Source: Euglena gracilis (Eukaryota). Taken from it: DNA of 64,000 nt. The notes beneath the pieces are model-generated. The model worked only from the letters and a program-made list of their open reading frames with translations. It did no database searches and was not told the origin of the DNA. Made by a program: the position numbers and the translations under genes. Positions 1 to 64,000 of the stretch are shown one piece after another; position 1 is the stretch's first letter; the number at the start of each line of letters is the position of its first letter. Location: contig CP154954.1 in assembly GCA_039621445.1 (NCBI GenBank), positions 3,725,715-3,789,714 on the forward strand, written 5' to 3'.

Positions 1-79
1 TCTGGGAGGGGGGTCATTTGGGGGGGGGGGGGTGATGGTAATCGGTTTGTTCTCGTTTTGACGGTTTATTGATCATCCC

Positions 80-495
80 TGAAGGGATTTTGTTATTTTG
101 GGGCCCTCGGACAGCTGAGCAACAAAGGGGATTTGACCCCCAAAAAGGGTTGGCAATACAAGGGATTTTGTACCCTCGCACAGTTGGGCAATAAAATGGA
201 TTTGCCCCCCAAAAAGGGTTGGCAACACAAGGGATTTTGTTATTTTCGGGCTGAGCAACAAAGGGGATTTTCCCGAAACGGGTGGGCAACACACGGGATT
301 TTGCTATTTTGGGGCCCTCGGATAGTTGAGTAACAAAGGGGGTTTACCCCCAAAACGACTTGGAAACACAAGGGATTTTGTTGTTTTGGGGCCCTCAAAC
401 AGTTAAGCAAAAAAAATGGATTAGCCCCAAAACGGCTTGGAAACACAAGGGATTTTGTTATTTTGGGGCCCTCGGACAGTTGAGCAACAAAGGGG
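80..495. repeat. Degenerate tandem repeat (~70-90 bp unit)
   Basis: Recurring AAGGGATTTTGTTATTTTGGGGCCCTCGGACAG.TGAGCAACAAAGGGG. Confidence 0.75.
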
Positions 496-1365
496 TGTAT
501 CAATACAGATAGAAAACAATTTTTTTTCATTTTTGGGGCCCGCAGACACTGGCGGTTACAGAGTGGGGGTCGACCGAGGGCTTGCAACGGTGGGAGGGGT
601 CCGGTTGTGGGGTGGGGGTCGACCATGGTCGCCCTCGGTCGACCCCCACAACCTTCTCGGTCGACCCCCCCACGACCGAGGGCGACCGAGGGCGACCGAG
701 GCGACTGGGACGACTGTGGGCCGACCATGGTCGACCCCCACTTCCCCCCTAGGCCAAAACTAGGAGCCTACAGGAGTGCGCCAAACATCGCGTGCAACTA
801 ACATCGTGGGGATTTAAACCAAAGTGTCTTAATCCGCGGGCTCGTCCCGTCCGAGGGATTAATTCCGCGCGGTGGGCTGGCCTTAGTTTTTTTCAAATCT
901 CCCGGCGGGATATTGCCAAAGAACCAGCATTCTCGGGGAAAACCATGACCAGGGACGGAGGGACCTCACTTTCACAGCACACAAAGGCAAGATGGGAACC
1001 CTACACGACCCCTTCTTTGTCTTGAGTTAGTGGCCTCTGCCGAACGCGACAGGTTGAAAAAGGGGGGGGGTTTCTTTCAAGCCATCGGACCAGTCCTGCT
1101 TGGTTTAGCTTGTGGGTGATAACATTTTTGTCCAAACCGAACTAAGTAGTTGGTCCATGAAAACCAAGGCGACAATCATTACCAAGGAGGTGTTCCCCCC
1201 ATGTCCCCCCCCCGCGTCCCCCCCAGCGTCCCCCCCCACGTCCCCCCCGCATCCTGGATTTTGGCCGGGCCCGTTTTTTTTTGGTCGACCAAAGGAAAAT
1301 TACATACAAATTTAGGTGATGCCAAAGAAAACGTGTGGGGGTGGTTGGGCCACGGTGCCCCCCCG

Positions 1366-1403
<38 letters not shown>

Positions 1404-3143
1404 CGTCCCGAACCCCCCCCCAAAAAAAGGGTTGATAGCAAAGCGCACAAATGCGAATGGCGTCCTGAATGTGCGGTTCACCAGAAATGTCCACACATAT
1501 GACGCGCAAATGGCAACATCGTCTGCATCCTTTCGGTTCTGTTTGAACACGAAACAACCAAACTCGAAAGAAGTGTTGATGGGGGTTTTAAGGAAAATTT
1601 TGGGCCGAAAAAATTTCCGAGCGCTTGGCGCTGAAAATTCAGGTACCCACCTGGCCAAGACTGGGCATTCAATTCGCTCGTGAAAATTTTCCATCGTGAA
1701 ATTTATGGCCGGCAGTTGAAAATTTCACGCATTTTTTCAAAAATTTCACTCGTCCTTAGTATGGAAGACGTATTTCCTTCGTTGTCCCTATTGCACGGAA
1801 CAAAGAGATTTGTGTTCCTCCCGTGCCTGCGACGAGGTTTTCACTTACTTTAACGTGTTTCGGACATACATCTCTCAAGGTTTTGCGGCTGCAGCCAGCC
1901 CCGATTTGGGCCCAGCCAAGCCGCAGCAGCACCCCCCCCCCCCCCCGTTTGAAATCCCAGTTTCTTCCGAAAAGCTTTTTCACCGAAAAACCCTGCACCT
2001 TGCACGGGGGGGGTAACCCACCGCTCACCACGGCACTAAAAATTGGCATCGGGAATACGGAAAGCCTTGGTGGGGGGGTTGGACCCCCCAGGTTGAGGGG
2101 ATTCCCGTACAGACTTCCTGACACTTAGGGGGGGGTGCCAGTTTTCAGAACACACTCCGAGAAGAAAACCCTTTTGACAAAATTTTCAGGAAGACAAAGG
2201 CAGGAAACACAAGCAAAACCAAAACCAATGAAGAAAGTGCGCAATTAACAACAACAGAGTCCTGTGTTTTTTCTGCAAAACACCACAGGACCCTGACAAA
2301 CAGCTGCCAATACCTTCACATCTTCTTCTTCTTTTGTAACTTCTTTGACTAAAATTCACATTCAACACGTGGAACCTGTGAGTGGAAGAATCATGAAACA
2401 CAACACGCATGACGGACAAATCGGACGGAAAAAAAGAACATTGGCAAATCTGGCAAAATTCCAGAATGAAGCCACATGTCCTAAAATTAAAAGCAGACAA
2501 TGCCAGGTGAAAACACACCCAAAACACAGGTCAAAGACAGAGCTGCAGCAAGCGTTCTCTGTGAAATGGAAGCAAAAGTTCCTTCATGTAAAACACCACC
2601 AGAAAACCAGATGGACCGTCAGAAAATGATAGAAAAACAGAACGCACAGTAGAAGACCTGCCACACAAGAGGGTGGCACTCAAAATTGTCACCCAGCGGA
2701 GCGTATTTTGGAAAAAATGGCAAATTTTTGAAAGTGGTCAAGATGCACCAGAAAAGACCAGGAGAACAATTCTTCAAAAGTCACCTTCAGGGGGGCATAC
2801 CTGCTTCGTTCAGTAAATACTGCATCAATATATTCCTTATCCTTCAAATAGTTGGATTCTGAGTTCCAGACAAAGAAAAACAACGAATTTCAAGGGGGAG
2901 AACACACCAGTTTGCTCCCAATTAGGAAGTCCTTCGGTCCGCGATCGCAGCGAATGTTTAAAACGCCTTTCTGGGTGTTGGCCACCATCATCAAGGCCGG
3001 AAATTTCGGAAGCAGTCGGGAGGGAGAAAGGAAGTAGGATTCTCCCATTTTTTCAATGAAAATATTGAAATTTTTGAAAATTTTGAAATTTTCTGAAAAA
3101 ATAAAAAAACGTGAAATTTGCCCAGTCTTGCACCTGGCCCAAC

Positions 3144-3721
3144 CATACTTGCAGTTAGTGCGACCGGAAAAAATGCTTCCGTGCGCCGCGACCACCGCGG
3201 AAAAATTTTTTTTGTAACCGGCAGCGCCGCGGCAAATTTTTTTCTGTGCGCCGCGAATGCCGCGGCGCTGGTTTATGCGTGTGCCGCGACCGCCGCGGAA
3301 AGTTTTGAAGGTTGTGCCGCGACCGCCGCGGCAATTGTCTTTTTAAATTGTGTCCCACATATACTTCCTTTCTGCCCCTTCCCTTGCCTGGCCTCTTTGA
3401 TACTTTCTCGACCATGGCCGAGAAGGGTATTTGGCGGCAGGGAGTGAACTCTTGTGCAAGTGTTCTTGTCAGTTTTCACAGATTAGCTTTCACCATGTCA
3501 AGTGACCTCCACATCAATGTTCTTTACCTCCGGGCAGAAAAATTTTTTTTTGCCGCAACCACCGCGGAAAAATTTTCCCCTTGCGCCGCGACCACCGCGG
3601 CAATAAATTTTGCTTGTGCCGCGACAGCCGCGGCAAAAATCTTTCTGTGCGCCGCGACCACCGCGGAAAAATTTTTTTTGCGCCGCGGCAGGAGCGCCGC
3701 GGCGCACTAACTACAAGTATG
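3144..3721. mobile_element. hAT-like non-autonomous element with GCCGCGACC(A/G)CCGCGG subterminal repeats
   Basis: TIR CATACTTGCAGTTAGTGCG / CGCACTAACTACAAGTATG (18/19). TSD ggcccaac at 3136-3143 and 3722-3729. Confidence 0.88.
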
Positions 3722-4600
3722 GGCCCAACCCCCCCCCCCTCGGGGGAGGGGCTCTCCCCCTCACGGCCCGAAACTTTTCAAAAATCTCTGGCCCAACCCC
3801 TCCGGGGGTGGGGGTTCCCACCCACACTCGGGAGGTTAGGCAGGGGTGGGGGGGGGGGTTGGGGGCTTCGCCCCTAAAGGAATTTCAATGGAGAAACTTC
3901 ACCGGTGAATTTCACCAGTGAAGTTCACCGCCATGTATTTCCAATGAAGAGGGGGGGGGTGGGGGGGGGGTCCCGCCCGAAAAACCCAAAGTTCACCGCC
4001 TGATCTCCTCGGCCCCCAGTTGGCGAAGAACACAGTGAATGGGAAAAAACATGCTCCCTTTTTTTGGTGGGGGGAAGAAACTGAAACCACACAAAAAATG
4101 CAGACTGCCAGGGAAGAGTGCGAGTTAGACGATGCGGATGCTGTTGTGCAAAGTCGCTTGGCCCTCGCCAGGCCCTAGGAACAGGGGCAAGATGCCACCT
4201 ATTTTACCGAAGGACCCTGAGGGGTTGGTTGCTGGTTGGAGCAAAAATTGGTGGGTCCCCCCCAGGACTTTGCGAACCTTGGCTGGCAGCTGCACTGGTA
4301 AATTGGAAAACCCCGAAAACCACCCAATAAAAAGGCCAATTCGGCCTCGTTTTACCGCCATGCTGTGGCTGGAACTCCCCGGGGACAGACGGGAAACAGG
4401 TTGGGGGGACCCAAAACAGGAAAACACCCCTGAACGACTATCCAGAAGGACTCGACGAGCAGCTATAAGAGCCTCCTGCAGGGCTCTCCACAGCCTCATC
4501 TTCCTTCTCCTGGTTGGTGGCGTTGGACTCAGACCCGGAGCCCGACGTGCTGCTGTCGTCCGCCATGTCTTTATCTTCCTCAGAACGGGATCAACCAATG

Positions 4601-5036
4601 GAGGCTAGGCACAGGGGGGGGGGGGGGGGTGCGGAGGGGGGGGGGCGAGCGGCCGCGCGGGCGGCCGCGCGGGGGGGGGGGGGGGTCCGAGGGCAGCCAC
4701 GCGGGCGGAACGCATCCTAAAATCGGTTTTTTTTGGGTCCAAAAAGTGGTCATTTTTTACCATTTTTGGGCCATTTTTGACCAAAAAAAGTGCTTTTTTT
4801 GGCCGCGCGCAGAGCGCGCGGCCCCCAAATTTGCCATTTTGTGTCAGAAAACGGTCATTTTTGGTCATTTTTGGGCCTCAAAAAATCGTGATTTTATCAC
4901 CCAAAAAAATTTTCTTGGCTATGCTAGGCACAGTGGGGGGAGGGCCAGGGGGGGCGAGCGGCCGCGCGGGCAGCCGCGCAGGGGCCGCGCGCGGGGGGGG
5001 GGGTCCCGGACCCCCCCGAGCGGCGCGCCTAGCCTC
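4601..5036. mobile_element. Small TIR element GAGGCTAGGC...GCCTAGCCTC
   Basis: 10-bp TIR flanked by direct caatg. An alternative reading is an 11-bp TIR with an aat TSD. Confidence 0.7.
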
Positions 5037-6124
5037 CAATGGACAGATGCCGGAGTCCTGCATCAGTGCGTCCACGTCCTCGGCTAACGGACTCCCGGCA
5101 GGTTGTTCAACCCCGTTGGCACGGTCGATGGCAATATCCGCGTCAATAGTCCACACCGGTGCCGTTTTCAGGGCGAGTCCACACGGAGGCCGGGGGGGGG
5201 GGGAATTGGGCAAAAACTGTTCAAAAATGTAAAATATTTTTGGAACAACTTCGGGGCTGACGACAGGCTTTTGTACTGTCCACTGTGAGATACTTTGCAG
5301 TCTGGGGGGTTGGGGGAGGGGGAAAAAACAAAACTGAAACACGCACACCCGTTTTGCGCAGGTCGCTGCGGCTTCTTGTTGCTAGGAATATCGATAGCCA
5401 CGTTGAGACTGCAAGGGCGTAGTGAGCTCATAACCAACAGGCACACCTCGTCAAAAAGAAAGTTGCTTGGCGTGCGACGATGAAGACCAGAAAACTTCAT
5501 AGCTGGCACTTCGTTTAAAACGAAGTCAAAAAAAACAACGTTTTTTTAAAAAAAACATTTTTTTTTAAAAAAAACAAAAAAAACGCCATTGAGGGTCCAC
5601 GGCAAAAAAATTTTTGTCTTTAATTTTAGCTTTTTTTGCCCACCCTCGGTCAGAGAAAGACACCAAATTTGGGATGTTTCAAGTTGAAGCATCCCAAAAT
5701 GGCAGAAAAATGCCCTATTTTGACCATTCTTGTTGAAGACAACCAAAAGTAGTGGTTTTCAAGTCATTTGAGCTAAGATTGGTTCACCCTTGCGATCAAA
5801 GGCAAAATTTGGAACTATCGTTTTCCCCTTTGTTTTTTTTGCCGTTTTTTTTGCCCGTTTTTTTTTAATAAAAAACAAAAAAAAACGTTTTTTTTAAAAA
5901 AAACAAAAAAAAACGCCAGCTATGGAAAACTTGGATATTCCCAAAAGCACCAACACCAATGTATCTGTAGAAAAAAGAGCACAAGGAAACACCAACGGTA
6001 CAAAATTTGCGGGGGGATTATTACGCGGGGTTTTATTTAGCGGCCCTGCCGTGTCCAAGGGGTTTAATTGATTTAATAAAACCCCTCGGAAAAAGGGAAC
6101 GCGAGTTTTAGTGTTCCACGGAAT

Positions 6125-6190
6125 TTGGCGCATATCTGTTATGTTGCAGGCCAAAGGTGTGTTCATGGTTCTTCCTCGGCTGCCCGCATA
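6125..6190 (-). pseudogene. Possible PIF/Harbinger-type transposase relic
   Basis: Translates QPRKNHEHTFGLQHNRYA, matching R-x3-E-x2-FG-x4-R(F/Y). Confidence 0.3.
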
Positions 6191-7800
6191 GTGGGCCGGG
6201 CTGTTTTTTTTTTTGACGTTGTTTTTTTTAATTCTAACAATTTTTTTTTTTAAAAACCAACATTATTACAACAAACATGAAACAAAAAAACTCATTTTTT
6301 TATTTTTAAAAATGTCCATTATTGCTGCCCGTGGTGTCCCCCAAAATATGGCAGTGCTGGCTGGGGGGGGCGGGGGCGGGGCAATGTTTCAAGCCAAACT
6401 GTGGCAGTGGTGTGTGGTTGGGCTGCCTCTGTCACCAAAATGTGGCAGTGCTGGCTGGGTGGGAAGGCCCATCCTTGACGCGGTCCAAAAGCTTAAATTA
6501 CGCGAAATTTGCAATGCTAGACTTTTCGGCTTTCCATTGCGTGCATGTCCCATTAAAATCTATTCAAAATCCAGTCAAATAGGGGTGGGAATGTCCGCAA
6601 ATTCCTTCTTTGGAGTGGATTGTGTGAACTCCTTTGAGCTTGCTATTACCTGGTCTCCAGGGGCCCGGGGGGGGGGGTCCCCAAACAGCCCAAAACTGTT
6701 TTTTTGGCATATTTTAGGTGGCTAACTTGGTTACCAACCCCCCCCTTTATTTGGCCGCCCTCCGGGCGGCACGGACCCCCCTTCTGGCCAATTAGGGGGG
6801 GGGACAATTAGGGGGGGTTACCCCTAACCCCCCCCCCCCCTAAGTGGCCACCTGGACCTAGCAAAGGCCGTAATCTTTCACTTAAGTAATTTTCATGAAA
6901 TTTCACGGCTTTTGTAATTAATTTCGTGGACCATGAAAAGTTCGTTTTTCATTCACTATTAATATTGCCGTCCGGCGAAAAGCGACCTGCTTCAACCCCC
7001 GTTATATGGTAGCCCAAACGAGGTGGTTCCGAAAAAATGTACTACTACTGTGCAGACTGCTGATGCCCACAGAGGAAATACGTCCCTTATAAAACGCGTT
7101 GTGTTAAGCGAACTTGCTGTTTGCCCCACCGAGTTTTGTGTTGTGTCCCAAAAAAAAGGACCCAGAAAACGTTTGGAATCCCATGATGCCAAAAAAAAAT
7201 GCCTCACTTTCTGAGTTTTGGGCTGGCGAACACAATCGAAAGGACGGAAAAAACCTGGAATTGCTGTGCTTGGTAGTTGGTGGTCATGCCACCGGTGGTC
7301 ATGCCACTGGCACAAAAGAAGGGAAAGGGGGGGGCCGAAGGCCGCCTCACAGGCGCAGCCGTGGCCCGTTGTAGGCAACAGGGTTTTTTTTTAAGTAATG
7401 CTCCTTTCCCTCTTTCTCCTTCTCCCCTACCCCCCCACCCTCCCCCACACCCACCACACACCACCCTCCTTACCCAAACATTCTCCGTCCCCCCCCTCCC
7501 CGGCACCGACGTTTTTATAAGGAGGGGTGGGGGGGGGGGTGGAGTGGGAAGGACTTTTGCCCGAAAATGGCCATGAAGTATACAAAAATAGCCCTTTTTC
7601 ACACCCTTTTGGAGCCAGAAAAAGGAAACCCACCCTCCAGCCGCACTCCCCCCCCCCCCCAGGGGTGCGTGGTCCAACACTAAAAAAAACCCTGCCTTGC
7701 CACAAACACCTCGCGGAACAACCTGTCCACGGCATAGAGTCGCATCAGGGGAATTTGTGCCTGGGGGGGGGGGAGGAGCTCGTCGACAAATAATTCTGAC

Positions 7801-8205
7801 TACCATGCCCCCCCCCTTACTGTTCCCGTCCCGTGGCCCCCTTTTGGGTCCATGGGAACAGTAAGGGAGGGGGGAACAGTAAGGGGGGGGGACAAGCTCC
7901 CCCCCCTTACTGTTCCCATGGGCCATCAACCAACCAACCAAATTAGACCCAAAAGGCGACCTAAAATGCCAAAATGAAGCTTTTTTGGTTTACATGCTTG
8001 AAAATTGCACCTCCACAACATCCATTTTGGCGTTAGGTTGGATTTTGGTGGGATGGAAAGCACCTAAAACCGACCAAAAAAATCCCCTTTTTACCTTGTG
8101 TTCCAAGAATCCTTTACAAAAAGTGCTATGACACTGTACTGTTCCCGTCCCCCCAATGGGAACAGTAAGGGGGGGGGAACAGTAAAGGGGGGGGGGGGCA
8201 TGGTA
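7801..8205. mobile_element. Tc1/mariner-like MITE (TA|CCATGCCCCCCC)
   Basis: TACCATGCCCCCCC...GGGGGGGCATGGTA, with internal inverted TTACTGTTCCC/GGGAACAGTAA motifs. Confidence 0.7.
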
Positions 8206-8679
8206 ATACAAAACACACTGGTGGGCTTCTTTTTAAGACCCCCGGCCCCCCCCCCCCGAAAATCGGGCCCGTCAAAGGCAATTCTCAAAAATTTTCCGAG
8301 CCTCACCGAGGGCTCCGGACTTGAAAGAAGACTGCCACCGACTCACAAGAAAAAATACACAGGGCCGTACTAGGCACGTGACTCCATGGGCGAGGTTCAG
8401 CTTTGGGCGATTGTTCACGTGCCTCCCCAGCATGGACCAGACCCGCTCCACGGACGCGGTAGTGCAAGGCAGGCAGCTCACCAGCAACGCCAGGGGTTTT
8501 TTGGGGTGCCTTTGAACATAAAGTGAACAAACAGTAAATCCAATTTCATAAAAGAAACCCTAGGAGTGATGGATTTCCAGCAAAAAGTGAACAAATGATA
8601 AACAGAGCAGAATTAAAAAAACCCTGCCCCTGGCGAACTTGGCAAGGGGTTGGTCCATAAACATGGCCCACCAGCAATC

Positions 8680-8927
8680 GGGGTCATGCTTGTGCTTACA
8701 TACGGGGGGTATGGGAGGGAAGGGAAGGGGTTAAGGGGGTGTCTGACCGCCCCCCCTCCCGACACGGAGGGCTTTCATTTAAAATCGAACCATCAAATGC
8801 TCTTTTTATTACAATATTTTTGAAATCTTTTTTGGGCAATCTTTGAGGGAAAAACACCTTCCCATCAATCAAACCTGGGGGGGGGGCGATGCAGGTGGGT
8901 GTGCCCCGACTAAGCACAAGCCTGATT
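8680..8927 (-). other. Nonconventional intron = MITE (8685-8924), TSD 7/8
   Basis: ACCCCAAT / ACCCCGAT flank CAGGCTTGTGCTTA...TAAGCACAAGCATG (13/14 TIR). Removal gives HP|DCWW. Confidence 0.85.
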
Positions 8928-9044
8928 GGGGTGCTGCAGGTTGGACAGCAGCGGGACCCCCGCCGCGTAGACGTCCCTCAGCTCCAGGAAGTTCACGATG
9001 TCGGGTAATGTGGGAGGCTTTGTCCCAGCCGGCATGAGCGCGTT

Positions 9045-9178
9045 CCAGCCAGGGGTTTTTTTAAGACCGGGGGGGGAGGGGGGTTGTTGTGTGTTAATGT
9101 CCGAGTGACTAATGTGAGTCTGTTGCCACACTCCATGTATGAAGCGCCATGGGATCCAACTTAAAAAAATCCCTGGTT
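9045..9178 (-). other. Nonconventional intron = MITE (9050-9175) with perfect 8-bp TSD
   Basis: TSD gttccagc at 9042-9049 and 9176-9183. TIRs CAGGGGTTTTTTTAAG / CTTAAAAAAATCCCTG. Removing AAC+element+GCTGG gives in-frame ..ADGW|NALMP.. Confidence 0.9.
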
Positions 9179-9255
9179 CCAGCCGTCGGCCATGACGAAG
9201 GCGATGGTGTCCCTTTTTCGTTGCGTACCCAGCAGCTCGCCTCTGAAGCGGGGGT

Positions 9256-9353
9256 GCAGCCAGGCTGTTTTTTAACAAACCCGGGGGAGGGGGGGAGGGC
9301 ATTCCTGTGAAAATAGGTCATTTTGGGTCACAGGACTAAAACACAACCTGGGT
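9256..9353 (-). other. Nonconventional intron = MITE (9261-9350), TSD 7/8
   Basis: GCTGGACC / GCTGCACC flank CAGGTTGTGTTTTA...TTAAAAAACAGCCTG. Removal restores the conserved YLLDPRF motif. Confidence 0.85.
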
Positions 9354-9405
9354 CCAGCAGGTAGCTAGCTGGCTGCTGCCCACGGGCGGAAGAAGAGGGG
9401 GTCCC

Positions 9406-9518
9406 CCAGGCATACAATTTTTTCCAACCCCGGGGGGGGGGCACTCCACTTTTCTAAAAAACCAGTCAGTCACTTTTTTTTGGGAGGCCAGGGACAGTGC
9501 TTAAAAAAATGTCTGCCC
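9406..9518 (-). other. Nonconventional intron, MITE-derived, TSD 7/8
   Basis: CCTGCGGG / CCTGGGGG flank CAGACATTTTTTT...AAAAAATTGTATG. Removal gives in-frame DLRDPLFF. Confidence 0.75.
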
Positions 9519-10750
9519 GCAGGTCGGCAGCCGCGGCAACTTGCCGCGCCTGCCTTGCTTGTAGGTCACCTTGTAGCAGCTCCAAACTGCCGCGCAGCAC
9601 CCCCAGAGCCGCTTCTGGTTCTGAGTTAAAAAAAAAAACACCGTCGACCAGAAAAAACCCTGATTTGTATGTACTTGTGGATGGCGAACCCGGTATTCGT
9701 CTGCGGGGACTCCAGACTGTGGAGGAAGGCCGATACGTGGCCCAGGGTCTGCGCCATGCCCTGGAACTCCATCCAGACACCGGGAGCCCAAATCCAGCCC
9801 ATCTGACGGAAGTCGTCATTGGCCCAGGACTCTCTGCGTAACTTCAGCATCGTCAGCTCGATGGGCTCCCTGTTGGCGATCAGGGACCGAAGACACTCTG
9901 CTCTGGATGCCCATCTCGTTGACACCGGCTGATGGAGCATCGTGAACCGCTTCTGTCTGAGACAGACCCCTTTTTCTTGCAAATCTGATTTTTAAACGAA
10001 ATGCAGACATAGAGTTGTCCAACTCTGCGTTTTTCTTACGATGGGTTGCGTGAGTGACCAAAGACCAATTCTTGACAAATTTTTAAAACGAAATGCAGAC
10101 ACAGAATGACCGACTCTGGATCTCAAAAAAAAGCCTGCTCCGGCTGGCCGGGCGTTGTTCAGTTTGTCGACCTCCTCGCGATACGTTGCCTGCGCGTAGT
10201 GCGCATTTCTCAGCAAGGCCTCGATGCTCATCGCCTTGGACATCAGATCCGGCCAGACGCTGTCCCTTTGAGGCCCACGCTGGCCAAGGGACACACCAGA
10301 ACCAGGGCTGAACATCAGAGTGGGGGGACCCCACCTCACACACAGACCATTAACACTTTAATGAAACAGCGCCGGCCTGGTTCAGGTCCTTCATCAGCAA
10401 CTCCGCCGAGTGCGCCAGGCAGTTCTGCTTGATGAAAGCGAACAGGGTCCAGCTGCACGGTGGGGGGGGGTGGGAGTGGCCATGAACCGCAACCAAAATG
10501 CCTGGCCACTTTAGGAGGCGTGAAACCATGGACTGCACCCGATGGTTGAAATTACTTCAGACCCAAACTCCTCGAACACGGGAACAAATACCAAAATACA
10601 CGAACAAATTCCACAGACACCACCAGTGTGCCCCCATTTGTGCATTGTTCAGCCCTGGACGGCAGCCGGTCAGCACCCGCCTGAACGTTTGCCCCGTTGT
10701 CCGCCAGGACTGCCACGATTTTGGCACCTGTGCTGTTGGCAATCTCAGTT

Positions 10751-10819
10751 GCCGCCAGGAGTGCACAGGAGCCACGGCGCCTCAAACGCAATGCCGACGG
10801 TTTGACTGCACCCCTGATC
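10751..10819 (-). other. Nonconventional intron (69 nt, in frame, no TSD left)
   Basis: T|GATCAGGGGTGCA...TGCACTCCTGGCGGC|A matches the euglenid consensus. It is hidden inside ORF 10552..11049. Confidence 0.8.
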
Positions 10820-11631
10820 ATGGCGGCTTGGATCCAGGCATGTATGTTTTCTGCAGTCTGGCGCACGTCTTGCTGGTCCACCGTCCACAGCCACACGTTT
10901 TCCGGCTGCTCCAAGTCCAGCAGCGTCATCCCCAGGGTCTCCATGTGCATATGGTCGGACCAGCCGTCAATGCAAATGGCGATGGAACGCACCTTGGACA
11001 ACTTCTCCTGCAGCCTGCCACGGGTTTTGGTGTACAACGCATCGACCACATGCTACATTTCATAGGACGCAAACCACGTCGAACACATTTGCATTGGGCT
11101 GGGGTCCGTGGGAATCTGCACTGAAAATGAAATGATAAGCCTGGTTCAGCCGACGCTCCAATGTGTGGCGGGACGGTGAAACAAAATCCCCTCTGAGCGC
11201 CTTCACAAACTCCTTCCACTGCGGAGTGTCGGGACACATTTCCATTTGCCCGCAAGCTTTTGGGAAAAAGGGAAACGTGTGTGAGGTTGTTGAACGGAAT
11301 GCCGCTGCTCGCCTGCCACATTGACAGCAACTCCTCCGCCCGCACCTGCATGTGCGTGGGGAACCTTCGGTCCGCCACTCTGTCCAAGGTAAGCTGCTGC
11401 TGGTCAGCGTTTGCTTCACCTGAGCAGGCCGCAGGAAGCACCTGGGCTTGCGCGCCAAGCAACAGCTGGCGTTTGTGTCTCCTGTCGTAGTGCTCTTTGC
11501 ACCGCGTGGCGTTCGCTGCCACTGTCCAACCACAGTGTCTGCACTTCACTGTCTTCACCTTCCCGTCTACATCTGTACGAATTGGCTGGTACTGTTGCCA
11601 TAGTGTGGCGGACACGGGCACGGGCATCTCC

Positions 11632-11661
11632 CTGAAGAAAAATATCGAGAGGGGGAGGAAA
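11632..11661 (-). promoter_or_regulatory. Polypyrimidine tract + AG acceptor 4 nt upstream of the transposase ATG (probable spliced-leader trans-splice site)
   Basis: Minus strand reads tttcctccccctctcgatatttttcttcAG|ggagATG. Euglenozoa trans-splice a leader onto such acceptors. Confidence 0.6.
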
Positions 11662-11924
11662 GTAGGACTCGCGGTTGGTCGCGAGACAATGGAAACTTTT
11701 TACTTTTCAATTTTCTGAGATTTCATGAAAATATGGAAAAATGCAAGAAAACCGTGCAAATTTCACTTTACTGAAATTTCAGGCCTTTTGAAAAGTTTTG
11801 GCCATTGCTACCTGGACCCCGTCCTTTACAGTCGCGAACCCCCTAAAACACCCGAATAAAGACATTTTCCCTTAAAAACGTGTTCAGCCCGCCAAATGCC
11901 TGCCCTGAAATTCGTGGTCATGAG

Positions 11925-12079
11925 CACGTTTTCAATGAGGGCATTTGTGGCAATGACACGTTTTCAGTGAAGGCATCCGGGTTCAGGCACGTTTTCAATG
12001 AGGGCATTTGTGTCAATGACACGTTTTCAGTGAAGGCATCCGGGTTCAGGCACGTTTTCAGTGAGGGCATCTGTGGCAA
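11925..12079. repeat. 63-bp tandem repeat, ~2.4 copies
   Basis: Units start with CACGTTTTCA at 11925, 11988 and 12051. Confidence 0.85.
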
Positions 12080-12262
12080 CCCAACGGAAAACACAAAAAT
12101 CGCAATCATTAAAAAATCCGCGTGCGGTTGAGAGGCCGTGTGGTCCTCAACGGGTGAGGCGGTTCGGGGGGCACTCTGCAACACAAAGGACGACAACGAG
12201 AAGGCTAGTTTGCCTTGGCAGAACAGACGACGGCAGAACGGACGGCAGGGAAGGGGCGAAAC

Positions 12263-12720
12263 TCACGGCACACGACAGGCTTTACACAAAAAAGAGCCAT
12301 AATTTGGTGGCCGCCGCAAATCTTGGCAATGAAAATGATATGCCAAACCGCAGGCGTCACAGACAACATTGTTCGAACGATTCCCTGAAACGAACAAAGT
12401 TCCCGAATGCTGCTCACGTTGAGCCACACATTGTTCGATGACGCTCGCCTCATCGAACAACAGGCTGGGTTCCAGCTCCCATCCCGTCCAGGCAACAAAG
12501 AAAGCATCCAGCTCAGGATAAGAGGCTTGCCGATGTTGACACAGTTTGGCGAACCCCAAACAGTTGGCAACAGCAGCAAGCTCTGCACCCACGGAGCCGG
12601 ACTTTTTCTTTGTGTTGCCCTGTGCCAGCAAGGTGCCATGAAGGGGGTCAACCTTCGGCTTCTTGGCACCTTGCTGGTATACCGCGAGAGCAGCCAGGAA
12701 CAGTTCCGTCCTAGGGGGAG
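12263..12720 (-). CDS. ORF fragment ending in a PHD-like zinc finger
   Basis: VVCDACGLAYHFHCQDLRRPPNYGSFLCKAC matches the last six PHD ligands. The first pair is degenerate. The upstream part of ORF 12263..13117 runs through repeats. Confidence 0.55.
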
Positions 12721-14551
12721 GTGGCAAAAGACCATTCACAAAGTTTGCCGTGCGTTTGGCCATATTGGCAGGGCCATAGGCCATATTCGGGGGCCCCTGG
12801 CTGAACACGTTTTCAGGCTGAAATCTGTGCTCAGCCACAATTTGTGTATAGAAATGAGTAACCCCCCCCCCCCTAATTGGCCACCTGGGCTCTGGCCAAT
12901 TAGGGGGGGGGGGACAAATAGAGGGGGGGTTGGTAACTAGGAAGGGTCCATGTTTCACCAAGGGAAACATTCCTGAAATTTTCATGAAATATTTCAGGTG
13001 AAATATTTCAATATTTCTTTCACTGCAATGCTGAATAATTTGATGTCTTAGAATCTTGTTGTCCGAAAAAAATTGCCAGGAGCTCCTACACCAAACAACC
13101 GACTTTCCGCATTCCACATCATACTTTTTTCCACGTCTAGCCAGTTTTTATTTTGCACTTTATTTCAAAAACGTTTGCAAATACCACCAATTTGTTTGCA
13201 TTTTATCTCAAAAGGTTTGCACCTTATCCTAAATTATTTGCCTCTGTTCTGACAATTTTTGCATTCGGATTGGGTTTTTTTGCACAGTTGTCCTTTGAAA
13301 CTTCAATGGAGTGGATCTTTTTTCCATTAGTGCAACGTAAGACTCCAAAAATCACCAAATCGGCATCTTGAGGACATGTTCAAAACCGATCTAGTTGCAG
13401 AAATTTTGTCTAGGTTTGGCATCCAGTTCGGCCTCCGACCCCCCCCCCCCCCCGAAGTGGTCAATCCAGGTCGCACAATCTGGATGATCCATTTTTTGGG
13501 GGAGTTTGGCCCCCCCCCCTCTTGCTTACCCCTTGCCACTGGAACCCCCCTGCCTTCCCCTGTGCAGTTCAGTTCCCAAAGTGAAGGGGGGAGGGTCCAA
13601 CACCCCCTCCCCCTACGTCCAAGCCCCCCCTCGGGGGGGATCTTTTCATTTTTACAACATTTTTTTTGCGGTGCAACACGGTGCTTCTGTCTTTCTGTCC
13701 CCTAATTCTGCCATAGCAGGAAAAAGAGCGGGCAAACTAGAGATGTGATGCCAGGGATTTACAATGGCAAATTTATGGGATGCATGCTGAAAGAATGGGA
13801 AGAAAGTTGGTGTCTTTGACAACATAAATATTTGTCAACTGTGTGCTGTTGAAGATTTCATTGAAATGAAACCCGCTCCACTTGATTCTTTGCACGTGCT
13901 GCAATTGAATGCTGTCGAACAAGAGTGGTTGGCCAAAATCTCTCCCCCCCCAGTACCATTGCCATCTTTGCATTGTACAACATGGGGTGAATTTCGATTG
14001 GTTGCATGGTGTCCCTGAAGCCGGAGATGTGTATGTTTGCAAACATTGCCAGAAATCTCTAATTGGGCCAAGCCCAATTCGACCACCACGATCTGTTGCC
14101 AGGGAAAACCTTTTGGCATAAGGTCAGGGTTGCCTGAATTGACAGCGCCGGAGGAACGCCTCATTGCCCCGCAAACAAATTCCTAATTACCGTCCGAAAA
14201 CTGGCGTCTCCCCCCCGCGTCCCCCCCCGCGTCCCCCCCCGCGTCCCCCCCGCGTCCCACTTTGGAACCAAAATTTTGTTCTCGAGACAGCCAAATCTAG
14301 AAGGCTGATTCCTAATTTCAGGCAAATTTGAGGTTGGTGATTCCTAATTTGGTGTGGGTGATCCCTAACTTTTGGTGGGTGATTCCTAATTTGGGTTGGG
14401 TTTGTCCTAATTTGTTGTGGTAGAATCCTAATTTGGCTAAAAATTTCTCGCAACAAATTCCTAATTTCACCGTCCGAAAAATGGCGTCTCCCCCCCGCGT
14501 CCCCCCCCGCGTCCCCCCCCGCGTCCCCCCCGCGTCCCAGACACCCCCATA

Positions 14552-14820
14552 GTGAAACTGGTGGCCATAGGGGGTGGTCATGGCGTGGGCTGGGGCATCA
14601 AGGGAAACACAATCTCTTTTCCCCATGAAGGGTTGGAACAAACCATTTTGGTTCTTCCAAATGTGGCTTGGTTGAAAGAAACCCAAGTTTCTAGGGGCAA
14701 AGCCCAATGGGATCAAGTCTTGGCAACTGAACGCAGCAGGGCCAAAATCGAACGAATTTTCACTGTCAATTGAGATAAGTTGATAAAATGGCTTGTCGTG
14801 CTGAAGCACATTAATCCATT
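14552..14820 (+). pseudogene. Possible PIF/Harbinger-type transposase relic
   Basis: WDQVLATERSRAKIERIF resembles the N..R..VE..FG catalytic-Glu segment. Short and degenerate. Confidence 0.3.
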
Positions 14821-15371
14821 GTTCGCAACTGCCGCATGCGTGTGGGTCCCACTTAGCTGAAACAAGGCCCCACCTTTTTGTTGCGTGTAAAATGGAAACC
14901 GGTGGACATGATTTACAGGAGATTCCATTGGAACATATGGCAAATATAACACAGGATCCCACAGTAGATAGCCACTTGGTGGTATGGGAAACAAAGAGAC
15001 CACACAAATCGACGACGCGGCAAACTTGTATCTTTTGTCCTACCTTATACCTCAAATGCGCAAACTCTAGGAGGGGAGGTGGGGGTGCTGGCATTGGCAA
15101 ATTATGTCGTGGGATATTGTACAAAGAACCCTCTGAAATTAGGTGGGGTTTTATCAGTCTTGCGTCATGTCCTGGGCGAAGTTGAGGAACGGCTCGGACA
15201 CAAAATGCAAGCGAAGGAAGATTATGCCGTCCTTTTGAAACGTGTTGTTGATGCCATGGATCGAAAGATTGAGGTGGGTGCCCAAATGGCAGCCACGGCA
15301 GTACTATTTTCTGGCGTCAGTTCTTCATTCTCCAGTTGTTGCAAAACTTCATCCCTCTGGGAACTTGTAAA

Positions 15372-15528
15372 TACCATGCCCCCCCCCCCCCCATATAAGA
15401 CCCCCCCCTGGCTGGCCGAAGGCCGGCCCTTTGGCCGGGACCGACCCCCCCAAGACCCCCCCCATATAAGACCCCCCCCCTGGGATTTTGGCTCCCGAGG
15501 GGGGGTCTTATATGGGGGGGGCATGGTA
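15372..15528. mobile_element. Tc1/mariner-like MITE (TA|CCATGCCCCCCC)
   Basis: TACCATGC..CATATAAGACCCCCC / GGGGGGTCTTATATG..GCATGGTA. Confidence 0.75.
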
Positions 15529-15670
15529 GATACGGGCTTGCCGGCCACATACCCCACCCAGTTGAATCCCACCATCTCCGTATGACACCGCTAATTATTT
15601 CCATCCACCCAACGATCGAAATTCCGTTTCGTTCGGGGGCTCGACACTCAGCTATTGTGCCAATTGTTCA

Positions 15671-16483
15671 TCACCCAATTTCAATAGTGGATAATTTATT
15701 CGTGATGAAGCACGTAACTGTTCCCACACAATGCTGCACTTTGTGCACCGTGCTCGGCACCTTCAATGGCATGTACCATACCCTCCACCCCACTGCACCA
15801 CGCCATCTGCACCATGTTCTGCGCCTTGCATTCCTCCTGCAGCACCATGCACCATACCCTGCACCCCACTGCACCCCCTCCATTCCTCCCACGGCACCTT
15901 CGGCGGCATGCACCATACCCTCAACCCCATAGATGCCTGTGTCCACACTCTCCTCATAGAACACGCGCCTTCGGGACAAACTACGAGTTGGTGCCTTAAC
16001 ACAACCTGGAAATTGGCTCCGCATGTTTTGCCCTCTTGAAAACTCTTGCTTGCAATAAGGGCACACGCGTAACGGCGTCCTTGGGACAGAAGAGTTACAC
16101 CTTTCAAAATGGCGTTTAAAATTACCTCGATCACCAAAATGATCATTGCATTTGCTGCAGGTGAATAATTTAGGACTGTGAACATTGGAAGTGTCCGCGG
16201 AATGTTGGTCACACATGTGCCTCAGCAAATGCTGATTCGATGCGAACGTTTTTTCCACCAAGGCCGAATGTAATGCCTTCTTGCCATAAACTGTCACATT
16301 TTGGCACACCACCATTGACACTACGAACAAATTCCCTGCTTGTTTCGTTGGTTGCATCCCAAGAGCCCAAAGAATTTTTTTGCATGGCACGTCCCATTTC
16401 AATATCCCCCCAACATTCAAAAGCGTCCAGCGGAGATCTATCTTTTGCCAACGTTGACAGGTTGGAAACAAGCGTTTCCACAT
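15671..16483 (-). CDS. C2H2/C2HC zinc-finger ORF, probably degenerate or transposon-borne
   Basis: KTFASNQHLLRHMCDQH, FTCSKCNDHFGDRGNFKRHFERC, VCPYCKQEFSRGQNMRSQFPGC. The first finger lacks its CxxC. The start lies inside the TSD of the adjacent insertion. Confidence 0.6.
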   Translation of the reverse strand: MWKRLFPTCQRWQKIDLRWTLLNVGGILKWDVPCKKILWALGMQPTKQAGNLFVVSMVVCQNVTVYGKKALHSALVEKTFASNQHLLRHMCDQHSADTSNVHSPKLFTCSKCNDHFGDRGNFKRHFERCNSSVPRTPLRVCPYCKQEFSRGQNMRSQFPGCVKAPTRSLSRRRVFYEESVDTGIYGVEGMVHAAEGAVGGMEGVQWGAGYGAWCCRRNARRRTWCRWRGAVGWRVWYMPLKVPSTVHKVQHCVGTVTCFITNKLSTIEIG

Positions 16484-16485
16484 GT

Positions 16486-19400
16486 CTTAGACGGCCGTAA
16501 ATGGACACTTTTTTCAAAAAAAAATTGGTCAAAATTTTGGCCTAAAAACGGGTTTTCTAGGAGCACTTTTGAAAAAATTCCAGGCGCATTTGCGCCTAAA
16601 CCCAATTTTAAAAATTGCCACAGAGTGCCATTAAACTGTATCTTTTTCAAGGGTTCCAGGCGCAATTGCGCCTGGAACCACCCAGAAACAGGCAAAAAAG
16701 GACCATAATTTCACCCCAGACAGTTTTTGTCTTTGAGCAAAACCAATTGGCCAAAGAATAAATATTTTGGAGAATACACACAGTGTTCTATTGTTGTTTT
16801 CTCAAGGGGTGTCTCCCGAATATGTTTTTCAAGGTATATTTGGCATCATCAAAAAAGTACTTTAGGCGCATTTGCGCCTGGAATACCTCTCAATACACCA
16901 AACAGTGGTGATGAAAGGCGAGAATGTAAGCGAGAGACATCAACATTACTTTGCCAAGTGTGTCTCTTTTTATAAATCTTTTTCGTTCATCAACATGCAA
17001 AGTTCATTCTTCGGCAAAGTCTTTCTACTCCGTGTGTGAGGTGCCTTTGCCAAGGTTTGTGGGTGAGTGCAGAAAAATAAAAATAACAGCAACGGAAGTA
17101 GTTGAATCAATTTTTTCAAGGGCAGTGTTTGTTCTTCTTTAAAGCTGAAGTGTTTTGTAGTTTCCATTTTGAAAATGCATTTTTTTGTGTTGCAATTTGG
17201 TGAATGATGTTTGGGAATGGTGCTCAAAAACTGCGCCACCCTGTGTTGGTCCAGGCGCAATTGCGCCTGGAATTTCAAAAATGCAATATCAACCAAAGGT
17301 ATTTTTTTGAAGGAAATATTATCTCAAAATTTTACATACAAAGACACATTGCGGAACCACTTGGAGTTTGTTTCTTTGGAATTGCTGCTGATACCTTTCT
17401 CACACTTTGCTCCAGGCGCAAATGCGCCTAGACTGTTGCCGAAACGGGCGTCAGAGGCGTCCCGTTTTCATATTGGCAAACGCCTTTGACCCATCAAAGG
17501 TTGCGTGGAAAATGATTTGCAACACATAGCAACGTTAAGCATCAGAATACGTACAACGAAAGCTGAAAAATGTGCACATTGTTTTCCACATCTCCCCAGT
17601 TTTGATCATGTTAAGCTTTGAGACCTGATGCAAGGGTGAAGGTAAAGAGAACCCTATTTTTGGGACATTGTGGTTTTACGGTGAAAAATGCTTCAACCTA
17701 ACAACATTACAATGCACTTCCTCATATGCTCCTTCCAAATTTATAGAAGCAATTCAACTGCTGCTGACTTTCATTCAAAACAGATCCATACCCGATGTAG
17801 AACACTGAATCAAAATTCTCAAAAGGGGATGTATTTTTGGCTTACCAGAAATTCCAGGCGCATTTGCGCCTGGATCTTTTGAGAAATGCCCTTTTCTTGC
17901 CTTGTCCACGTGTTTCTCCAGGCGCAAATGCGCCTGGACAGTTGCCAAAACAGGCCTTTGGCAATGGTTAATTCAAATTCATGAACTGCACATTTTGTCG
18001 AGTTGCCGCTTTTTTGCATACCAATTTTCCCTTGCATTTTTATGTGGCAAATGATTGGAAACACGTTGACCAATTGGCAATTGGTTGTTTGAGGTTTGAG
18101 GCGCATTTGCGGCTGGAACAATGGTGTGAAAAAGTTTTGTTGAGGAAAGGAATTCAGTCTCAAAGAACTACGTCTCAAACATACAATTTTTTTTTGCTCT
18201 TGCAATGTGTACAAAATCTGATTTGGGCATTTGTTCTTGTCATTGACGAGGTGTTTAAAATAGTAAGTTTTTTTCCCTTAGTTCGGGTTGCCTTGAGGAA
18301 CAAAATTTGGTGTGAATGATTCAAGAATACAATTTTACAGATATTTACAGATACATAAAGTTAAAAATTATTGAAGTAAGTACTCTAAAAAACGCACCAC
18401 ATTATCCGCAACTCTCAAATGAAACACATTTGGCTCCTGCCAAACAGTTTGATGGATCACCAAACAATTCGCCGGCGGGCTTGCTGGCCAGGTCCTGCAA
18501 ACAAAGCCGCACCGTCTCAGTCTCAAGTGGGCGCACTTGACCATGTTTTAAATCAGAATCAATTTGAGAGGTTAGTCCTCATTCAGTCATTTTGCCACCG
18601 ACCCACACAATAAAGCAAAAATAAAAACACAAAATACCAGAAACCAGGTGCACCAATCGTAACACAATTCTGTTACCTAACAGCCAGATATGTGAATGAT
18701 TCTAATGTGCAAAGCATGAGAAAAGAAGACCAAAGCTGCAAAACTTCAGCATTTAAGGATTTGTTCTCTAGGGAGCACAAAGTTGGAGAAGAGGGGCTAC
18801 GTGACCAAATCCGGGGTTTTGATAAATGATCTCTAGAAAAAAATCAAATGTGCTTGCGCCTGGAATTTTCTTGTCAGCCACAATTATGTCCCGTTTTTTT
18901 TTTGAAATGTCAATTCCGAGTTAATCTGATGTATATGAATTACATTTATCGTCACTTGTCTTTTTCAAATTTCGATGTGATAGGGCTCCAAAAATATGAC
19001 AGCATTTTTTGGTGCTAATGTGCATTAATTTGTACGGGGGCGTTCCACAAAATAGTCTGTTGAGTCAGTGAAGTATCAAGACTCCTGACTGCATACTCCG
19101 AGCTTGTTTTGAATGTTGTTTTACCTTTTTTCATCTTTTATGGGGATCACAAAATTAGCCTCTTTTTAGAGTGCGTTCAGGCGCAATTGCGCCTGGATTT
19201 GAGTGAAGCCCCATCCAACAACATAACTCATGTAATGATCTTGTCTGATTGAAAAGAATATATTTCAGGCGCATTTGCGCCTGAACTACCTATGTTGATC
19301 CTTTTTTGATCCTCATTTCCCCAAGTTCAAAGCTAATTCCGCAGAAATCATGGGGTTTTGTGACAAAAAGATTTCCAAGAATTTTGCTTTCTATCGTGAA

Positions 19401-19523
19401 GTTGTGGCGTTATTTGGGCGTTGAAAATTGACATTTTGCGAAAGACCCTTTTTAGGGCTATTTTCTCAAGCCACAATTCCAGGCGCAATTTGATTTTTTA
19501 GTGTCCAGTTACGGCCGTCTAAG
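16486..19523. mobile_element. Non-autonomous TIR element, CTTAG...CTAAG ends, 5-bp TSD
   Basis: TIR CTTAGACGGCCGTAAATGGACACT (23/24). TSD catgt at 16481-16485 and 19524-19528. About 10 internal CAGGCGCAwwTGCGCCTG palindromes. Confidence 0.88.
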
Positions 19524-22500
19524 CATGTTGCTTAAACACTTTCATCAATGCAAACAAAAAAAACCCAAAGCAATAAAAACAATGATACCATGCCGCAAAG
19601 TTGGCGATGAAATCACTTTTTCTTCTCCAGGCTTCATTGAATGCATCAAAGAAAGCAAAAAAAAGCAAAATCCTGCACAGAGAAGAGAAAAGAGCATTAA
19701 ACCATTCAATGTCTTTACACGCCTTGCAAGCAGTGCTCAAAGCGGTTAACAAATACATAGACCTTCTCAACTCAAAATACATCACCCTACATCCTCAATA
19801 AAAAAAATTAACTACGCAAATGGTTAAAGCGGCCAAAATTTTTCATTTTTGGGGACTGTTTTGACCCAAAACGGGCCCTTGGGAAAGGCAGATTGGCAAC
19901 TTGGGGGGGGGGGGTTGGGCCAGATCTCAGGCCGGACGATGAGTTGGAGCCAAAGCTTGGTGCTAATACACAGCCCATGAATTAGCCCGTCTTCAAGGGA
20001 TCCCAAAAAATACACATCTTAATTGGAAATACACCCCCTCCTAATTGACATTACTCCCCTATTTCACAGTACGCCCCCAATCAACAGACCTCCCCCCTAA
20101 TTAGGAAGTGGAGATTGTTGCAGTTGTGAAGAAACATGGCTTTTTCACCGAACAATTTTTTCGACCGAAAAAACTGAGACAAAATTCATCGGTTTGGGGC
20201 CCGAAATAGGGGGATGGGGCTTTTAACACAAATTTGACCTAGGGTCCATTGGGTTAGCAGCCCAAAACATGGGGCCAAGCGGTCGAAAATCGCACCTTTT
20301 CAGGTCAAAAACACTGTTTGCAGTGGCGGGAAGCCAAAAAAACATCCCAAAAATGGCTAAGTCCACCGGCTGGGGCCCCAGCCAGGGGGGGGGGGCATGG
20401 GAAGGGGTGTCTGAATTTTTTTTCGCTCAAAAACACTTTTTTTCACGTTCTAAAGTGAAAAAGGAGTGTTTTTGAGTGAATTTTTTTCGAAATTTTGGGT
20501 CCCGACCTGCCTCCCGACCACCCGCGCGCACAGCCGCCCTCGGACCCCCGCATAGGTCCCTGATTACCCAAAAGTGGAGCAAAAATGCACAACCAGGCTC
20601 CGGGAACCTCAAAAAACGGTCAAAACCCCCCCTAATCCTCATGATTGACCCCCTGGTTTGGGTCCCAACCCTTGTCTAGCCCGAGTTACGGGTTTTAAAC
20701 GTTTTTTTCAACGGGTTTTCAAGCGTAAAACTGTGTGTTTGGGGGTGTGGGGATGGGGGGGGGTGGGGGGTTGGCAATGATGGAAGGGGGCAGGGTTGCT
20801 GCTGTTGGTGGGGCAGCCCACCCCCCCCCCCCCGCGCGGTGGCCGTAGGCCACCGGAACCTCATTGGTGGCCGTGAAAACGGCAAAAGCAGGGTCCAGAA
20901 CCGACAAAGGGGGGCTCATTTAGGGGGGGGGGGTTATGGTATTGCAAAAACTGGAGCCGACACCCCCCACACCCCCCCCACAGCCACCGGAATTTTTTTT
21001 TCAAAATTTGAGCAAAAATGAAATCACAAAATCAAAAACTGGCTAACTCCAAAAGGAAAAATAACGATTTATGGCGGCTCCCAAATTGGTACCTCGTTTG
21101 AAAAACCATTGAAAAAAACTTCAAAAAAATCAGCCACCTCACCCCCCACACCCCTCCACACTTGACCAGTAAGGGCTGCAGTTTTTGCAACATATATCTG
21201 AAACCCATGCATTTTTTTGGGGGATTGAGCAATTGCAAAATTTGGTGCACGCATTTGCATTTTGTCCCCCCCCCCCTACAACCTACCCACACCGCCCGCC
21301 ACACCCCCCCCCTCCCCGCACCCCCCGCTCCCCCATACCCCTCCACTGAGCTGTGCATTTCCGGGCTGAAAAGTCGAAAATTTTTGTACGAGTATTTTTG
21401 AGTGCCCAAAACCATGTTTTTCGAAGGAGGGCCCAGGTTTCAACACAGCCAAATTTTTTCAAAGTATGCACCACGGGAAAAAGTATCAAAACCCATGATG
21501 GAAGTTTACACTGCCTAAGACTTCAGCAATGTCAGCCATCCAGCCTGGACAAAATAAACCGGAAACACCTCCTTTTTACGCTTCTCCTTTTTTGCGAAAT
21601 TTCCATTTTTTTGCGAATTTTCTTTTTCCGCCAAAAACGAGAAAAATCGGCCCTGCCCACAGTGCCTGGAGGGTGGCCACTTTGGGGGGGGGCGTTGAGG
21701 ACACACTGGTCTTAAAGTTCTAAAAATGCTCCACATCTTAGGGGGCAGGGCAGCACGGGTGTGGGTGGGGGGGGGGCGACCACCCCCCACCCCCTGCATG
21801 GTGGTTGGGTGGGGGGTCGACCATCCCCCCCACCTCCTCCCATATTTCCGGGAGCACCAATTTTTGACTCCAAACTTTTTCCCCGGCACCTTTGGCGCCG
21901 GGTGGATTGTTAAAAAACATCTGTGAAAATGTTGTGATGGGTGGGGGGGTCGACCTCCCCCCACCAGGCCTTCCCGTACTGCCCTGTAGAGTGGGGGGGG
22001 GCTCCTTTGATTGAAGGTTGGTCAAAAACGCTGCGTTCGAAAAGAGGTGGGGGACTAGTTCTGTTGTAAACCTGTCCCAGACGCCCGGTTTATGGCAGAA
22101 CCGGCGACCCCACCTTTTTCTGATAGATTGTTTGTTTGTTTCAAAATTGTTTCAGTGCGTGCCACCCGCCTCGTTTCTTTTCCGCCAATGTCAGGCGGCA
22201 CTATGGCCGATACTGGAAGAATCCATCGCCACCGAGGCCTGTTGCACCACCGTACGCCGGTATGGAGACCAAGCAGGGGGGGGGTCCTGACCCCCCGTTT
22301 CTAGGGGGCTCCCTTGAGAAGAGCTTTCGATTGATGGGCAACATGGCATCAGAAGTGTGGAAACTACCAATTTTGACCGGCGGCCAATTTGGACCCAAAG
22401 TCATCCAAAACTGCCCAAAACATGGGTATTTGGGCGACATTGGCCGTGATTCCTCAGACGCCGGTTCGGGCCCAACAACAGGGCGGTAGCGGAAGCCTGG

Positions 22501-25500
22501 TGGGGGAGAAAAGTCCTTTGGCTTCAGAGACACCGGAAAAAGAAAAGGCGCAATTTGGCCAAAGAATCGGCACTCCGGGAGGAACGAGAAAGAGTGGTGA
22601 GGTCGCCCCCCCCCCCTCTCGCTCGAGAAGCTGCCACCGATACGTTAATACCAGGACGCCTCGAGTCAACAGCAGCCACAATGCCCGTGGACTCTCGTGT
22701 CCTGAATGATCCAGTTGCAAGAGGCCTTGGTTGTCAGCAGGATCGCCAGCCACGTAACTCGCGTCGTTTGAAACCCTGGGACGGGAGCTGCGCGATTGCA
22801 CACACCTTTCAACTTTTCAGCTGCCATGTTGCCCATCGATTGAAATTTTCAGCAGATGGCCTTAGATTTCAGCCGTGCTGCATGGCATTCTATTTCAGAA
22901 ATTCCCCAAAATTGGCCAAAGGAAATTATTGCACAAAAAACCCCAATTTCTGGCCAAAGACCCCCAAAAACTACTCAAATATGACAACCACATATCTACA
23001 AACCCTTTTGGACATTTTTTGGCATTTTTTCTTTTGGGTCCCCCAGACGCCGGGTTCACGCCCGAACCGGCGTCTGGGATGCCGGTTCAGGCGTGAACCC
23101 GAAGCCCCCAAGGGGGGGGGGGTCCGGGGGGGGGGGGGGGGGGGGGCAGGGGGGAGGGCGCGCGCCCCGGCGTGAGGGGTATTGCATGGAATGGGGAGGT
23201 CATAGGGAAAATGGTCCACGTCCCGCCACATTTCGGAATAATTGTGCAAATTGAGAAGTGTTTTCCTCCCCCATACAGCCGCCCCTTATTTAACCCAAAT
23301 CATATGCAAATTTCAAAGAATTGACAACAAAGATGCGTGCCACACATCACAAAGGACGCCATGACAACGATTGGGGGGGGCACAAGCAGCCAATTGAGGG
23401 GGGGGGCTTGGGAACACACCCCTTATTTATTTTCTTGTGCAAAATTGGTCGATTTTTTTGTGCACAGTTGTATTGGTCATGACCTTTTCTTGTCCGGCAA
23501 ATTAAAATTTTGAAATGGACATTTTTGCAGGTTTTCCGAGCCCTTTTCGTGACCTTGTCCTGGAGGCCAATTAGCCAATTTGGGGGGCGGGGCAAGGGTC
23601 AGCCAATGTTTGTCGTTTGTGAGCCTGCCCAGTTGTTCTCCTGCAGTCCACAGAGCCGTCCCCAAGCCAACGGGACAAATTGTCCAATTTTCTCCACCGT
23701 CATCCCAATCCCGTTCACCTTCACCGAAGCAATCCAGAGGTGCCCACATGTGTCCTCCTAAATGAGCCCCTAAAGCATTGGTCTTCGGTGGTAATGGGAA
23801 AAGAACAATATGTAGGGTCATAAAAGTATTTGTTCAACTTGCAGTGAAAAAAAAAAAAGAAACACAAAAGCCAAAAAAATGAAAAGCACCCCACCCCACA
23901 ATTTCACCCCCCCCCCATAAGGGACACTACCCCCTCCGGAATCGGAATTTTTTTTTCAGCCGCTGGTGAACCACCCAAGGATTTTGGACCCCCAACATAA
24001 ATGACACCCCTTGGGGGGGATTTTCAAGGTGTCGGGGGTGTCATTTATGGGGGGCAGTAATAAATTATAAAATGAGTGAAAACTGAAGAATAAAAATCTC
24101 ACCTAATGACCGAATTTTTTGCACTTCACACCGCATATTTTATCACTTTCGGTGAATTTTTTTTTGCAATTTATCTCAAAAATGTTTGCACATGCCACCA
24201 ATTTGTTTGCGCTTTATCTCAAAAATGTATGCATTTTATCCCAACAATATTTGCCTCCGCTCCGAAAATTTTTGCATTTGCATCGGGTGTTTTGCATATT
24301 TGCCATTTGAAACTTCAATTGACGTGGATGTTTTGGCATTGTCCAGTGCAACTTTTTTTTTCATTGTGCAAAAATAAAACGACGGAGTGCACAGATTTTT
24401 TCGGAACAAGTGAAAGCATTTTCGGGGCGTGGCGCCAAAATTTTTGAGACCTTTGGACCTTTTTTTTGAGCTGGCAAGTGTATTTGCCATCCGTGGGCAA
24501 ACATGTCAGACGATAGGTGTAAAAAAAATGAAAAATCAGGAAAAAATGATGGAAAAAAAACAGGACAAAAATGACACACAAAAATGAAAAAAAGAACACA
24601 AAAAGTAAAGAATTGAACCTGGGCTGTATGGACAACTACCAGCCCCAGGGTAACCAGGCAGGGGGGTCTGGATCGTTTCGACCTGGATGAACCAGTTCAA
24701 GGGGGGGGGGGGGCTCGGGCACCGAACTGGATGGTTGGTTTGGAACATGTCATTTGTTTGACAACTTGACTCTAAAACAACAAATTAGTTTTTGTTTCGA
24801 GCGTTTCGAGGTTTTTGGGGGGGGGGCAGGCTCATTTTCTGGCCACCAAATGGATGGCTCATTTTGGAAAGGGGGTCCTGGACTGCCCGGTTAATTGGAT
24901 CATTTCAACTGGATCGTTGGGGGTCTTTTTGGTCCCAACTGGATCATTTAACCCCCCCCCCCAAATCCCAAATGACTTTGCCCCCCTGCAAAGTTAGTGG
25001 GCCGATCGTTTTGTCCCTGACCTCCTGCAAAGTTACTTGGGCAGCACCCAAAACCATTGATCGACCGATTGACCACGTTTCATGGCTCTCGTATGCTGTT
25101 CATTTATATTTGTAACAAAATTTTAATGCTTCTGTTCATCAAATACTGAAATACTATGGCATTTCAGATGATTTTTTATGCTTATGTTATCCAAATTTCC
25201 ACAAAAATGCATCATTTTTCAGATTTTTTCCCTTGCAAAGGGGGTCTCAAAGTCATTTGGACCGATCTTTTTTCAGCCTTCCGCCTGCAAAGTTATTTGG
25301 GCACGCAAAGCTTTAGGGCAGTGCAAAGTTATTTGGGAGGGGGTTTTAGTCTTGGTTTTTAGTGACCTATTTGACGTGAGTGGAGGCCCCAAAGTATTTT
25401 TGGTTTTGGTTGCTAGACATTTCTTTTGAAACACGGCTGGCTGACAGTCAGACAGGGGGGGGGAGTGGACTGGGCGGGGGTGCGTTGCCACGCAGGCCCA

Positions 25501-25949
25501 ATTTTGGCCTTTTTTCGGAGATGTGGTGTTGCGCCATGGAGCTCGCCGCTGCGCGAGGGGTAAGGGCCTTTGGCAAGTGGCACGCCTAGTCCCCAATGCG
25601 GAACCTTTTTTTTTATTTTTATTTTTGCATCAATCTGCAGTGGCGGTGGTGTTGAATTATGTTGCATGCTTGTTTTTATTTTGAAAAGGCAAACAACGTG
25701 TGTGTGTGTGTGTGTTTTTGAGGAATAACACCCAAATACATGAAAAAGCAGGGAAATTTCATTGAAAATCCTCATTATGAAACACCCAAACCACATTTTT
25801 GAATCCTAATGAGTTTTTTTTTGAACACCAAAACTGTCAAAGAAAAAATGAAAGAAAGCAATTCTTTGACCTTTTCCTTTTTCAGGGAGAGAATTTTTAA
25901 GGCGAAAATGGCTCAGAAGTTCAGAAAAGATGTAATAATAATCATTTTT

Positions 25950-26620
25950 ATGTAATATACATACATATACATGTATATATACACATAACGTAGTATATTT
26001 ATACACATACGTATTTATTTTGTGTGTTATATATATATATGTATGTATATGTATATCCTATGTATATATACATTACATATCCTATTAAAATATATATTAC
26101 GGCTATATATTATATTTATACATACATACATCATACATATATGTATATATATGTTGATATATATCTTATCTGTGTGTGCGTGTATATATATATATATATA
26201 TATATAGATAATATATATATATGATATAGATATATAATATATATATATATATGATATATATATATCTTGTGGGTGTACTATTATAGTATATATTAATATA
26301 TATATATTATAGTAATATATAGAGTATATATAATATAGTATAATATAATATATAGAATAGCGGCGAGTGTTAAGTTAGTTAGTATACCCCCCCAGGGGGT
26401 ACTAAATTTAACGAAGTTATCGATGGCCATAAATACAAGAAGCCTTAGTGGGGTACTAAACCTTAAACTAAAACACTTGCCATATAGAGATAGAGCATAT
26501 ACATGTACACGGGACGATATATAAATATATATACTATGTGCTACATGTATAGTTAGAATGGTAATGATAAATATGATTTAATATACATAATAACACATAA
26601 TAAGTGCATAATATATGAAA
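25950..26620. repeat. (TA)n-rich microsatellite block with a small TIR insertion at ~26362-26481
   Basis: TATA tracts. GGCGAGTGTT / AACACTTGCC inverted ends. Confidence 0.85.
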
Positions 26621-26764
26621 AGCATACACAGTTGGCAATTTGTTTATTTTGGATGCTGTTCCCCCCCTGTTTTCCTCGATTTTAACAATACTTTTTAAAA
26701 ACCGCACACAAGGTTTTGCACCAAATTCTTTTATGAATACATGTACCATCCGTCCCTATTTGAC

Positions 26765-29688
26765 CAGGTTTTGAATAGTGCTGAGCTCTTGATGGGACTT
26801 GCACGCAATGGGCTGCCGAAAAGAGAGCATTGCAAATTTCGCATTATTTATGATTTACAAGTTACACACCTGTAATTTGGTGTCCGGGGGTTGGAAAACG
26901 CTCATTTTGGGCTCGAAAACAACTTTTTTCCGGGTCTGTGATGCCCAAAAAACATGGGGTTGGGCATTTTTTTGTTAATTTTTTTTACTTTTTGACCCGA
27001 AAATGACCCAAAATCCACAGGTTTCAGGCCAAAAAACACCGGGGAGTCAAAAAACGCTCATTTTCGGCTCAAAAACAGTTTTTCCAGGTCCGGGAGGCCA
27101 AAAAAACATCGTTTTGGGCAAAACTTTTTCTTTTTTTTCGATCTTTTTTGGACCTAAAAATGGCCGAAAACGGCCAAGTCAAAACAGGCCAAAACGGTGC
27201 AAAATGGCCAGAATTGGCCGAAAATGGCCGTCATTTGGGCTAGGGGGGGAGTTGCGAGGAAGGGCATTTTAAGGGCCTCAATTTTGGACTCCGGACATTT
27301 CCTTGATTTTGCTTCATTTCCGAGAGAGATATACACATATATTTTTGAAGCGTCAATTTTTTTGACCCTGAAAACAGCCCAAAATGGCCCCGGATATGAA
27401 ACTGGGGCTACACAAACAGTTGGGGGAAAAGTTAAGACAGTGCATTCCAAGGGCTTCATTTTTGCTCTCCGGACATTTCCTTTCATTTTGCTTCATTGCC
27501 GAGATATTTTTGGAAAAACCGATTTTTTGAGCAAAAAAATGGCCCACCCCAAGAATGGCCGTTTTGGGCCACAAAAGCGCGCCGGAACACGAGACAGCCG
27601 CCTCTGCAGCCAAAGCAACCGGGGGGTGATAGAGGGCCTCTGGGGGTACATTTCGGCAGACCGACATTTCCGGAAATAATGTACGTTTTCTTGAGAAAAT
27701 TTTCTTGGAAAAATCATTTTTTGACCGAAAATCTCACCCTGGTGAAATGGCAGAGTCGGAAGAGGGGTGCGGGGGGGCCAATCCAACCCAGTTTGGACCC
27801 CTTCGCGGCTGAATAACTCGGACCTCGCGGGGAGTCGGGGGTTTAACGGAGGTGATTTGGAAACTTAGGGGACGCGGGGGGGAACACCCCTTTTGATTTT
27901 TGAAGCAACTGATCACCGATACAAGATTATCGAAAATAAGAGATGTTTGAATGCTGTGTCATCTGTCAAAAGACGCTGAAAAAAGCTTTTGATCGAAGCT
28001 TTAGATCCAGGGGTGCAATGGCATGCAGTGTTAAATCTGAGTAACCCCCCCCCCCCAAATAACCCCCCCCCCCCTGGTGTGTTATTTGGGCACCCGAACT
28101 GTGGCCCCAGAGGGGGGTGTGTTATTTGGGGGGGGGGGGTGTTATTTTTACATGGAAAACCAAAGGAGAACGGGGGGGAGGTGTTATTCCGGCGCTCGAA
28201 ATCGGCCCCCGAGGGGGTGTGTGTTATTTGGGGGGTGTTCTTTGGGGTGTTATTTGGGGGGGGGTTTACAATGGGTGGCGGCATCGACGTTTCACCAATA
28301 ACAGATTTTAGGGAATCAAGGGTTTTCAACTGAAATACTCTCTGATGGCTATTTCGATGACAAATACACTTATTTGGAGAGTGATTCTTCCCAGGTTTAA
28401 GCTGCTCACATATTGTGGTTCTTGAAATTGAGGAATAATTTTTGAAAAGCTGGTAACTTCTACGGATAGATAAATTCCACAAATAGATGCCGAGCCCCGA
28501 TTGCATATCTCCAGGGAGCACAGATTTAACTGAATGATCATGAAAACTGAAATGAAAGGACTGAAAGAACTGAAAGGAAAAAAGAGTGTGGGTGTTTTTG
28601 GCTGGTTCTTTCCTTGGACAGGACGTCTGGGGCTTGGTTTATGACTAAATTTGCCTGCAAATGGGGGATCAAAAGCGTTAAAAAATAGATATGCCCCCCC
28701 CCCCAAGGTGTCGCTTCGCGACCCCTCTGGGGGGGGTCCAGCTTAGAAGTTGGAAAATTATTGGCTGGCTGGAAAAAGGCTGCTGGTTGACACCCCTTCC
28801 CCACCCCATGGGGGTCCCCCGGCTGGAAATGGGCCCGAGCCGGGGTCAAACCGGATACCAAAGAATCGAAACGGCAAATAATCCCAAACCGCCAATCATT
28901 GAAAACATCGATATTTGGCCAAAAATATGCCGCCAGCCCAAATCTGACCCAACTTTGATAATTTTTGGCCCATTTTTGCACCTGCTAAAGCCAAAAATCC
29001 ATTTGTGTTTGTGTGGTGAGCAGGCTTTTTTTTTTAGTCGGGCGCCTGCCCACGGGGTGGGTTGTGGGTGGGTTGGGGGTGGGTTGGGCAGGCACCCCGA
29101 TCCCATTTTCTTTCTTGGAATCTCTCTTATATAAGCAAGCACAAGCATATGCTTGCCTCTCCATTCTTGGATTGGGGGGGGGGCTGATCCAAGAGTCTCC
29201 ACTTTGCCGGCCGACATGACCAGGGCTCCCCATGACACGTGCAAGGAAAAATTCCTTCCTCGGGAAAAATCTGGCCTGTCAAAATTGGGACCGCTGGAAA
29301 GACGGGAAGGGTGATGGTAAGGTCGGAACCCCCCATCCCGCCAGGAAGGGGGTAGGGACCCTTTTGGCAAGGACCCACCCGACCCTTGGTACCCCCGGTT
29401 GCCCCCCCCCCCCCAACCCCTAAAATCCTACCCAGTTTGGACCCCATCGCGCGTGAATAACTCGGGCCTGGCGGGGAGTTGGGGGTCAACTCCGGGTGAT
29501 TCGGAAACTAGGAATCCAGTCGCTCGCGACTTGAAAAAAAAAATCCGGGAACCGGCCCGGGATCATGGTGATAATCCGTCGGTTCCCGAGGTGGCCCCGA
29601 CCCGGGGGGGGGGGGCGGGGGGTCGAGGGGGGGGTTTCGCCGGTGGTAAGCTTCGCTCTTACCCATAAAGGGATAAGAGCTCAGCGAC
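26765..29688 (+). mobile_element. Related asymmetric element with nested insertions
   Basis: gac|CAGGTTTTGAATAGTGCTGAGCTCT ... GGTAAGCTTCGCTCTTACCCATAAAGGGATAAGAGCTCAGCGAC|c. Confidence 0.7.
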
Positions 29689-29966
29689 CCCCCCCCCCTG
29701 CGGGCCAGGAGGGGGGGGTGGGGGGGACACCCCCCCACCTAAACCATGTACGCCCTCCTTATATCGAACCCTGGTGTAGACCTACCCTCGGGAATCACAC
29801 CAACCACACAAGGTGAGTGTATGTCCCTACAGCACTGGAATTACACCAGAGTTGCTCACCCAGCCACGCGGAGCAACACAAGAGCACTGGTGTAAGGGGT
29901 CCCTGGCCACTCACCACCAGGCTTTTTGTTTACCGACCGGGGAGGGAGGGGGTGGGTCAGTGCTAC

Positions 29967-30691
29967 CAGGGTTTCCCACATATTCGTGCTAGGGACCCTC
30001 AATTCTGCTTCGTGATTATTCGTGATTATTCGTGATTATTCGAGATTATTCGTGCTACCCAAAAATCGCCCGGTTCTTCAATAAACCTGCCCAGAAACCC
30101 CAATGCACACTCCTCATCTGACTTGTGTACCACCTCCAACGGCAGAAATATCAAAAACGAAGCTTTTTTGCCACCTAGATTGCACAACAATCTTGAACAT
30201 GAAGTAAAGCAGACAGAAAGCGACGCCAATGAATGACGTTGTTGCCGAAGCGTGTGGTGTTGCACTGTGCTGTCCATGGGCAGAAAGGGTCAGATCATAT
30301 GTTGAACAGAGAAGTGCTGCTCAACATCGGAACATCATGACAGCGGCTTGACGCGATGTCTTCCACAAACTTTGGCTTGAAATCTTGGAACATCGCCCAA
30401 CCCACTAAGGCAATCACAAAAGCCAAAAATCATAAGGGTTGGGATGGCATCTGAGCAGCACACTTCATATTTCCACCTTCCCTTTTGAGGAGGATTGCTC
30501 TTTGATTGAGGCGTCATTCTCAGAAGAAGACATTCTGCACTGAGAACAAAAAAAACTGATCCAGGTCGTTTGTGGAAATTTGTGATTATTCGTGATTATT
30601 CGTGATTATTCGTGATTTTGGTAAATCCCCAAATTCGTGCTGGTTTTGATTATTCGTGATTATTTGTGGCACAAATTTGTGGGAAACCCTG
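29967..30691. mobile_element. CAGGGTTTCCCACA TIR element with (TTCGTGATTA)n subterminal repeats
   Basis: 14-bp perfect TIR. No clear TSD. Confidence 0.75.
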
Positions 30692-32013
30692 GTACTTTTC
30701 CCACTGTTCGACACAGCCATTTTCGGGGGGTGGAGGGTCAAAAAACCAATGTTTTCAAAATTTCTCGAAAATGATGCAAAATCAAAGGAAATGTCCAGAC
30801 ACCTAAATTGAAGCCCTTGGGACGCTCTATCTACTGGGATTATGGGTTCCCCGCAACTCCCCGCGTAGCTCGAGATACGGGCGTTTTTTTTTTGGCCAAT
30901 TTAGGCCATTTTAGGCCATTTTGTACACTTTTTCCACTGTTCGACTCAGCCGTTTTCGGCCAAAAAAGTCGAAAAAAATCAAAAAATTTTTTTTGCCCGA
31001 AACGATGTTTTTTGGCCTCCCGGACCCGGAAAAACTGCTTTTGAGCCGAAAACGAGCGTTTTACGACCCGCCGGCGCCCCGTTTTGGGTCGCCAACCCAT
31101 TGATTTTGGGTCAAACCCGGGTCAAAAAAGTCGAAAAAAATCGAATTTTTTTTTTGCCCGAAACGATGTTTTTTGGCCTCCCGGACCCGGAAAAACTGTT
31201 TTTTTGAGCCGAAAACAAGCGTTTTTCGACCCGCCAGCGCCCCGTTTTGGGCCGCCGACCCATTGACTTTGGGGTCAAACCCGGGCCAAAAAAAGTCGAA
31301 AAAAATCGAAAAAATTTCATTGTCCGAAACGATGTTTTTTGGCCTCCCGGACCCGGAAAAACTGCTTTTGAGCCAAAAACGAGCGTTTTTCGACCCGCCA
31401 GCGCCCCGTTTTGGGCCGCCAACCCATTGAATTTGGGTCAAAACCGGGTCAAAAAAGTCGAAAAAAATCGAAATTTTTTTTTTGCCTGAAACAATGTTTT
31501 TTGGCCTCCCGGACCCGGAAAACCTGTTTTTGAGCCGAAAACGAACGTTTTTCGACCCGCCAGCGCCCCGTTTTGGGCCGCCGACCCATTGACTTTGGGT
31601 CAAACCCGGGTCAAAAAAAGTCGAAAAAAATCGAAATTTTTTTTTTGTCCGAAACGATGTTTTTTGGCCTCCCGGACCCGGAAAAACTGCTTTTGAGCCG
31701 AAAACGAGCGTTTTTCGACCCGCCGGCGCCACGTTTTGGGCCGCCAACCCATTGATTTTGGGTCAAAACCGGGTCGAAAAAGTCGAAAAAAATCGAAAAT
31801 GAGCGTTTTTCAACCCCCTCCCAAGCCCAGGCCGGGCCGGCCGGGCGGCTGGGTCGCCGGGCTGCTGGGCCGCCAGCCGGACCGCCGGGCCGCCGGGCCG
31901 CCGGCCGGGCCGCCAGGCCGCCGGCCGGGCCGCCGGGCCGCCGGGCCGTCGGGCCGGGGTCAATGAAGGGGTGGGGGCGCGCTTATAAAGAGCTCAGCAC
32001 TATTCAAAACCTG
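30692..32013 (-). mobile_element. Inverted partial copy of the same element, containing a ~163-bp tandem array
   Basis: Start motif on the minus strand at 32013. Unit anchor CGGACCCGGAAAA at 31021, 31182, 31348, 31511 and 31674. Confidence 0.75.
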
Positions 32014-32621
32014 GTCCGGACCACCCCCCCCCCCAAATTGCAAGGGGGGTCCGAACCGACCCTCGGGGGGGTTCCCGGGACCCCCCCCAAAAAGGGTCAA
32101 TTTTTTCCTCCGGCGCTTTGCGCCGAAAATTTTTTGCATTTTTGGCACATTTTTGCCCAAAAAGAGCCCAAAATCGCACTTTTGGTCGTTTTGGGGGGGT
32201 CAAAAATTTTCGGCCAGGCGCTTCGCGCCGGGCCGAAATTCGGCCACCCTGACCACGCACCTGTTTAGGTGGGGGGGGGGTGTCCCCCCCACCCCCCCCC
32301 TCCTGGCCCGCCGGGGCGTGTTCCGGACCCCCCCCCCCCCCTCTCCTTATATCGAACCCTACACCCTTGCGCCGTGCTGCTCTTGCCTCCTGCCCTCTTC
32401 CCACTTTTCTGTGTGTGTGGGTGGTGCATGGCACAGACTGGCTTGGACCCCCGGGGGATGGGGAACCCTCTGGCTTGAGCGACGCCCTGACCCCCCTCCC
32501 TGCAAGCTGGTGAGCAATGTACAGCACTGCAAGTAAATAAACAAAAAGAACACAAAGCTAATGCCTTAAATGCATTTGACAACACAAAATAAAGCAAGAA
32601 TGCAAAAAAATGGGATGGGAT

Positions 32622-32900
32622 CAGGGATTTTTTTAAGTTTGGACCCCCGGGGGGGGGAGGGGGGGGGTAGGGTGGGTAGGTCCGGCCGAGCCCCCCCCCC
32701 CCCCCCCCCGGGGTCCCCCCGGAGGGGGGTGGGATATACTTTTCGGCGCCGCAGGCGCCGAAAAAATTCTATTTTTAGCACTTTTCGCGATTTTTCGGCC
32801 ATTTTTTTTGTGGGTCCCCCGGACCCCCCCCAGGGGGGGGGGCCCCCCCAGGGGTGGGTGGGTGAGGGGGGGACCCCCCCCGGTCTTAAAAAAACCCCTG
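32622..32900. mobile_element. hAT-like MITE, longer relative of intron 9045-9178
   Basis: TSD gatgggat at 32614-32621 and 32901-32908. Ends CAGGGATTTTTTTAAGTT / CCCCGGTCTTAAAAAAACCCCTG are the reverse complement of the intron element's ends. Confidence 0.92.
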
Positions 32901-35900
32901 GATGGGATCACCATGTTGCCGACCGAAATCATGTCAAAAGTGAACTGATCCATTGTTGTTTTCTTCCCCTCAGATTGGCCATTTGGGTTTTGTAAAGCAC
33001 TCCAAATGGCCAAATTGCTATCCGGTTTTGGAAAATTACCGTGCCAATTTGGCCATTTCCCCCCAATTGACCTTCCGGCCTGGGGAATCCCCCCCCCCCA
33101 AATTGGCCATTTTGGTCAAAAATGGGGGGCCCCCGTGCCAGATTGCCCCCCCCCAGATTGCCATTTGGGGGTCCAAGGTGGCCAATCAGGGGGGGGGTGA
33201 GGGTACGCTGACACCTCATCCCTTTATGGGTAGAGTGAAAACCCCCATAAAAAACCTCCAGACTCCCCCTCCCAAGTTGGATGGCTTGGGAGATTTGATA
33301 TGACCCGACTCCTGACCCCGCAATCCTGTTTGGTCCCGCTTTCCTTGAACCCTCGCATGAATCCAGATTTTTTTCACCCAGCCTGCGTCATGCCTCGTTT
33401 TATGGCCCAGAAAAGGACGGAAAACTGCGAAAGTGGGTCCTCAAAGTTTTCAAAAACAAAATCAAGCCTGTGCAATACCTCACGCAATGAGGTTTTGATT
33501 TCCTGTTGCAACACACCTGGTCCCTTGAAAAAATGGTTTTGTTTTCCCGACTCTGCTGCTTTTTGGCAAAGTTTTTGGGTAATTTTTTTTCCGAATCAAT
33601 TTTTGCTCAAAAAAGGTACAGAGTCCAAAAATCAAGAATTGTGTCCCAGACGCCAGCTTTTACACGCAAACTACCGTCTGGGACATACAGATGAACGGGG
33701 GCTCTGGCTCCACTGCCAAACTGGCCTCTGGGACGCACGGTCAATAAACCATAAACATCGTTCCTGGGCACAATGCTGCGCTCACAGTGTCGCCAAATGT
33801 TACCAAGGCGATCCACAAAATATTTCCAATCCTTTTGTTTCCAATCCACTTTTTTTGTGTGGCAAATGACGTCACAATTCTCGCTGTATTGCACAACTGC
33901 TTTCATAAAATCCTCAGGAATGCTCTTCACCGGTCTCGACGTCCCAGTCTGAAGGGCACCATGTCCGCCATTACTTTGTGGTATGTGGGTGTTACTGGTT
34001 GCATGATCCATGCGGGGGAAATGCCGTCCGCATAATCCCGCATATTCCAAATAATCCAGCATAATTTGCTTTTTGGAAAACCTGAAAAAAGAAAAGACCA
34101 AGCAATGCATTTCCAAAAGTTTTTTCTGCTTCAGATAAAATTTTGTATCATCCTTGCAGCGTGTTTTGTGTAATTTTCTACGTAGCAATTATAATTATGC
34201 ATTACACAGGGTGAATTTTTTTGACCTCATAATCCCGCACAATCCCGCATAATTTTCAAGGTCAAAAATTGACCCCAAAAGCGCTTTATCAGGCCACCCA
34301 GGTATTTTTTGCAATTTTGGGCCATTTTTCTCAATCAATGCTCTTTTCACTTTTTCCTTGACCCAATTTGATGGATTTTTGTGATTTCTCTAATGTTTTT
34401 GTTGAATTGTCTTGTTGTGCAGAGGAGGTTATTTCCCTTTTCATATGCCGACCGGTCTAATGTCGGATTTGTCTAATGTCGCTATCAAATCATGACAACA
34501 TAACTTTCATCGAACAAAAAAATGTTGGAAAAGCAAAGAAAAAGTGCTCAGGGGTGTGTGTTTGTCACGACTTTTGTCTCAACATAAAACCATTTGACAT
34601 TAAACCCATCTAGATATGACAGGGGGGTATGCATGGGGGGCCGGGAACTTCTTAAGACGAAGGTCACCAACCTTTTCATTTTCAAATTTTGATTGCTTTT
34701 TGATTTCTGATTGAGTTTTGATTTTGATAAATTCCGACATAGCTGGATTTAGGCTTTTGCCTGTTTTCGGGCCAGGGCGCAGCATAAGAAAATTTGACCC
34801 CCCAGGGGGTCCTGCCAGCCTGCAGCTTTTTTTCCAGCCAGCAGCCTTTTTCCAGCCTGGGACCCCCCTCCCCCCCTTAACGAGTTTATTTATTTCCAGC
34901 CGCCCGAAGGGCGGCAGGACGGTGATGTATTTATCGTTGGGGGGGGGGGCAAGAATAGACCCACAATGGGTCAACATAGGCGATAATGGGATGGGACAGG
35001 GCTGGCCAGAGGCAAATCCAGGGTCCAAACAGATCGATTTGTTTTTGCATAATTGGCAGTTTTGTTGGGCATTTTTACAATTCCGATTTCTTTGTACCCA
35101 GTTTGACCCCAGCTCGGGCCCACCCCAGGACCCCTATGGGGGGGAGGGGGGAGTCAGCCAGCAGCCTTTTTCCAGCCAGCCCAAATTCTCCAGCCTCTGA
35201 GCTGGGTTGTTAAAACAAACGCCCTGTTTCGGGCACCAGCAGACCCAGCCCAGCAGCCGGTCAGACATACCCTCCGCACCGACCCTCTTTTCCAGTCAGA
35301 ACCTTTTTTCAACCGGCGGGCTGGATACCTCTGGGTCCTTGAAAATCTGCTGATGAGGAGGGGGAGTCCCGGCCTCTGGGCTTCCCAAATCTCCCTGCAA
35401 AGTCATTTGTTATTTTTTTGTAATGTTCTATATGTTATGTTTCATTCTTTAATTTCATTTATAATTATTATTCAGATATGTTATATGTTTTTTATTATTA
35501 TTACTTATTCATTGCTGTGCCCCCCCCCCCCCCGAGCTGTTCCCGCCACTGGGACCCTTTATGGCCCAATGGGAACTTGGGGGGGTGAACAGCTCGGGGG
35601 GGGGGGGACCTGCAGAACCAGGTTTAAGTTAGCGTTGGCCTTGCACAGAGTGTCAGACCCCCCCGGGGGGGATGCGGCAATTTTTTTTCGAAATTATTGG
35701 GGATCATGCGGTATGTGCGGGATTATGCGGGATCATGCAAAGAATGCAGAGTAAAAGTGAATGGAATTGCTGTTCTTTTGCATTCATGCAAAATTGTAAT
35801 CCTGCAATTTTGGCCTGAAATACTCGACCAAATGCCCAAAGACTGCCCAAGATGGCCCAGAATGGCCCCAAGGAGCCTGTTTTATCAGTCGTGAACAAAA

Positions 35901-38209
35901 TCCGCCTAAAATGACGCAAAACGGCTCTGGGTGACCCGCGAAAGCGGTCTCAAGGACAAATGGCTCTGAAACCCCATAAGATAATAACACACATATAACA
36001 AACAAAATATAACATATACGTATATAAATGACAAAAAAATTGAATACATTGCCCCCCCAAACTGTCCCAGAAAAAATAGGCGTCAAAAGTGTTTATGATG
36101 TTGAGATAAATTGGAGGTGTTATGTACTTGATTTGCTTGTAATAGTGTTGTCCCCCAGAACTCTTTTTGTGATCATGCAAGCGGGGGAGGGGCGTCCAGA
36201 CTACCCACCCCCCAGGGGGAAGGGTGGGGTGTGTTTACACCACCCCCTTCAGATTTGAGGGGGGGAGCGGGACCCCCAGAACCCAAATTATATTATTTTT
36301 TAATTTAAATACAATATACACCCAACGACCGATTTTTCCTTGCACTTCGAACCATGCACCATGCATTTTTCCATTTCAAAAAAGTTTGCATATGCCACCG
36401 ACTTGTTTACACTTTATCTCAAAGAATTTTGTGCCTCATCCCAAAAGTATATGCCTCCGAAAGTTTTGCTCTTGGATCGGGTGTTTTGCACAGATGCCCT
36501 TTGAAACTTCAACCGGAGTGGATCTTTTTTTCATTGGTGCAGTGTAAAGCTTTTTTCACTCAAATAATAAAATGACGGAGTGCAAAATTTTTCGGAATAA
36601 GTGCAAGTGTGCAAAGTTTTTTTGAGACCTTTGGGCAATTTTTTTGAAGGCGCTGGGCAAAACTTTTGACACGTTGGGGCATTTTTTTTTTTGCCAGGTG
36701 TGGGCAAACATTTCGGACACTGGTGTGATTATTTTTTAATCGACAGATATGATTTCTTGGGTGTAGTTTGGCTGATTTTTATTAAAAAAATGTGTGCAAA
36801 GGCGAGATTTTTGGGCGTTTGGGCGTTTTTTTTTAGCCCCAAGTTTTCTGTGCAGGGGAAGGGTCCGACTCCCCCCTATCTGCTCACTTGATTTCCTGCC
36901 CTCAAGAAACATTCCTTTTTCTTGACCCTTTGTAAGTTTTCAAAATTCTGACAACACTGGCTTCCAGGAACGAACATTTCATCAAAATGTGTGAAGCCAC
37001 CCGCGTTCGGTCTCTCATTTGTTCTCATATGTGTGCCAGGTGCAGCTGACAAACAATGGTCTGCATGGATGAAACTTTAGGTCGTTTTATTGCGCCCACC
37101 GTTGTGGCAAATTTTCGTTGGGAAGAGGGCAGATTCGCACCCCAGATTCCGCCTCTATTGGCTCTTCGGCAGGTTGAATAAAAAAATAGCTGACACCAGG
37201 CAGGCAAAAAAGACAGACAAACTAGCTAACAGGCATCCTTGTGTCAATTTGCTTTTGTTCAGAAGTCATCTGCCTCCACCTCTTCCCATGGCTTCTTTCG
37301 TTTCCTTGGACATGATTTCGACTCGGAGACGGACAAAATTTTGAAGGTGGTTGTCTTGTTTTGTGATCTGTTAAATCAGAAGGGTAATTGTATCAGTTTT
37401 CATTGTGTCAGTTGAATACCAGAAACCTGAAACTGAAACTCCGTCGGACTTTGGACATTCTGCGGCGTTACATTGCACACTTTGAATAAAACAGAACAAA
37501 ATGAATCGACTGAATTTCTGTTTCAGCATAGTTTTCTGACTTTTGTTTGACATTTGATCCCAAAATGGATTGAATTGAAACCTGCAGCCATCGAACTTGA
37601 TTTCAGCCCTTGATGCGACACCAATTGCAATTGCTCATGGCAATTGCTCATTGCAATGGCTTGCAATTTCCCAGGCTCCCTTTGCTCCCAGGAATATTAT
37701 GAGTTGGATCCGTTCGCCACCATCAAACTGGATTGCATCAAGCATGCCAGTGCGTTCATCCATTTGTGAAGGGTTGTTTGGTCCCAAACGTTTGTATTTT
37801 CCCTCCAGTATTTTTTTTTTTTGCAGTTTAAACAGTGCACTTTTTTTTCTGGGCTGTGGCAAATAATTTCATTTCCAGCCTGCTTGGACTCCTGGGGGGC
37901 ATCGGCATGGACGAGGTCCCTTGCCTCATGGCTTCCCCAAGGTGGTCGTGCATTGCACTGCCACCGACACCGGTCGTGCACAGGTTAACCCTCGCCCCCT
38001 CCCTCAACAGATGAACACCCAGAGACATTGTATTTTTTTAAGGCTGGTTTCCTGGGTAAACCAGTTTAGTGTGTCCGCCCCCCCCCCCCTCAAGGGGTTG
38101 GTGGCTGACTGTTTTTTTTTTTCATCCAGACCCCGGGGGGGGGGGGGGGGCGTCAACCGTCGGACCGTTGGTCAGAAATGGCCCTCCTGGCACCGAAGGT
38201 GCCACCTAT

Positions 38210-39420
38210 CAGGGATCCTCACATGTCCTGAAAAGGAAATTCACGGAAATTCACGGAGGATCACGGAAATGGATGGAAGACCATTTTCACGGAAATCACG
38301 GAAATTCACGGAAATTCACGGATGAGGCGGAGGGTTCTTTTTTTGAATGCACTTTGTTTGTGCAGATGCATTTTGATGGGACGTTTTGCACATTCTCTGC
38401 CTTCCAAACAGACAATCACGCAAGCAAAACCCCATTCAGACAATCACAGATGATTGTGTGGCCGCTTTCCTCCATTCTGGTCTCCTGGTCACAAAATTGG
38501 ACCACGAAAGCATCAGAGGTGTTCTCCAGAAATACACACCAATTGAGGGCGTGTGGGTTTTTGCTTGTTCAGAAAATGACCTTCCACCTTTCCGCCCAGG
38601 CTGCATCCAGAAGGGTCAATCGCTATATTGGTCCGCTGACAGGGTTTTGGCAATCCATTTAGGGGCAATCAAGAAGAAAATTCAAGGACAAAAGGTTGGA
38701 TATACAGGTGTGGATAGGAACTGATGAATGCACTGACGTTCTGGGCATGCGATCATAAACATTTTGGTGGGTATGCAAGGGAAGATCTACGCTGTAGCCC
38801 CCCACTTATCAACCCCCCGGGGTTGTAGGATCCGGTTTGGTTGGTCAGCTGAAGGGGGGTTTATAGGTCCCGGAATTGTTGGTGATATTCCGACCCCCAA
38901 AATGACCCCAAACCCCCGAAATTGGCATTTTTTGACAAATTTTGGTAAAAAAAAAGGCATTTTTGATGATGGTCGGTCTCAAAAAACTGCCAAAAAATCA
39001 GTTTTTCGGTGGTTTGTGGCTGGAAAAATCATTTTTTTAACCATTTTTCTTCCCCAGGTGGAGGGGGTTATAGGTCCCGGTTAGGTTGGTCGGCCCGAGG
39101 GGGGGTTTTAGGTGGGGGTGTTGTAAGTGGGGGGGGTTAGCATGCGTTCAGTTGGATTGCAGACGGCCAAAATTGGGGGTTGAGCACTCGGAATTGGCTT
39201 CAGCTGTTGTCGAGGCCCTAGAAGATCTCCAGGATTATAATATGGAGAAACAATCTGCTGCCACAACTGCCCAAATATGGCTCCGGTGCAGAATGGAATG
39301 TGGCTTTTGACCTTTTCCGGAAACAGGAAAATCACGGAAATTCACGGAAATTCACGGAAATTCACGGAAAATCACGGATGCATTTTGACCTCGTCAAGCA
39401 CGGACGTGTGAGGATCCCTG
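38210..39420. mobile_element. CAGGGATCCTCACA TIR element with (GGAAATTCAC)n subterminal repeats, 7-bp TSD
   Basis: TIR 18/19. cacctat at 38203-38209 and 39421-39427. Confidence 0.85.
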
Positions 39421-40268
39421 CACCTATTTTTTTGAAAAAAATGGTAAATATCATTGTATTTTGGGTCGTTTTGGCGTTAGTGGCCAGAACAACTGATATC
39501 CAGCCGGGGGGGTGAGGGGCGAGCTGACTGGTTCTTTGAAAGTGACCTCCTGACATGGTCGGTGGGTCCTCTGAGGTCGGCGGGCATTTGTGGGCCCAGG
39601 ATGGGTGGGCGGGTGGCCCGCGTGAGACTCGATGCCAATTGATTGTTTGTCTGCACAATGAATTTCTGCCACACGTCGCCCCCCCCCCCCTGTTTTCAGG
39701 CTGTTCCAACCTTGGGACCTATGGGCTGGTCGGTCACGTTCCATATGGCAGACCGCCTTTCCGACCTCACCATCCATTTTCTGAGTATGTCTGTTGAGCA
39801 CTGACCCCAACAATTCTCATCCTCGACAATTAAAGTCTTCCAAATGGCAAAGAAGGAAAAAGGGCCATTTCAATTTTAATTTACCTGTTGATTTGTATTG
39901 AGTTTTTAGTTCCAGGTTGGGGAGATGGGTTCAGGTAATTTGGCTCAGACAATATTTGCGCAGTCGCTAATCGCCGAATGATTGAGTCATACAAATGGGC
40001 ATTTGAAGGAGACTTCCTATTCTGTGGATATTTGAGAATGGAGACAAGATCACCTTTCCATTTTTGGTTGGTGGTCATTTTCATTGTGTGGATGAATTAC
40101 CATAGGATGAAACTTTGCTGTATGTACATATGAACGTTGGCCAGATTCTGCCTTTTCAAACTCGCAGCAAATTCGGGCAAATTGGGGTTGATGACGGGGG
40201 TGCAGGTCCCCTCCGTTGATTTGCCTCCTACTGACCTTGATCTGCCCTTGGTGATGCTCTCAGACAAC

Positions 40269-40302
<34 letters not shown>

Positions 40303-41326
40303 GTTGGAAGATTTAATTTTTTTTTGTGTATTCAAAAGGCAAGCCGGGTGTATCTTTGTTGTGTGCGCTGTTCGTTGGGGACAGAAAACTAAAGATGCTG
40401 ATGCTTTTGTCAGACAGTCACTAGTTTGGGCAGATCCTGCCAGGATATTTTACACGTGCCAGAATGGCGCTTTTGTACACGTTTGTGAATATGAAGGTGA
40501 ATGGATCTCGTAAACTTCCCATGACACTTCACTGGGGACAGCTGAGCCCCTCATCAACAGTCCAGATTGTTTTGAGGTTTTTTTGTTGATTCAATTTTTA
40601 TTTTCCAGTGATGCTGGTGCACTACGAGTTCGTTTGTCAGCGATGTATGACAGGTGTGTTTATGCAGCAGCCGGACCAGGCAAATGAATAAATGAGCTGA
40701 CAGATGGATTGAATAAGGGATGCAAATACATTGATAACAGCTTTGACAATAATCAAGATGTTGATACCCTAAATCACCGTGCTTGTGCCTGGTCAACATG
40801 TGCAATTCTTCTCTCAAACTCTCTAAATATAGTTCAGCCTCATCGCGACATAAAAACAATATGTCAAGAATTTTAGAGATGATAGCGACAATAACAATGA
40901 CAGAACCCATGCAAATTCTCGAGTTGCCAGGAGCTCTTCAAAAATTCACCCCCAGCAGCGCTTATTCGGAATGGAGAAGATCTTTTTCGGGCCATTTTAG
41001 GCCATTTTGGCATCTAGTTCTGAGTTGATGTATGTGTTGGAATAGACATACGTAATGCAAAAACGGACTCAGGTTTTGGGTTGGACACAGGTATTTGGGG
41101 TTGAAGTGGATGCAGGCACCACTAGGGGCCAGGCTTCTCTTTAAGGAAGTGTGCACGTCCCTGGGGGGGTGCCATGGGCAGACAAGGGGGGTTGGCACTT
41201 GCGACCCCCCCCCAGGGGGAGGGTTTTGGGTGGGTAGCGCTGTAGCACACCCCTGGTGCCAAAGGTGCTGGGGCAGGGCAGAACGGGAATTTGTCCAAAC
41301 AGCCAGGGTGGTGGGTCCGGGGGGGG

Positions 41327-41395
41327 GTCGCTGAGCTCTTATCCCTTTATGGGTAAGCGAAGCTTACCCTGGGCAAAGGGGGGGGTCGGACCTGC

Positions 41396-41428
<33 letters not shown>

Positions 41429-44200
41429 CTCTAGGCGGTAGACTGGGGGGGGGGGTAGTGGGTGGTCGGCCGACTAGGCCTGGTCGGCAGCTAGTCGGCG
41501 AGACGGGGGGGGGGGGTTGTGGGTGGTCGGCGGATTAGTCGGCCGACCACCCACTCTAATGTAGTTACGGGCCAGTCTCGCCGACTTTTAAGCCCCCCCC
41601 CCCCATGAAGAAAATTGTATGCAAACTAGTCGATGGCTAGTCGGTGGTCATAAAAATGGTCTGTGGCGGGTCCAAACCACCCGGAAATGGTCCGGATGGG
41701 TCCAAATAAGTGCCTTACACCAACATAAACACCCTCAGATGGAAATCTTTGGTCGGTGGGGGTCGGTGGGCCCTTGATGGGGTCCGGAGGGGTAAAAAAC
41801 CAATGATGAAACAGAGATTACATGAAAATCCTTTAGAAATGCAAGCATTCTGCATCACGACAGGCTGAAAACTCCCCCCTCCACCCCCATCCGAGCCTCA
41901 GATAACAAAACCCTTCTGTGGTGGCAACATACTCCGGGGTTAAGTCGTTTTTGTGGCTCACTTTGGCTAGGCGGGGGGGGGGCCCCCCCCCCGCAACCCC
42001 CCCCCTCAAATAACAAAATCCCTTCTATGTTGGCAATATACTTGGAGGGCTAAGTCCTTTTTGTGCAAATTTTGACTTATATTGACTTATATACAACGGG
42101 GAGAGGTGTTCTTTTGCCAAAAGTGGCCCAAAATGGACATTTTGCCCCAGTTTTTTGCATATTCACCCCCGATGGGGGGGTTCTGGAGCCATTTGGGTGG
42201 GTTTTGACTGGTGTTGGGTGATTTGGACAAAAGTTTATTCTCAGGGGGGGGGGCTTTAAAGTCGGCGAGACTGGCCCGTAACTACATTAGAGTGGGTGGT
42301 CGGCCGACTAGTCGGCCGACCACCCACTACCCCCCCCCCCCCCGTCTCGCCGACTAGCTGCCGACCAGCCCTAGTTGGCCGACCACTTGGGTGGTCGGCC
42401 GACTAGTCGGCCGACCACCCACTACCCCCCCCCCCCCAGTCTACCCTCTCGCCCCCCCCCCCCCCCCTGGGTCGGGGCCACCTCGGGAACACGCGGATTA
42501 TCACCATGATCCCGGCTCCGTTCCCGCATTTTTTTTTCAGTCACGAGCGAATGGATTTCTAGCTTCTGAATCACCTCCGTTTGACCCCCAACTCCCCGCC
42601 AGGCCCGAGTTATTCACGCGCGAAGGGGTCCAAACTGTCGGTAGGATTGGCCCGCCCCCCCCCTCTTCCGACTCTGCCATTTCGCCGGGGTCCAAAAATT
42701 GGTCAAAAATCAATTTTTCGAAGATATCTCAAGAAAAAGAAGATTATTTCCGGAAATGTCAGTCTGACGAAACATACCCCCGGAGGCCCTCTATCGCCCC
42801 CCGTTCACCGTTTTGGCTGCCGACACGCTTGGCCTGTGTTCCGTCGCGCTTTTGCGGCCTAAAACGGCCATTTTGGGGAGTTTTTTTGGGCCTTTTTTTT
42901 CGGACAAAAATCAATTTTTTCAAAATATCTGGACAATGAAGCAAATTCAAAGGAAAAGTCCGGAGAGCAAAAATGAAGCCCTTGGAATGCCTTATCCAAC
43001 CATGGTTTACTTTTCCCCAAATTTTGGCCATTTCTGGGGCTGTTTTCGGAGTCAAAAAAAAGATGTCTCCAAAATATCTCGACAATGAAGCAAAATCAAA
43101 GCAAATGTCCGGAGACCTAAATTGAAGCCCTTGGAACGCCCTATCTAGCAGTATTTTGATTTTCCCGCAACTTCCTGTCTTGCCCGAGTTACGGCCATTT
43201 TACGGCCAATTTTGGTAATTTTGTACAGTTTTTGGCTTGTTTTGACTTGGCCGTTTTCGGGCATTTTTGGGTCAAAAGGTCGAATAAAAAACAGAAAATT
43301 TTTCTTGCCCGAAACGATGTTTTTTTGGCCTTCTGAACCCGGAAAACCTGTTTTTTTGAGCCGAAAATGAGCTTTTTTCGACCCCCTGGCCCCCGTTTTT
43401 TTTTTGCCTCAAAACCCAAGGATTCTGGGTCAAAAACAAGTAAAAAAAGTCGAAAAAATCCAACAGAATGTGTATGGAGTGTATGGAGGTATGGTTAAGA
43501 GCGAAGCTTACCCCTGGGCAAAAGGGGCGGGTCGGACCCGCCCCCCCCTGGGTCGGGGCCACCTCGGGAACCGGCGGATTATCATCAGGCTCCGTTCCCG
43601 CATTTTTTTTTTTCAGTCACGAGCGACTGGATTTCTAGTTTCTAATTTCTAGCTTTCAAATCACCTCCGTTTGACCCCCAACTCCCCGCCAGGCCCGAGT
43701 TATTCACGCGCGAAGGGGTCCAAACTGCAGGTAGGATTGGCCCGCCCCCCCCCCCCCCTTCCGACTCTGCCATTTCGCCGGGGTCCAAATATTGGTCAAA
43801 AATCAATTTTTCGAAAATATCTCGAGAAAACGGACATTATTTCCGGAAATGTCAGTCTGACGAAACATACCCCCGGAGGCCCTCTATCGTCCCCGTTCGT
43901 CGTTTTGGCTGCCGACACGCTTGGCCTGTGTTCCGTCGCGCTTTTGCGGCCTAAAACGGCCATTTTGGGGCCCTTTTTTTCGGACAAAAATCAATTTTTT
44001 CAAAATATCTGGACAATGAAGCAAATTCAAAGGAAAAGTCTGGAGATCAATAATGGAGCCCTTGGAATGCCCTATCCAACCATGGTTAACTTTTCCACCA
44101 ACTTTTCGTCTAGCTGGACGAGAAGTTGGGGGAAAAGTAAAACTAAAGGAGTTAAGGCCATTTTTCGGCTAATTTTGGGGCTATTTTCGGGGTCAAAAAA
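41327..44200 (-). mobile_element. Two partial tandem minus-strand copies of the asymmetric element
   Basis: Terminal motif at 41327-41370 and partially at ~43495-43515. Segments ~42470-43020 and ~43550-44095 are near-duplicates. Confidence 0.65.
41437..42445. mobile_element. Long-TIR (foldback/MULE-like) element
   Basis: Inverted arms of ~165-200 bp built from GGTGGTCGGCCGACTAG motifs. Flanks ctctaggc / ctctcgcc match 6/8. Confidence 0.75.
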
Positions 44201-44248
44201 TCGATCCCCAAACCCCCCCAAAACCTAATTTTTTCCACCTTCCAAAAA

Positions 44249-46980
44249 CTTAGGCGGCCTAACTCGCACTTAAGGTTTTCATTTTTAGCTTGCGCTTTGG
44301 CGCAAATTTTCGATTTCTTTGAGACCCGGCGGTAGAACCCACCCTTTTGACCCTCTGGTTCCGCGGAGACCCTCCACGGTGGCGTGTGCATCATTTTCCG
44401 ATGTTGGGACCTGGGGAACAGGCCCATTTTTGGTGTTTTTCGGCCTGTGCACCATTTTGAAAAAGGTCCAAAACCCTGGGTTTGACCGCCGGGACACGTG
44501 AATTTTCCCAAAAATGGGCCGAAACCCCCGTTGTGAGTCCCTCGTTTTTGAAGCCTCAGCTGTGTTCCCCGGATGGCGTCACACAGTCCAGGTGACAATT
44601 GGCCCTTTTTGTTGTTTTTTTGGCTCTGTGATATGTCCGTGAAGAGTTTGGCTGCTGAGGCATCCAGAGGGTGGACTCTACATGCACGTTGTGAAAAGTT
44701 GGAAAAAACGGCATTTCACAGAGTTGTGATCCCTGGGTGCTTGAAGCGCGAGGAGCGGTGCAGCGGGAACCACCCTGGTGGGGGGTTGGGGGGACTGAGG
44801 GCAAGCCTAGGGACCTCTCCCAACGTCTGGTGAGCAACGCCAGGCCCCACACTGCTGGGCACAGAAGGCAATGGTTGAGGACATTTGCGCTTAAGCGCAA
44901 ATTTTTAGCTTGTGCTTAAGCGCAAGTTAAAAAATTTGCGCTTAAGCGCAAGCTAAAACAGAAGCCGCTGAGTTTGTGGGAGTCCCTCTGATGTGTTACG
45001 GTGTGTCGGGGGCCCCTCTCTGAACGGCCAGAGTGCGGGCTTGGTGAGGAAATACCTTGCGCCGAAGCGCAAAGGACATGCCTACATAATGCACTGCTTG
45101 TTCATCCACATTACACGTCAGCCGCGTGTTTGCATTTCTCAGTTTTTTGTATGATGGTTTGCGCTTCGGCGCAAATGTATTTCCTCACCAAGCCCGCACT
45201 CTGGCCGTTCAGAGAGGGGCCCCTGACACACCGTAACACATCAGAGGGACTCCCACAAACTCAGCGGCTTCTGTTTTAGCTTGCGCTTAAGCGCAAATTT
45301 TTTAACTTGCGCTTAAGCGCAAGCTAAAAATTTGCGCTTAAGCGCAAATGTCCTTTTAAATGGCAGATGTATTTGAATGCGTTCGTGCTGTGTGAGAAGG
45401 TGGGGGATAGGGGAGAATGGTGAGGGGGGTTTGTACGCTGCTGTGCCAGAAGCTGGGTTGGTGCTTTTGAACTATTCAGGTGCTGGGGAGATAGTCGTTG
45501 TTACAATAAGACGAATGGTGGGCGGTAGGCTGTGGTGCCTCAGTGACCTTGCACTCGGTGCACAAAGTGGGGTTTTTGGGGATGTTGACAGAAAGGCTTT
45601 TTCTGCTGAACAATGCCCTCCATCTGCCTGGTGGCATGTGGCTGTCTGGTGGGTTGCAAAATACCGAAGAAAGGTGTGTCAGCATGTCTTCCCTTCTCCG
45701 CCGTTGTTGATGGGCCCTTTCAATTTCTCAATTCCATTCGCTCATCCCCAAAGTTCTGTGCTTCAAATCCTGGGCGAGGAAAGGGGGGTGACGAGCTTCT
45801 TTAAAACACCCTTTCGACGCCTAAAACTGTTTCCTCGGCTGTGGTTCCCAGGGTTTATCTGGTACCTGTTCTTTTCCACACAGGTATTTTCCGACTTTCA
45901 AAAGTCGGCCAAAGAGAAGGGCCCCTCAGGCACGCTTAAGTGCGAGGCAAGTGGGAGGAACCACCGGCACTGGAAGTTGGGTTTACAACGCATAGGACAA
46001 GACACGTCTGGATATCAAGGAGTTGGTGGTTGCTTTCACACACCAGGGGGTTGGCTTCCTGCCCCAGGCAAGGCTTCCCTTCATCTGAGCTCTGTCCGCT
46101 CTGGTGATGAGATGCTTCCAGGACTGCTCTCTCCACCCGCAGTGATAAAAATGGGAAATACAACTTGATGGCTGTTGCGCCAAAGCGCAATGGGTAGGCT
46201 CATGAAGAATGGAAATTTAAGAGTTATATTGCGCCAAAGCGCAAGTAGAAATACATTTTTAAGATTGTCAAAGCAACGTGGCTCTTGCGCCGACGCGCAA
46301 TGTTGACCAGTTTTAAGTCAACGTGACTGAGAGTAGGCTTCCGTCCCCCTGTTCTGCATTTTTGTGCTCTATCTCCTCTGGTGTTGTTACTCTACCAGGG
46401 CCGTTTCTCTCCCTGCGTTGTGAGATAAGTTTTAAACAGTTACATTTGCGCTTCGGCGCAAGCCATGTTGCTTTTGCACGTTTAAAAAATGTATTTCTAC
46501 TTGCGCTTTGGCGCAAGGTAACTCGTAATTTTTCATTCTTCATGGGCCTACCCCTTGCGCTTTGGCGCAAATGGAAACACACGTTGACTCAAAAGTTGTT
46601 ATCATTGTTCAAATGCGGCAATGGTCACCCACGTGTTGAATCACAAAAAAATCAAAAATTTGCGCCAAAGCGCAAATGGTTTTATTTTTTGTAATTTCAA
46701 AAATTTGCGCCAAAGCGCAAATGAGTAGTGGAGTCCCCTCGTTTCATCACCCGCCGCTGTGTGTTCATGCACACTGGGCCCCGGCAGCGCTGTACCCGTG
46801 GACTGTGCAGTTCCCAGTCGTTGCTTTCGTCCCCAGGCCCTGGGGTGCAAGGAGAGACTGTTTTCAGACTGTCTCGAGTCTCAGGCCACGGTGGTCGGTG
46901 GTCAAACTTTTTTTGGGATTTGCGCGTCGGCGCAAATTTACAGTCACTTTCAAAGCTAAGTGCGAGTTAGGCCGCCTAAG
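44249..46980. mobile_element. Non-autonomous TIR element, CTTAG...CTAAG ends, 5-bp TSD
   Basis: 24-bp perfect TIR CTTAGGCGGCCTAACTCGCACTTA, with aaaaa on both sides. Many TTGCGC-N4-GCGCAA palindromes. Confidence 0.88.
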
Positions 46981-47940
46981 AAAAATTCAACGTTTTCTCA
47001 AAAATTTGATTTTGCGAGGTTTTGGAAGCATAAAATGCTATTGAAAATCCAAAAAAAACCCAAGAGAAAAAATATCAGTAAAATTCGACTGTGCCAAAAT
47101 TTGGTCGAATTTTTTTGACCTTCGTTTTTTTCGCCCCCTCCTAGAAACTAAACCCTCCCCCCAAATAATACCCCCCCCCCAAATAATACCCCCCCCCCTC
47201 GGGGACGACTTCGGCGACCGAAATAACCCCCCCCCCCTGGTTTCGGGCTGACGGCCCAGGTTTTGAACTGAAAATGTGGGTAAAAATCACAATCTCTGAC
47301 AATAAATTAAGAAAAAAAATCGACTTTTCTGGATCATCTGACCTTCAAAAACATGGTAAATTTCATAAGAAAGTACAAAAAAATCACCCCAAAGGGGGTT
47401 TTGGCGCTATTTTGGCTCCTACGGGACTTCGAAGAATTTCGAAAATTTTGGGGTGCTATTACCCCCCCCCCCAAATAATACCCCCCCCCCTCGGGCCAGG
47501 ACTTCAGGCGAAAAAATAATACCCCGGGGGGTATTATTTGAGGGGGGGATATTTGTGGGGGGTTTACCAATTTTTAAACCTGAAATTTTTGAGTTTTTTT
47601 TGTGACAAAATGTGGGTTTGCATCAAAAAATCATGTATTTTGTGTTCATTTTTCAAAAAAATTTCAAAAATTATCCCCGGCCAAAATCCTCGTTTCCCCA
47701 AAATTGGTGAAAATGCTGTGGTGGGTCAACCCCCCCCCACCAGGGGTCGGACCCCCCCCCCACCAGGGGTCGGTTTTCGACCCCAGTGCATTCTGACCAA
47801 GCTGGGTTTCCCCTTAAAAAATGGCATTTTCAGACCCCCAGCAGGGCGATGCCGCTGGATCCAAGGTCATGGTTGCTGGTCAGCAGTGACCCCCACCAGC
47901 CTTTTCCCTGGACTCCCATCTTGGGTTGTCTTGCTTGAAC

Positions 47941-50900
47941 CAGGGTGTGAAGTAGAGCTGAGCTCTTTGGGAGACCACCCCGGCCTGCCCGGCCCGACCC
48001 GGCCGGCGGCCCGGCAGCCTGGCCCGGCCCGGCCCGGCCCCGGCCGGCGGTTGGGCCCGGCCCGGCCCGGCCCGGCATGGCCCGGCCGGCGGCTCGGCTG
48101 GCTGCCCAGCCCGGGCATGGGCCGGGGGGTTGAAAAACGCTCATTTTCGGCTCAAAAACACTTTTTCCGGTTCCCGGGAGCAAAAAAAACATGGATTTGG
48201 GCAAAAAAATATTTCGATTTTTTGACTTTTTTTTGGCCCAAAAATGACCCAAAGTCCATAGGATTCGGGTCCAAAACGGGGGGGGGGGGCGGGGGTCAAA
48301 AAATAAAAAAACGCCCATTTTCGGCCCAAAAACACCTTTTCCGGATCCGGGAGGTCAAAAAAACATGGTTTTGGACAAAAATTTTCTTTTCGAAATTTTT
48401 CGACTTTTTCACCCAAAAATGGCCAAGTCCACCAGCCAGGGGACGGGCCCCAGCCAGGGGGCATGGGGGCGGGGTCCAGGTCGGAAAATTTTTTTGCTCA
48501 AAAGCACTTTTTTTTGATGTTTCAAGAGCAACTTTTTTTTAAAAAGTTTGCATCCCGACCTGCCTCCCGACCCCCCATTGCCCAGCCGCCCTCGGATCCC
48601 CTGCAGGTTCCCCGAATACCCGAAACTGGCCCAAAATCGCACAACCAGGCCCCGGGAACCTCAAAAAACGGTCACCCCCCCCCCCAAACCTCATGATTGA
48701 CCCCCTGGGTCCCAACTCCTCGTCTAGCCCGAGATACGGCCAATTTACGGTTTCAGGCACCGGACGGGCCCGAAATGGCCGAAACTGGCAAAACTGGCAC
48801 AAAACCACATCACATCACATCTCGGCCTGGGCGAGGAGTTGACCAAACCGCGCATACCGATCGATCAGGCGTCCCAAAGTTGTGGAATGAGGTCCTGTTT
48901 GCTTTTCTCTTTTGAATTTTTCGATTTTTTGACCCAAAATGCCCCTGCAATTTCCCCGAAAAAAAACGGTACACAACTTTTTTGCTTGGGCCATATCTCC
49001 GGACTGGCGGGCAGTTAGGGCTATTATGGGGGTGCGTTGGAAACCTGGGATCGTCTCCTAGCCTATAGGCCATTCACTTTGAGAACCCGGAAATTTGGTC
49101 ACAACGATAATCCTCAGGCCTCCCTGCCTACTCAGGGGGCAGGGGCGGGGGAGGGGGGGGACTCTCCGGCCGGGGTGGTAAGCTTCGCTCTTACTCTAAA
49201 GAGATAAGAGCTCAGCGACCAGGGTGTGACGTAGAGCTGAGCTCTTTGGGAGACCACCCCGGCCTGGCCCAGCCTGCCAGCGGCCCAGCGGCACGGCCCG
49301 GCCCGGTGCGGCCCGGCGGCCCGGCCCGGCCCGACCCGGCCCGGCCCGACCCGGCCCGGCCCGGCCCGGCGGCCCGGCGGCCTGGGAAAAACGGTCACTT
49401 TCGGTTCAAAAGCAGGTTTTCCGGGTCAGGGAGGCCCAAAAACATCGTTTTTTGGCAAATAAAAAATTAAAAAAATTTCCATTTTTTTCGACTTTTTTTG
49501 GCCCGGTTTTGACTCGAAGTCAATGGGTTGGTGGCCCAAAATGGGGCACTGACGGTCTCGAAAACACTTTTTCTGGGTCCGGGAGGTCAAAAAAACATGG
49601 TTTTGGGCCATTTTTTTTGAATTTTTTCGACTTTCTGACCCAAAAATGGCTCAGTCCACTGGCCAGGGGGACGGGCATGGGGGGGGGTCCGGGTCGGAAA
49701 ATTTTTTTTCCTCAAAAACACTTTTTTTGATGTTCTGAAGTGAAAAAAAGTGTTTTTGAGCGAAAAATTTTTTTCAAAATTTTGGGTCCCGACCTGCCTC
49801 CCGACCCCCCCCCCCTCGCCCAGCCGCCCTCAGACCCCCGCATGGGCCCCCGAACACCCAAAACTGGCCCAAAATCGCACAAGCAGACCCCAGGAACCCC
49901 AAAAAACGGTCAACCCCCCCCCCTAAACCTCATGATTGACCCCCTGGTTTGGGTCCCAACTCCTCGTCTAGCCCGAGATACGGCCAATTTACGGTTTCGG
50001 GCCCTGAACTGGCCAGAATTGGCAAAACTGGCCCCAAACCCCCAAAATGGCCATATCTCGGGCTAGGCGCATACCGATCGATCGGGCGTCCCAAAGACGT
50101 GAAATGAGGTCCCCCATCACTTTTCCTGAAGTCCGCAGCGTTTTCGAGATATTTTGAATTTTTTGATTTTTTGACCCCAGCCCGGCCGCCCTCGAACCCC
50201 CGCAAAACCGGCCCAAAATCGCTCAACCAGACCCCGGGAACCCCCAAAAAATGGTCAACCCCCCCCCCTAAACCTAATGATTGACCCCCTGGTGTGGGTC
50301 CCAACTCCCCGTCTAGCCCGAGATACGGGCAAATTACGGTTTCGGCCCCAAATGGGCCCGAAATGGCCAAAACTGGCCAAACTGGCCCAAAACCCCAAAA
50401 CGGCCGTATCTCAGGCTAGGCCAGGAGTTGGCCTAAACCGCGCATACCGATCGATCGGGCGTGAAATGAGGTCGTGAAATGAGGTCGCCATCACTTTTCC
50501 TCAACTCCGCAGCGTTTTCAAGATATTTTGAAAATTTCGATTTTTTGACCCCCAAAAAGCCTGCAATTTCCCCGGAATAAAAAACGGTACACAACTTTTT
50601 TTGCTCGGGCCCGATCTCCGGACTGGCGGGCAGTTAGGGCTATGACGGGGGTGCGTTAGAAACCTGGGACCGTCTCCTAACCTATAGGCCATTCACTTTG
50701 GGGACCCGCAAATTTGGTCACAACGATAATCCTCAGGCCTCCCTGCCTACTCAGGGGGGGGGGGAGGGGGTCAGGGGGGGTCCCAAACCGGGGTGGTAAG
50801 CTTCGCTCTAATTCTAAAGAGTTAAGAGCTCAGCGACCAGGGTGTGACGTAGAGCTGAGCTCTTTGGGAGACCACCCCGGCCCGGCCTGGTAAAAACGCT

Positions 50901-52397
50901 CATTTTCGGCTCAAAAACAGTTTTTCTGGGTCAGGGAGGTCAAAAAACATCGTTTTGGGCAAAAAGAAAATTTTCAATTTTTTTCGACTTTTTTTGACCC
51001 GGTTTTGACCCAAAGTCAATGGGTTGGTGGCCCAAAACAGGGTGCTGGCGGTCGAAAAACGCTCATTTTTGGCTCGAAAACAGTTTTTCTGGGTCCGGGA
51101 GGCCAAAAAACATCGTTTCGGGCAAAATTTTTTTTCGATTTTTTTCACCTTTTTTTCGTCCGGTTTTGACCCAAAGTCAATGGGTTGGCGGCCCGAAACA
51201 GGGCGCTGGCGGGTCGAAAAACGCTCATTTTTGGCGCGAAAACGCTTTTTTCGGGTCCGGGAGGTCAAAAATCATGGTTTTGGGCAATTTTTTTTTCGAA
51301 TTTTTTCGACTTTTTGACCCAAAAATGGCTAAGTCCACCGGCCAGGGGGGCGGGCGGGCCCCAGCCAGGGATGGGGGAGGGGGCCGGGTCGGAAAATTTT
51401 TTTTCCTCAAAAACACTTTTTTTGATGTTCTGAAGTGAAGAAAAGTGTTTTTGAGCGAAAAAATTTTTTTCAAAATTTTGGGTCCCGACCTGCCTCCCGA
51501 CCCCCCCCCTCGCCCTGCCGCCCTCGGACCCGCCGTAGTGGTCCCCGAATACCCAAAGCTGGCCGAAAATCGCACAACCAGGCCCCGGGAACCCCAAAAA
51601 ATGGTCAACCCCCCCCCCCTAAACCTCATGATTGACCCCCTGGTGTGGGTCCCAACTCCTCGTCTAGCCCGAGATACGGCCAATTTACGGTTTCGGGCCC
51701 CGAACAGGCCCGAAATGGCCAAAACTGGCAAAACTGGCCCAAAAGCCCAAAACGACCGAATCTCGGGCTCGGCGAGGAGTTGGCCCAAAGCGCGCATACC
51801 GATCGATCGGGCGTCCCAAAGTTGCGGAAGGACGTCCTGTTTACTTTTTCGCAACTCCGCAGCGTTTTCGAGATATTTTGAAATTTTCGATTTTTTTGAC
51901 CCCAAAATGACCCTGCAATTTCCCCGGATAAAAAAAAACGGTACACAACTTTTTTGCTCGGGCCAGATCTCCGAACTGGCGGGGAGTTAGGGCTATTATG
52001 GGGGTGCGTTGGAAACCTGGGATCCTCTCCTAACCGATAGGCTATTCACTTTGGGGACCCGGAAATCCAATCACATCGATAATCCTCGGGTGTCTTTGCC
52101 TACTCAGGGGGGGGGGGGCCGGGGACGGGGGGGGGGGGGGGGGGGGTGGGGGGCGGGGGGGGGGAGGGCAGGGGGTCTCCGGTCTCCGGTGGTAAGCTTC
52201 GCTCTTACTCTAAAGAGATAAGAGCTCAGCGATAATTTTTCGGGTCCGGAAATCAGGTCACATCGATAATCCGCGGGGGCCCGAGCCTACTCAGGGAGGG
52301 GGGGGCGGGGGGCGGGGGGGGGGGGGCGGGGGGGCAGGGGGGTTTCGGGGGGGTGGTAAGCTTCGCTCTTACTCTAAAGAGATAAGAGCTCAGCGAC
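47941..52397 (+). mobile_element. Head-to-tail array of three asymmetric elements plus an extra terminal module
   Basis: Units 47941-49219, 49220-50837 and 50838-52233, then 52234-52397. Each unit starts CAGGGTGTGA(c/a)GTAGAGCTGAGCTCT and ends GGTAAGCTTCGCTC..AAGAGCTCAGCGA(C). Confidence 0.85.
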
Positions 52398-55300
52398 CCC
52401 TCCTTGATCTCTTCCCTTTGTTTTTCTTGATTGGGTTGCCTTGACGCCCGGGACAGCACCTGCAGAGATGCCATTCTTATGTGATATGCATCGCATGGTC
52501 TTCAAAGGTCTTCTGTTTTTGTTAAGGAGTGGGGTGTCTCTCCCTTTGCAGAGATGTGGAGAAGGCAAACCTGTGGAAGTACTCGGTGTGCAACCCCATC
52601 AAGCGATCCTCCAAAAAAGATTTAAGGTCCACAAGAAGTAAATGAGATGGTTCCACTCCAACTACATCTTTTAAGGTGACGTTGGAGTACTGCTTGTGGA
52701 TGGAAGACATTTTTGAGGAGGTCGCACAAATTTGCATGAACAATATGAAGACTCCCCAACAAAAGAACGTGTGTGTTAAAATTTGGGGCTTTGGCGATTT
52801 GGCACCAGGGTGTGTTAAAGCACTACCCACTCAAAACCCAACCCCCCCGGGGGGGGGTCAGGGCAGAACGGGAATCGGCCGAACAGCCAGGGTGGTGGGT
52901 GGGGGGGGGTCGACCACCCCCCCCCCCCTGCATGGTGGGTGGGTGGGGGGGGGCCGACCCCCCACCTCTTTCCGTATTTCTGGGAGCACCAATTTTTGGT
53001 CCTCCAAAAAAATTTTCCGGCGCCTTCGGCACCGGGTGTTTTTTTGACCCATTTTGGGAGGTCGAAAGAGCCCAAACCCCCATGGCACCCACCCCCCAAG
53101 GGAGGTGCGCACTTCCTTAAGACGAAGCCTGGCCCCTGGTGGTGCCTGTATCCACTTCAACCCCAAATACCTGTGTCCGCCTGAGTCCGTTTTTGCATTA
53201 CGTGTGCCATGCATACATTCTCGAGTTGCAAGGAGTTCTTCAAAAATTTCCTGAGCATTCTGAATACAGATTTTTAAGAAACAGAAACATAAAAAACTAC
53301 ACACAACGATCAAAAGAATAGAAAAAGCGGAAGAACACCCCCACCCTTGTCAACGGCTTGTCTAGCCAATCGGCCAATCTGATTTCCAATGGGCTGTTCA
53401 AGAGGGGGGGTCTGCTAGCATCCCTAACTTGTAGGGAAAAATTCCCAATGGCGCGCACAAAGTGCCAGAATTTCTTACCGATGCTGTTTGCATTCCTTTG
53501 CAGTTTTTTTTTTGCTTTTTGCTTGCTTCCCTATGTTTTCTGTTGTTTCATTTTTATTGTCATTTTTTTCTGCACGGAGTTGTCTCCCAAAGATTAAAAA
53601 TATGTCCCTCTAAAAGAGAACATTCCGAGGCAGGATTTCTATCCAACTTTTGCATTTTGCCATTGTTAATTCAGGTCCGTGTTTTTTTTGCATTTTTTAT
53701 TTTTGCCTTTTATTAGATGTGTTTTCTTTTCCCTTTCCCATTTTTTTGTTTTCTGCAAAAAGTTTGCCCCCGGCAGCAATTTTTTTTCGTGTTCTCACCT
53801 TCTTCAAATTTGGGTGGCCATGTTGTTTCCCTCCCCTCCCTGCACCTACTCTTAACAATTTCCACATTTTCCTGTTTGTTTTTGTATTCTTGTGCTTGCT
53901 CTGATTCAGCATTCTGAATTGCTCGCTTGATCTGTTTCCTGATGTTTCGACAGCGCAGTTTGCCTTTTGTTTTGTGTATGGTGTTTCGGAATTTTTTTCC
54001 GGGACGTTGGCCCTGATGTTGGGGTGGGTGGGTTGTGGGTGGGTGGGTCGATCACCTGGGGTTATGGGTGTGTGGTTTTTTTCAAAAGCAAAAAAGTGTA
54101 TGCGTGGGTTGGGCCTGGCAGAAAGTTCCCCCGGTGGGTGCAAGTGAAGGTATGATCTCGACATTTGCAGCTTCATGATCAGGGAATTCATATCTGCAAG
54201 CGGTTTTCACAACATCTGCGTGGGTAGGCGTTTGAATTTTTTTTTTACGTCCAGGTTTTCACACATGTGTGAAACCGCATTTGAAACATATTTATTTCCT
54301 ATTTTCAGGTTCCGGTGCAGGATATTATCTATCCAGAAATGGATTGGGGCCAGCTCCTCACTGAACTCTTGTGGTACACCTGGGAGAAGAGCCCAACGTC
54401 ATCAACCAAATTAGCTCAAAATGTGAAAGTCGATAGTTATTGATGGATGAAGATGCGAACAACAAATTAACCCCCTCCAATAGAAGTGCAGGTGCGCTTA
54501 GCGAACCGCTGCTCCGGCGTCGGGGGAGGGGGGTGCCTTCGGCGGCAGGGGGTGTGCTTTTATTTGCACCCTGCGCTTGTGGTGGACCCATTTGTCTATT
54601 GGGGGTGTTTACCCCTTGTGAAGTGCTTAACCACCCACCTAATAGAAGCGCGGGGCCGCTACAAGTGCACCCCCCCATTTTGATGGGATTTCTAAAGGAA
54701 ATCAACAAAATCGCGCAGGTAGGGTCCAAATAGAAGCACCCCCCCCCCCGCCACAAGCGCACCCATGCTTCTATTAGGGGGGCGGGGTTTATTATTGTCC
54801 GTGGATCGTCCACTTGCTTTCACAGAATCATTTTCTTGCTTGCTTGCTTGCTTGCTTTCTTTTAACAGACAATGGACATTGTAGAACTGCTCCCAATGCC
54901 AACCAGAGGTTTTTAAATTTGGTGACCCCAGGGAGGGTGGGTGGGTGCAGCCTCCTCTGGGGGTGGGGGTCGAGCCGAATGGGTGCACCCCCCCGGAGGG
55001 GGTGTTCCTCTATTTTTGGCACAAAGCACCGAATGATTTTTGGACCCCAAAATTGACCCCAAACGTGGGCCCCCAGGGGTTTTTTTTTTACACTGGAGGG
55101 AACTCTAACCCCCCCCCCCACCCGGGCGTCCAGCCAGCAAGCAGCTTTTTTCCAGCCAGCCAGCTCCCGACCCCTGGGGGGTCCGCTAAAATTAAGTTCC
55201 GGCTGGACCGAAATTTTTTTTAAAAAAATCAAAAAGGACCAAAATGGAATTTTTGGGTGGTTCTGGGTCTGGGTCTTCGCCTCAGAACTTTGGCTGAAAA

Positions 55301-55861
55301 ATGCCAACCCGGCCGAATTTGGACTTTTTTTGTCTGTTTTTGGGGCCCGGCCGGACCCAAAACCAAACCACACCTCCACCCGGGTTTTTAAAAAGACTTT
55401 TGATGCCAAGTCAGTTTTAATTTTTTGCCAACAGCTCAGTTTTTTTTTCTTTAGGTGAAGTTATGGCCGCCTCTTCCTACAAAAAAAAAACGGGGGAAAT
55501 TTGCGAAAGTTCAATGTCGGCCAAGTCCCCTCACCCCTGTTCTGTTTCGTTTTGACGTTCTTTCCTGAGAGGCTGCCCGCTGGGTCCCACATTGTCAGAT
55601 TTTTTTGTCCAAAATGGAACCCAAATAGAAGTTCGAAGAAGTTTTTTTTTTGAGACGGAAGGATTTGGTGGCGGCAGGATTTTTTGTGAAGAACGTTTGG
55701 AAAAAATTGGCAGACTGTGAAAAAGGAATTTGAATATCATGCGGCACAAAATTCGCCACAAAAATGCACAAAAATGCACAAAAATGCACATTATTTGAAC
55801 AAATGCTCAAGGATGACACCCACCGTGTGCCACCCCCGTCCCATCAGCTGGGGGGGGGGGC

Positions 55862-58800
55862 TGGGCCCGACGATGTGGTGCTGGCGGTGCGGTCTGCCCG
55901 GGCCCGCATTCTGCTGAAGGCGGAGTCCTCCGGCCTCGCGCCGCGGCTGGAGGCGTGGAACCGGCTGCTGCTGTTTGACAACCCTTGGAAGTCGACGCTG
56001 GTGTTTGGCGCGGGTGTGGCTGCCTGCCGACCCCCGTCGGGCAGCTGCGGTTGACCGCTGCACAAAACAAGCGGACTGCTGCCGGCTCTGCAATTTCAGA
56101 CACTCCGTGGCAGAAAACAGACACGTGCTCTGAAATCTGCAGGATGTCTTTCCCTGTGTTGTCCGCGAAAAAAACTCATTATTTTGAAAAGAGGGGCTGA
56201 AGTTGTGGCAGTCCTCAGTCACACAGGAGGGTTGTGCCAGGTGTTGCTCGAAACCAATAGGATCACCTGCATCAAGCTGGGCGTGATTGGTTTTTTTCCA
56301 GGTTCCGTGTTGTTTTGGTTCTCCATGCACACCTGGTATCATTCTGCGTTTGCCTTCCGTCCCCTCGTGCAGTGATGGCGTTCAATGGGGTGATGGGGCA
56401 TTACCGCCTGTGGAGCCAGGACCGCACTTGCGTGTGAGAAGTCAATAAATCCATCATCGGAACAGTGTAGCGCAATTCTCAATCAGGCTTTTCTGGAAGT
56501 CCGCACCTTCAGGGGTGGGTGCTACAGGCAGTCAGGGGTGGGGTTGTGGTGCTGCAGCGCCTGTCTCTGAAAGAAGCGGGGCATTTTAAGGGAAATTCAC
56601 CTGGGTCAGCCAGGACCAATACCGACCCCCTCCCCCCCAGGGTGCCTGCGTTGGGTGGGAATCCCACAGCACTCACAGCACAAGGAATCCCGGGTTGAAA
56701 AAGCCTGCAATATATTTTTTTCACAAAGGAAGTTTAAGCATTTCTGTTTTTTTTTGCAATGCTGAAACAGGATTCTCAAACATACAATTATTATATGTCC
56801 GCTGGTCAAGTAGGTCGGACCCCCCCCTGGAGGTGGTGTCCAACTGTGCTGAACCGGGATCCGGTCCGTCCTGCCCCACCATTTTTCTTAACCCCAGAGT
56901 TGGTTATAGTGAACATTGTCTGGCCACCCGTGTGGCCCTGCTGCGGTGCCGGGCTTTTTTGCCTTGTTCGTTGCCAGCTATGTGATTGGGTACCGGCAGC
57001 GCGATTTCTGGACTGAAAAGGTGTGCCGGGTCCGCCACCGATTCTCCGGGTGCACCTGGGTAGGTCACATGGATGCATCCCGAGATGCACACCCGGACCC
57101 ACTCCCCCGGCCCAACCTCCTAGATGCCTAGATACCCTGGATCACACTCAACCCCAACCTTTCCTTAACCCCACCAAACTTATCCACAACAGCCCTAATC
57201 CAAACCCTGAAGAATATCGGAACGAAATTGAAAGGATAATCCAGCTGACTGTGGGACGGGTCCTCTGGCGCTTGGTGACTATCAATTCACTGTCCTCAGG
57301 AGTGCACCAGAAAAGCAACTTCTGGGAACGAACCGCATATTTGGTAGAAGGAGTCATGGGCAGGTTTTGATATTATTCCAAACTGTGCCCCACCAAGACT
57401 TTCCTGGCAACAAACACGCTGGTTTTTCATTTCTTCTTCTTTGTTTATTGCAAGCGTGTTCTGTTTGGCCAAAGGCAACACTGGGTCAGCTGGATTGGCC
57501 TTGGCTGTTAACGCTCTGGCAACCAACAGCACACTTAGAAAACTGAACGTTGCTTGCGAGCACACTACTGGGCAACAGCTCCAGACAGTTCGTTCCTGAT
57601 AGTTCACAATTAACTTTTTTGCCAGGGACATTTGTCTTCTTGTTTGAACCTGTCTTTGTCCCACTTAGGCTGCTCTTCCTAAAAAGTCAATAAACTACCA
57701 CCATTTTGCCACTTAGTTTTAAGAAAGCACCGTGGATTTTAAAAGGTTTGCAAAAATGGCAGTTCTTTGCTTGCTTAGAGGCAGCATGTTGCATTGCTTG
57801 ACAACACTAATGGATGCCATATGCACTTTGTGGAATTCCAAGACTGCTTCAAAATTTCAAAAGAGGTGTTCAAAAGCAATGATAATTTTGTGTTTCAGAC
57901 TTTTTTAAAAGGGGTCAAAATGATCAAATGGGGTTTCTCGCTGGATCTCATCAACTTGGTTTTTCGAAGGAAATGCTCCAGGAACTGATGCCAGATGGGG
58001 AATGTGTTGTTTGGCAGACATGATATTTCAAACTGAATATCTTCGCATGACACACCAAACTCGTAAGCGTTGCAGCTGTGTTACAGAACCCTGCCTCCCA
58101 AACCTAGCCACACCACGCCACCTTGTCAGGTGTGCAAACCATCACATATGAAATCAGAACGAACCAAGAAAACCAAGCAAGAACTTGGGAGGTGTGCCAT
58201 CCCCAATGATATACTGATATGCACCTGTGTATCCAAAAATGAAAATGTTTGTGTTTTTTCCATTTGCATTAATCCATAATTCTGAAATTTCCATATGCGA
58301 TTGTTCTCAACCAACTACTGTCAGATTGATTAAACCCCCATCAGCGATTTGTCCAACCTTTTAAATTTATAAGTTTTTTTTTTAAAGGGATGTTGCTTTG
58401 ATCTGCCAGGGGATTGTATTTATTAGGGAACTGCAAACTAGTTCAGTGCAAGTTCATGAATGATTCACACATTTGACACACACACATTTAATTTCCCCCT
58501 ATTTTTCCAGTGGTAACCTCTTTTAAGGTGTCTGCTCTATCTTTTTTTGACAGGAGATTAAGCTTTTTGGGTTGTGACGAAAATTCTGGTATTTGGTATT
58601 TTGGGCTTTTGCTTCTCTCGGGATTGGGAAACATTTATTGGGCTGCGGGTTTCACAGCCCAGGTGTGAGCCGCACTCATTTGGACACTGCGCTGTTGACC
58701 ACTGCAGCACACCCATACGATGTATCCGGCATTCCCATGCGTTCCACCACACCCCAGGGTGATGGTCAGCACCGCGTGGCTGAACTGGCGGATCATTGAC

Positions 58801-61800
58801 CGCTTCCTGTCCCTCGCCACCTGGCAGCACCCCCGCTCCAGTGTCCTGTCCAGGCTTTTCTCTTTTTTTTTTATACAGGAAGTGCGCACAGTTTTCACAG
58901 GTGAGCGCTATGGGCATAGGGGTTTTTTTAGTCGTGGACCCCCGGGGGGGGTAGGGTGGGTGGGTCTGGCCAAGCCCCCCCCCCCGGGGGGTCCCCCTGG
59001 AGGGGGGTGGGATATACGTTTCGGCGCCGAAGGCGCCGAAAAAGTGCTATTTTTAGCACTTTTCGCGATTTTCGGCCATTTTTTGTTGGTCCCCCGGGAC
59101 CCCGCCCCCCCGGGGGGCCCACAGGGGGGGGGTGGGTTGGGGGGACCCCCAGGGTTCGATATAAGGAGGGCGTACATGGTTTAGGTGGGGGGGTGTCCCC
59201 CCTCCCCCCCCCCCCCCTCCTGGCCCGCAGGGTGGTCCGGACCACCCCCCCCCCCCACCTGCAAGGGGGGTCCGGACCGACCCTCGGGGGCAAAAATTGA
59301 CCCCCCCAAAAAGGGTCAATTTTTTCCTCCGGCGCTTCGCGCCGAAAATTTTTTGCATTTTTGGCACATTTTTGCCCAAAAAGTGCCCAAAATGGCACTT
59401 TTGGGTCGTTTTGGGGGTCCAAACCTTTTGCGGGTTTTGAGGGGGTCAAAAATTTTCGGCCACCCTGACCGCGCACCTGTTTAGGTGGGGGGGGGTGTCC
59501 CCCCCCCCCCCCCCCCCCCCTCCCTGGGCCGCAGGGGGACTCCCCCCCCCCCCCCCCACCTGTCCTTATATCGAACCCTGGGGACCCCCCCGGTCTTAAA
59601 GAAACCCCTGTATGGGCAGCCAGGGGGGTGGGGCACTTTAATTCTAAAGCACACCCCCGGCGCGGAATATGCCAGGGGCCCGAAAATATCCATTTTCAAA
59701 GGAAATTTGCCTGGGTCGGCAGGGACCGGGGTTCAAAACAGACTCCGGGGGGGGGGGGGCCTGCTCTTGGCAGGCACCCCATCGCAAAAGGCACACCCCC
59801 TCCCCCCCAGGTTGGTAAAAAGGAAGCCTGGTCCTGTCCCTCGTCTTCTTCACCCTGTGCTTCCTCCTTGCGCTCATCCTGCCCGGTTGGGTGATGTTGA
59901 ACTTCATCCTGGCGGTGTACCTCACCCTCGTTGTCGGTCTGGCATGCTGTGCCTCGAGGTCATCCATATGGATCGGCTTCTTCCCAAAGCCAGTCTGCAG
60001 TGATGATGGCTCCATGCTGTGTTTTTCTTCCGCAGTTTTCGCTCGCTATCCGATTATTCGGTGCTTCACTTATGCCTCCCATTTGGATGGCGTGCGGCTA
60101 CGGGCAAAGCCTTTCGTGCGACCCTATGTGGGTGTGTATGTCCCCACCTTCCACACCCACAACACGCGTGAGGGGGCACACACAAACACACATGCAAGCA
60201 TGCACACAGGGACATTGCTAGTTCTTATTTGTTGTGCCGGGGAGCCATTTTTTGGTGGTTTTTTTTGGAATGATGACCCGAGGGAGGGGATGGTAGCGAT
60301 TTGTAATGGGACGATCCATTTTCCATTCATTCAAATGGACAAATTTTAAACCACATTTTTACTTTAAACTGCCTGGCACTTTCTCGAATCATGGTCACTA
60401 TCCTGACCCCCATCCCAGCCAAATTTTAAACCACATTTTTACTTTAAACTGCCTGGCACTTTCTCGAATCATGGTCACTATCCTGACCCCCATCCCAGCC
60501 CCCCCCCCCCCGTTTACCTGGATTCAAGCTCTCTTGTTCGCCTTTCTTGCGTATTGGGTTTCCTGACGTTCCCTTCTTCCTCCGCACCCCGTCAGGCCGA
60601 CTTGTCGTGACGGTCCACTGTGCCCACGGTTTCCGAAGCTCAGACTACATATCCACCGACCCTTACGTTGTGGTGATGGTTGGCGAACAAATGGACCGGG
60701 TTCAGGGTGGCTTCCACAAAACACACGACACACACACACACACACACACACCCACACGCACATTGATCCACACAGGCTTTACAAGCACAGACACACAACC
60801 TCATATAGCCCAGACACAGCCCACACAGATGACTGACAGGCTCGCTCATGGACTTTTTCTGTGCTTTCCCCCTTATTCAATAAATCTGTTTTCATTCTCA
60901 TTTTGCACGTTTTCATTTTGCAATTGTTTTTATGTTGTTTTTTTTGCATTCAACTGGCGCACGATGACACTCTGCTGGTACAAAGTCCAAGATGAAGGAT
61001 ATGCACCCCCTGTTTGAGGAGGTGTGATGCAATAGGTACTTGGCAGCATGGCAGCATGATGGAACAGTGCTCTGTGTGTGTGGGCAAGGTTGGATGCACC
61101 GTGCCGAACGTTGTTTCAGACCATGGAGTTCATCGTGTTCAGTCCCAACACACGTGTCCAAGTATTCCTGTGGGATTGGGACCGGTCTTCATCAGACGAC
61201 TTCCTTGGGGAGGGGCAGTTCCAGACCACAGGTGTGCGCAATGAACTCCTCCAGTGATGTGGCTCATAACCCCAATATGTGATGGAGAATTGGGGGAGCT
61301 TCGCGTTCAGTTGTGGTGGTCAGGATCTGTCCTCAGAGGTCTTTTCCTCCCGCCTTACATATTCCATGCTGGAGGGACACCTTTTGCCCAAGATCTATAG
61401 CGAGCATACATGTGAAATAAGGCACTCAAGGGGCAAAGCCTAACCTTCCCAAAAACATTCACCTTCAAATAGCCGGCAAATTAGGCATGACCTCCTTGGG
61501 GAAGTGCGGAACCCAAGGTGTCCCTCAACGTCCCTTCCTCTTCCTCCCTCCTCGGTGTTCTCCGAGGGAGTGTGTGAGGAGTCAATTTTTCAGCCTAAGA
61601 TTTCAAGTGCCCGTGGTCAAGGCGTGGCGTTCCAGATGCGGAAGGAGGGGACTGACCTCTTGAAAAACAGGCAAAGGGCTCTGATGTTTGTTGGGGCCAC
61701 TCGTTTGGGGGCCCAATTTGGATTTTTTTTTTGCAGATTCAAGTTTTTTTCAGAATCAGCCGGTGTTTGTTCATTCCAGCAGGGACTTTTTAAGGTTGGT

Positions 61801-62306
61801 GACGCAGGGAGGATGGCTTAGGGTTTCAATTTCGGGTGTCAAATATTGGGCTCCAATTTTTTCGGTATTTTTGCTCCAAAAATACAGAAATTCTTTTTCT
61901 GGCGGATACCCACTTGATCCGACGGGGGTTCCCCATCAGAGGGTGGGTGGGTGGGTTGGTGTCCCCCCCCAGTCTAAAAAAAAAACCCTGTTTCTGTTCA
62001 GTGCCTTTTTGTTGGGCAACCTCCACCGTCGGGGGTTGCTGAGTATGGCAAACCGGACCCACAGGGAACGCGGGATTTTGGGACCTAAAATCTCTTTGGG
62101 AACGCGGGTCACATCCGAAAGGTGTGACCCGAATGACCAGCACGTTGTATTTCACACCCCACCCTGTCTACACCCTCCCCCTGACCAGGGGCCCCCGGCG
62201 GCACCGCCAGCCGGGGCAATGTCTGGGTGGACATCCGCCCCCGCCCGGCCTGCTTTGCCGACTACAAGCGGTTCGTGTCCGGCCGCGTGCGGGTCAGCTG
62301 GCGGCT
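55862..62306 (+). CDS. Multi-exon membrane protein: MCTP/PRT_C-like transmembrane region followed by a C2 domain (both ends unresolved)
   Basis: Exons ~55862-56025, 56269-56337, 56906-56947, 57201-~57240, ~58757-58847, 59836-~59932, ~60503-60699, 60980-61021, 61120-61231, 62189-~62306. Peptides: LLLFDNPWKSTLVF, IIDRFLSLATWQHPRSSVLSLVFFTLCFLLALILP, then C2 motifs GRLVVTVHCAHG..STDPYVVV..RTKSKMKDMHPLFEETMEF..VQVFLWDWDRSSSDDFLGE..VWVDI..SGRVRVSW. A possible last exon ends at the 62922 stop. Confidence 0.8.
58917..59610. mobile_element. hAT-like MITE (same family as 32622-32900), nested inside the intron
   Basis: TSD tatgggca at 58909-58916 and 59611-59618. Ends TAGGGGTTTTTTTA / TAAAGAAACCCCTG. 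Confidence 0.9.
59150..59580. mobile_element. hAT-like MITE, CAGGGTTCGATATAAGG family
   Basis: 17-bp perfect TIR. TSD gggacccc at 59142-59149 and 59581-59588. Confidence 0.92.
61022..61119 (+). other. Conventional GT-AG intron in the C2 domain
   Basis: GAG|GTGTGA...TTGTTTCAG|ACC joins PLFEE|TMEF in frame. Confidence 0.8.
61232..62188 (+). other. Conventional GT-AG intron
   Basis: CAG|GTGTGC...CCCCCTGACCAG|GG. The phase-1 join continues the C2 domain. Confidence 0.7.
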
Positions 62307-62939
62307 GGACGATGTTCCCCAGGCTTTTTTTAAATTTATTTTGTTATGGTAGTCCCCCCCCCCACGGACTTTGGGAAGCGGAGGGGGGGGGGGGCACTTT
62401 TTCCTGGGCCCAAACCCACCGCCAATACCCCCCACCCACAAATCCCCCCAGGGGTCCATGAAACCACCCACCCACCCAAAACCCCTCCAAAATTGGCCCA
62501 AAACCTTTGAAGTTTTTTTTCCTGGTCTAGCCTTCAGCCAGGCAAAAGACTGATCCGTGGTGCTCCTCAACCCCCCGGGGGGGGTCCAGCAGCCTAAACC
62601 CACCCACCCATTCTTGACCTCCCTGGGGGTGGGTCACAGGTCACACAGTTGTTAAGTGAATCTCTGGCTCCTGCCCCTCATCGAATGGGCACGCAAGGGG
62701 AAGACATTACCGACACCCGGGGGGGGGGAGGGGGCTTTGGGGTGGGCAGTGCTTTGGTCCCCCAGCAGAAAGCACCAGGGTTTGGCAATGGCCGTTTTCC
62801 CGGGAGATTTGCCCGAGTCCAAAGAACCCCGCCGTTCAGTGCCCACTAACACCAGCAGGCACTCCGCAAAGGGCGGCAAAAAGAAGCCTGACCTCACACC
62901 GCCCTCCGTTGCTCCACTGTGACCGATGGAGGGGGGCCC

Positions 62940-63523
62940 CAGGGTTCGATATAAGGAGGGCATATGGGGTTTAGGTAGGGGGTGTCCCCCCCCCCTGGAC
63001 TGCAGGGGGGAGAAAATTGCACCGTGCAATTTTTGCAATTTTGTGCAATTAATTGCACATGGCCTGGGATATTTTGTTTTGGAAAATATCATTTTTTGAT
63101 GCAATTGAGAACTTGCCGTGTTTTTTTTTTTGCTGGGAAATTGATGTACGTAGTGAAATTTCCGTTCAAAGGCTGTTTATTGTTGGTTTACTCAGTGTGC
63201 AAACCTTATCTTGAGTCCCCTGCCCAGGTGTCTTTGATACTTTCTCAACCAGGACTGGAGGGGGTCTGGTCCACCCCCCGGGGTCCGTACCGCCCCCGGG
63301 GGGATACCTGGAACCCGCAAAAGGTAAATTTTTTTCCGGCGCTTTGCACCGATTTTTTTTGCATTTTTGACAAATTCGTTTTGGGGGTTAAATCTTTCGG
63401 CCCGGCGCTTCGCACTGGGCTGACAATCCGTCACCTGGGCCACGCAATTGTTTAGGTGGGGGGGTGTCCCCCCCTTGACCAGGGGGTCCGGACCCCCCCC
63501 ACCTGCCCTTATATCGAAGCCTG
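62940..63523. mobile_element. hAT-like MITE, CAGGGTTCGATATAAGG family
   Basis: TIR 16/17. TSD gggggccc / gggagccc. Confidence 0.85.
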
Positions 63524-64000
63524 GGGAGCCCCCAGCCAATTTCATCCCCACCCCAAGTGCTGTTGACCAGCCACCTTCGGCGTGCTGGCCATCCACCTTT
63601 TTAAAAAGTGGGTTTTTTCTTGATGGTTTATCCCATCACCCACTTGCGCGATGCAAATCCTGTCCCGCAAGTTGTTGCACCATGACACGATGCAAAATTG
63701 TCTCGACCTGTGTGTTCTGATGTTGCCGTTTCAGTTTGCGCGAAAGCCTGTGCCATCATTAAAATAATATTAATAAAGTATATATTAAATTTTCAATAAA
63801 TATAATGTTTTTTTCTGTAATACATTTTTATCATGAACAATCATTTGATTGTTTGCATCCATCTAATACAGGAGCAAACAGTCAAAAAAGTTTCCGACAG
63901 TGCACATTATCCCAATTGTGTCCCCCCCCCCTGGAGGGGATGAAAATGCTTTGCTCCCCTCCCTGGGTTGGTAGGCATAAACCCGCCCCAAATAAAATAG

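Follow-up and report, generated by a model that had tools for sequence, protein, structure and literature searches.

Hallmarks of hAT-superfamily transposons are (C/T)AG termini and a duplication of 8 bp at the target site. Ac of maize is a hAT transposase with a few conventional introns, and Giroux et al. reportedly found, in 1994, that the maize Ds, a non-autonomous hAT element, can be spliced out as an intron where it lies in a coding region.

Most introners are spliced by the spliceosome at sites co-opted from the duplication, while the nonconventional introns of euglenids are thought to take another route and are released as circles, according to the available text of two papers (PMC11170887, PMC12501133). 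In Euglena gracilis, 16,151 out of 28,337 introns (57%) are nonconventional, as tabulated in the accessible part of PMC11170887. A MITE-like origin was proposed for these introns in 2014, at a time when no transposable element had been identified in euglenid genomes (PMC3935182, in the part available). A 2024 review and a 2025 PNAS paper still call their origin unclear, with no mention of hAT in the sections of text at hand (PMC11170887, PMC12501133). For introners and MITE-derived introns, no mobilising transposase is reported in the portions of PMC11282704 and PMC7789003 examined. A full-text literature search for a connection between hAT and the introns of Euglena came up without any such paper and returned one on Merlin transposons.

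We have analysed a stretch of 64,000 nt of the Euglena gracilis genome (contig CP154954.1), hereafter the window. At 8272-11627, it probably carries a real BED-finger hAT-superfamily transposase gene of 597 codons, the 12 nonconventional euglenid introns of which are best read as hAT-type miniature transposons tolerated by splicing.

A hAT-Superfamily Transposase Gene in Thirteen Exons

The gene, its exons and the motifs located in the joined frame are listed below in window coordinates.

8272..11627, minus strand: hAT-superfamily transposase gene, from ATG (11627-11625) to TGA (8274-8272)
11627-11283, 11230-11147, 11043-10820, 10750-10661, 10437-10380, 10261-10141, 9957-9666, 9598-9519, 9401-9354, 9255-9179, 9044-8928, 8679-8636, 8485-8272, minus strand: exons 1-13
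11543-11532, minus strand: CxxC motif
11492-11475, minus strand: HxxxxH motif
10968-10954, minus strand: DGWSD motif
10704-10687, minus strand: ADNGAN motif
10421-10410, minus strand: CLAH (CxxH) motif
9919-9911, minus strand: TRW motif
8454-8434, minus strand: SVERVWS motif

Removal of 12 segments (1562 nt in total) joins the 13 exons into a coding sequence of 1794 nt, free of internal stops and frameshifts, which specifies 597 amino acids followed by a single terminal stop; the frame is open only with the 12 segments out. An earlier note on this DNA had claimed a hAT transposase gene colonised by 12 transposon-like introns, which needs 12 nonconventional splicing events to be expressed and in which all of the catalytic motifs (D, D, CxxH, RW and E) are present. 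The gene is borne out, on the minus strand; the motifs are all found in the joined frame, and 12 segments with inverted-repeat ends must indeed go for the frame to open. Amongst the tblastn matches of 24 family proteins to the window, only the region 9659-11612 emerged, which makes this gene the sole transposase-like gene found in the window.

The gene encodes a hAT-superfamily transposase: exon-wise, profile and fold evidence all agree, and the identity given in the earlier note is sustained by a profile match to Hermes, the fold of homologue P0016 and the DUF659 domain of homologue P0004. A profile of 20 family sequences, including window exons 3-4, retrieved four distinct Hermes transposase sequences (E 1.9e-5 to 3.2e-5), with Hermes IDLWTD, VTDRGAN and NCSSH opposite DGW.D,.DN.AN and C.AH of the family. 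Hermes D180 and the second aspartate are aligned to the family profile, at the level of the family, to which the fold search below adds one homologue, and not of the joined window product. CLAH is aligned to NCSSH via the profile; TRW is matched by the TRW of P0016, its W not being aligned to Hermes. In a Foldseek search with the AlphaFold model of P0016 (pLDDT 83-96 in the block of residues 1-100), the top 10 were all Hermes (E 2.7e-6 to 1.3e-4; identity 19-24%).

In Pfam, P0004 scores 35.7 bits for DUF659 (cut-off 34.7), and the last exon of the window gene scores 17.9-19.4 bits for Dimer_Tnp_hAT (PF05699; cut-off 21.4; E 9e-4 to 2.6e-3). The latter match covers profile positions 37/42-64 of 84 and begins with the very first residues that this exon encodes, the domain being split by intron 12. 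Exon-wise searches of the window’s own pieces gave no match to zf-BED or DUF659; homologue P0013 reaches 16.8 bits for zf-BED (cut-off 20.6), and the CxxC...HxxxxH pattern is present in exon 1, with no zf-BED match there.

Twelve Introns with Inverted-Repeat Ends

The 12 introns, 52-248 nt long, contain elements of 47-240 nt.

11231..11282, minus strand: intron 1, 52 nt (element plus 5), 10-bp terminal stem, no CAG
11044..11146, minus strand: intron 2, 103 nt, a 95-nt element (CAGGCT...AGCATG) plus 8
10751..10819, minus strand: intron 3, 69 nt, in frame, a 61-nt element with termini pairing at 10/10 positions
10438..10660, minus strand: intron 4, 223 nt
10262..10379, minus strand: intron 5, 118 nt, the version favoured by homology
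9958..10140, minus strand: intron 6, 183 nt, with an internal direct repeat of ~55 nt
9599..9665, minus strand: intron 7, 67 nt
9402..9518, minus strand: intron 8, 117 nt, drawn from frame logic and CAG/CTG ends only, with no homologue over it
9256..9353, minus strand: intron 9, 98 nt, a 90-nt element plus 8, duplication GCTGGACC/GCTGCACC (7/8)
9045..9178, minus strand: intron 10, 134 nt, a 126-nt element (CAGGGATTTTTTTAAG...CTTAAAAAAACCCCTG) plus 8, perfect duplication GCTGGAAC
8680..8927, minus strand: intron 11, 248 nt, a 240-nt element (CAGGCTTGTGCTTA...TAAGCACAAGCATG) plus 8
8486..8635, minus strand: intron 12, 150 nt, drawn from frame logic, splitting the C-terminal hAT dimerisation domain

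In sequence, these introns show two features of euglenid nonconventional introns, namely the lack of GT/GC-AG borders and an end-pairing stem with CAG and CTG in register. In a range of ±9 nt, not one of the 12 can be drawn with GT/GC-AG borders. Of the 120 outermost positions, 99 can pair, whereas 2000 random sets of the same lengths average 45.3 (sd 5.9) and never exceed 64. CAG occurs at +4..+6 in 10 introns and CTG at -8..-6 in eight, a register that fits the E. gracilis consensus of CCAGG at +3..+7 and CCTG at -9..-6, as printed in the accessible part of PMC11170887. The MFE structure closes both ends in seven of the nine introns folded (including introns 1, 2, 7 and 9, with z of -3.26, -2.40 and -3.59 for introns 1, 7 and 9), the exceptions being introns 5 and 8.

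In all 12 instances, the inverted-repeat-bounded element plus 8 nt is the exact frame change needed between the neighbouring exons, the 3′ ends of introns 4, 5, 7 and 12 having been picked among alternatives with the frame or the homologue alignment known. Direct repeats at the junctions make the borders ambiguous. Intron 1 could also be drawn at 11229-11283 (55 nt), likewise in frame, although the transcript-backed junction implies 52 nt. For intron 5, an 85-nt alternative (10298-10382) has better CAG/CTG ends and also keeps the frame; in homologues P0016, P0003 and P0004, KD and WP are separated by four residues, in keeping with an intron of 118 nt.

Introns 9, 10 and 11 combine terminal inverted repeats with a target-site duplication, as MITEs do, retaining 7, 8 and 7 of the 8 bases, respectively (intron 11: ACCCCAAT/ACCCCGAT). 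The other nine do not, since their putative duplications agree at 1-4 of 8 bases, which is about chance level. Taking out intron 9 rebuilds an LDPRF motif.

Transcript and Homologue Evidence for Splicing

The E. gracilis protein EG_transcript_15882 in EukProt (P0001) is 95% identical to the gene product over 128 amino acids. This protein lacks introns 1 and 2, with the joints at the codons that the model predicts: P0001 runs unbroken across the site of intron 1 and, at the exact +3/-5 register, across that of intron 2. The in-frame intron 3 is kept, so that removal of this segment from the window gene is deduced from homologues, and P0001 leaves the model exactly at the 5′ border of intron 4. 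The sole transcript observed has therefore been processed incompletely or in a different way, and it would not encode a full enzyme.

Homologues are colinear with the joined model across junctions 1-7. No large gaps interrupt the alignments of the model to P0016 (model residues 160-423, junctions 3-7, the last spanned by the alignment; E 9e-61) and to P0003 (residues 27-325, junctions 1-6). None of the 17 homologues spanning the site of intron 3 has this segment; P0016, P0003, P0004 and P0006 are colinear across intron 4, and P0016, P0003 and P0006 across intron 6. Junctions 8-12, for which neither the homologues nor the transcript protein provide a match, are placed by frame and motifs only; for introns 3-12, removal at the window locus itself is a prediction. 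The relatives form 19 clusters, with identities down to 26%. Among the 30 database relatives fetched, none is full-length and every one ends before model residue 424. Most simply, these relatives would break off early at introns that were not removed or recognised, and such genes would be missing from annotations for this reason.

Related Elements and Candidate Ends of a Possible Gene-Bearing Element

One element outside the gene and a pair of candidate ends around it are relevant to the origin of the introns.

32622..32900, strand not assigned: second copy of the intron-10 element family, 279 bp, outside the gene, with perfect 8-bp duplication GATGGGAT
6851..6874, plus strand: candidate left end, 8-bp duplication CCTGGACC (6851-6858) followed by terminus TAGCAAAGGCCGTAAT
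11795..11818, minus strand: candidate right end, terminus TAGCAATGGCCAAAAC (minus strand from 11810), then duplication CCTGGACC (11811-11818, plus strand)

At either end, intron 10 matches the element at 32622-32900 (92-97%), with further partial matches at 59585-59610, 61962-61983 and 29917-29952; within the 64 kb, intron 10 is the only one of the 12 introns with ends that recur. These data support the assignment of at least intron 10 to a family of CAG-ended elements with 8-bp duplications that has another copy in the window. CAG...CTG elements with an 8-bp duplication also lie outside the gene; a scan for such elements yielded six rows, five of them distinct, versus 0-1 in 30 shuffles. Elements with perfect 8-bp duplications number 15 in the window versus 0 in each of five shuffles, although seven of these 15 “duplications” are palindromic and probably hairpin extensions.

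The candidate termini TAGCAAAGGCC and TAGCAATGGCC, at 6859 and 11810, are flanked by a perfect 8-bp duplication, agree at 12 of 16 positions and are accompanied by ~60 nt of subterminal inverted similarity, which suggests that the gene lies within an element of 4952 bp. This pair is one of eight such pairs in the window, most of them of low complexity, versus about 0.85 per shuffle. Compared with the intronic ends, CAGGG...TTTTTTTAAG (CAGGG/CAGGC...TTTTTTT), the candidate termini TAGCAA[A/T]GGCC have only A-G at positions 2-3 in common. Transposase ends unrelated to the intronic inverted repeats had been named beforehand as refuting a mobiliser link, and such ends are what the candidate pair displays. 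There is no other mismatch-free copy of the TAGCAA end in the window, nor were the subterminal motifs found again in the intronic elements. The candidate duplication CCTGGACC differs at one position from that of intron 9 (GCTGGACC) and at two from that of intron 10, at a background site frequency of 0.0009.

Proposed Origin of the Introns and Alternative Readings

The structure of the ends and the geometry of excision are best read as those of hAT-type miniature transposons inserted at different times. Each intron would be one short element with inverted-repeat termini, mostly CAG...CTG; in the pre-mRNA, the paired ends would form a stem and so draw the splice sites close to each other. Excision would take 8 nt along with the element; since one hAT target-site duplication has that very length, the mRNA would regain the pre-insertion sequence. 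Introns 9, 10 and 11 would be recent insertions with the duplication still visible, and the other nine, for which we infer the same origin, older ones with the duplication eroded and the frame kept. Such insertions would be tolerated because the nonconventional splicing of the host removes them. The enzyme, which keeps the catalytic D, D, E, CxxH and W, is predicted to be active, cutting and pasting hAT ends and thereby making 8-bp duplications.

Two alternatives concern the splicing itself. That the locus is a dead transposon copy, in which the 12 segments are plain later insertions and neither productive splicing nor protein exists, appears very improbable to us. The sole transcript seen does keep intron 3 and stops short of exon 5, no full-length relative is on record in the databases searched, and removal of an insertion together with one duplication restores a frame by construction, spliced or not. 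However, 1794 nt have stayed clear of stops and frameshifts despite nine insertions of such age that their duplications have disappeared; P0001 lacks introns 1 and 2 with exact joints, and the ends conform to the consensus of introns known to be spliced in E. gracilis. It is less far-fetched, if still unlikely, that there are fewer than 12 introns, intron 3 being an exonised insertion, as its in-frame retention in P0001 would have it, and intron 5 possibly using the nearer 3′ site, which adds 11 codons and likewise holds the frame. Yet the 23 residues specified by intron 3 are lacking in each of the 17 homologues, they would be inserted inside helix 49-65, after the third RNase-H-like strand in the P0016 model, and the intron termini pair perfectly with CAG and CTG in register. 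P0001 also retains intron 4, and thus looks like a partly processed RNA.

Two further alternatives concern the role of the enzyme. The gene could be a domesticated, hAT-derived host gene that no longer transposes, has a cellular function and carries introns like any Euglena gene. A frame intact through at least nine old insertions with eroded duplications implies that purifying selection has acted for long; transcription of a copy with 95% identity is on record, the 19 clusters of relatives speak of an old family, and the termini at 6859 and 11810 remain candidates, one of eight such pairs. We nevertheless consider domestication unlikely: the gene is bracketed by a perfect duplication, TAG-starting termini and inverted similarity, the source of P0001 adds at least one near-identical copy, and the relatives, which are numerous, divergent and located on short contigs, resemble a transposon family more than a host gene present once. 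That the catalytic residues are all kept is a weak point against it; domesticated hATs often retain them too. Conversely, this transposase lineage might, as the earlier note has it, move the CAG-ended elements with 8-bp duplications that form nonconventional introns, including its own. Their duplications and termini are of the hAT kind, no other transposase-like gene was found in the window, elements with perfect 8-bp duplications are enriched there (with the reservation on palindromes given above), and the closeness of CCTGGACC to the duplications of introns 9 and 10 hints at a common target preference. Against this stand the candidate termini, which resemble the intronic ones at positions 2-3 only, the absence of a further mismatch-free TAGCAA end from the window and the subterminal motifs that do not reappear in the intronic elements; further hAT lineages may also exist elsewhere in the genome. 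On balance, we think it improbable that this lineage is the mobiliser.

A wider proposition is that all euglenid nonconventional introns are hAT miniature transposons, spread by this BED-hAT lineage, which is expressed in E. gracilis and would itself depend on such splicing, or by a close relative of its enzyme. Excision 3 nt before CAG and 5 nt after CTG, 8 nt in sum, would mirror the 8-bp hAT duplication, and splicing would therefore restore the pre-insertion message. We put this forward tentatively, as unlikely on present evidence. In a bolder and speculative version, a hAT-derived protein might help to recognise intron ends in RNA. What the locus offers to the question of origin and spread of these introns is an apparently intact hAT gene beside CAG-ended, 8-bp-duplication elements in and outside genes, that is, a defined enzyme and defined DNA ends on which to test it. 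Should the mobiliser link be wrong, what is left is a Euglena member of a common transposase family, ordinary and rich in introns.

Comparison with Known Systems

The closest described enzyme is Hermes of the housefly (structures 2BW3, 4D1Q and 8EDG), the best fold match to the P0016 model; the family has an RNase-H-like catalytic core, the first two aspartates and the CxxH of which align to Hermes. A putative N-terminal CxxC...HxxxxH finger, a putative C-terminal S-x-E-R-x-x-S dimerisation motif and the candidate 8-bp duplication would add to the likeness with Hermes and other hATs; the difference lies in the low identity (19-24%) and in window exons that stay below the Pfam cut-offs. In contrast to Ac, the gene has 12 introns without GT-AG borders. 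Splicing of maize Ds is reportedly spliceosomal and imprecise, whereas here the element plus 8 nt would be removed precisely.

Introners and MITE-derived introns of Micromonas, Aureococcus, Amoebophrya, Polarella and Fritillaria are likewise non-autonomous DNA transposons, which have inverted repeats and target duplications, insert into genes and are removed from RNA, as described in the available text of PMC11282704 and PMC7789003; the direct repeats in Amoebophrya are 3-5 nt (PMC7789003, in the part accessible), and here 8.

The nonconventional introns of euglenids, as far as they are described in the text at hand (Milanowski et al. 2014, PMC3935182; Gao et al. 2024, PMC11170887; PNAS 2025, PMC12501133), are alike in the absence of GT-AG, in CAG (+4..+6) and CTG (-8..-6), in the stem formed by the termini and in junctional direct repeats that blur the borders. 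With 57% of E. gracilis introns nonconventional, the need for such introns is normal in this organism, and 12 events are less exceptional than they would seem. Still, the gene differs from the genome-wide figures in the accessible part of PMC11170887 in that all 12 of its introns, and not 57%, are nonconventional, and that they measure 52-248 nt versus a published mean of ~520 nt. Above all, they sit in a gene of the very superfamily, hAT, whose hallmarks, the 8-bp duplication and the CAG ends, they carry.

A transposase gene split by twelve transposon-like introns

The minus-strand gene at 8272–11627 is a real Euglena hAT-family transposase gene with twelve introns that are nonconventional and transposon-like. 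It has no frame that is open throughout. Instead, its motifs are spread over stop-to-stop open reading frames in three frames of the minus strand, in the order CxxC...HxxxxH finger, DGWSD, ADNGAN, CLAH, TRW, LDPRF and WW...SVERVWS tail; the motif-bearing pieces are separated by short segments with inverted-repeat ends, mostly with CAG at the start and CTG at the end. With 12 such segments (1562 nt in total) cut out, the 13 exons form a single frame of 1794 nt, which holds 597 codons and stops just once, at its end.

11627–8272, minus strand: transposase gene, ATG to TGA
10819–10751, minus strand: intron 3
10660–10438, minus strand: intron 4
10379–10262, minus strand: intron 5
9353–9256, minus strand: intron 9
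9178–9045, minus strand: intron 10
8927–8680, minus strand: intron 11
8635–8486, minus strand: intron 12

In all 12 introns, the required frame change equals the repeat-bounded element plus 8 nt; for introns 4, 5, 7 and 12, the 3′ end was selected with the frame or the homologue alignment already known. The transcript-supported border makes intron 1 52 nt long (element plus 5) rather than 55. An 85-nt version of intron 5 (ending at 10298) was replaced by one of 118 nt, because the homologues have four residues between KD and WP. The open joined frame and the structure of the ends confirm the 12 nonconventional introns that the earlier note had read in this gene.

A 13-nt perfect inverted repeat, CCAGGGCTGAACA / TGTTCAGCCCTGG, pairs the 5′ end of intron 4 (10646–10658) with a site inside intron 5 (10302–10314), and brackets exon 5, which carries the CxxH motif. 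Excision of 10660–10298 would remove 363 nt and keep the frame; therefore, a catalytically altered isoform with exon 5 skipped is conceivable. A weak inverted repeat at 8219–8337 (14 nt, 79%) spans the stop codon and resembles TTTTTAAG-type element ends; the final ~20 codons and the stop may derive from a thirteenth insertion.

Membership of the hAT family

The relatives of the transposase found in protein databases are named P0001 to P0030. A family profile of 20 sequences, the window piece included, matched Hermes transposase in the PDB through four distinct sequences (E 1.9e-5 to 3.2e-5), with the CxxH motif and the first two of the catalytic aspartates aligned. The AlphaFold model of relative P0016, confident in residues 1–100 only, has an RNase-H-like strand–helix pattern there, and its ten best Foldseek matches were all Hermes. 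Relative P0004 exceeds the DUF659 cut-off (35.7 vs. 34.7 bits); DUF659 was sub-threshold in five other homologues, as was zf-BED in P0013. The profile, the Hermes matches of the P0016 model and the DUF659 domain of P0004 bear out the assignment to the hAT family made in the earlier note.

Amongst single exons from the window, Pfam returned nothing besides a sub-threshold Dimer_Tnp_hAT match on the last exon (17.9–19.4 bits, below the cut-off of 21.4; E 9e-4 to 2.6e-3). With that exon as the query, the PDB gave no match and the protein atlas a best score of 0.89, under the guide of 0.9; the rank-4 atlas cluster, in which 22% of members carry PF05699, is taken as a lead only. A stronger-looking profile match to a designed TIM barrel was rejected as a repeat artefact; no stretch of it passes alone.

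Transcript and homologue support for the junctions

An exhaustive HMMER search that took exons 3–4 together with the in-frame intron 3 as its query (128 aa) yielded 19 proteins at E <= 1e-3. The best match, P0001 (EukProt Euglena gracilis EG_transcript_15882), is 95% identical across all 128 residues and comes from another copy or strain; the window thus belongs to E. gracilis or a close relative. An origin in Amoebophrya, a different dinoflagellate or a tunicate was rejected in view of this match and of the shorter Amoebophrya repeats (3–5 nt). Introns 1 and 2 are absent from it, the sequence being continuous across both, and the register at intron 2 is exact, 3 nt before CAG and 5 nt after the 3′ repeat. 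The 69-nt intron 3 is kept in frame, and P0001 leaves the model exactly at the start of intron 4, so that it looks like a partly processed RNA. None of the 17 other homologues covering this site has the 23 residues encoded by intron 3.

P0016 is colinear with the joined model (E 9e-61, model residues 160–423, 13 gap columns), which covers junctions 3–7, and P0003 aligns with residues 27–325, covering junctions 1–6. Amongst the relatives found, no homologue or transcript covers junctions 8–12; these are based on the frame, the structure of the ends and the hAT motifs rebuilt by joining, LDPRF where intron 9 is removed and the dimerisation motif at introns 11–12. The protein collections contained no full-length relative. 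All of P0002–P0030 are truncated, seven ending at most 33 residues past the CxxH motif and several at the position of intron 3; the frames of the relatives stop in clusters near model residues 224–236, 257–262 and 322–325. The truncations suggest that family members may carry unremoved introns at partly shared, partly different positions.

Word-indexed protein searches gave no match for exons 3–4 (against longer proteins), exon 7 (similar lengths) or the C-terminal read-through (similar lengths). Four metagenome loci (L001–L004; 64–66% G+C) were matched by P0001 alone, at 35% over 46 residues, and were dropped as unrelated.

Introns as transposon-like elements

Duplications are kept in introns 9, 10 and 11 (7/8, 8/8 and 7/8 bases, respectively); the other nine introns are at chance. 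A 279-bp element at 32622–32900, itself flanked by a perfect 8-bp duplication, matches intron 10 at both ends. A strict scan of the window for CAG...CTG with an 8-bp duplication gave six rows, corresponding to five distinct elements; in 30 shuffles, it gave 27 zeros and three ones. A further scan, run over a range of duplication lengths, counted 15 elements whose 8-bp duplication is perfect vs. 0 in each of five shuffles. Seven of these 15 have a palindromic “duplication”, probably a hairpin extension. Further elements whose 8-bp duplications are perfect or nearly so are as follows.

1656–3130: element with 8-bp duplication
3144–3721: element with 8-bp duplication
5498–5924: element with 8-bp duplication
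58917–59610: element with 8-bp duplication, containing 59150–59580
62940–63523: element with 8-bp duplication

Their termini start with CAA, CAT, CAG or TAG, one end pair being TAGGGG/CAGGGG; one of the elements lies within another. This suggests several hAT-like non-autonomous families in the region.

A candidate element around the gene

When the flanks of the gene were scanned for 8-bp duplications next to matching termini, one clean candidate emerged, 6859–11810 (4952 bp). Its duplication, CCTGGACC, is perfect; its termini, TAGCAAAGGCCGTAAT and TAGCAATGGCCAAAAC, agree at 12 of 16 positions, and ~60 nt of subterminal inverted similarity lie inside them. Such pairs of duplication and termini number eight window-wide vs. 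~0.85 per shuffle, most being of low complexity, and an adjacent palindromic repeat includes the left duplication’s first five bases; the weight of the candidate is limited. Its duplication is one mismatch away from that of intron 9 (background frequency of such a site, 0.0009), which hints at a shared target preference.

The earlier note had further named the transposase as the candidate mobiliser of CAG elements with 8-bp duplications. In kind (8 bp, CAG), this is plausible. None of 18 candidates brackets the whole gene with CAG-type termini, and the termini of 6859–11810 lend the proposal no support, because they are unlike the intronic CAGGG...TTTTTTTAAG type beyond positions 2–3. The earlier interpretation is partly supported: for a hAT gene with transposon-like introns, and not, by the gene’s own candidate ends, for the mobiliser link.

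Palindromic elements made up of long stretches of G and of C (TGGCCAATTAGGGGGGGGG... and GGGAACAGTAAGGGGGGGG...) occur nearby, one of them directly adjoining the left end of the candidate.

6785–6850: G/C-run palindromic element
7800–7920: G/C-run palindromic element
8140–8200: G/C-run palindromic element
12862–12915: G/C-run palindromic element

Immediately upstream of the gene, outside the candidate, is a tandem repeat (11924–12079; 63-bp unit, ~2.5 copies, 93–96% identity). Ten neighbouring long ORFs were scanned, with sub-threshold PHD and C2H2 matches only; a 294-codon open frame on the minus strand (12266–13147) has the PHD-finger match (21.8 bits vs. a cut-off of 24).

Comparison with known introns

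A MITE-like origin of the euglenid introns was proposed in 2014 by authors who remarked that euglenids then had no known transposable element (PMC3935182), and was restated in 2024 and 2025 with the superfamily unnamed (PMC11282704, PMC12501133); the term “hAT” does not occur in the text of either later paper. A search of openly readable full texts yielded no link between hAT elements and Euglena introns. We infer that the sum 3 + 5 = 8 connects the intron geometry in the literature with the length of the hAT duplication; this argument was not found in the cited papers on euglenid introns.

Nonconventional introns make up 16,151 of the 28,337 mapped in E. gracilis (PMC11170887), so the dependence of a gene on nonconventional splicing is normal in this organism. 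Twelve out of 12 exceeds the genome share (0.57^12 ~ 0.001, assuming independent introns) and fits a transposon-derived gene that never had ancestral spliceosomal introns.

GT/GC–AG borders are possible in none of the 12 introns (within ±9 nt). CAG stands at +4 to +6 in 10 of them and CTG at −8 to −6 in eight; at the outermost ten element positions, 99/120 can pair vs. 45.3 ± 5.9 (maximum 64) in 2000 trials with random length-matched segments. Amongst the nine introns of at most 150 nt that were folded (z-scores −0.25 to −3.59), the minimum-energy structure closes both ends in seven, with unpaired overhangs of 0–2 nt (5′) and 1–4 nt (3′). Introns 5 and 8 adopt two-domain folds instead. Euglenid nonconventional introns are described as having a terminal stem, repeats at the junctions, and CAG and CTG at such positions (PMC11282704), and the E. 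gracilis consensus is CCAGG at +3 to +7 and CCTG at −9 to −6 (PMC11170887). The intron ends of the transposase gene fit this description; in Amoebophrya, by comparison, the direct repeats are 3–5 nt long.

Follow-up and report, generated by a model that had tools for sequence, protein, structure and literature searches.

Candidate nonconventional introns of Euglena gracilis as probable hAT-type MITEs whose 8-bp target duplications match the 3 + 5 splice spacing

The introners of Micromonas and Aureococcus are reportedly DNA transposons that create introns, the target duplication being part of the splice logic; their removal is said to be the work of the spliceosome, which acts at GT-AG sites, and the duplication is said to provide one of the two. 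At the Euglena gracilis locus described here, removal would instead follow the nonconventional pathway and would be measured from the paired ends of the element. The maize hAT element Ds, when it lies in an exon, is also said to be removed from the transcript as a de novo intron, reportedly by the spliceosome, through cryptic sites and usually with a changed mRNA. In contrast, an exact deletion of the element and one duplicate is proposed here. The introner elements of Amoebophrya (Farhat et al. 2021, PMC7789003) come closer, as they are non-canonical introns with inverted repeats of 8 to 20 nt and boundary-overlapping direct repeats and have been read as MITE-like. However, they belong to another lineage, their direct repeats are variable and only 3 to 5 nt long, and the available text of that report gives no fixed 3+5 rule for them.

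The closest described system is the nonconventional introns of euglenids themselves (Nomura et al. 2025, PMC12501133; Milanowski et al. 2014, 2016). In the accessible parts of these studies, such introns lack GT-AG ends; CAG follows the first 3 nt of the intron and CTG precedes the last 5, the two ends pair, a purine opens the next exon, and direct repeats occur at the junctions. The candidate introns of our study resemble them in these respects, with either CTG or ATG on the 3′ side. The published code reads 5′-N3CDG-/-CH′GN5-6 followed by R, the 5′ spacer being strictly 3 and the 3′ spacer 5, with 6 tolerated, and in a knock-in assay every single substitution tested within the CAG/CTG motif abolished splicing (PMC12501133). 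The same 2025 study calls the origin of the introns unclear, and repeat-flanked ‘slidable’ introns were left out of its motif analysis. Previously, a MITE-like insertion has been proposed for nonconventional introns (PMC3935182), and terminal inverted repeats (TIRs), ‘TSD-like’ repeats, and a pyrimidine/purine consensus at both junctions have been described (PMC11282704). A recently gained gapC intron of E. agilis bears eight-nucleotide direct repeats, interpreted as the trace of break repair, and a purine has been noted at the intron's 5′ end as well as where the downstream exon starts (PMC4770533). For E. gracilis, the reported consensus is CCAGG at +3 to +7 and CCTG at -9 to -6 (PMC11170887), which the CAGG..CCTG ends seen in our sequence match. 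In the full-text literature, we found no 8-bp duplication, hAT assignment or 3+5=8 argument for euglenid nonconventional introns, although subscription journals and supplements may hold such. A MITE origin in general and TSD-like repeats are already published; what is new are the actual families, a duplication length fixed at 8 bp, the nested insertions and the arithmetic that ties 3+5 to 8. Where the accessible literature has an unclear or ‘MITE-like’ origin, the intron body here is a recognizable member of a repeat family with a complete or nearly complete 8-bp duplication.

The present study concerns a 64-kb stretch of E. gracilis DNA (contig CP154954.1; hereafter the window), which is nuclear DNA of the euglenid type. 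As originally predicted, four consecutive segments, which lie in a probable hAT-type transposase gene, and a fifth segment at 58848-59835 prove to be CAG..(C/A)TG elements with TIRs and with flanking 8-mers that agree at 7/8 or 8/8 positions; the predicted limits take in 3 and 5 further bases beside the elements. That the segments are mobile DNA elements with 8-bp target duplications is supported by the existence of family copies, by the nesting, and by a target that is in part palindromic. We consider it probable that they are hAT-type MITEs, and that nonconventional splicing removes each element along with exactly one duplicate, leaving no scar in the mRNA. The features are collected in Table 1.

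Table 1. Mobile elements, candidate introns and transposase gene of the window (TIR, matching bases in the terminal inverted repeats; strand ".", none assigned)
Feature	Position	Strand	Element and ends	TIR	Flanks or duplication	Remarks
Autonomous-looking hAT element	6859-11810	-	4952 bp; TAGCAA[A/T]GGCC	10/11, read by eye	CCTGGACC at 6851-6858 and 11811-11818	Holds the transposase gene
hAT-type transposase gene	8272-11627	-				Predicted BED-like zinc finger at N-terminus; predicted DDE/RNase-H core with CIDGWSD, then TRW, LLDPRF, WW..ERVWS
Older nonconventional-type intron	8486-8629	-	8491-8626; CAG..CTG		3/8, no recognizable duplication	Element+8 gives ..PLAKFARLVSCLPCTTASVERVWS.. in frame
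Candidate nonconventional intron	8680-8927	-	MITE 8685-8924, 240 bp; CAG..ATG	13/14	7/8, ACCCCAAT/ACCCCGAT	Element plus 5 nt on low side and 3 nt on high side
Candidate intron	9045-9178	-	Family-A MITE 9050-9175, 126 bp; CAG..CTG	13/14	8/8	
Candidate intron	9256-9353	-	MITE 9261-9350, 90 bp; CAG..CTG	12/14	7/8	
Candidate intron	9406-9518	-	MITE 9411-9515, 105 bp; CAG..ATG	11/14	7/8	
Older short intron	9599-9665	-	9604-9662; CAG..CTG		1/8	
Older intron	10444-10660	-	10450-10657	3/14	2/8, by eye	Needs 3+6; G at exon start
Intron backed by spliced contig	11044-11146	-	11049-11143; N3-CAG..ATG-N5, then G			95+8=103
Short intron, same contig	11231-11282	-	52 nt; CAC..GTG, non-consensus			3+4; contig piece ends at 11283; P0001 ..NSL/DTPQW..
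Family-A MITE copy	32622-32900	.	279 bp		GATGGGAT, 8/8	Surroundings look non-coding
Candidate intron in membrane-protein gene	58848-59835	+	58851-59830, 980 bp; CAG..CTG	10/14	GTCCTGTC, 8/8	
Family-A MITE copy	58917-59610	.	First base mutated to T		TATGGGCA, 8 bp	Nested in outer element 58851-59830
Family-B MITE	59150-59580	.		14/14	GGGACCCC, 8/8	Nested in family-A copy
Family-B MITE copy	62940-63523	.		13/14	7/8	

In the scan of the 64-kb window, all five candidate-intron elements (8685-8924, 9050-9175, 9261-9350, 9411-9515 and 58851-59830) have CA as their first and TG as their last two bases, and their TIRs agree at 10 to 13 of 14 bases. Where the flanking duplications are imperfect, the mismatches fall at bases 5, 5 and 6. 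Read in the mRNA sense, CAG stands at the start of every one of them, CTG ends three (9050-9175, 9261-9350 and 58851-59830), and ATG ends 8685-8924 and 9411-9515. Hence two of the four elements in the transposase gene lack the C of CTG, which sets them apart from the introns of the published euglenid descriptions, as far as those are accessible. An alternative CAG at 9408 had been put forward for the last of the four; its flanks do not match, and the 7/8 duplication needs a start at 9411. When introns were taken as the element with 3 and 5 further bases, all eight introns so tabulated read N3-CAG in the mRNA sense, all eight have a purine as the first base of the downstream exon, directly after N5, and seven of the eight have TIRs of 9 to 13 out of 14. 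The ends pair in the minimum-energy folds of 9045-9178 (z -1.87 against shuffles) and 9256-9353 (z -3.59, with none of 200 shuffles as stable), and the fold of 9406-9518 is not better than that of shuffles (z 0.08).

When intron ends were compared with MITE families, as originally suggested, 9050-9175 proved to belong to family A; no second copy of 8685-8924, 9261-9350 or 9411-9515 was found in the window, and these have only a CAGG-T-run end pattern in common. Family A comprises three copies (9050-9175, 32622-32900 and 58917-59610) with three different duplications, all of them perfect over 8 bp; between the first two, both ends match, at 27/28 and about 20/22 bases (read by eye). Family B is present as two full copies (59150-59580 and 62940-63523), with partial matches at 32012-32360 and 29693-29774. 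At 58.85 to 59.83 kb the elements are nested three deep: a family-B element sits within a family-A copy, which in turn sits within the outer intron-like element, and each layer has its own 8-bp duplication. As the inner two lie in non-coding sequence, their duplications stem from insertion and not from selection on the mRNA. Furthermore, a comparison of 13 duplications shows complementarity between bases 1 and 8 in nine of them (P 0.001) and between bases 3 and 6 in eight (P 0.006); the target is thus palindromic in part, as the target of a transposase would be expected to be. Metagenome scans with the end motifs of families A and B gave 0 and 8 matches, respectively, none of the eight with a partner end, and Rfam gave no match in the window. 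Among the 15 joints listed of 240, exact empty sites appeared only for a MITE family that duplicates TA (7803-8203 and 15374-15526).

The 8-bp register was compared with chance in several ways. Among 261 CA..TG pairs of the window with TIRs of at least 12/14, low-complexity pairs being left out, the 8-bp register yields nine whose flanks agree at 7/8 or better, and six have perfect 8/8 flanks, where an estimate of chance gives about 0.004 (261/4^8). In twelve shifted registers, the same 261 pairs gave 0 to 4 such cases each. At shifts of +1 to +3, each of the eight non-zero rows goes back to a long palindrome or to an AT microsatellite; the single row at shift -1 is a true 7-bp duplication belonging to a strong element, 38210-39420. 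In 20 first-order Markov simulations of the window, 0 to 2 such pairs with matching flanks arose at TIRs of at least 11/14, against 10 in the real window. Cases with TIRs of 9/14 and flanks of 7/8 (for example, 53110-54488 and 54904-55402) are within chance, about 7 being expected among 19520 pairs by estimate, and were not counted. Likewise, 15375-15525 was dropped as a 7/8 case; that element and 7803-8203 duplicate TA, their joints of 155 and 403 nt amounting to element+2. Several of the elements with 8-bp duplications in the window have CAA or CAT ends and lie in sequence that has no coding signal.

Removal of element+8 has clear consequences for the reading frames. For 9261-9350, it recreates YLLDPRF, and +7 and +9 fail, so that the original claim of a restored motif stands for this joint. 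It stands less well for WW, which had been named as a second restored motif: at 8685-8924 the joint reads ..NLQHP/DCWW.., and WW lies two codons downstream of it rather than being split by it. Element+8 removal also yields ..ADGW/NALMP... The exon 8928-9044, in the frame given by 3+5 at both neighboring introns, has GC contents of 0.67, 0.41 and 0.87 by codon position, which is coding-like. For 58851-59830, the frame is open across the joint with a GC3 of 0.82, and the GC3 phase of the exons calls for a deletion whose length is 1 mod 3; 988 fits, and 987 and 989 do not. However, any insertion that duplicates 8 bp restores its frame automatically when element+8 is removed, and frame restoration therefore marks the places of the insertions and is no evidence of splicing. 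An open reading frame was also rejected as a test of +8, as 1396 of 15625 spacer combinations stay open and the lengths of the spanning frames do not discriminate. One stretch does not fit: from the TRW exon to YLLDPRF, 17 extra bases, rather than 16, have to be lost with the introns at 9604-9662 and 9411-9515 taken together. This would mean 3+6 splicing at one of the two, or else a 1-nt indel in a decaying copy. Whether 9411-9515 is +8 or +9 depends on the frame of exon 9519-9598, and GC periodicity weakly favors +8.

The transposase gene holds at least nine introns of the nonconventional type, and five of them appear older, with a flank identity of only 1 to 3 of 8; one of these needs 3+6 and one 3+4. 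For the intron at 10444-10660, only 3+6 leads to ..ADRLPFAFIKQNCLAHSAELLMKD.., matching the relatives. These introns, together with the 7-bp duplication of 38210-39420, speak against a strict form of the 3+5 rule. So does the ATG end of two of the four younger elements, where the code in the accessible text of PMC12501133 needs CTG.

The RNA evidence bears on the strongest alternative, namely that the segments are plain MITEs inserted into one dead copy of a transposase gene that exists in many copies, and that they undergo no splicing; the agreement between 3+5 and 8 bp would then be a coincidence or a property of a minority of introns. We regard this as unlikely. Raw RNA runs (X21 and X22) give near-zero cover of the gene, and most of their reads lie only partly on the stretch, with poly-G/C in the loose ends listed; such cover would suit a dead gene. 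No junction rows for the four elements occur among the 15 joints listed of 240, which settles neither presence nor absence. Splicing of these particular copies is barely demonstrated, by one boundary in an RNA contig that points to it: a contig piece of X15 ends 34 nt from 8961, and hence either at 8928, which is the predicted 5′ junction of 8685-8924, or at 8994. An end at 8928 would speak against unspliced insertions.

More is seen in a near-identical copy of the gene. Record 10 of X15 is a spliced contig of 1430 nt from such a copy, with a piece that starts at 11043 and an unplaced gap of 84 nt that corresponds to exon 11147-11230. The protein P0001 (185 aa, 93% identical) reads ..ERRL/DALYTK.. 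and supports the intron 11044-11146 with 3+5 junctions. Thus, the ATG-ended element 11049-11143 is removed in a spliced contig of a near-identical copy. On the other hand, the contig and P0001 come from a copy that is 93 to 98% identical to the gene, and they represent a mis-spliced form in which 10661 is joined to 9874 (3+6, at a cryptic site in the TRW exon), with a premature stop; this suits unspliced insertions in a dead copy. The same reading can also draw on the automatic restoration of frame, on the 17-versus-16 discrepancy, on the ATG ends when set against the knock-in results accessible in PMC12501133, and on the CAA- and CAT-ended elements with 8-bp duplications in non-coding DNA of the window. 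It is weakened by the N3-CAG start and the purine after N5 in eight of eight introns, and by 58851-59830, to either side of which its gene shows strong coding periodicity that is in phase only for +8. The eight-nucleotide repeat of a new intron (PMC4770533) and the same consensus at both junctions (PMC11282704), as described in the available text of these papers, fit removal by splicing as well. On balance, we infer that these copies are probably removed by splicing, and that the 3+5 rule may correspond to the 8-bp duplication more generally.

The assignment of the elements to hAT, which the original prediction had also made, holds in part. In its favor are the 8-bp length of the duplications of these mobile elements and the hAT-type transposase gene in the window. 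Dimer_Tnp_hAT (Pfam) matches the last exon alone with E 9e-4 and 19.4 bits, below its cut-off of 21.4; the relative P0004 passes the DUF659 cut-off, and the relative P0013 matches zf-BED weakly. An exhaustive search of representative proteins gave 18 relatives, all as short N-terminal fragments. Word-indexed protein searches with the DDE exon, the last exon and the TRW exon found no relatives, and the C-terminal half has no intron-free relative in them. The gene sits in an autonomous-looking element, 6859-11810, the only one with 8/8 flanks among 2419 pairs with TIRs of at least 12/16, where about 0.04 would be expected by chance (estimate, 2419/4^8). Its perfect 8-bp duplication indicates that hAT-like transposition with 8-bp duplications operates in this genome. 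However, its ends differ from those of the MITEs, and no autonomous hAT element with ends matching families A or B was found in the 64 kb. In several respects the MITEs resemble those of the hAT superfamily: they have an 8-bp duplication, short TIRs that start with CA and no coding capacity, they measure 90 to 980 bp, and they share their genome with a hAT-type transposase gene.

The differing ends leave some room for mobilization by another superfamily with 8-bp duplications, either Merlin or a P-like one. Two Merlin families with 8-bp duplications are described from E. gracilis (PMC8101967). As reported in the accessible part of the same source, though, Merlin ends carry a conserved GG, against CA..TG here, and a transposase family of the hAT type is both present and transcribed; we therefore hold such an origin to be improbable. 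That the 8-bp direct repeats come from double-strand-break repair during intron gain, as PMC4770533 in its available text reads its one 8-nt repeat, is highly improbable, since the same element sequences recur at unrelated sites with different 8-mers at each, are nested in non-coding DNA, and have a constant duplication length and a partly palindromic target.

According to the hAT-MITE reading that we prefer, non-autonomous cut-and-paste MITEs of the hAT type with CA..TG ends (mostly CAG..CTG) would land in coding sequence and duplicate 8 bp. Their inverted ends would pair in the pre-mRNA, and the nonconventional machinery of euglenids would then cut 3 nt upstream of CAG and 5 (sometimes 6) nt downstream of CTG, before a purine. 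Since 3+5=8, the duplicated 8-mer would be cut at the same place in both of its copies, between bases 5 and 6. The element and exactly one copy would be removed, and the mRNA would return to its state before the insertion, whichever way the element had inserted; this follows from the placement of CAG and CTG 3 and 5 nt from the junctions. Moreover, as the two junctions occupy identical places within the duplicated 8-mer, the model predicts the junction symmetry reported in the accessible text of PMC4770533 and PMC11282704. The original proposal that the splice consensus is the transposon end, with 3+5 equal to one duplication, thus agrees in its arithmetic and in its fit to the published code (PMC12501133, as available), and is strained by the two ATG-ended elements among four and by the pair of introns with 17 extra bases. 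Taken as a whole, the original interpretation is partly supported.

A wider proposal, which we put forward tentatively and with rather less confidence than the reading of the individual segments, is that nonconventional splicing acts on RNA as an excision system fitted to a single class of DNA transposons. Most nonconventional introns (more than 70% of E. agilis introns) might then derive from CAG..CTG MITEs with 8-bp duplications, and the spacers of 3 and 5 might exist because they add up to the duplication length. If so, every new insertion into an exon would be erased exactly from the mRNA, and the ‘slidable’ repeats at junctions, as well as the identical pyrimidine/purine consensus, would be decayed duplications. 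The 3+5=8 relation makes the hypothesis testable genome-wide on the 649,158 E. agilis junctions already available, and by the knock-in assay.

The origin of the nonconventional introns of euglenids has been open since the 1990s, and the MITE idea (2014) came without identified elements. The window provides concrete ones: named families, duplications of 8 bp and elements inserted into one another, in a genome that also has a hAT-type transposase. If the relation is general, euglenids would represent a eukaryote that tolerates a massive transposon invasion of its exons by means of a dedicated, scar-free RNA repair step, and their introns would represent a way of gaining introns in which the spliceosome has no part.

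In the minus-strand hAT-type transposase gene, the 5′ site of intron 10444-10660 was found to be joined to a cryptic CTG within the exon named by its TRW motif (9874/10661, minus strand), as seen in the spliced RNA contig from X15 and in the 185-aa protein P0001, both of which represent a near-identical copy of the gene. This join has 3+6 spacing and omits two exons, and its product terminates in ..ADRLPTGSPSS*. It is a product of the nonconventional pathway with exon skipping. Nonconventional-type introns are numerous within the transposase gene of hAT element 6859-11810, and the element itself is flanked by another repeat in inverted copies (about 6728-6858 and 12870-12940).

Among the candidate introns at 8680-9518, the mismatches in the 7/8 duplications fall at base 5, 5, and 6 (3/3), adjoining the cut, which is predicted to separate base 5 from base 6. 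We calculate the chance of such placement at the cut as (2/8)^3 ~0.016 (n = 3). Given so few cases, this clustering may be due to chance; it may also be due to selection acting on the junction bases.

The MITEs of a second family, at 7803-8203 and 15374-15526, duplicate TA instead. DNA contigs of run X1 joined 7800 to 8204 and 15371 to 15527, skipping 403 nt and 155 nt, respectively. Both skips correspond in length to the element together with a single TA, and the joins are therefore precise empty sites, belonging to a different copy, haplotype, or strain. Elsewhere, the insertion points of CA..TG elements 1656-3130 and 3144-3721 lie 13 bp apart, and their duplications share three bases (GGC); this proximity and overlap suggest that the site is an insertion hot spot. 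The element at 38210-39420 departs from the 8-bp rule.

Features of the window
Feature	Position	Details
CA..TG elements, unrelated to each other	1656-3130; 3144-3721	ends CAA..TTG and CAT..ATG; perfect 8-bp duplication each
Autonomous-looking hAT element	6859-11810	4952 bp; ends TAGCAA[A/T]GGCC; 8-bp duplication CCTGGACC
MITE, second family	7803-8203	ends CCATGCCCCCC..; TA duplication
MITE, second family	15374-15526	ends CCATGCCCCCC..; TA duplication
Diverged repeats in large blocks, both tandem and dispersed	26.9-31.8 kb; 42.4-44.1 kb; 47.9-52.4 kb	70-94% identity
Array of roughly 160-bp units	30958-31800	part of the repeat blocks
Element with 7-bp duplication	38210-39420	CACCTAT; ends CAGGGATCC.., perfect 14/14
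Element with inverted ends	41548-42298	14/14; repeat extends into flanks
Near-perfect palindrome	44878-45354	477 bp; 89%
Segments with strong GC3 periodicity	55876-56049; 56479-56604; 56959-57072; 58702-58878; 59770-60000	plus strand

The GC3-periodic segments at 55.8-60.1 kb (plus strand) look like exons of a single gene. The ORF at 60487-61017 contains a motif that may be C2-domain-like. Overall, the 64-kb window holds many repeats and few genes.

What the first reader, a model, noticed from the sequence alone, without database searches (positions are those of the whole stretch)
58843..59838. Triple-nested MITEs forming one intron of a host gene
The intron element 58851-59830 contains 58917-59610, which contains 59150-59580. 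All three have perfect 8-bp TSDs. This shows the system operates in a non-transposon gene. Since each layer has paired ends and a TSD, recursive inside-out splicing is conceivable.
Basis: partly seen in the sequence, partly recalled or inferred. Interest (0 to 1): 0.75.

Follow-up and report, generated by a model that had tools for sequence, protein, structure and literature searches.

The report
Nested transposons spliced as Euglena intron
Three small transposons, one inside another, sit in a coding exon of a Euglena gene and are missing from the mature RNA as one block, which fits the old idea that Euglena's odd introns began as transposons; nothing here shows that the layers are cut out one after another.

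Summary
The nest is real: three inverted-repeat elements, each with a perfect 8-bp target duplication. An empty copy of the middle family elsewhere in the window supports the nesting. The block is an intron (58848-59835, 988 nt = outer element + one duplication) of a 22-intron membrane/C2-domain gene. A Euglena transcriptome protein reads across it, and 4 RNA reads carry the joined junction. It is a euglenid nonconventional intron and meets the published code (N3-CAG...CTG-N5|purine), whose 3+5 spacing equals the duplication.

Recursive splicing is not supported. The middle layer begins TAG and the inner has C at its acceptor; both changes abolished correct splicing in published knock-ins. No intermediate was seen, but the read table could not test it. 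Against my reading, an inner-family copy in the 3' UTR with a C acceptor is also scarce in RNA.

Such introns are common in ordinary Euglena genes and a MITE origin was proposed in 2014. I found no paper stating the 3+5 = 8-bp link. This scan noted that link, and another three-level nest, on other DNA of this genome.

The parts
58758..58847 (+). Upstream coding exon of the host gene
   Evidence: Matches EukProt protein P0001 aa 350-379; covered by RNA reads; gene model
58848..59835 (+). Nonconventional intron, 988 nt = 3 nt of left duplication + outer element + 5 nt of right duplication
   Evidence: Only code-compliant cut that reproduces P0001; 4 junction reads in run X22
58843..58850 (+). 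Left copy of outer 8-bp target duplication (GTCCTGTC); donor cut after its 5th base
58851..59830 (.). Outer MITE-like element (278 bp when empty), ends CAG...CTG, supplies both splice signals
   Evidence: similar ends on intron 62317-62895
58909..58916 (+). Left duplication of middle element (TATGGGCA)
58917..59610 (.). Middle MITE-like element (255 bp when empty); left end TAG instead of the family's CAG
   Evidence: empty relative at 32622-32900
59142..59149 (+). Left duplication of inner element (GGGACCCC)
59150..59580 (.). Inner MITE-like element, 431 bp, perfect 18-bp inverted ends; followed by C at spacer lengths 4, 5 and 6
   Evidence: many different flanks in run X20
59581..59588 (+). 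Right duplication of inner element
59611..59618 (+). Right duplication of middle element
59831..59838 (+). Right copy of outer duplication; acceptor cut after its 5th base, exon resumes at G 59836
59836..59936 (+). Downstream coding exon (hydrophobic, probably membrane-spanning)
   Evidence: P0001 aa 377-411; RNA depth 7-8 at 59897 in X21 and X22
22203..62925 (+). Whole host gene model: 584 aa, 22 introns (15 GT-AG, 7 other), hydrophobic middle, C-terminal C2 domain
   Evidence: 471 of 478 residues identical to P0001; Pfam C2 on homologues P0002 and P0003, E about 1e-15
32622..32900 (.). Empty copy of the middle family inside a GT-AG intron of the same gene; fully code-compliant (CAG, CTG, purine)
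62940..63523 (.). Inner-family copy just after the stop codon (7 of 8 duplication); C acceptor at N5, G at N4; scarce in RNA

Best explanation
A small non-autonomous cut-and-paste transposon with CAG...CTG ends landed in a coding exon and duplicated 8 bp. Euglena's nonconventional splicing cuts 3 nt before the CAG and 5 nt after the CTG, so it removes the element plus exactly one duplication and restores the frame (removal shown; exact register inferred from the code). Once this was an intron, its interior was free space: a second MITE inserted, then a third into the second (order inferred from the duplications and the empty copy). The 988 nt are most likely excised in one step defined by the outer ends alone, the inner layers being passengers (inferred). 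The mobilising enzyme is probably a hAT transposase (inferred; not matched).
For: Duplications and ends. Empty middle copy, 226 of 254. P0001 reads through the junction and two homologues align without a gap there. Four X22 reads run from 58851 into sequence matching 59840 onward at 19 of 21 (compared by eye). RNA depth in bin 59476-59759 is 0.52, 0.14 and 0.24 against 8, 7 and 2 reads at 59897. An X20 contig (59728-60028) bridges the right junction and carries variants also seen in RNA (59897: 3 of 8, 3 of 7, 1 of 2 reads), so an element-bearing allele is expressed. The outer layer meets every term of the code; middle and inner each fail one (code). Other ends of the middle family read CAG, so its TAG looks like tolerated decay. 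A hAT-like transposase gene with an 8-bp duplication lies in the window.
Against: One-step excision was not observed. The 15 joints shown were all from the DNA-like run and 169 were hidden. The junction reads and P0001 differ from the window at a few positions, so they may come from an allele whose DNA was not seen. Equilibrium folding pairs the outer ends in the minimum-energy structure but with probability only 0 to 0.17 in the ensemble over 4 flank lengths, against 1.0 for the inner ends. The inner-family copy in the 3' UTR seems removed despite a C acceptor (depth 0-4 inside, 6-14 in nearby exons of X21 and X22). The code covers only 61.2% of nonconventional introns. The TAG could be an assembly error. 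The window's transposon ends (TAGCAA) do not match these MITEs.
Confidence: 0.8

Rival explanations
1. Optional recursive splicing: the inner element (best stem, correct CAG/CTG) or the middle block is sometimes cut first at a non-standard acceptor, and the outer intron follows, giving nested circles.
For: Inner ends pair with probability 1.0 and -30.8 kcal/mol against -13.1 for the outer. A same-family copy in the 3' UTR is scarce in RNA despite its C acceptor. Any compliant insert was spliced in knock-ins. If the TAG is an error the middle layer is fully compliant.
Against: CAG-to-TAG and acceptor-C variants were defective in vivo. A purine started the downstream exon in all 55 introns surveyed. 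The nested inner has no purine at N4-N6, unlike the UTR copy (G at N4). Excised introns were reported as full-length circles (review passage). No intermediate seen here, though not testable.
Confidence: 0.12
2. Obligatory inside-out splicing, as in a true twintron: the outer intron cannot be removed until the inner ones are.
For: Only the nesting itself and the weak predicted outer stem.
Against: The inserts lie 66 and 212 bp from the outer ends and interrupt no splice signal. The empty outer element folds no better (probability 0.0). Introns of about 1 kb are ordinary: mean about 520, maximum above 4600. Both inner layers fail the code.
Confidence: 0.03
3. Polymorphic insertion, not an intron: the spliced-looking transcripts come from alleles that lack the element.
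For: P0001 differs from the window at 7 of 478 residues and the junction reads at 2 of 21 bases. No DNA record spanning the left junction was shown.
Against: An X20 contig joins the element to variants seen in RNA; reads with the window's own base are present at 59897 (5 of 8, 4 of 7); the intron interior is nearly empty in 3 of 3 RNA runs. Retention puts a stop in frame. The outer ends fit the code exactly.
Confidence: 0.05

Closest known systems
Euglenid nonconventional introns, code 5'-N3CDG-/-CH'GN5-6|R (Nomura et al. 2025, PMC12501133; parts 1-4 of 6 read)
   Same: CAG at +4, CTG at -8 to -6, paired ends, purine at exon start, mixed with GT-AG introns in one gene.
   Different: The paper leaves the origin open, suggests MITEs, and does not mention target duplications of transposons, hAT, nesting or recursion (term counts). 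Here the intron is still a recognisable element plus one 8-bp duplication.
E. agilis ACOI 323 gapC intron 4 (Milanowski et al. 2016, PMC4770533; passages and section 8 part 1 read)
   Same: Recently gained nonconventional intron with 8-nt direct repeats at its junctions.
   Different: Read there as a trace of double-strand break repair. Here dispersed families, an empty copy and three separate 8-bp duplications point to transposition.
MITE-origin hypothesis (Milanowski et al. 2014, PMC3935182, passages; review PMC11282704, passages)
   Same: Inverted ends and duplication-like repeats taken as signs of MITE origin.
   Different: No element family, duplication length or superfamily is given in the passages seen; this locus supplies a concrete case.
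Introner elements of Micromonas and others (review PMC11282704, passages)
   Same: Non-autonomous DNA transposons spliced out precisely, using element ends and the duplication.
   Different: Those use the spliceosome and 3-nt duplications in Micromonas; here 8 bp and a non-GT-AG pathway.
Twintrons and stwintrons (Euglena plastid twintrons recalled; fungal stwintrons seen as abstract starts)
   Same: An intron-like unit inside an intron.
   Different: In stwintrons the inner intron interrupts an essential splice signal and must go first. Here none is interrupted and the inner layers fail the code.

Membership tests
Euglenid nonconventional intron (outer layer) | Absent from mature RNA, without GT-AG ends at the frame-restoring cut | tested here: met
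   Junction reads and depth; P0001. A GT-AG alternative (58848-59826) does not reproduce P0001.
Euglenid nonconventional intron (outer layer) | N3-CDG at 5' end, CHG-N5/6 at 3' end, purine at exon start | tested here: met
   GTC CAG ... CTG GTCCT | G
Euglenid nonconventional intron (outer layer) | Base-paired ends | tested here: inconclusive
   End duplex -13.1 kcal/mol, within the -10.4 to -18.3 of five other nonconventional introns of the gene; ensemble probability 0-0.17 in the full intron
Euglenid nonconventional intron (outer layer) | Released as a full-length circle | not testable with these tools
   Needs circle RT-PCR or RNase R sequencing
Euglenid nonconventional intron (middle layer) | CDG at +4 to +6 | tested here: not met
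   TAG at 58917; CAG-to-TAG defective in knock-ins. A single-base assembly error is not excluded.
Euglenid nonconventional intron (inner layer) | Purine at exon start after N5 or N6 | tested here: not met
   C at N4, N5 and N6; C variants defective
MITE | Short, non-coding, terminal inverted repeats, target duplication | tested here: met
   431, 255 and 278 bp when empty; ends and duplications
MITE | Dispersed, many copies | tested here: met
   Middle and inner: relatives in window, summed contig depth 4e5-7e5 against 20-56 in unique bins and mixed flanks at 59150 (qualitative only). Outer: only similar ends found; depth over its right part is low.
hAT superfamily | 8-bp target duplication | tested here: met
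   3 of 3 layers. Not exclusive: E. gracilis Merlin also makes 8 bp, but Merlin ends begin GG.
hAT superfamily | Ends shared with an autonomous hAT transposase element | tested here: inconclusive
   The window's hAT-like element 6859-11810 (Pfam Dimer_Tnp_hAT E 5e-4, 20.3 bits, under the 21.4 cut-off; atlas DUF659/ZBED1 at 0.92) has different ends; no whole genome to search. The hAT end consensus YARNG is recalled.
Twintron / recursive intron | Inner unit excised first, intermediate detectable | tested here: inconclusive
   No RNA joint among 15 shown; 169 hidden
Twintron / recursive intron | Inner unit interrupts a signal needed by the outer (obligate type) | tested here: not met
   Inserts lie 66 and 212 bp from the outer ends

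The most novel reading that the evidence does not exclude
Euglena's nonconventional machinery treats any CAG...CTG transposon in a pre-mRNA as an intron, so nested MITEs act as nuclear twintrons. At this locus the inner element or the middle block would be excised first and release its own circle before the outer intron goes. Since the ends are symmetric and about half of random targets put a purine at duplication position 6, such nested splicing could be common genome-wide.
Probability: 0.12. Interest if true: 0.75.

Novelty: new member of a known kind. Interest (0 to 1): 0.38.

Why it matters
The origin and the removal mechanism of Euglena's majority intron class are open. This locus is a clear young example in which the splice spacing (3+5) equals an 8-bp transposon footprint. 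It also suggests why the older consensus has the same pyrimidine|purine pattern at both junctions: both junctions are copies of one target site (inference). If general, the second splicing system works as a scar-free transposon eraser and explains both intron gain and tolerance of a heavy MITE load. The triple nesting adds little by itself, but it gives a ready knock-in substrate for asking whether the machinery picks the outermost compliant ends or any paired ends.

Tried and rejected
No whole genome was held, so no genome-wide family counts or transposase match. RNA depth over 58908-59475 (2-9) is not taken as retention: loose ends there have mixed flanks, agreement about 0.5-0.8, as expected from other copies. 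No indexed run was on record as RNA; four raw RNA runs were listed by species label and three were laid. A metagenome scan for the exon end found 0 matches. Folding did not discriminate: outer-end pairing was 0.0 native, 0.0 empty and 0-0.45 in 12 shuffles of the middle block. Cross-pairing of outer left with middle right gives a code-compliant cryptic intron but a weaker duplex (-8.2 against -13.1); not followed. The transposase fragment found no homologue among 1392 candidates and no meaningful PDB hit. Merlin was considered and thought unlikely from its GG ends; P elements were not tested. Among the 6 nonconventional coding-region introns checked, only this one keeps an 8 of 8 duplication; the other five match 1-3 of 8, so the gene does not show that older introns arose this way. 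Seven paper searches gave no paper linking the code to 8-bp or hAT duplications, or reporting nested nonconventional splicing. The library lacks most subscription papers; Guminska 2021 (circles) was seen only as cited, and no supplements were read.

Full report
Observation. Their inverted ends match at 10, 12 and 14 of the first 14 bases. A scan of the window for 8-bp repeats around AG-type inverted ends gave 11 candidates, against 1, 0, 0, 0 and 0 in five locally shuffled windows. With the inserts and one duplication removed, the middle is 255 bp and the outer 278 bp. A copy of the middle family at 32622-32900 aligns to the emptied middle at 226 of 254 columns and has the inner target site once. 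This supports insertion of the inner element into a pre-existing middle element. In run X20, whose kind is not on record but which covers introns evenly, summed contig depth over the middle and inner elements is 4e5-7e5 against 20-56 in unique bins, and 18 contigs reach the inner left end from mixed flanks. I use this only as a sign of dispersed families, not as a copy number.

Host gene. One exon (55869-56012) found 3 proteins among 141 candidates; the best is EukProt EG_transcript_7506, 100% identical over the query. That this prefix belongs to the Euglena gracilis transcriptome is recalled. Mapping it gives a gene from 22203 to about 62925 with 22 introns, 15 GT-AG and 7 other, coding 584 aa. 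The model equals P0001 at 471 of the first 478 residues; after that P0001 reads into a retained intron. The two homologues carry a C2 domain (E 3.7e-16 and 1.6e-15). The last exons were placed with homologue P0003 as guide, and intron 61022-61107 is uncertain.

Splicing of the nest. P0001 reads HPRSSVLSLVFF across the site and both homologues align there without a gap. This needs removal of 988 nt, the outer element plus one duplication. In run X22, 4 reads leave the window after 58851 and continue with letters matching 59840 onward at 19 of 21 (compared by eye). Mean RNA depth in bin 59476-59759 is 0.52, 0.14 and 0.24 in X21, X22 and X24, against 8, 7 and 2 reads at exon position 59897. An X20 contig (59728-60028) bridges the right junction and carries variants seen in 3 of 8, 3 of 7 and 1 of 2 RNA reads, so at least one element-bearing allele is expressed without the element, if the runs share a strain. 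The junction reads and P0001 differ slightly from the window, so an empty allele is not excluded.

The code. Nomura et al. 2025 (PMC12501133, parts 1-4 of 6 read) define N3-CDG...CHG-N5-6|purine by knock-in. The outer layer fits: three bases, CAG, then CTG, five bases, G. Three plus five is the length of the duplication, so the cut falls after base 5 of each copy and one whole copy is rebuilt. Because both junctions are copies of one site, the symmetric pyrimidine|purine consensus of Milanowski et al. 2016 would follow from such an origin; this is my inference. That paper also found 8-nt direct repeats at a recently gained intron and read them as break repair. A MITE origin was proposed in 2014 and repeated since. 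Seven searches gave no paper stating the 3+5 = 8 link or naming hAT; coverage is limited to open papers. Of the six nonconventional coding-region introns checked, only this one keeps a full duplication; the other five match 1-3 of 8.

Recursion. The middle layer begins TAG. Single changes in CAG, including this one, abolished the functional transcript in vivo. Other ends of this family read CAG, so the T looks like later decay that was tolerated, unless it is an assembly error. The inner layer has C after spacers of 4, 5 and 6; C was defective in both tested introns and a purine started the downstream exon in all 55 surveyed. Neither insert interrupts an outer signal. Results against my reading: the inner ends form the strongest stem (probability 1.0 in 4 of 4 flank lengths), while the outer ends reach only 0-0.17, although they pair in the minimum-energy fold. 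An inner-family copy behind the stop codon (62940-63523) has depth 0-4 inside, against 6-14 at nearby exon positions in X21 and X22, though it too has C at N5; it does have G at N4, and strain differences or an empty allele could explain it. The code covers 61.2% of such introns, and intron 37740-37914 of this gene has CAT...ATG. Direct evidence is lacking either way: the 15 joints shown had no RNA reads and 169 were hidden. Nonconventional intermediates are also rare in published long-read data (PMC6221363, passages).

Mobiliser. An element at 6859-11810 has an 8-bp duplication and TAGCAA ends. A minus-strand piece matches the hAT dimerisation domain just under the cut-off and another resembles DUF659/ZBED1 clusters. 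Its ends differ from the three MITEs, so hAT is likely but not shown. Merlin also makes 8-bp duplications in E. gracilis but its ends begin GG (PMC8101967, passages).

Earlier notes of this scan report the same 3+5 geometry at many other loci of this genome, two-level nests and one three-level nest. I reached my reading before opening them and did not check their loci.

Verdict. A real, spliced, young nonconventional intron built from an 8-bp-duplicating MITE, with two later passengers. One-step excision is most likely (0.8); optional recursion is not excluded (0.12). It is a new member of a known kind and a good example for an open origin question. Interest 0.38.

Noticed in passing
window 6859-11810 (-): hAT-like element with an 8-bp duplication, TAGCAA ends and a transposase gene in pieces; a 126-bp MITE with its own 8-bp duplication (9050-9175) sits in the coding frame with code-compliant ends on the minus strand. 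Splicing not checked.
   Followed up: partly
window 62940-63523: Inner-family MITE in the 3' UTR, 7 of 8 duplication, C at the N5 acceptor and G at N4; scarce in RNA while both flanks are covered.
   Followed up: partly
window 32622-32900: Fully code-compliant middle-family MITE inside a 10-kb GT-AG intron; a better test of nested excision than the finding itself.
   Followed up: partly
window 37740-37914: Intron with CAT...ATG at the CAG...CTG positions and strongly paired ends (-18.3 kcal/mol); outside the published code, yet P0001 reads across it.
   Followed up: partly
window 60700-60979: Nonconventional intron retained in transcript EG_transcript_7506, which loses most of the C2 domain; RNA depth at 60847 is 0 in the three RNA runs laid.
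   Followed up: partly
window 62317-62895: Last coding intron has ends like the outer element but only 3 of 8 duplication left; perhaps an older insertion of a related family.
   Followed up: partly
window 47900-52400, also near 29690 and 32000: Array of related long elements with GCTGAGCTCTT-type ends; the same end motif abuts inner-family fragments at 29693-29773 and 32012-32361, suggesting further nesting.
   Followed up: no
window 32361 and 58917: Two MITE ends read TAG where family members read CAG; possibly a C-to-T hot spot.
   Followed up: no
window 12263-16486 (-): Open frames with PHD-finger (E 1.9e-4) and C2H2-finger (E 4.8e-4) matches and a 332-aa frame without Pfam match; probably other mobile elements.
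   Followed up: no
window 60342-60498: Exact tandem duplication of about 80 bp inside intron 60132-60595, seen by eye.
   Followed up: no
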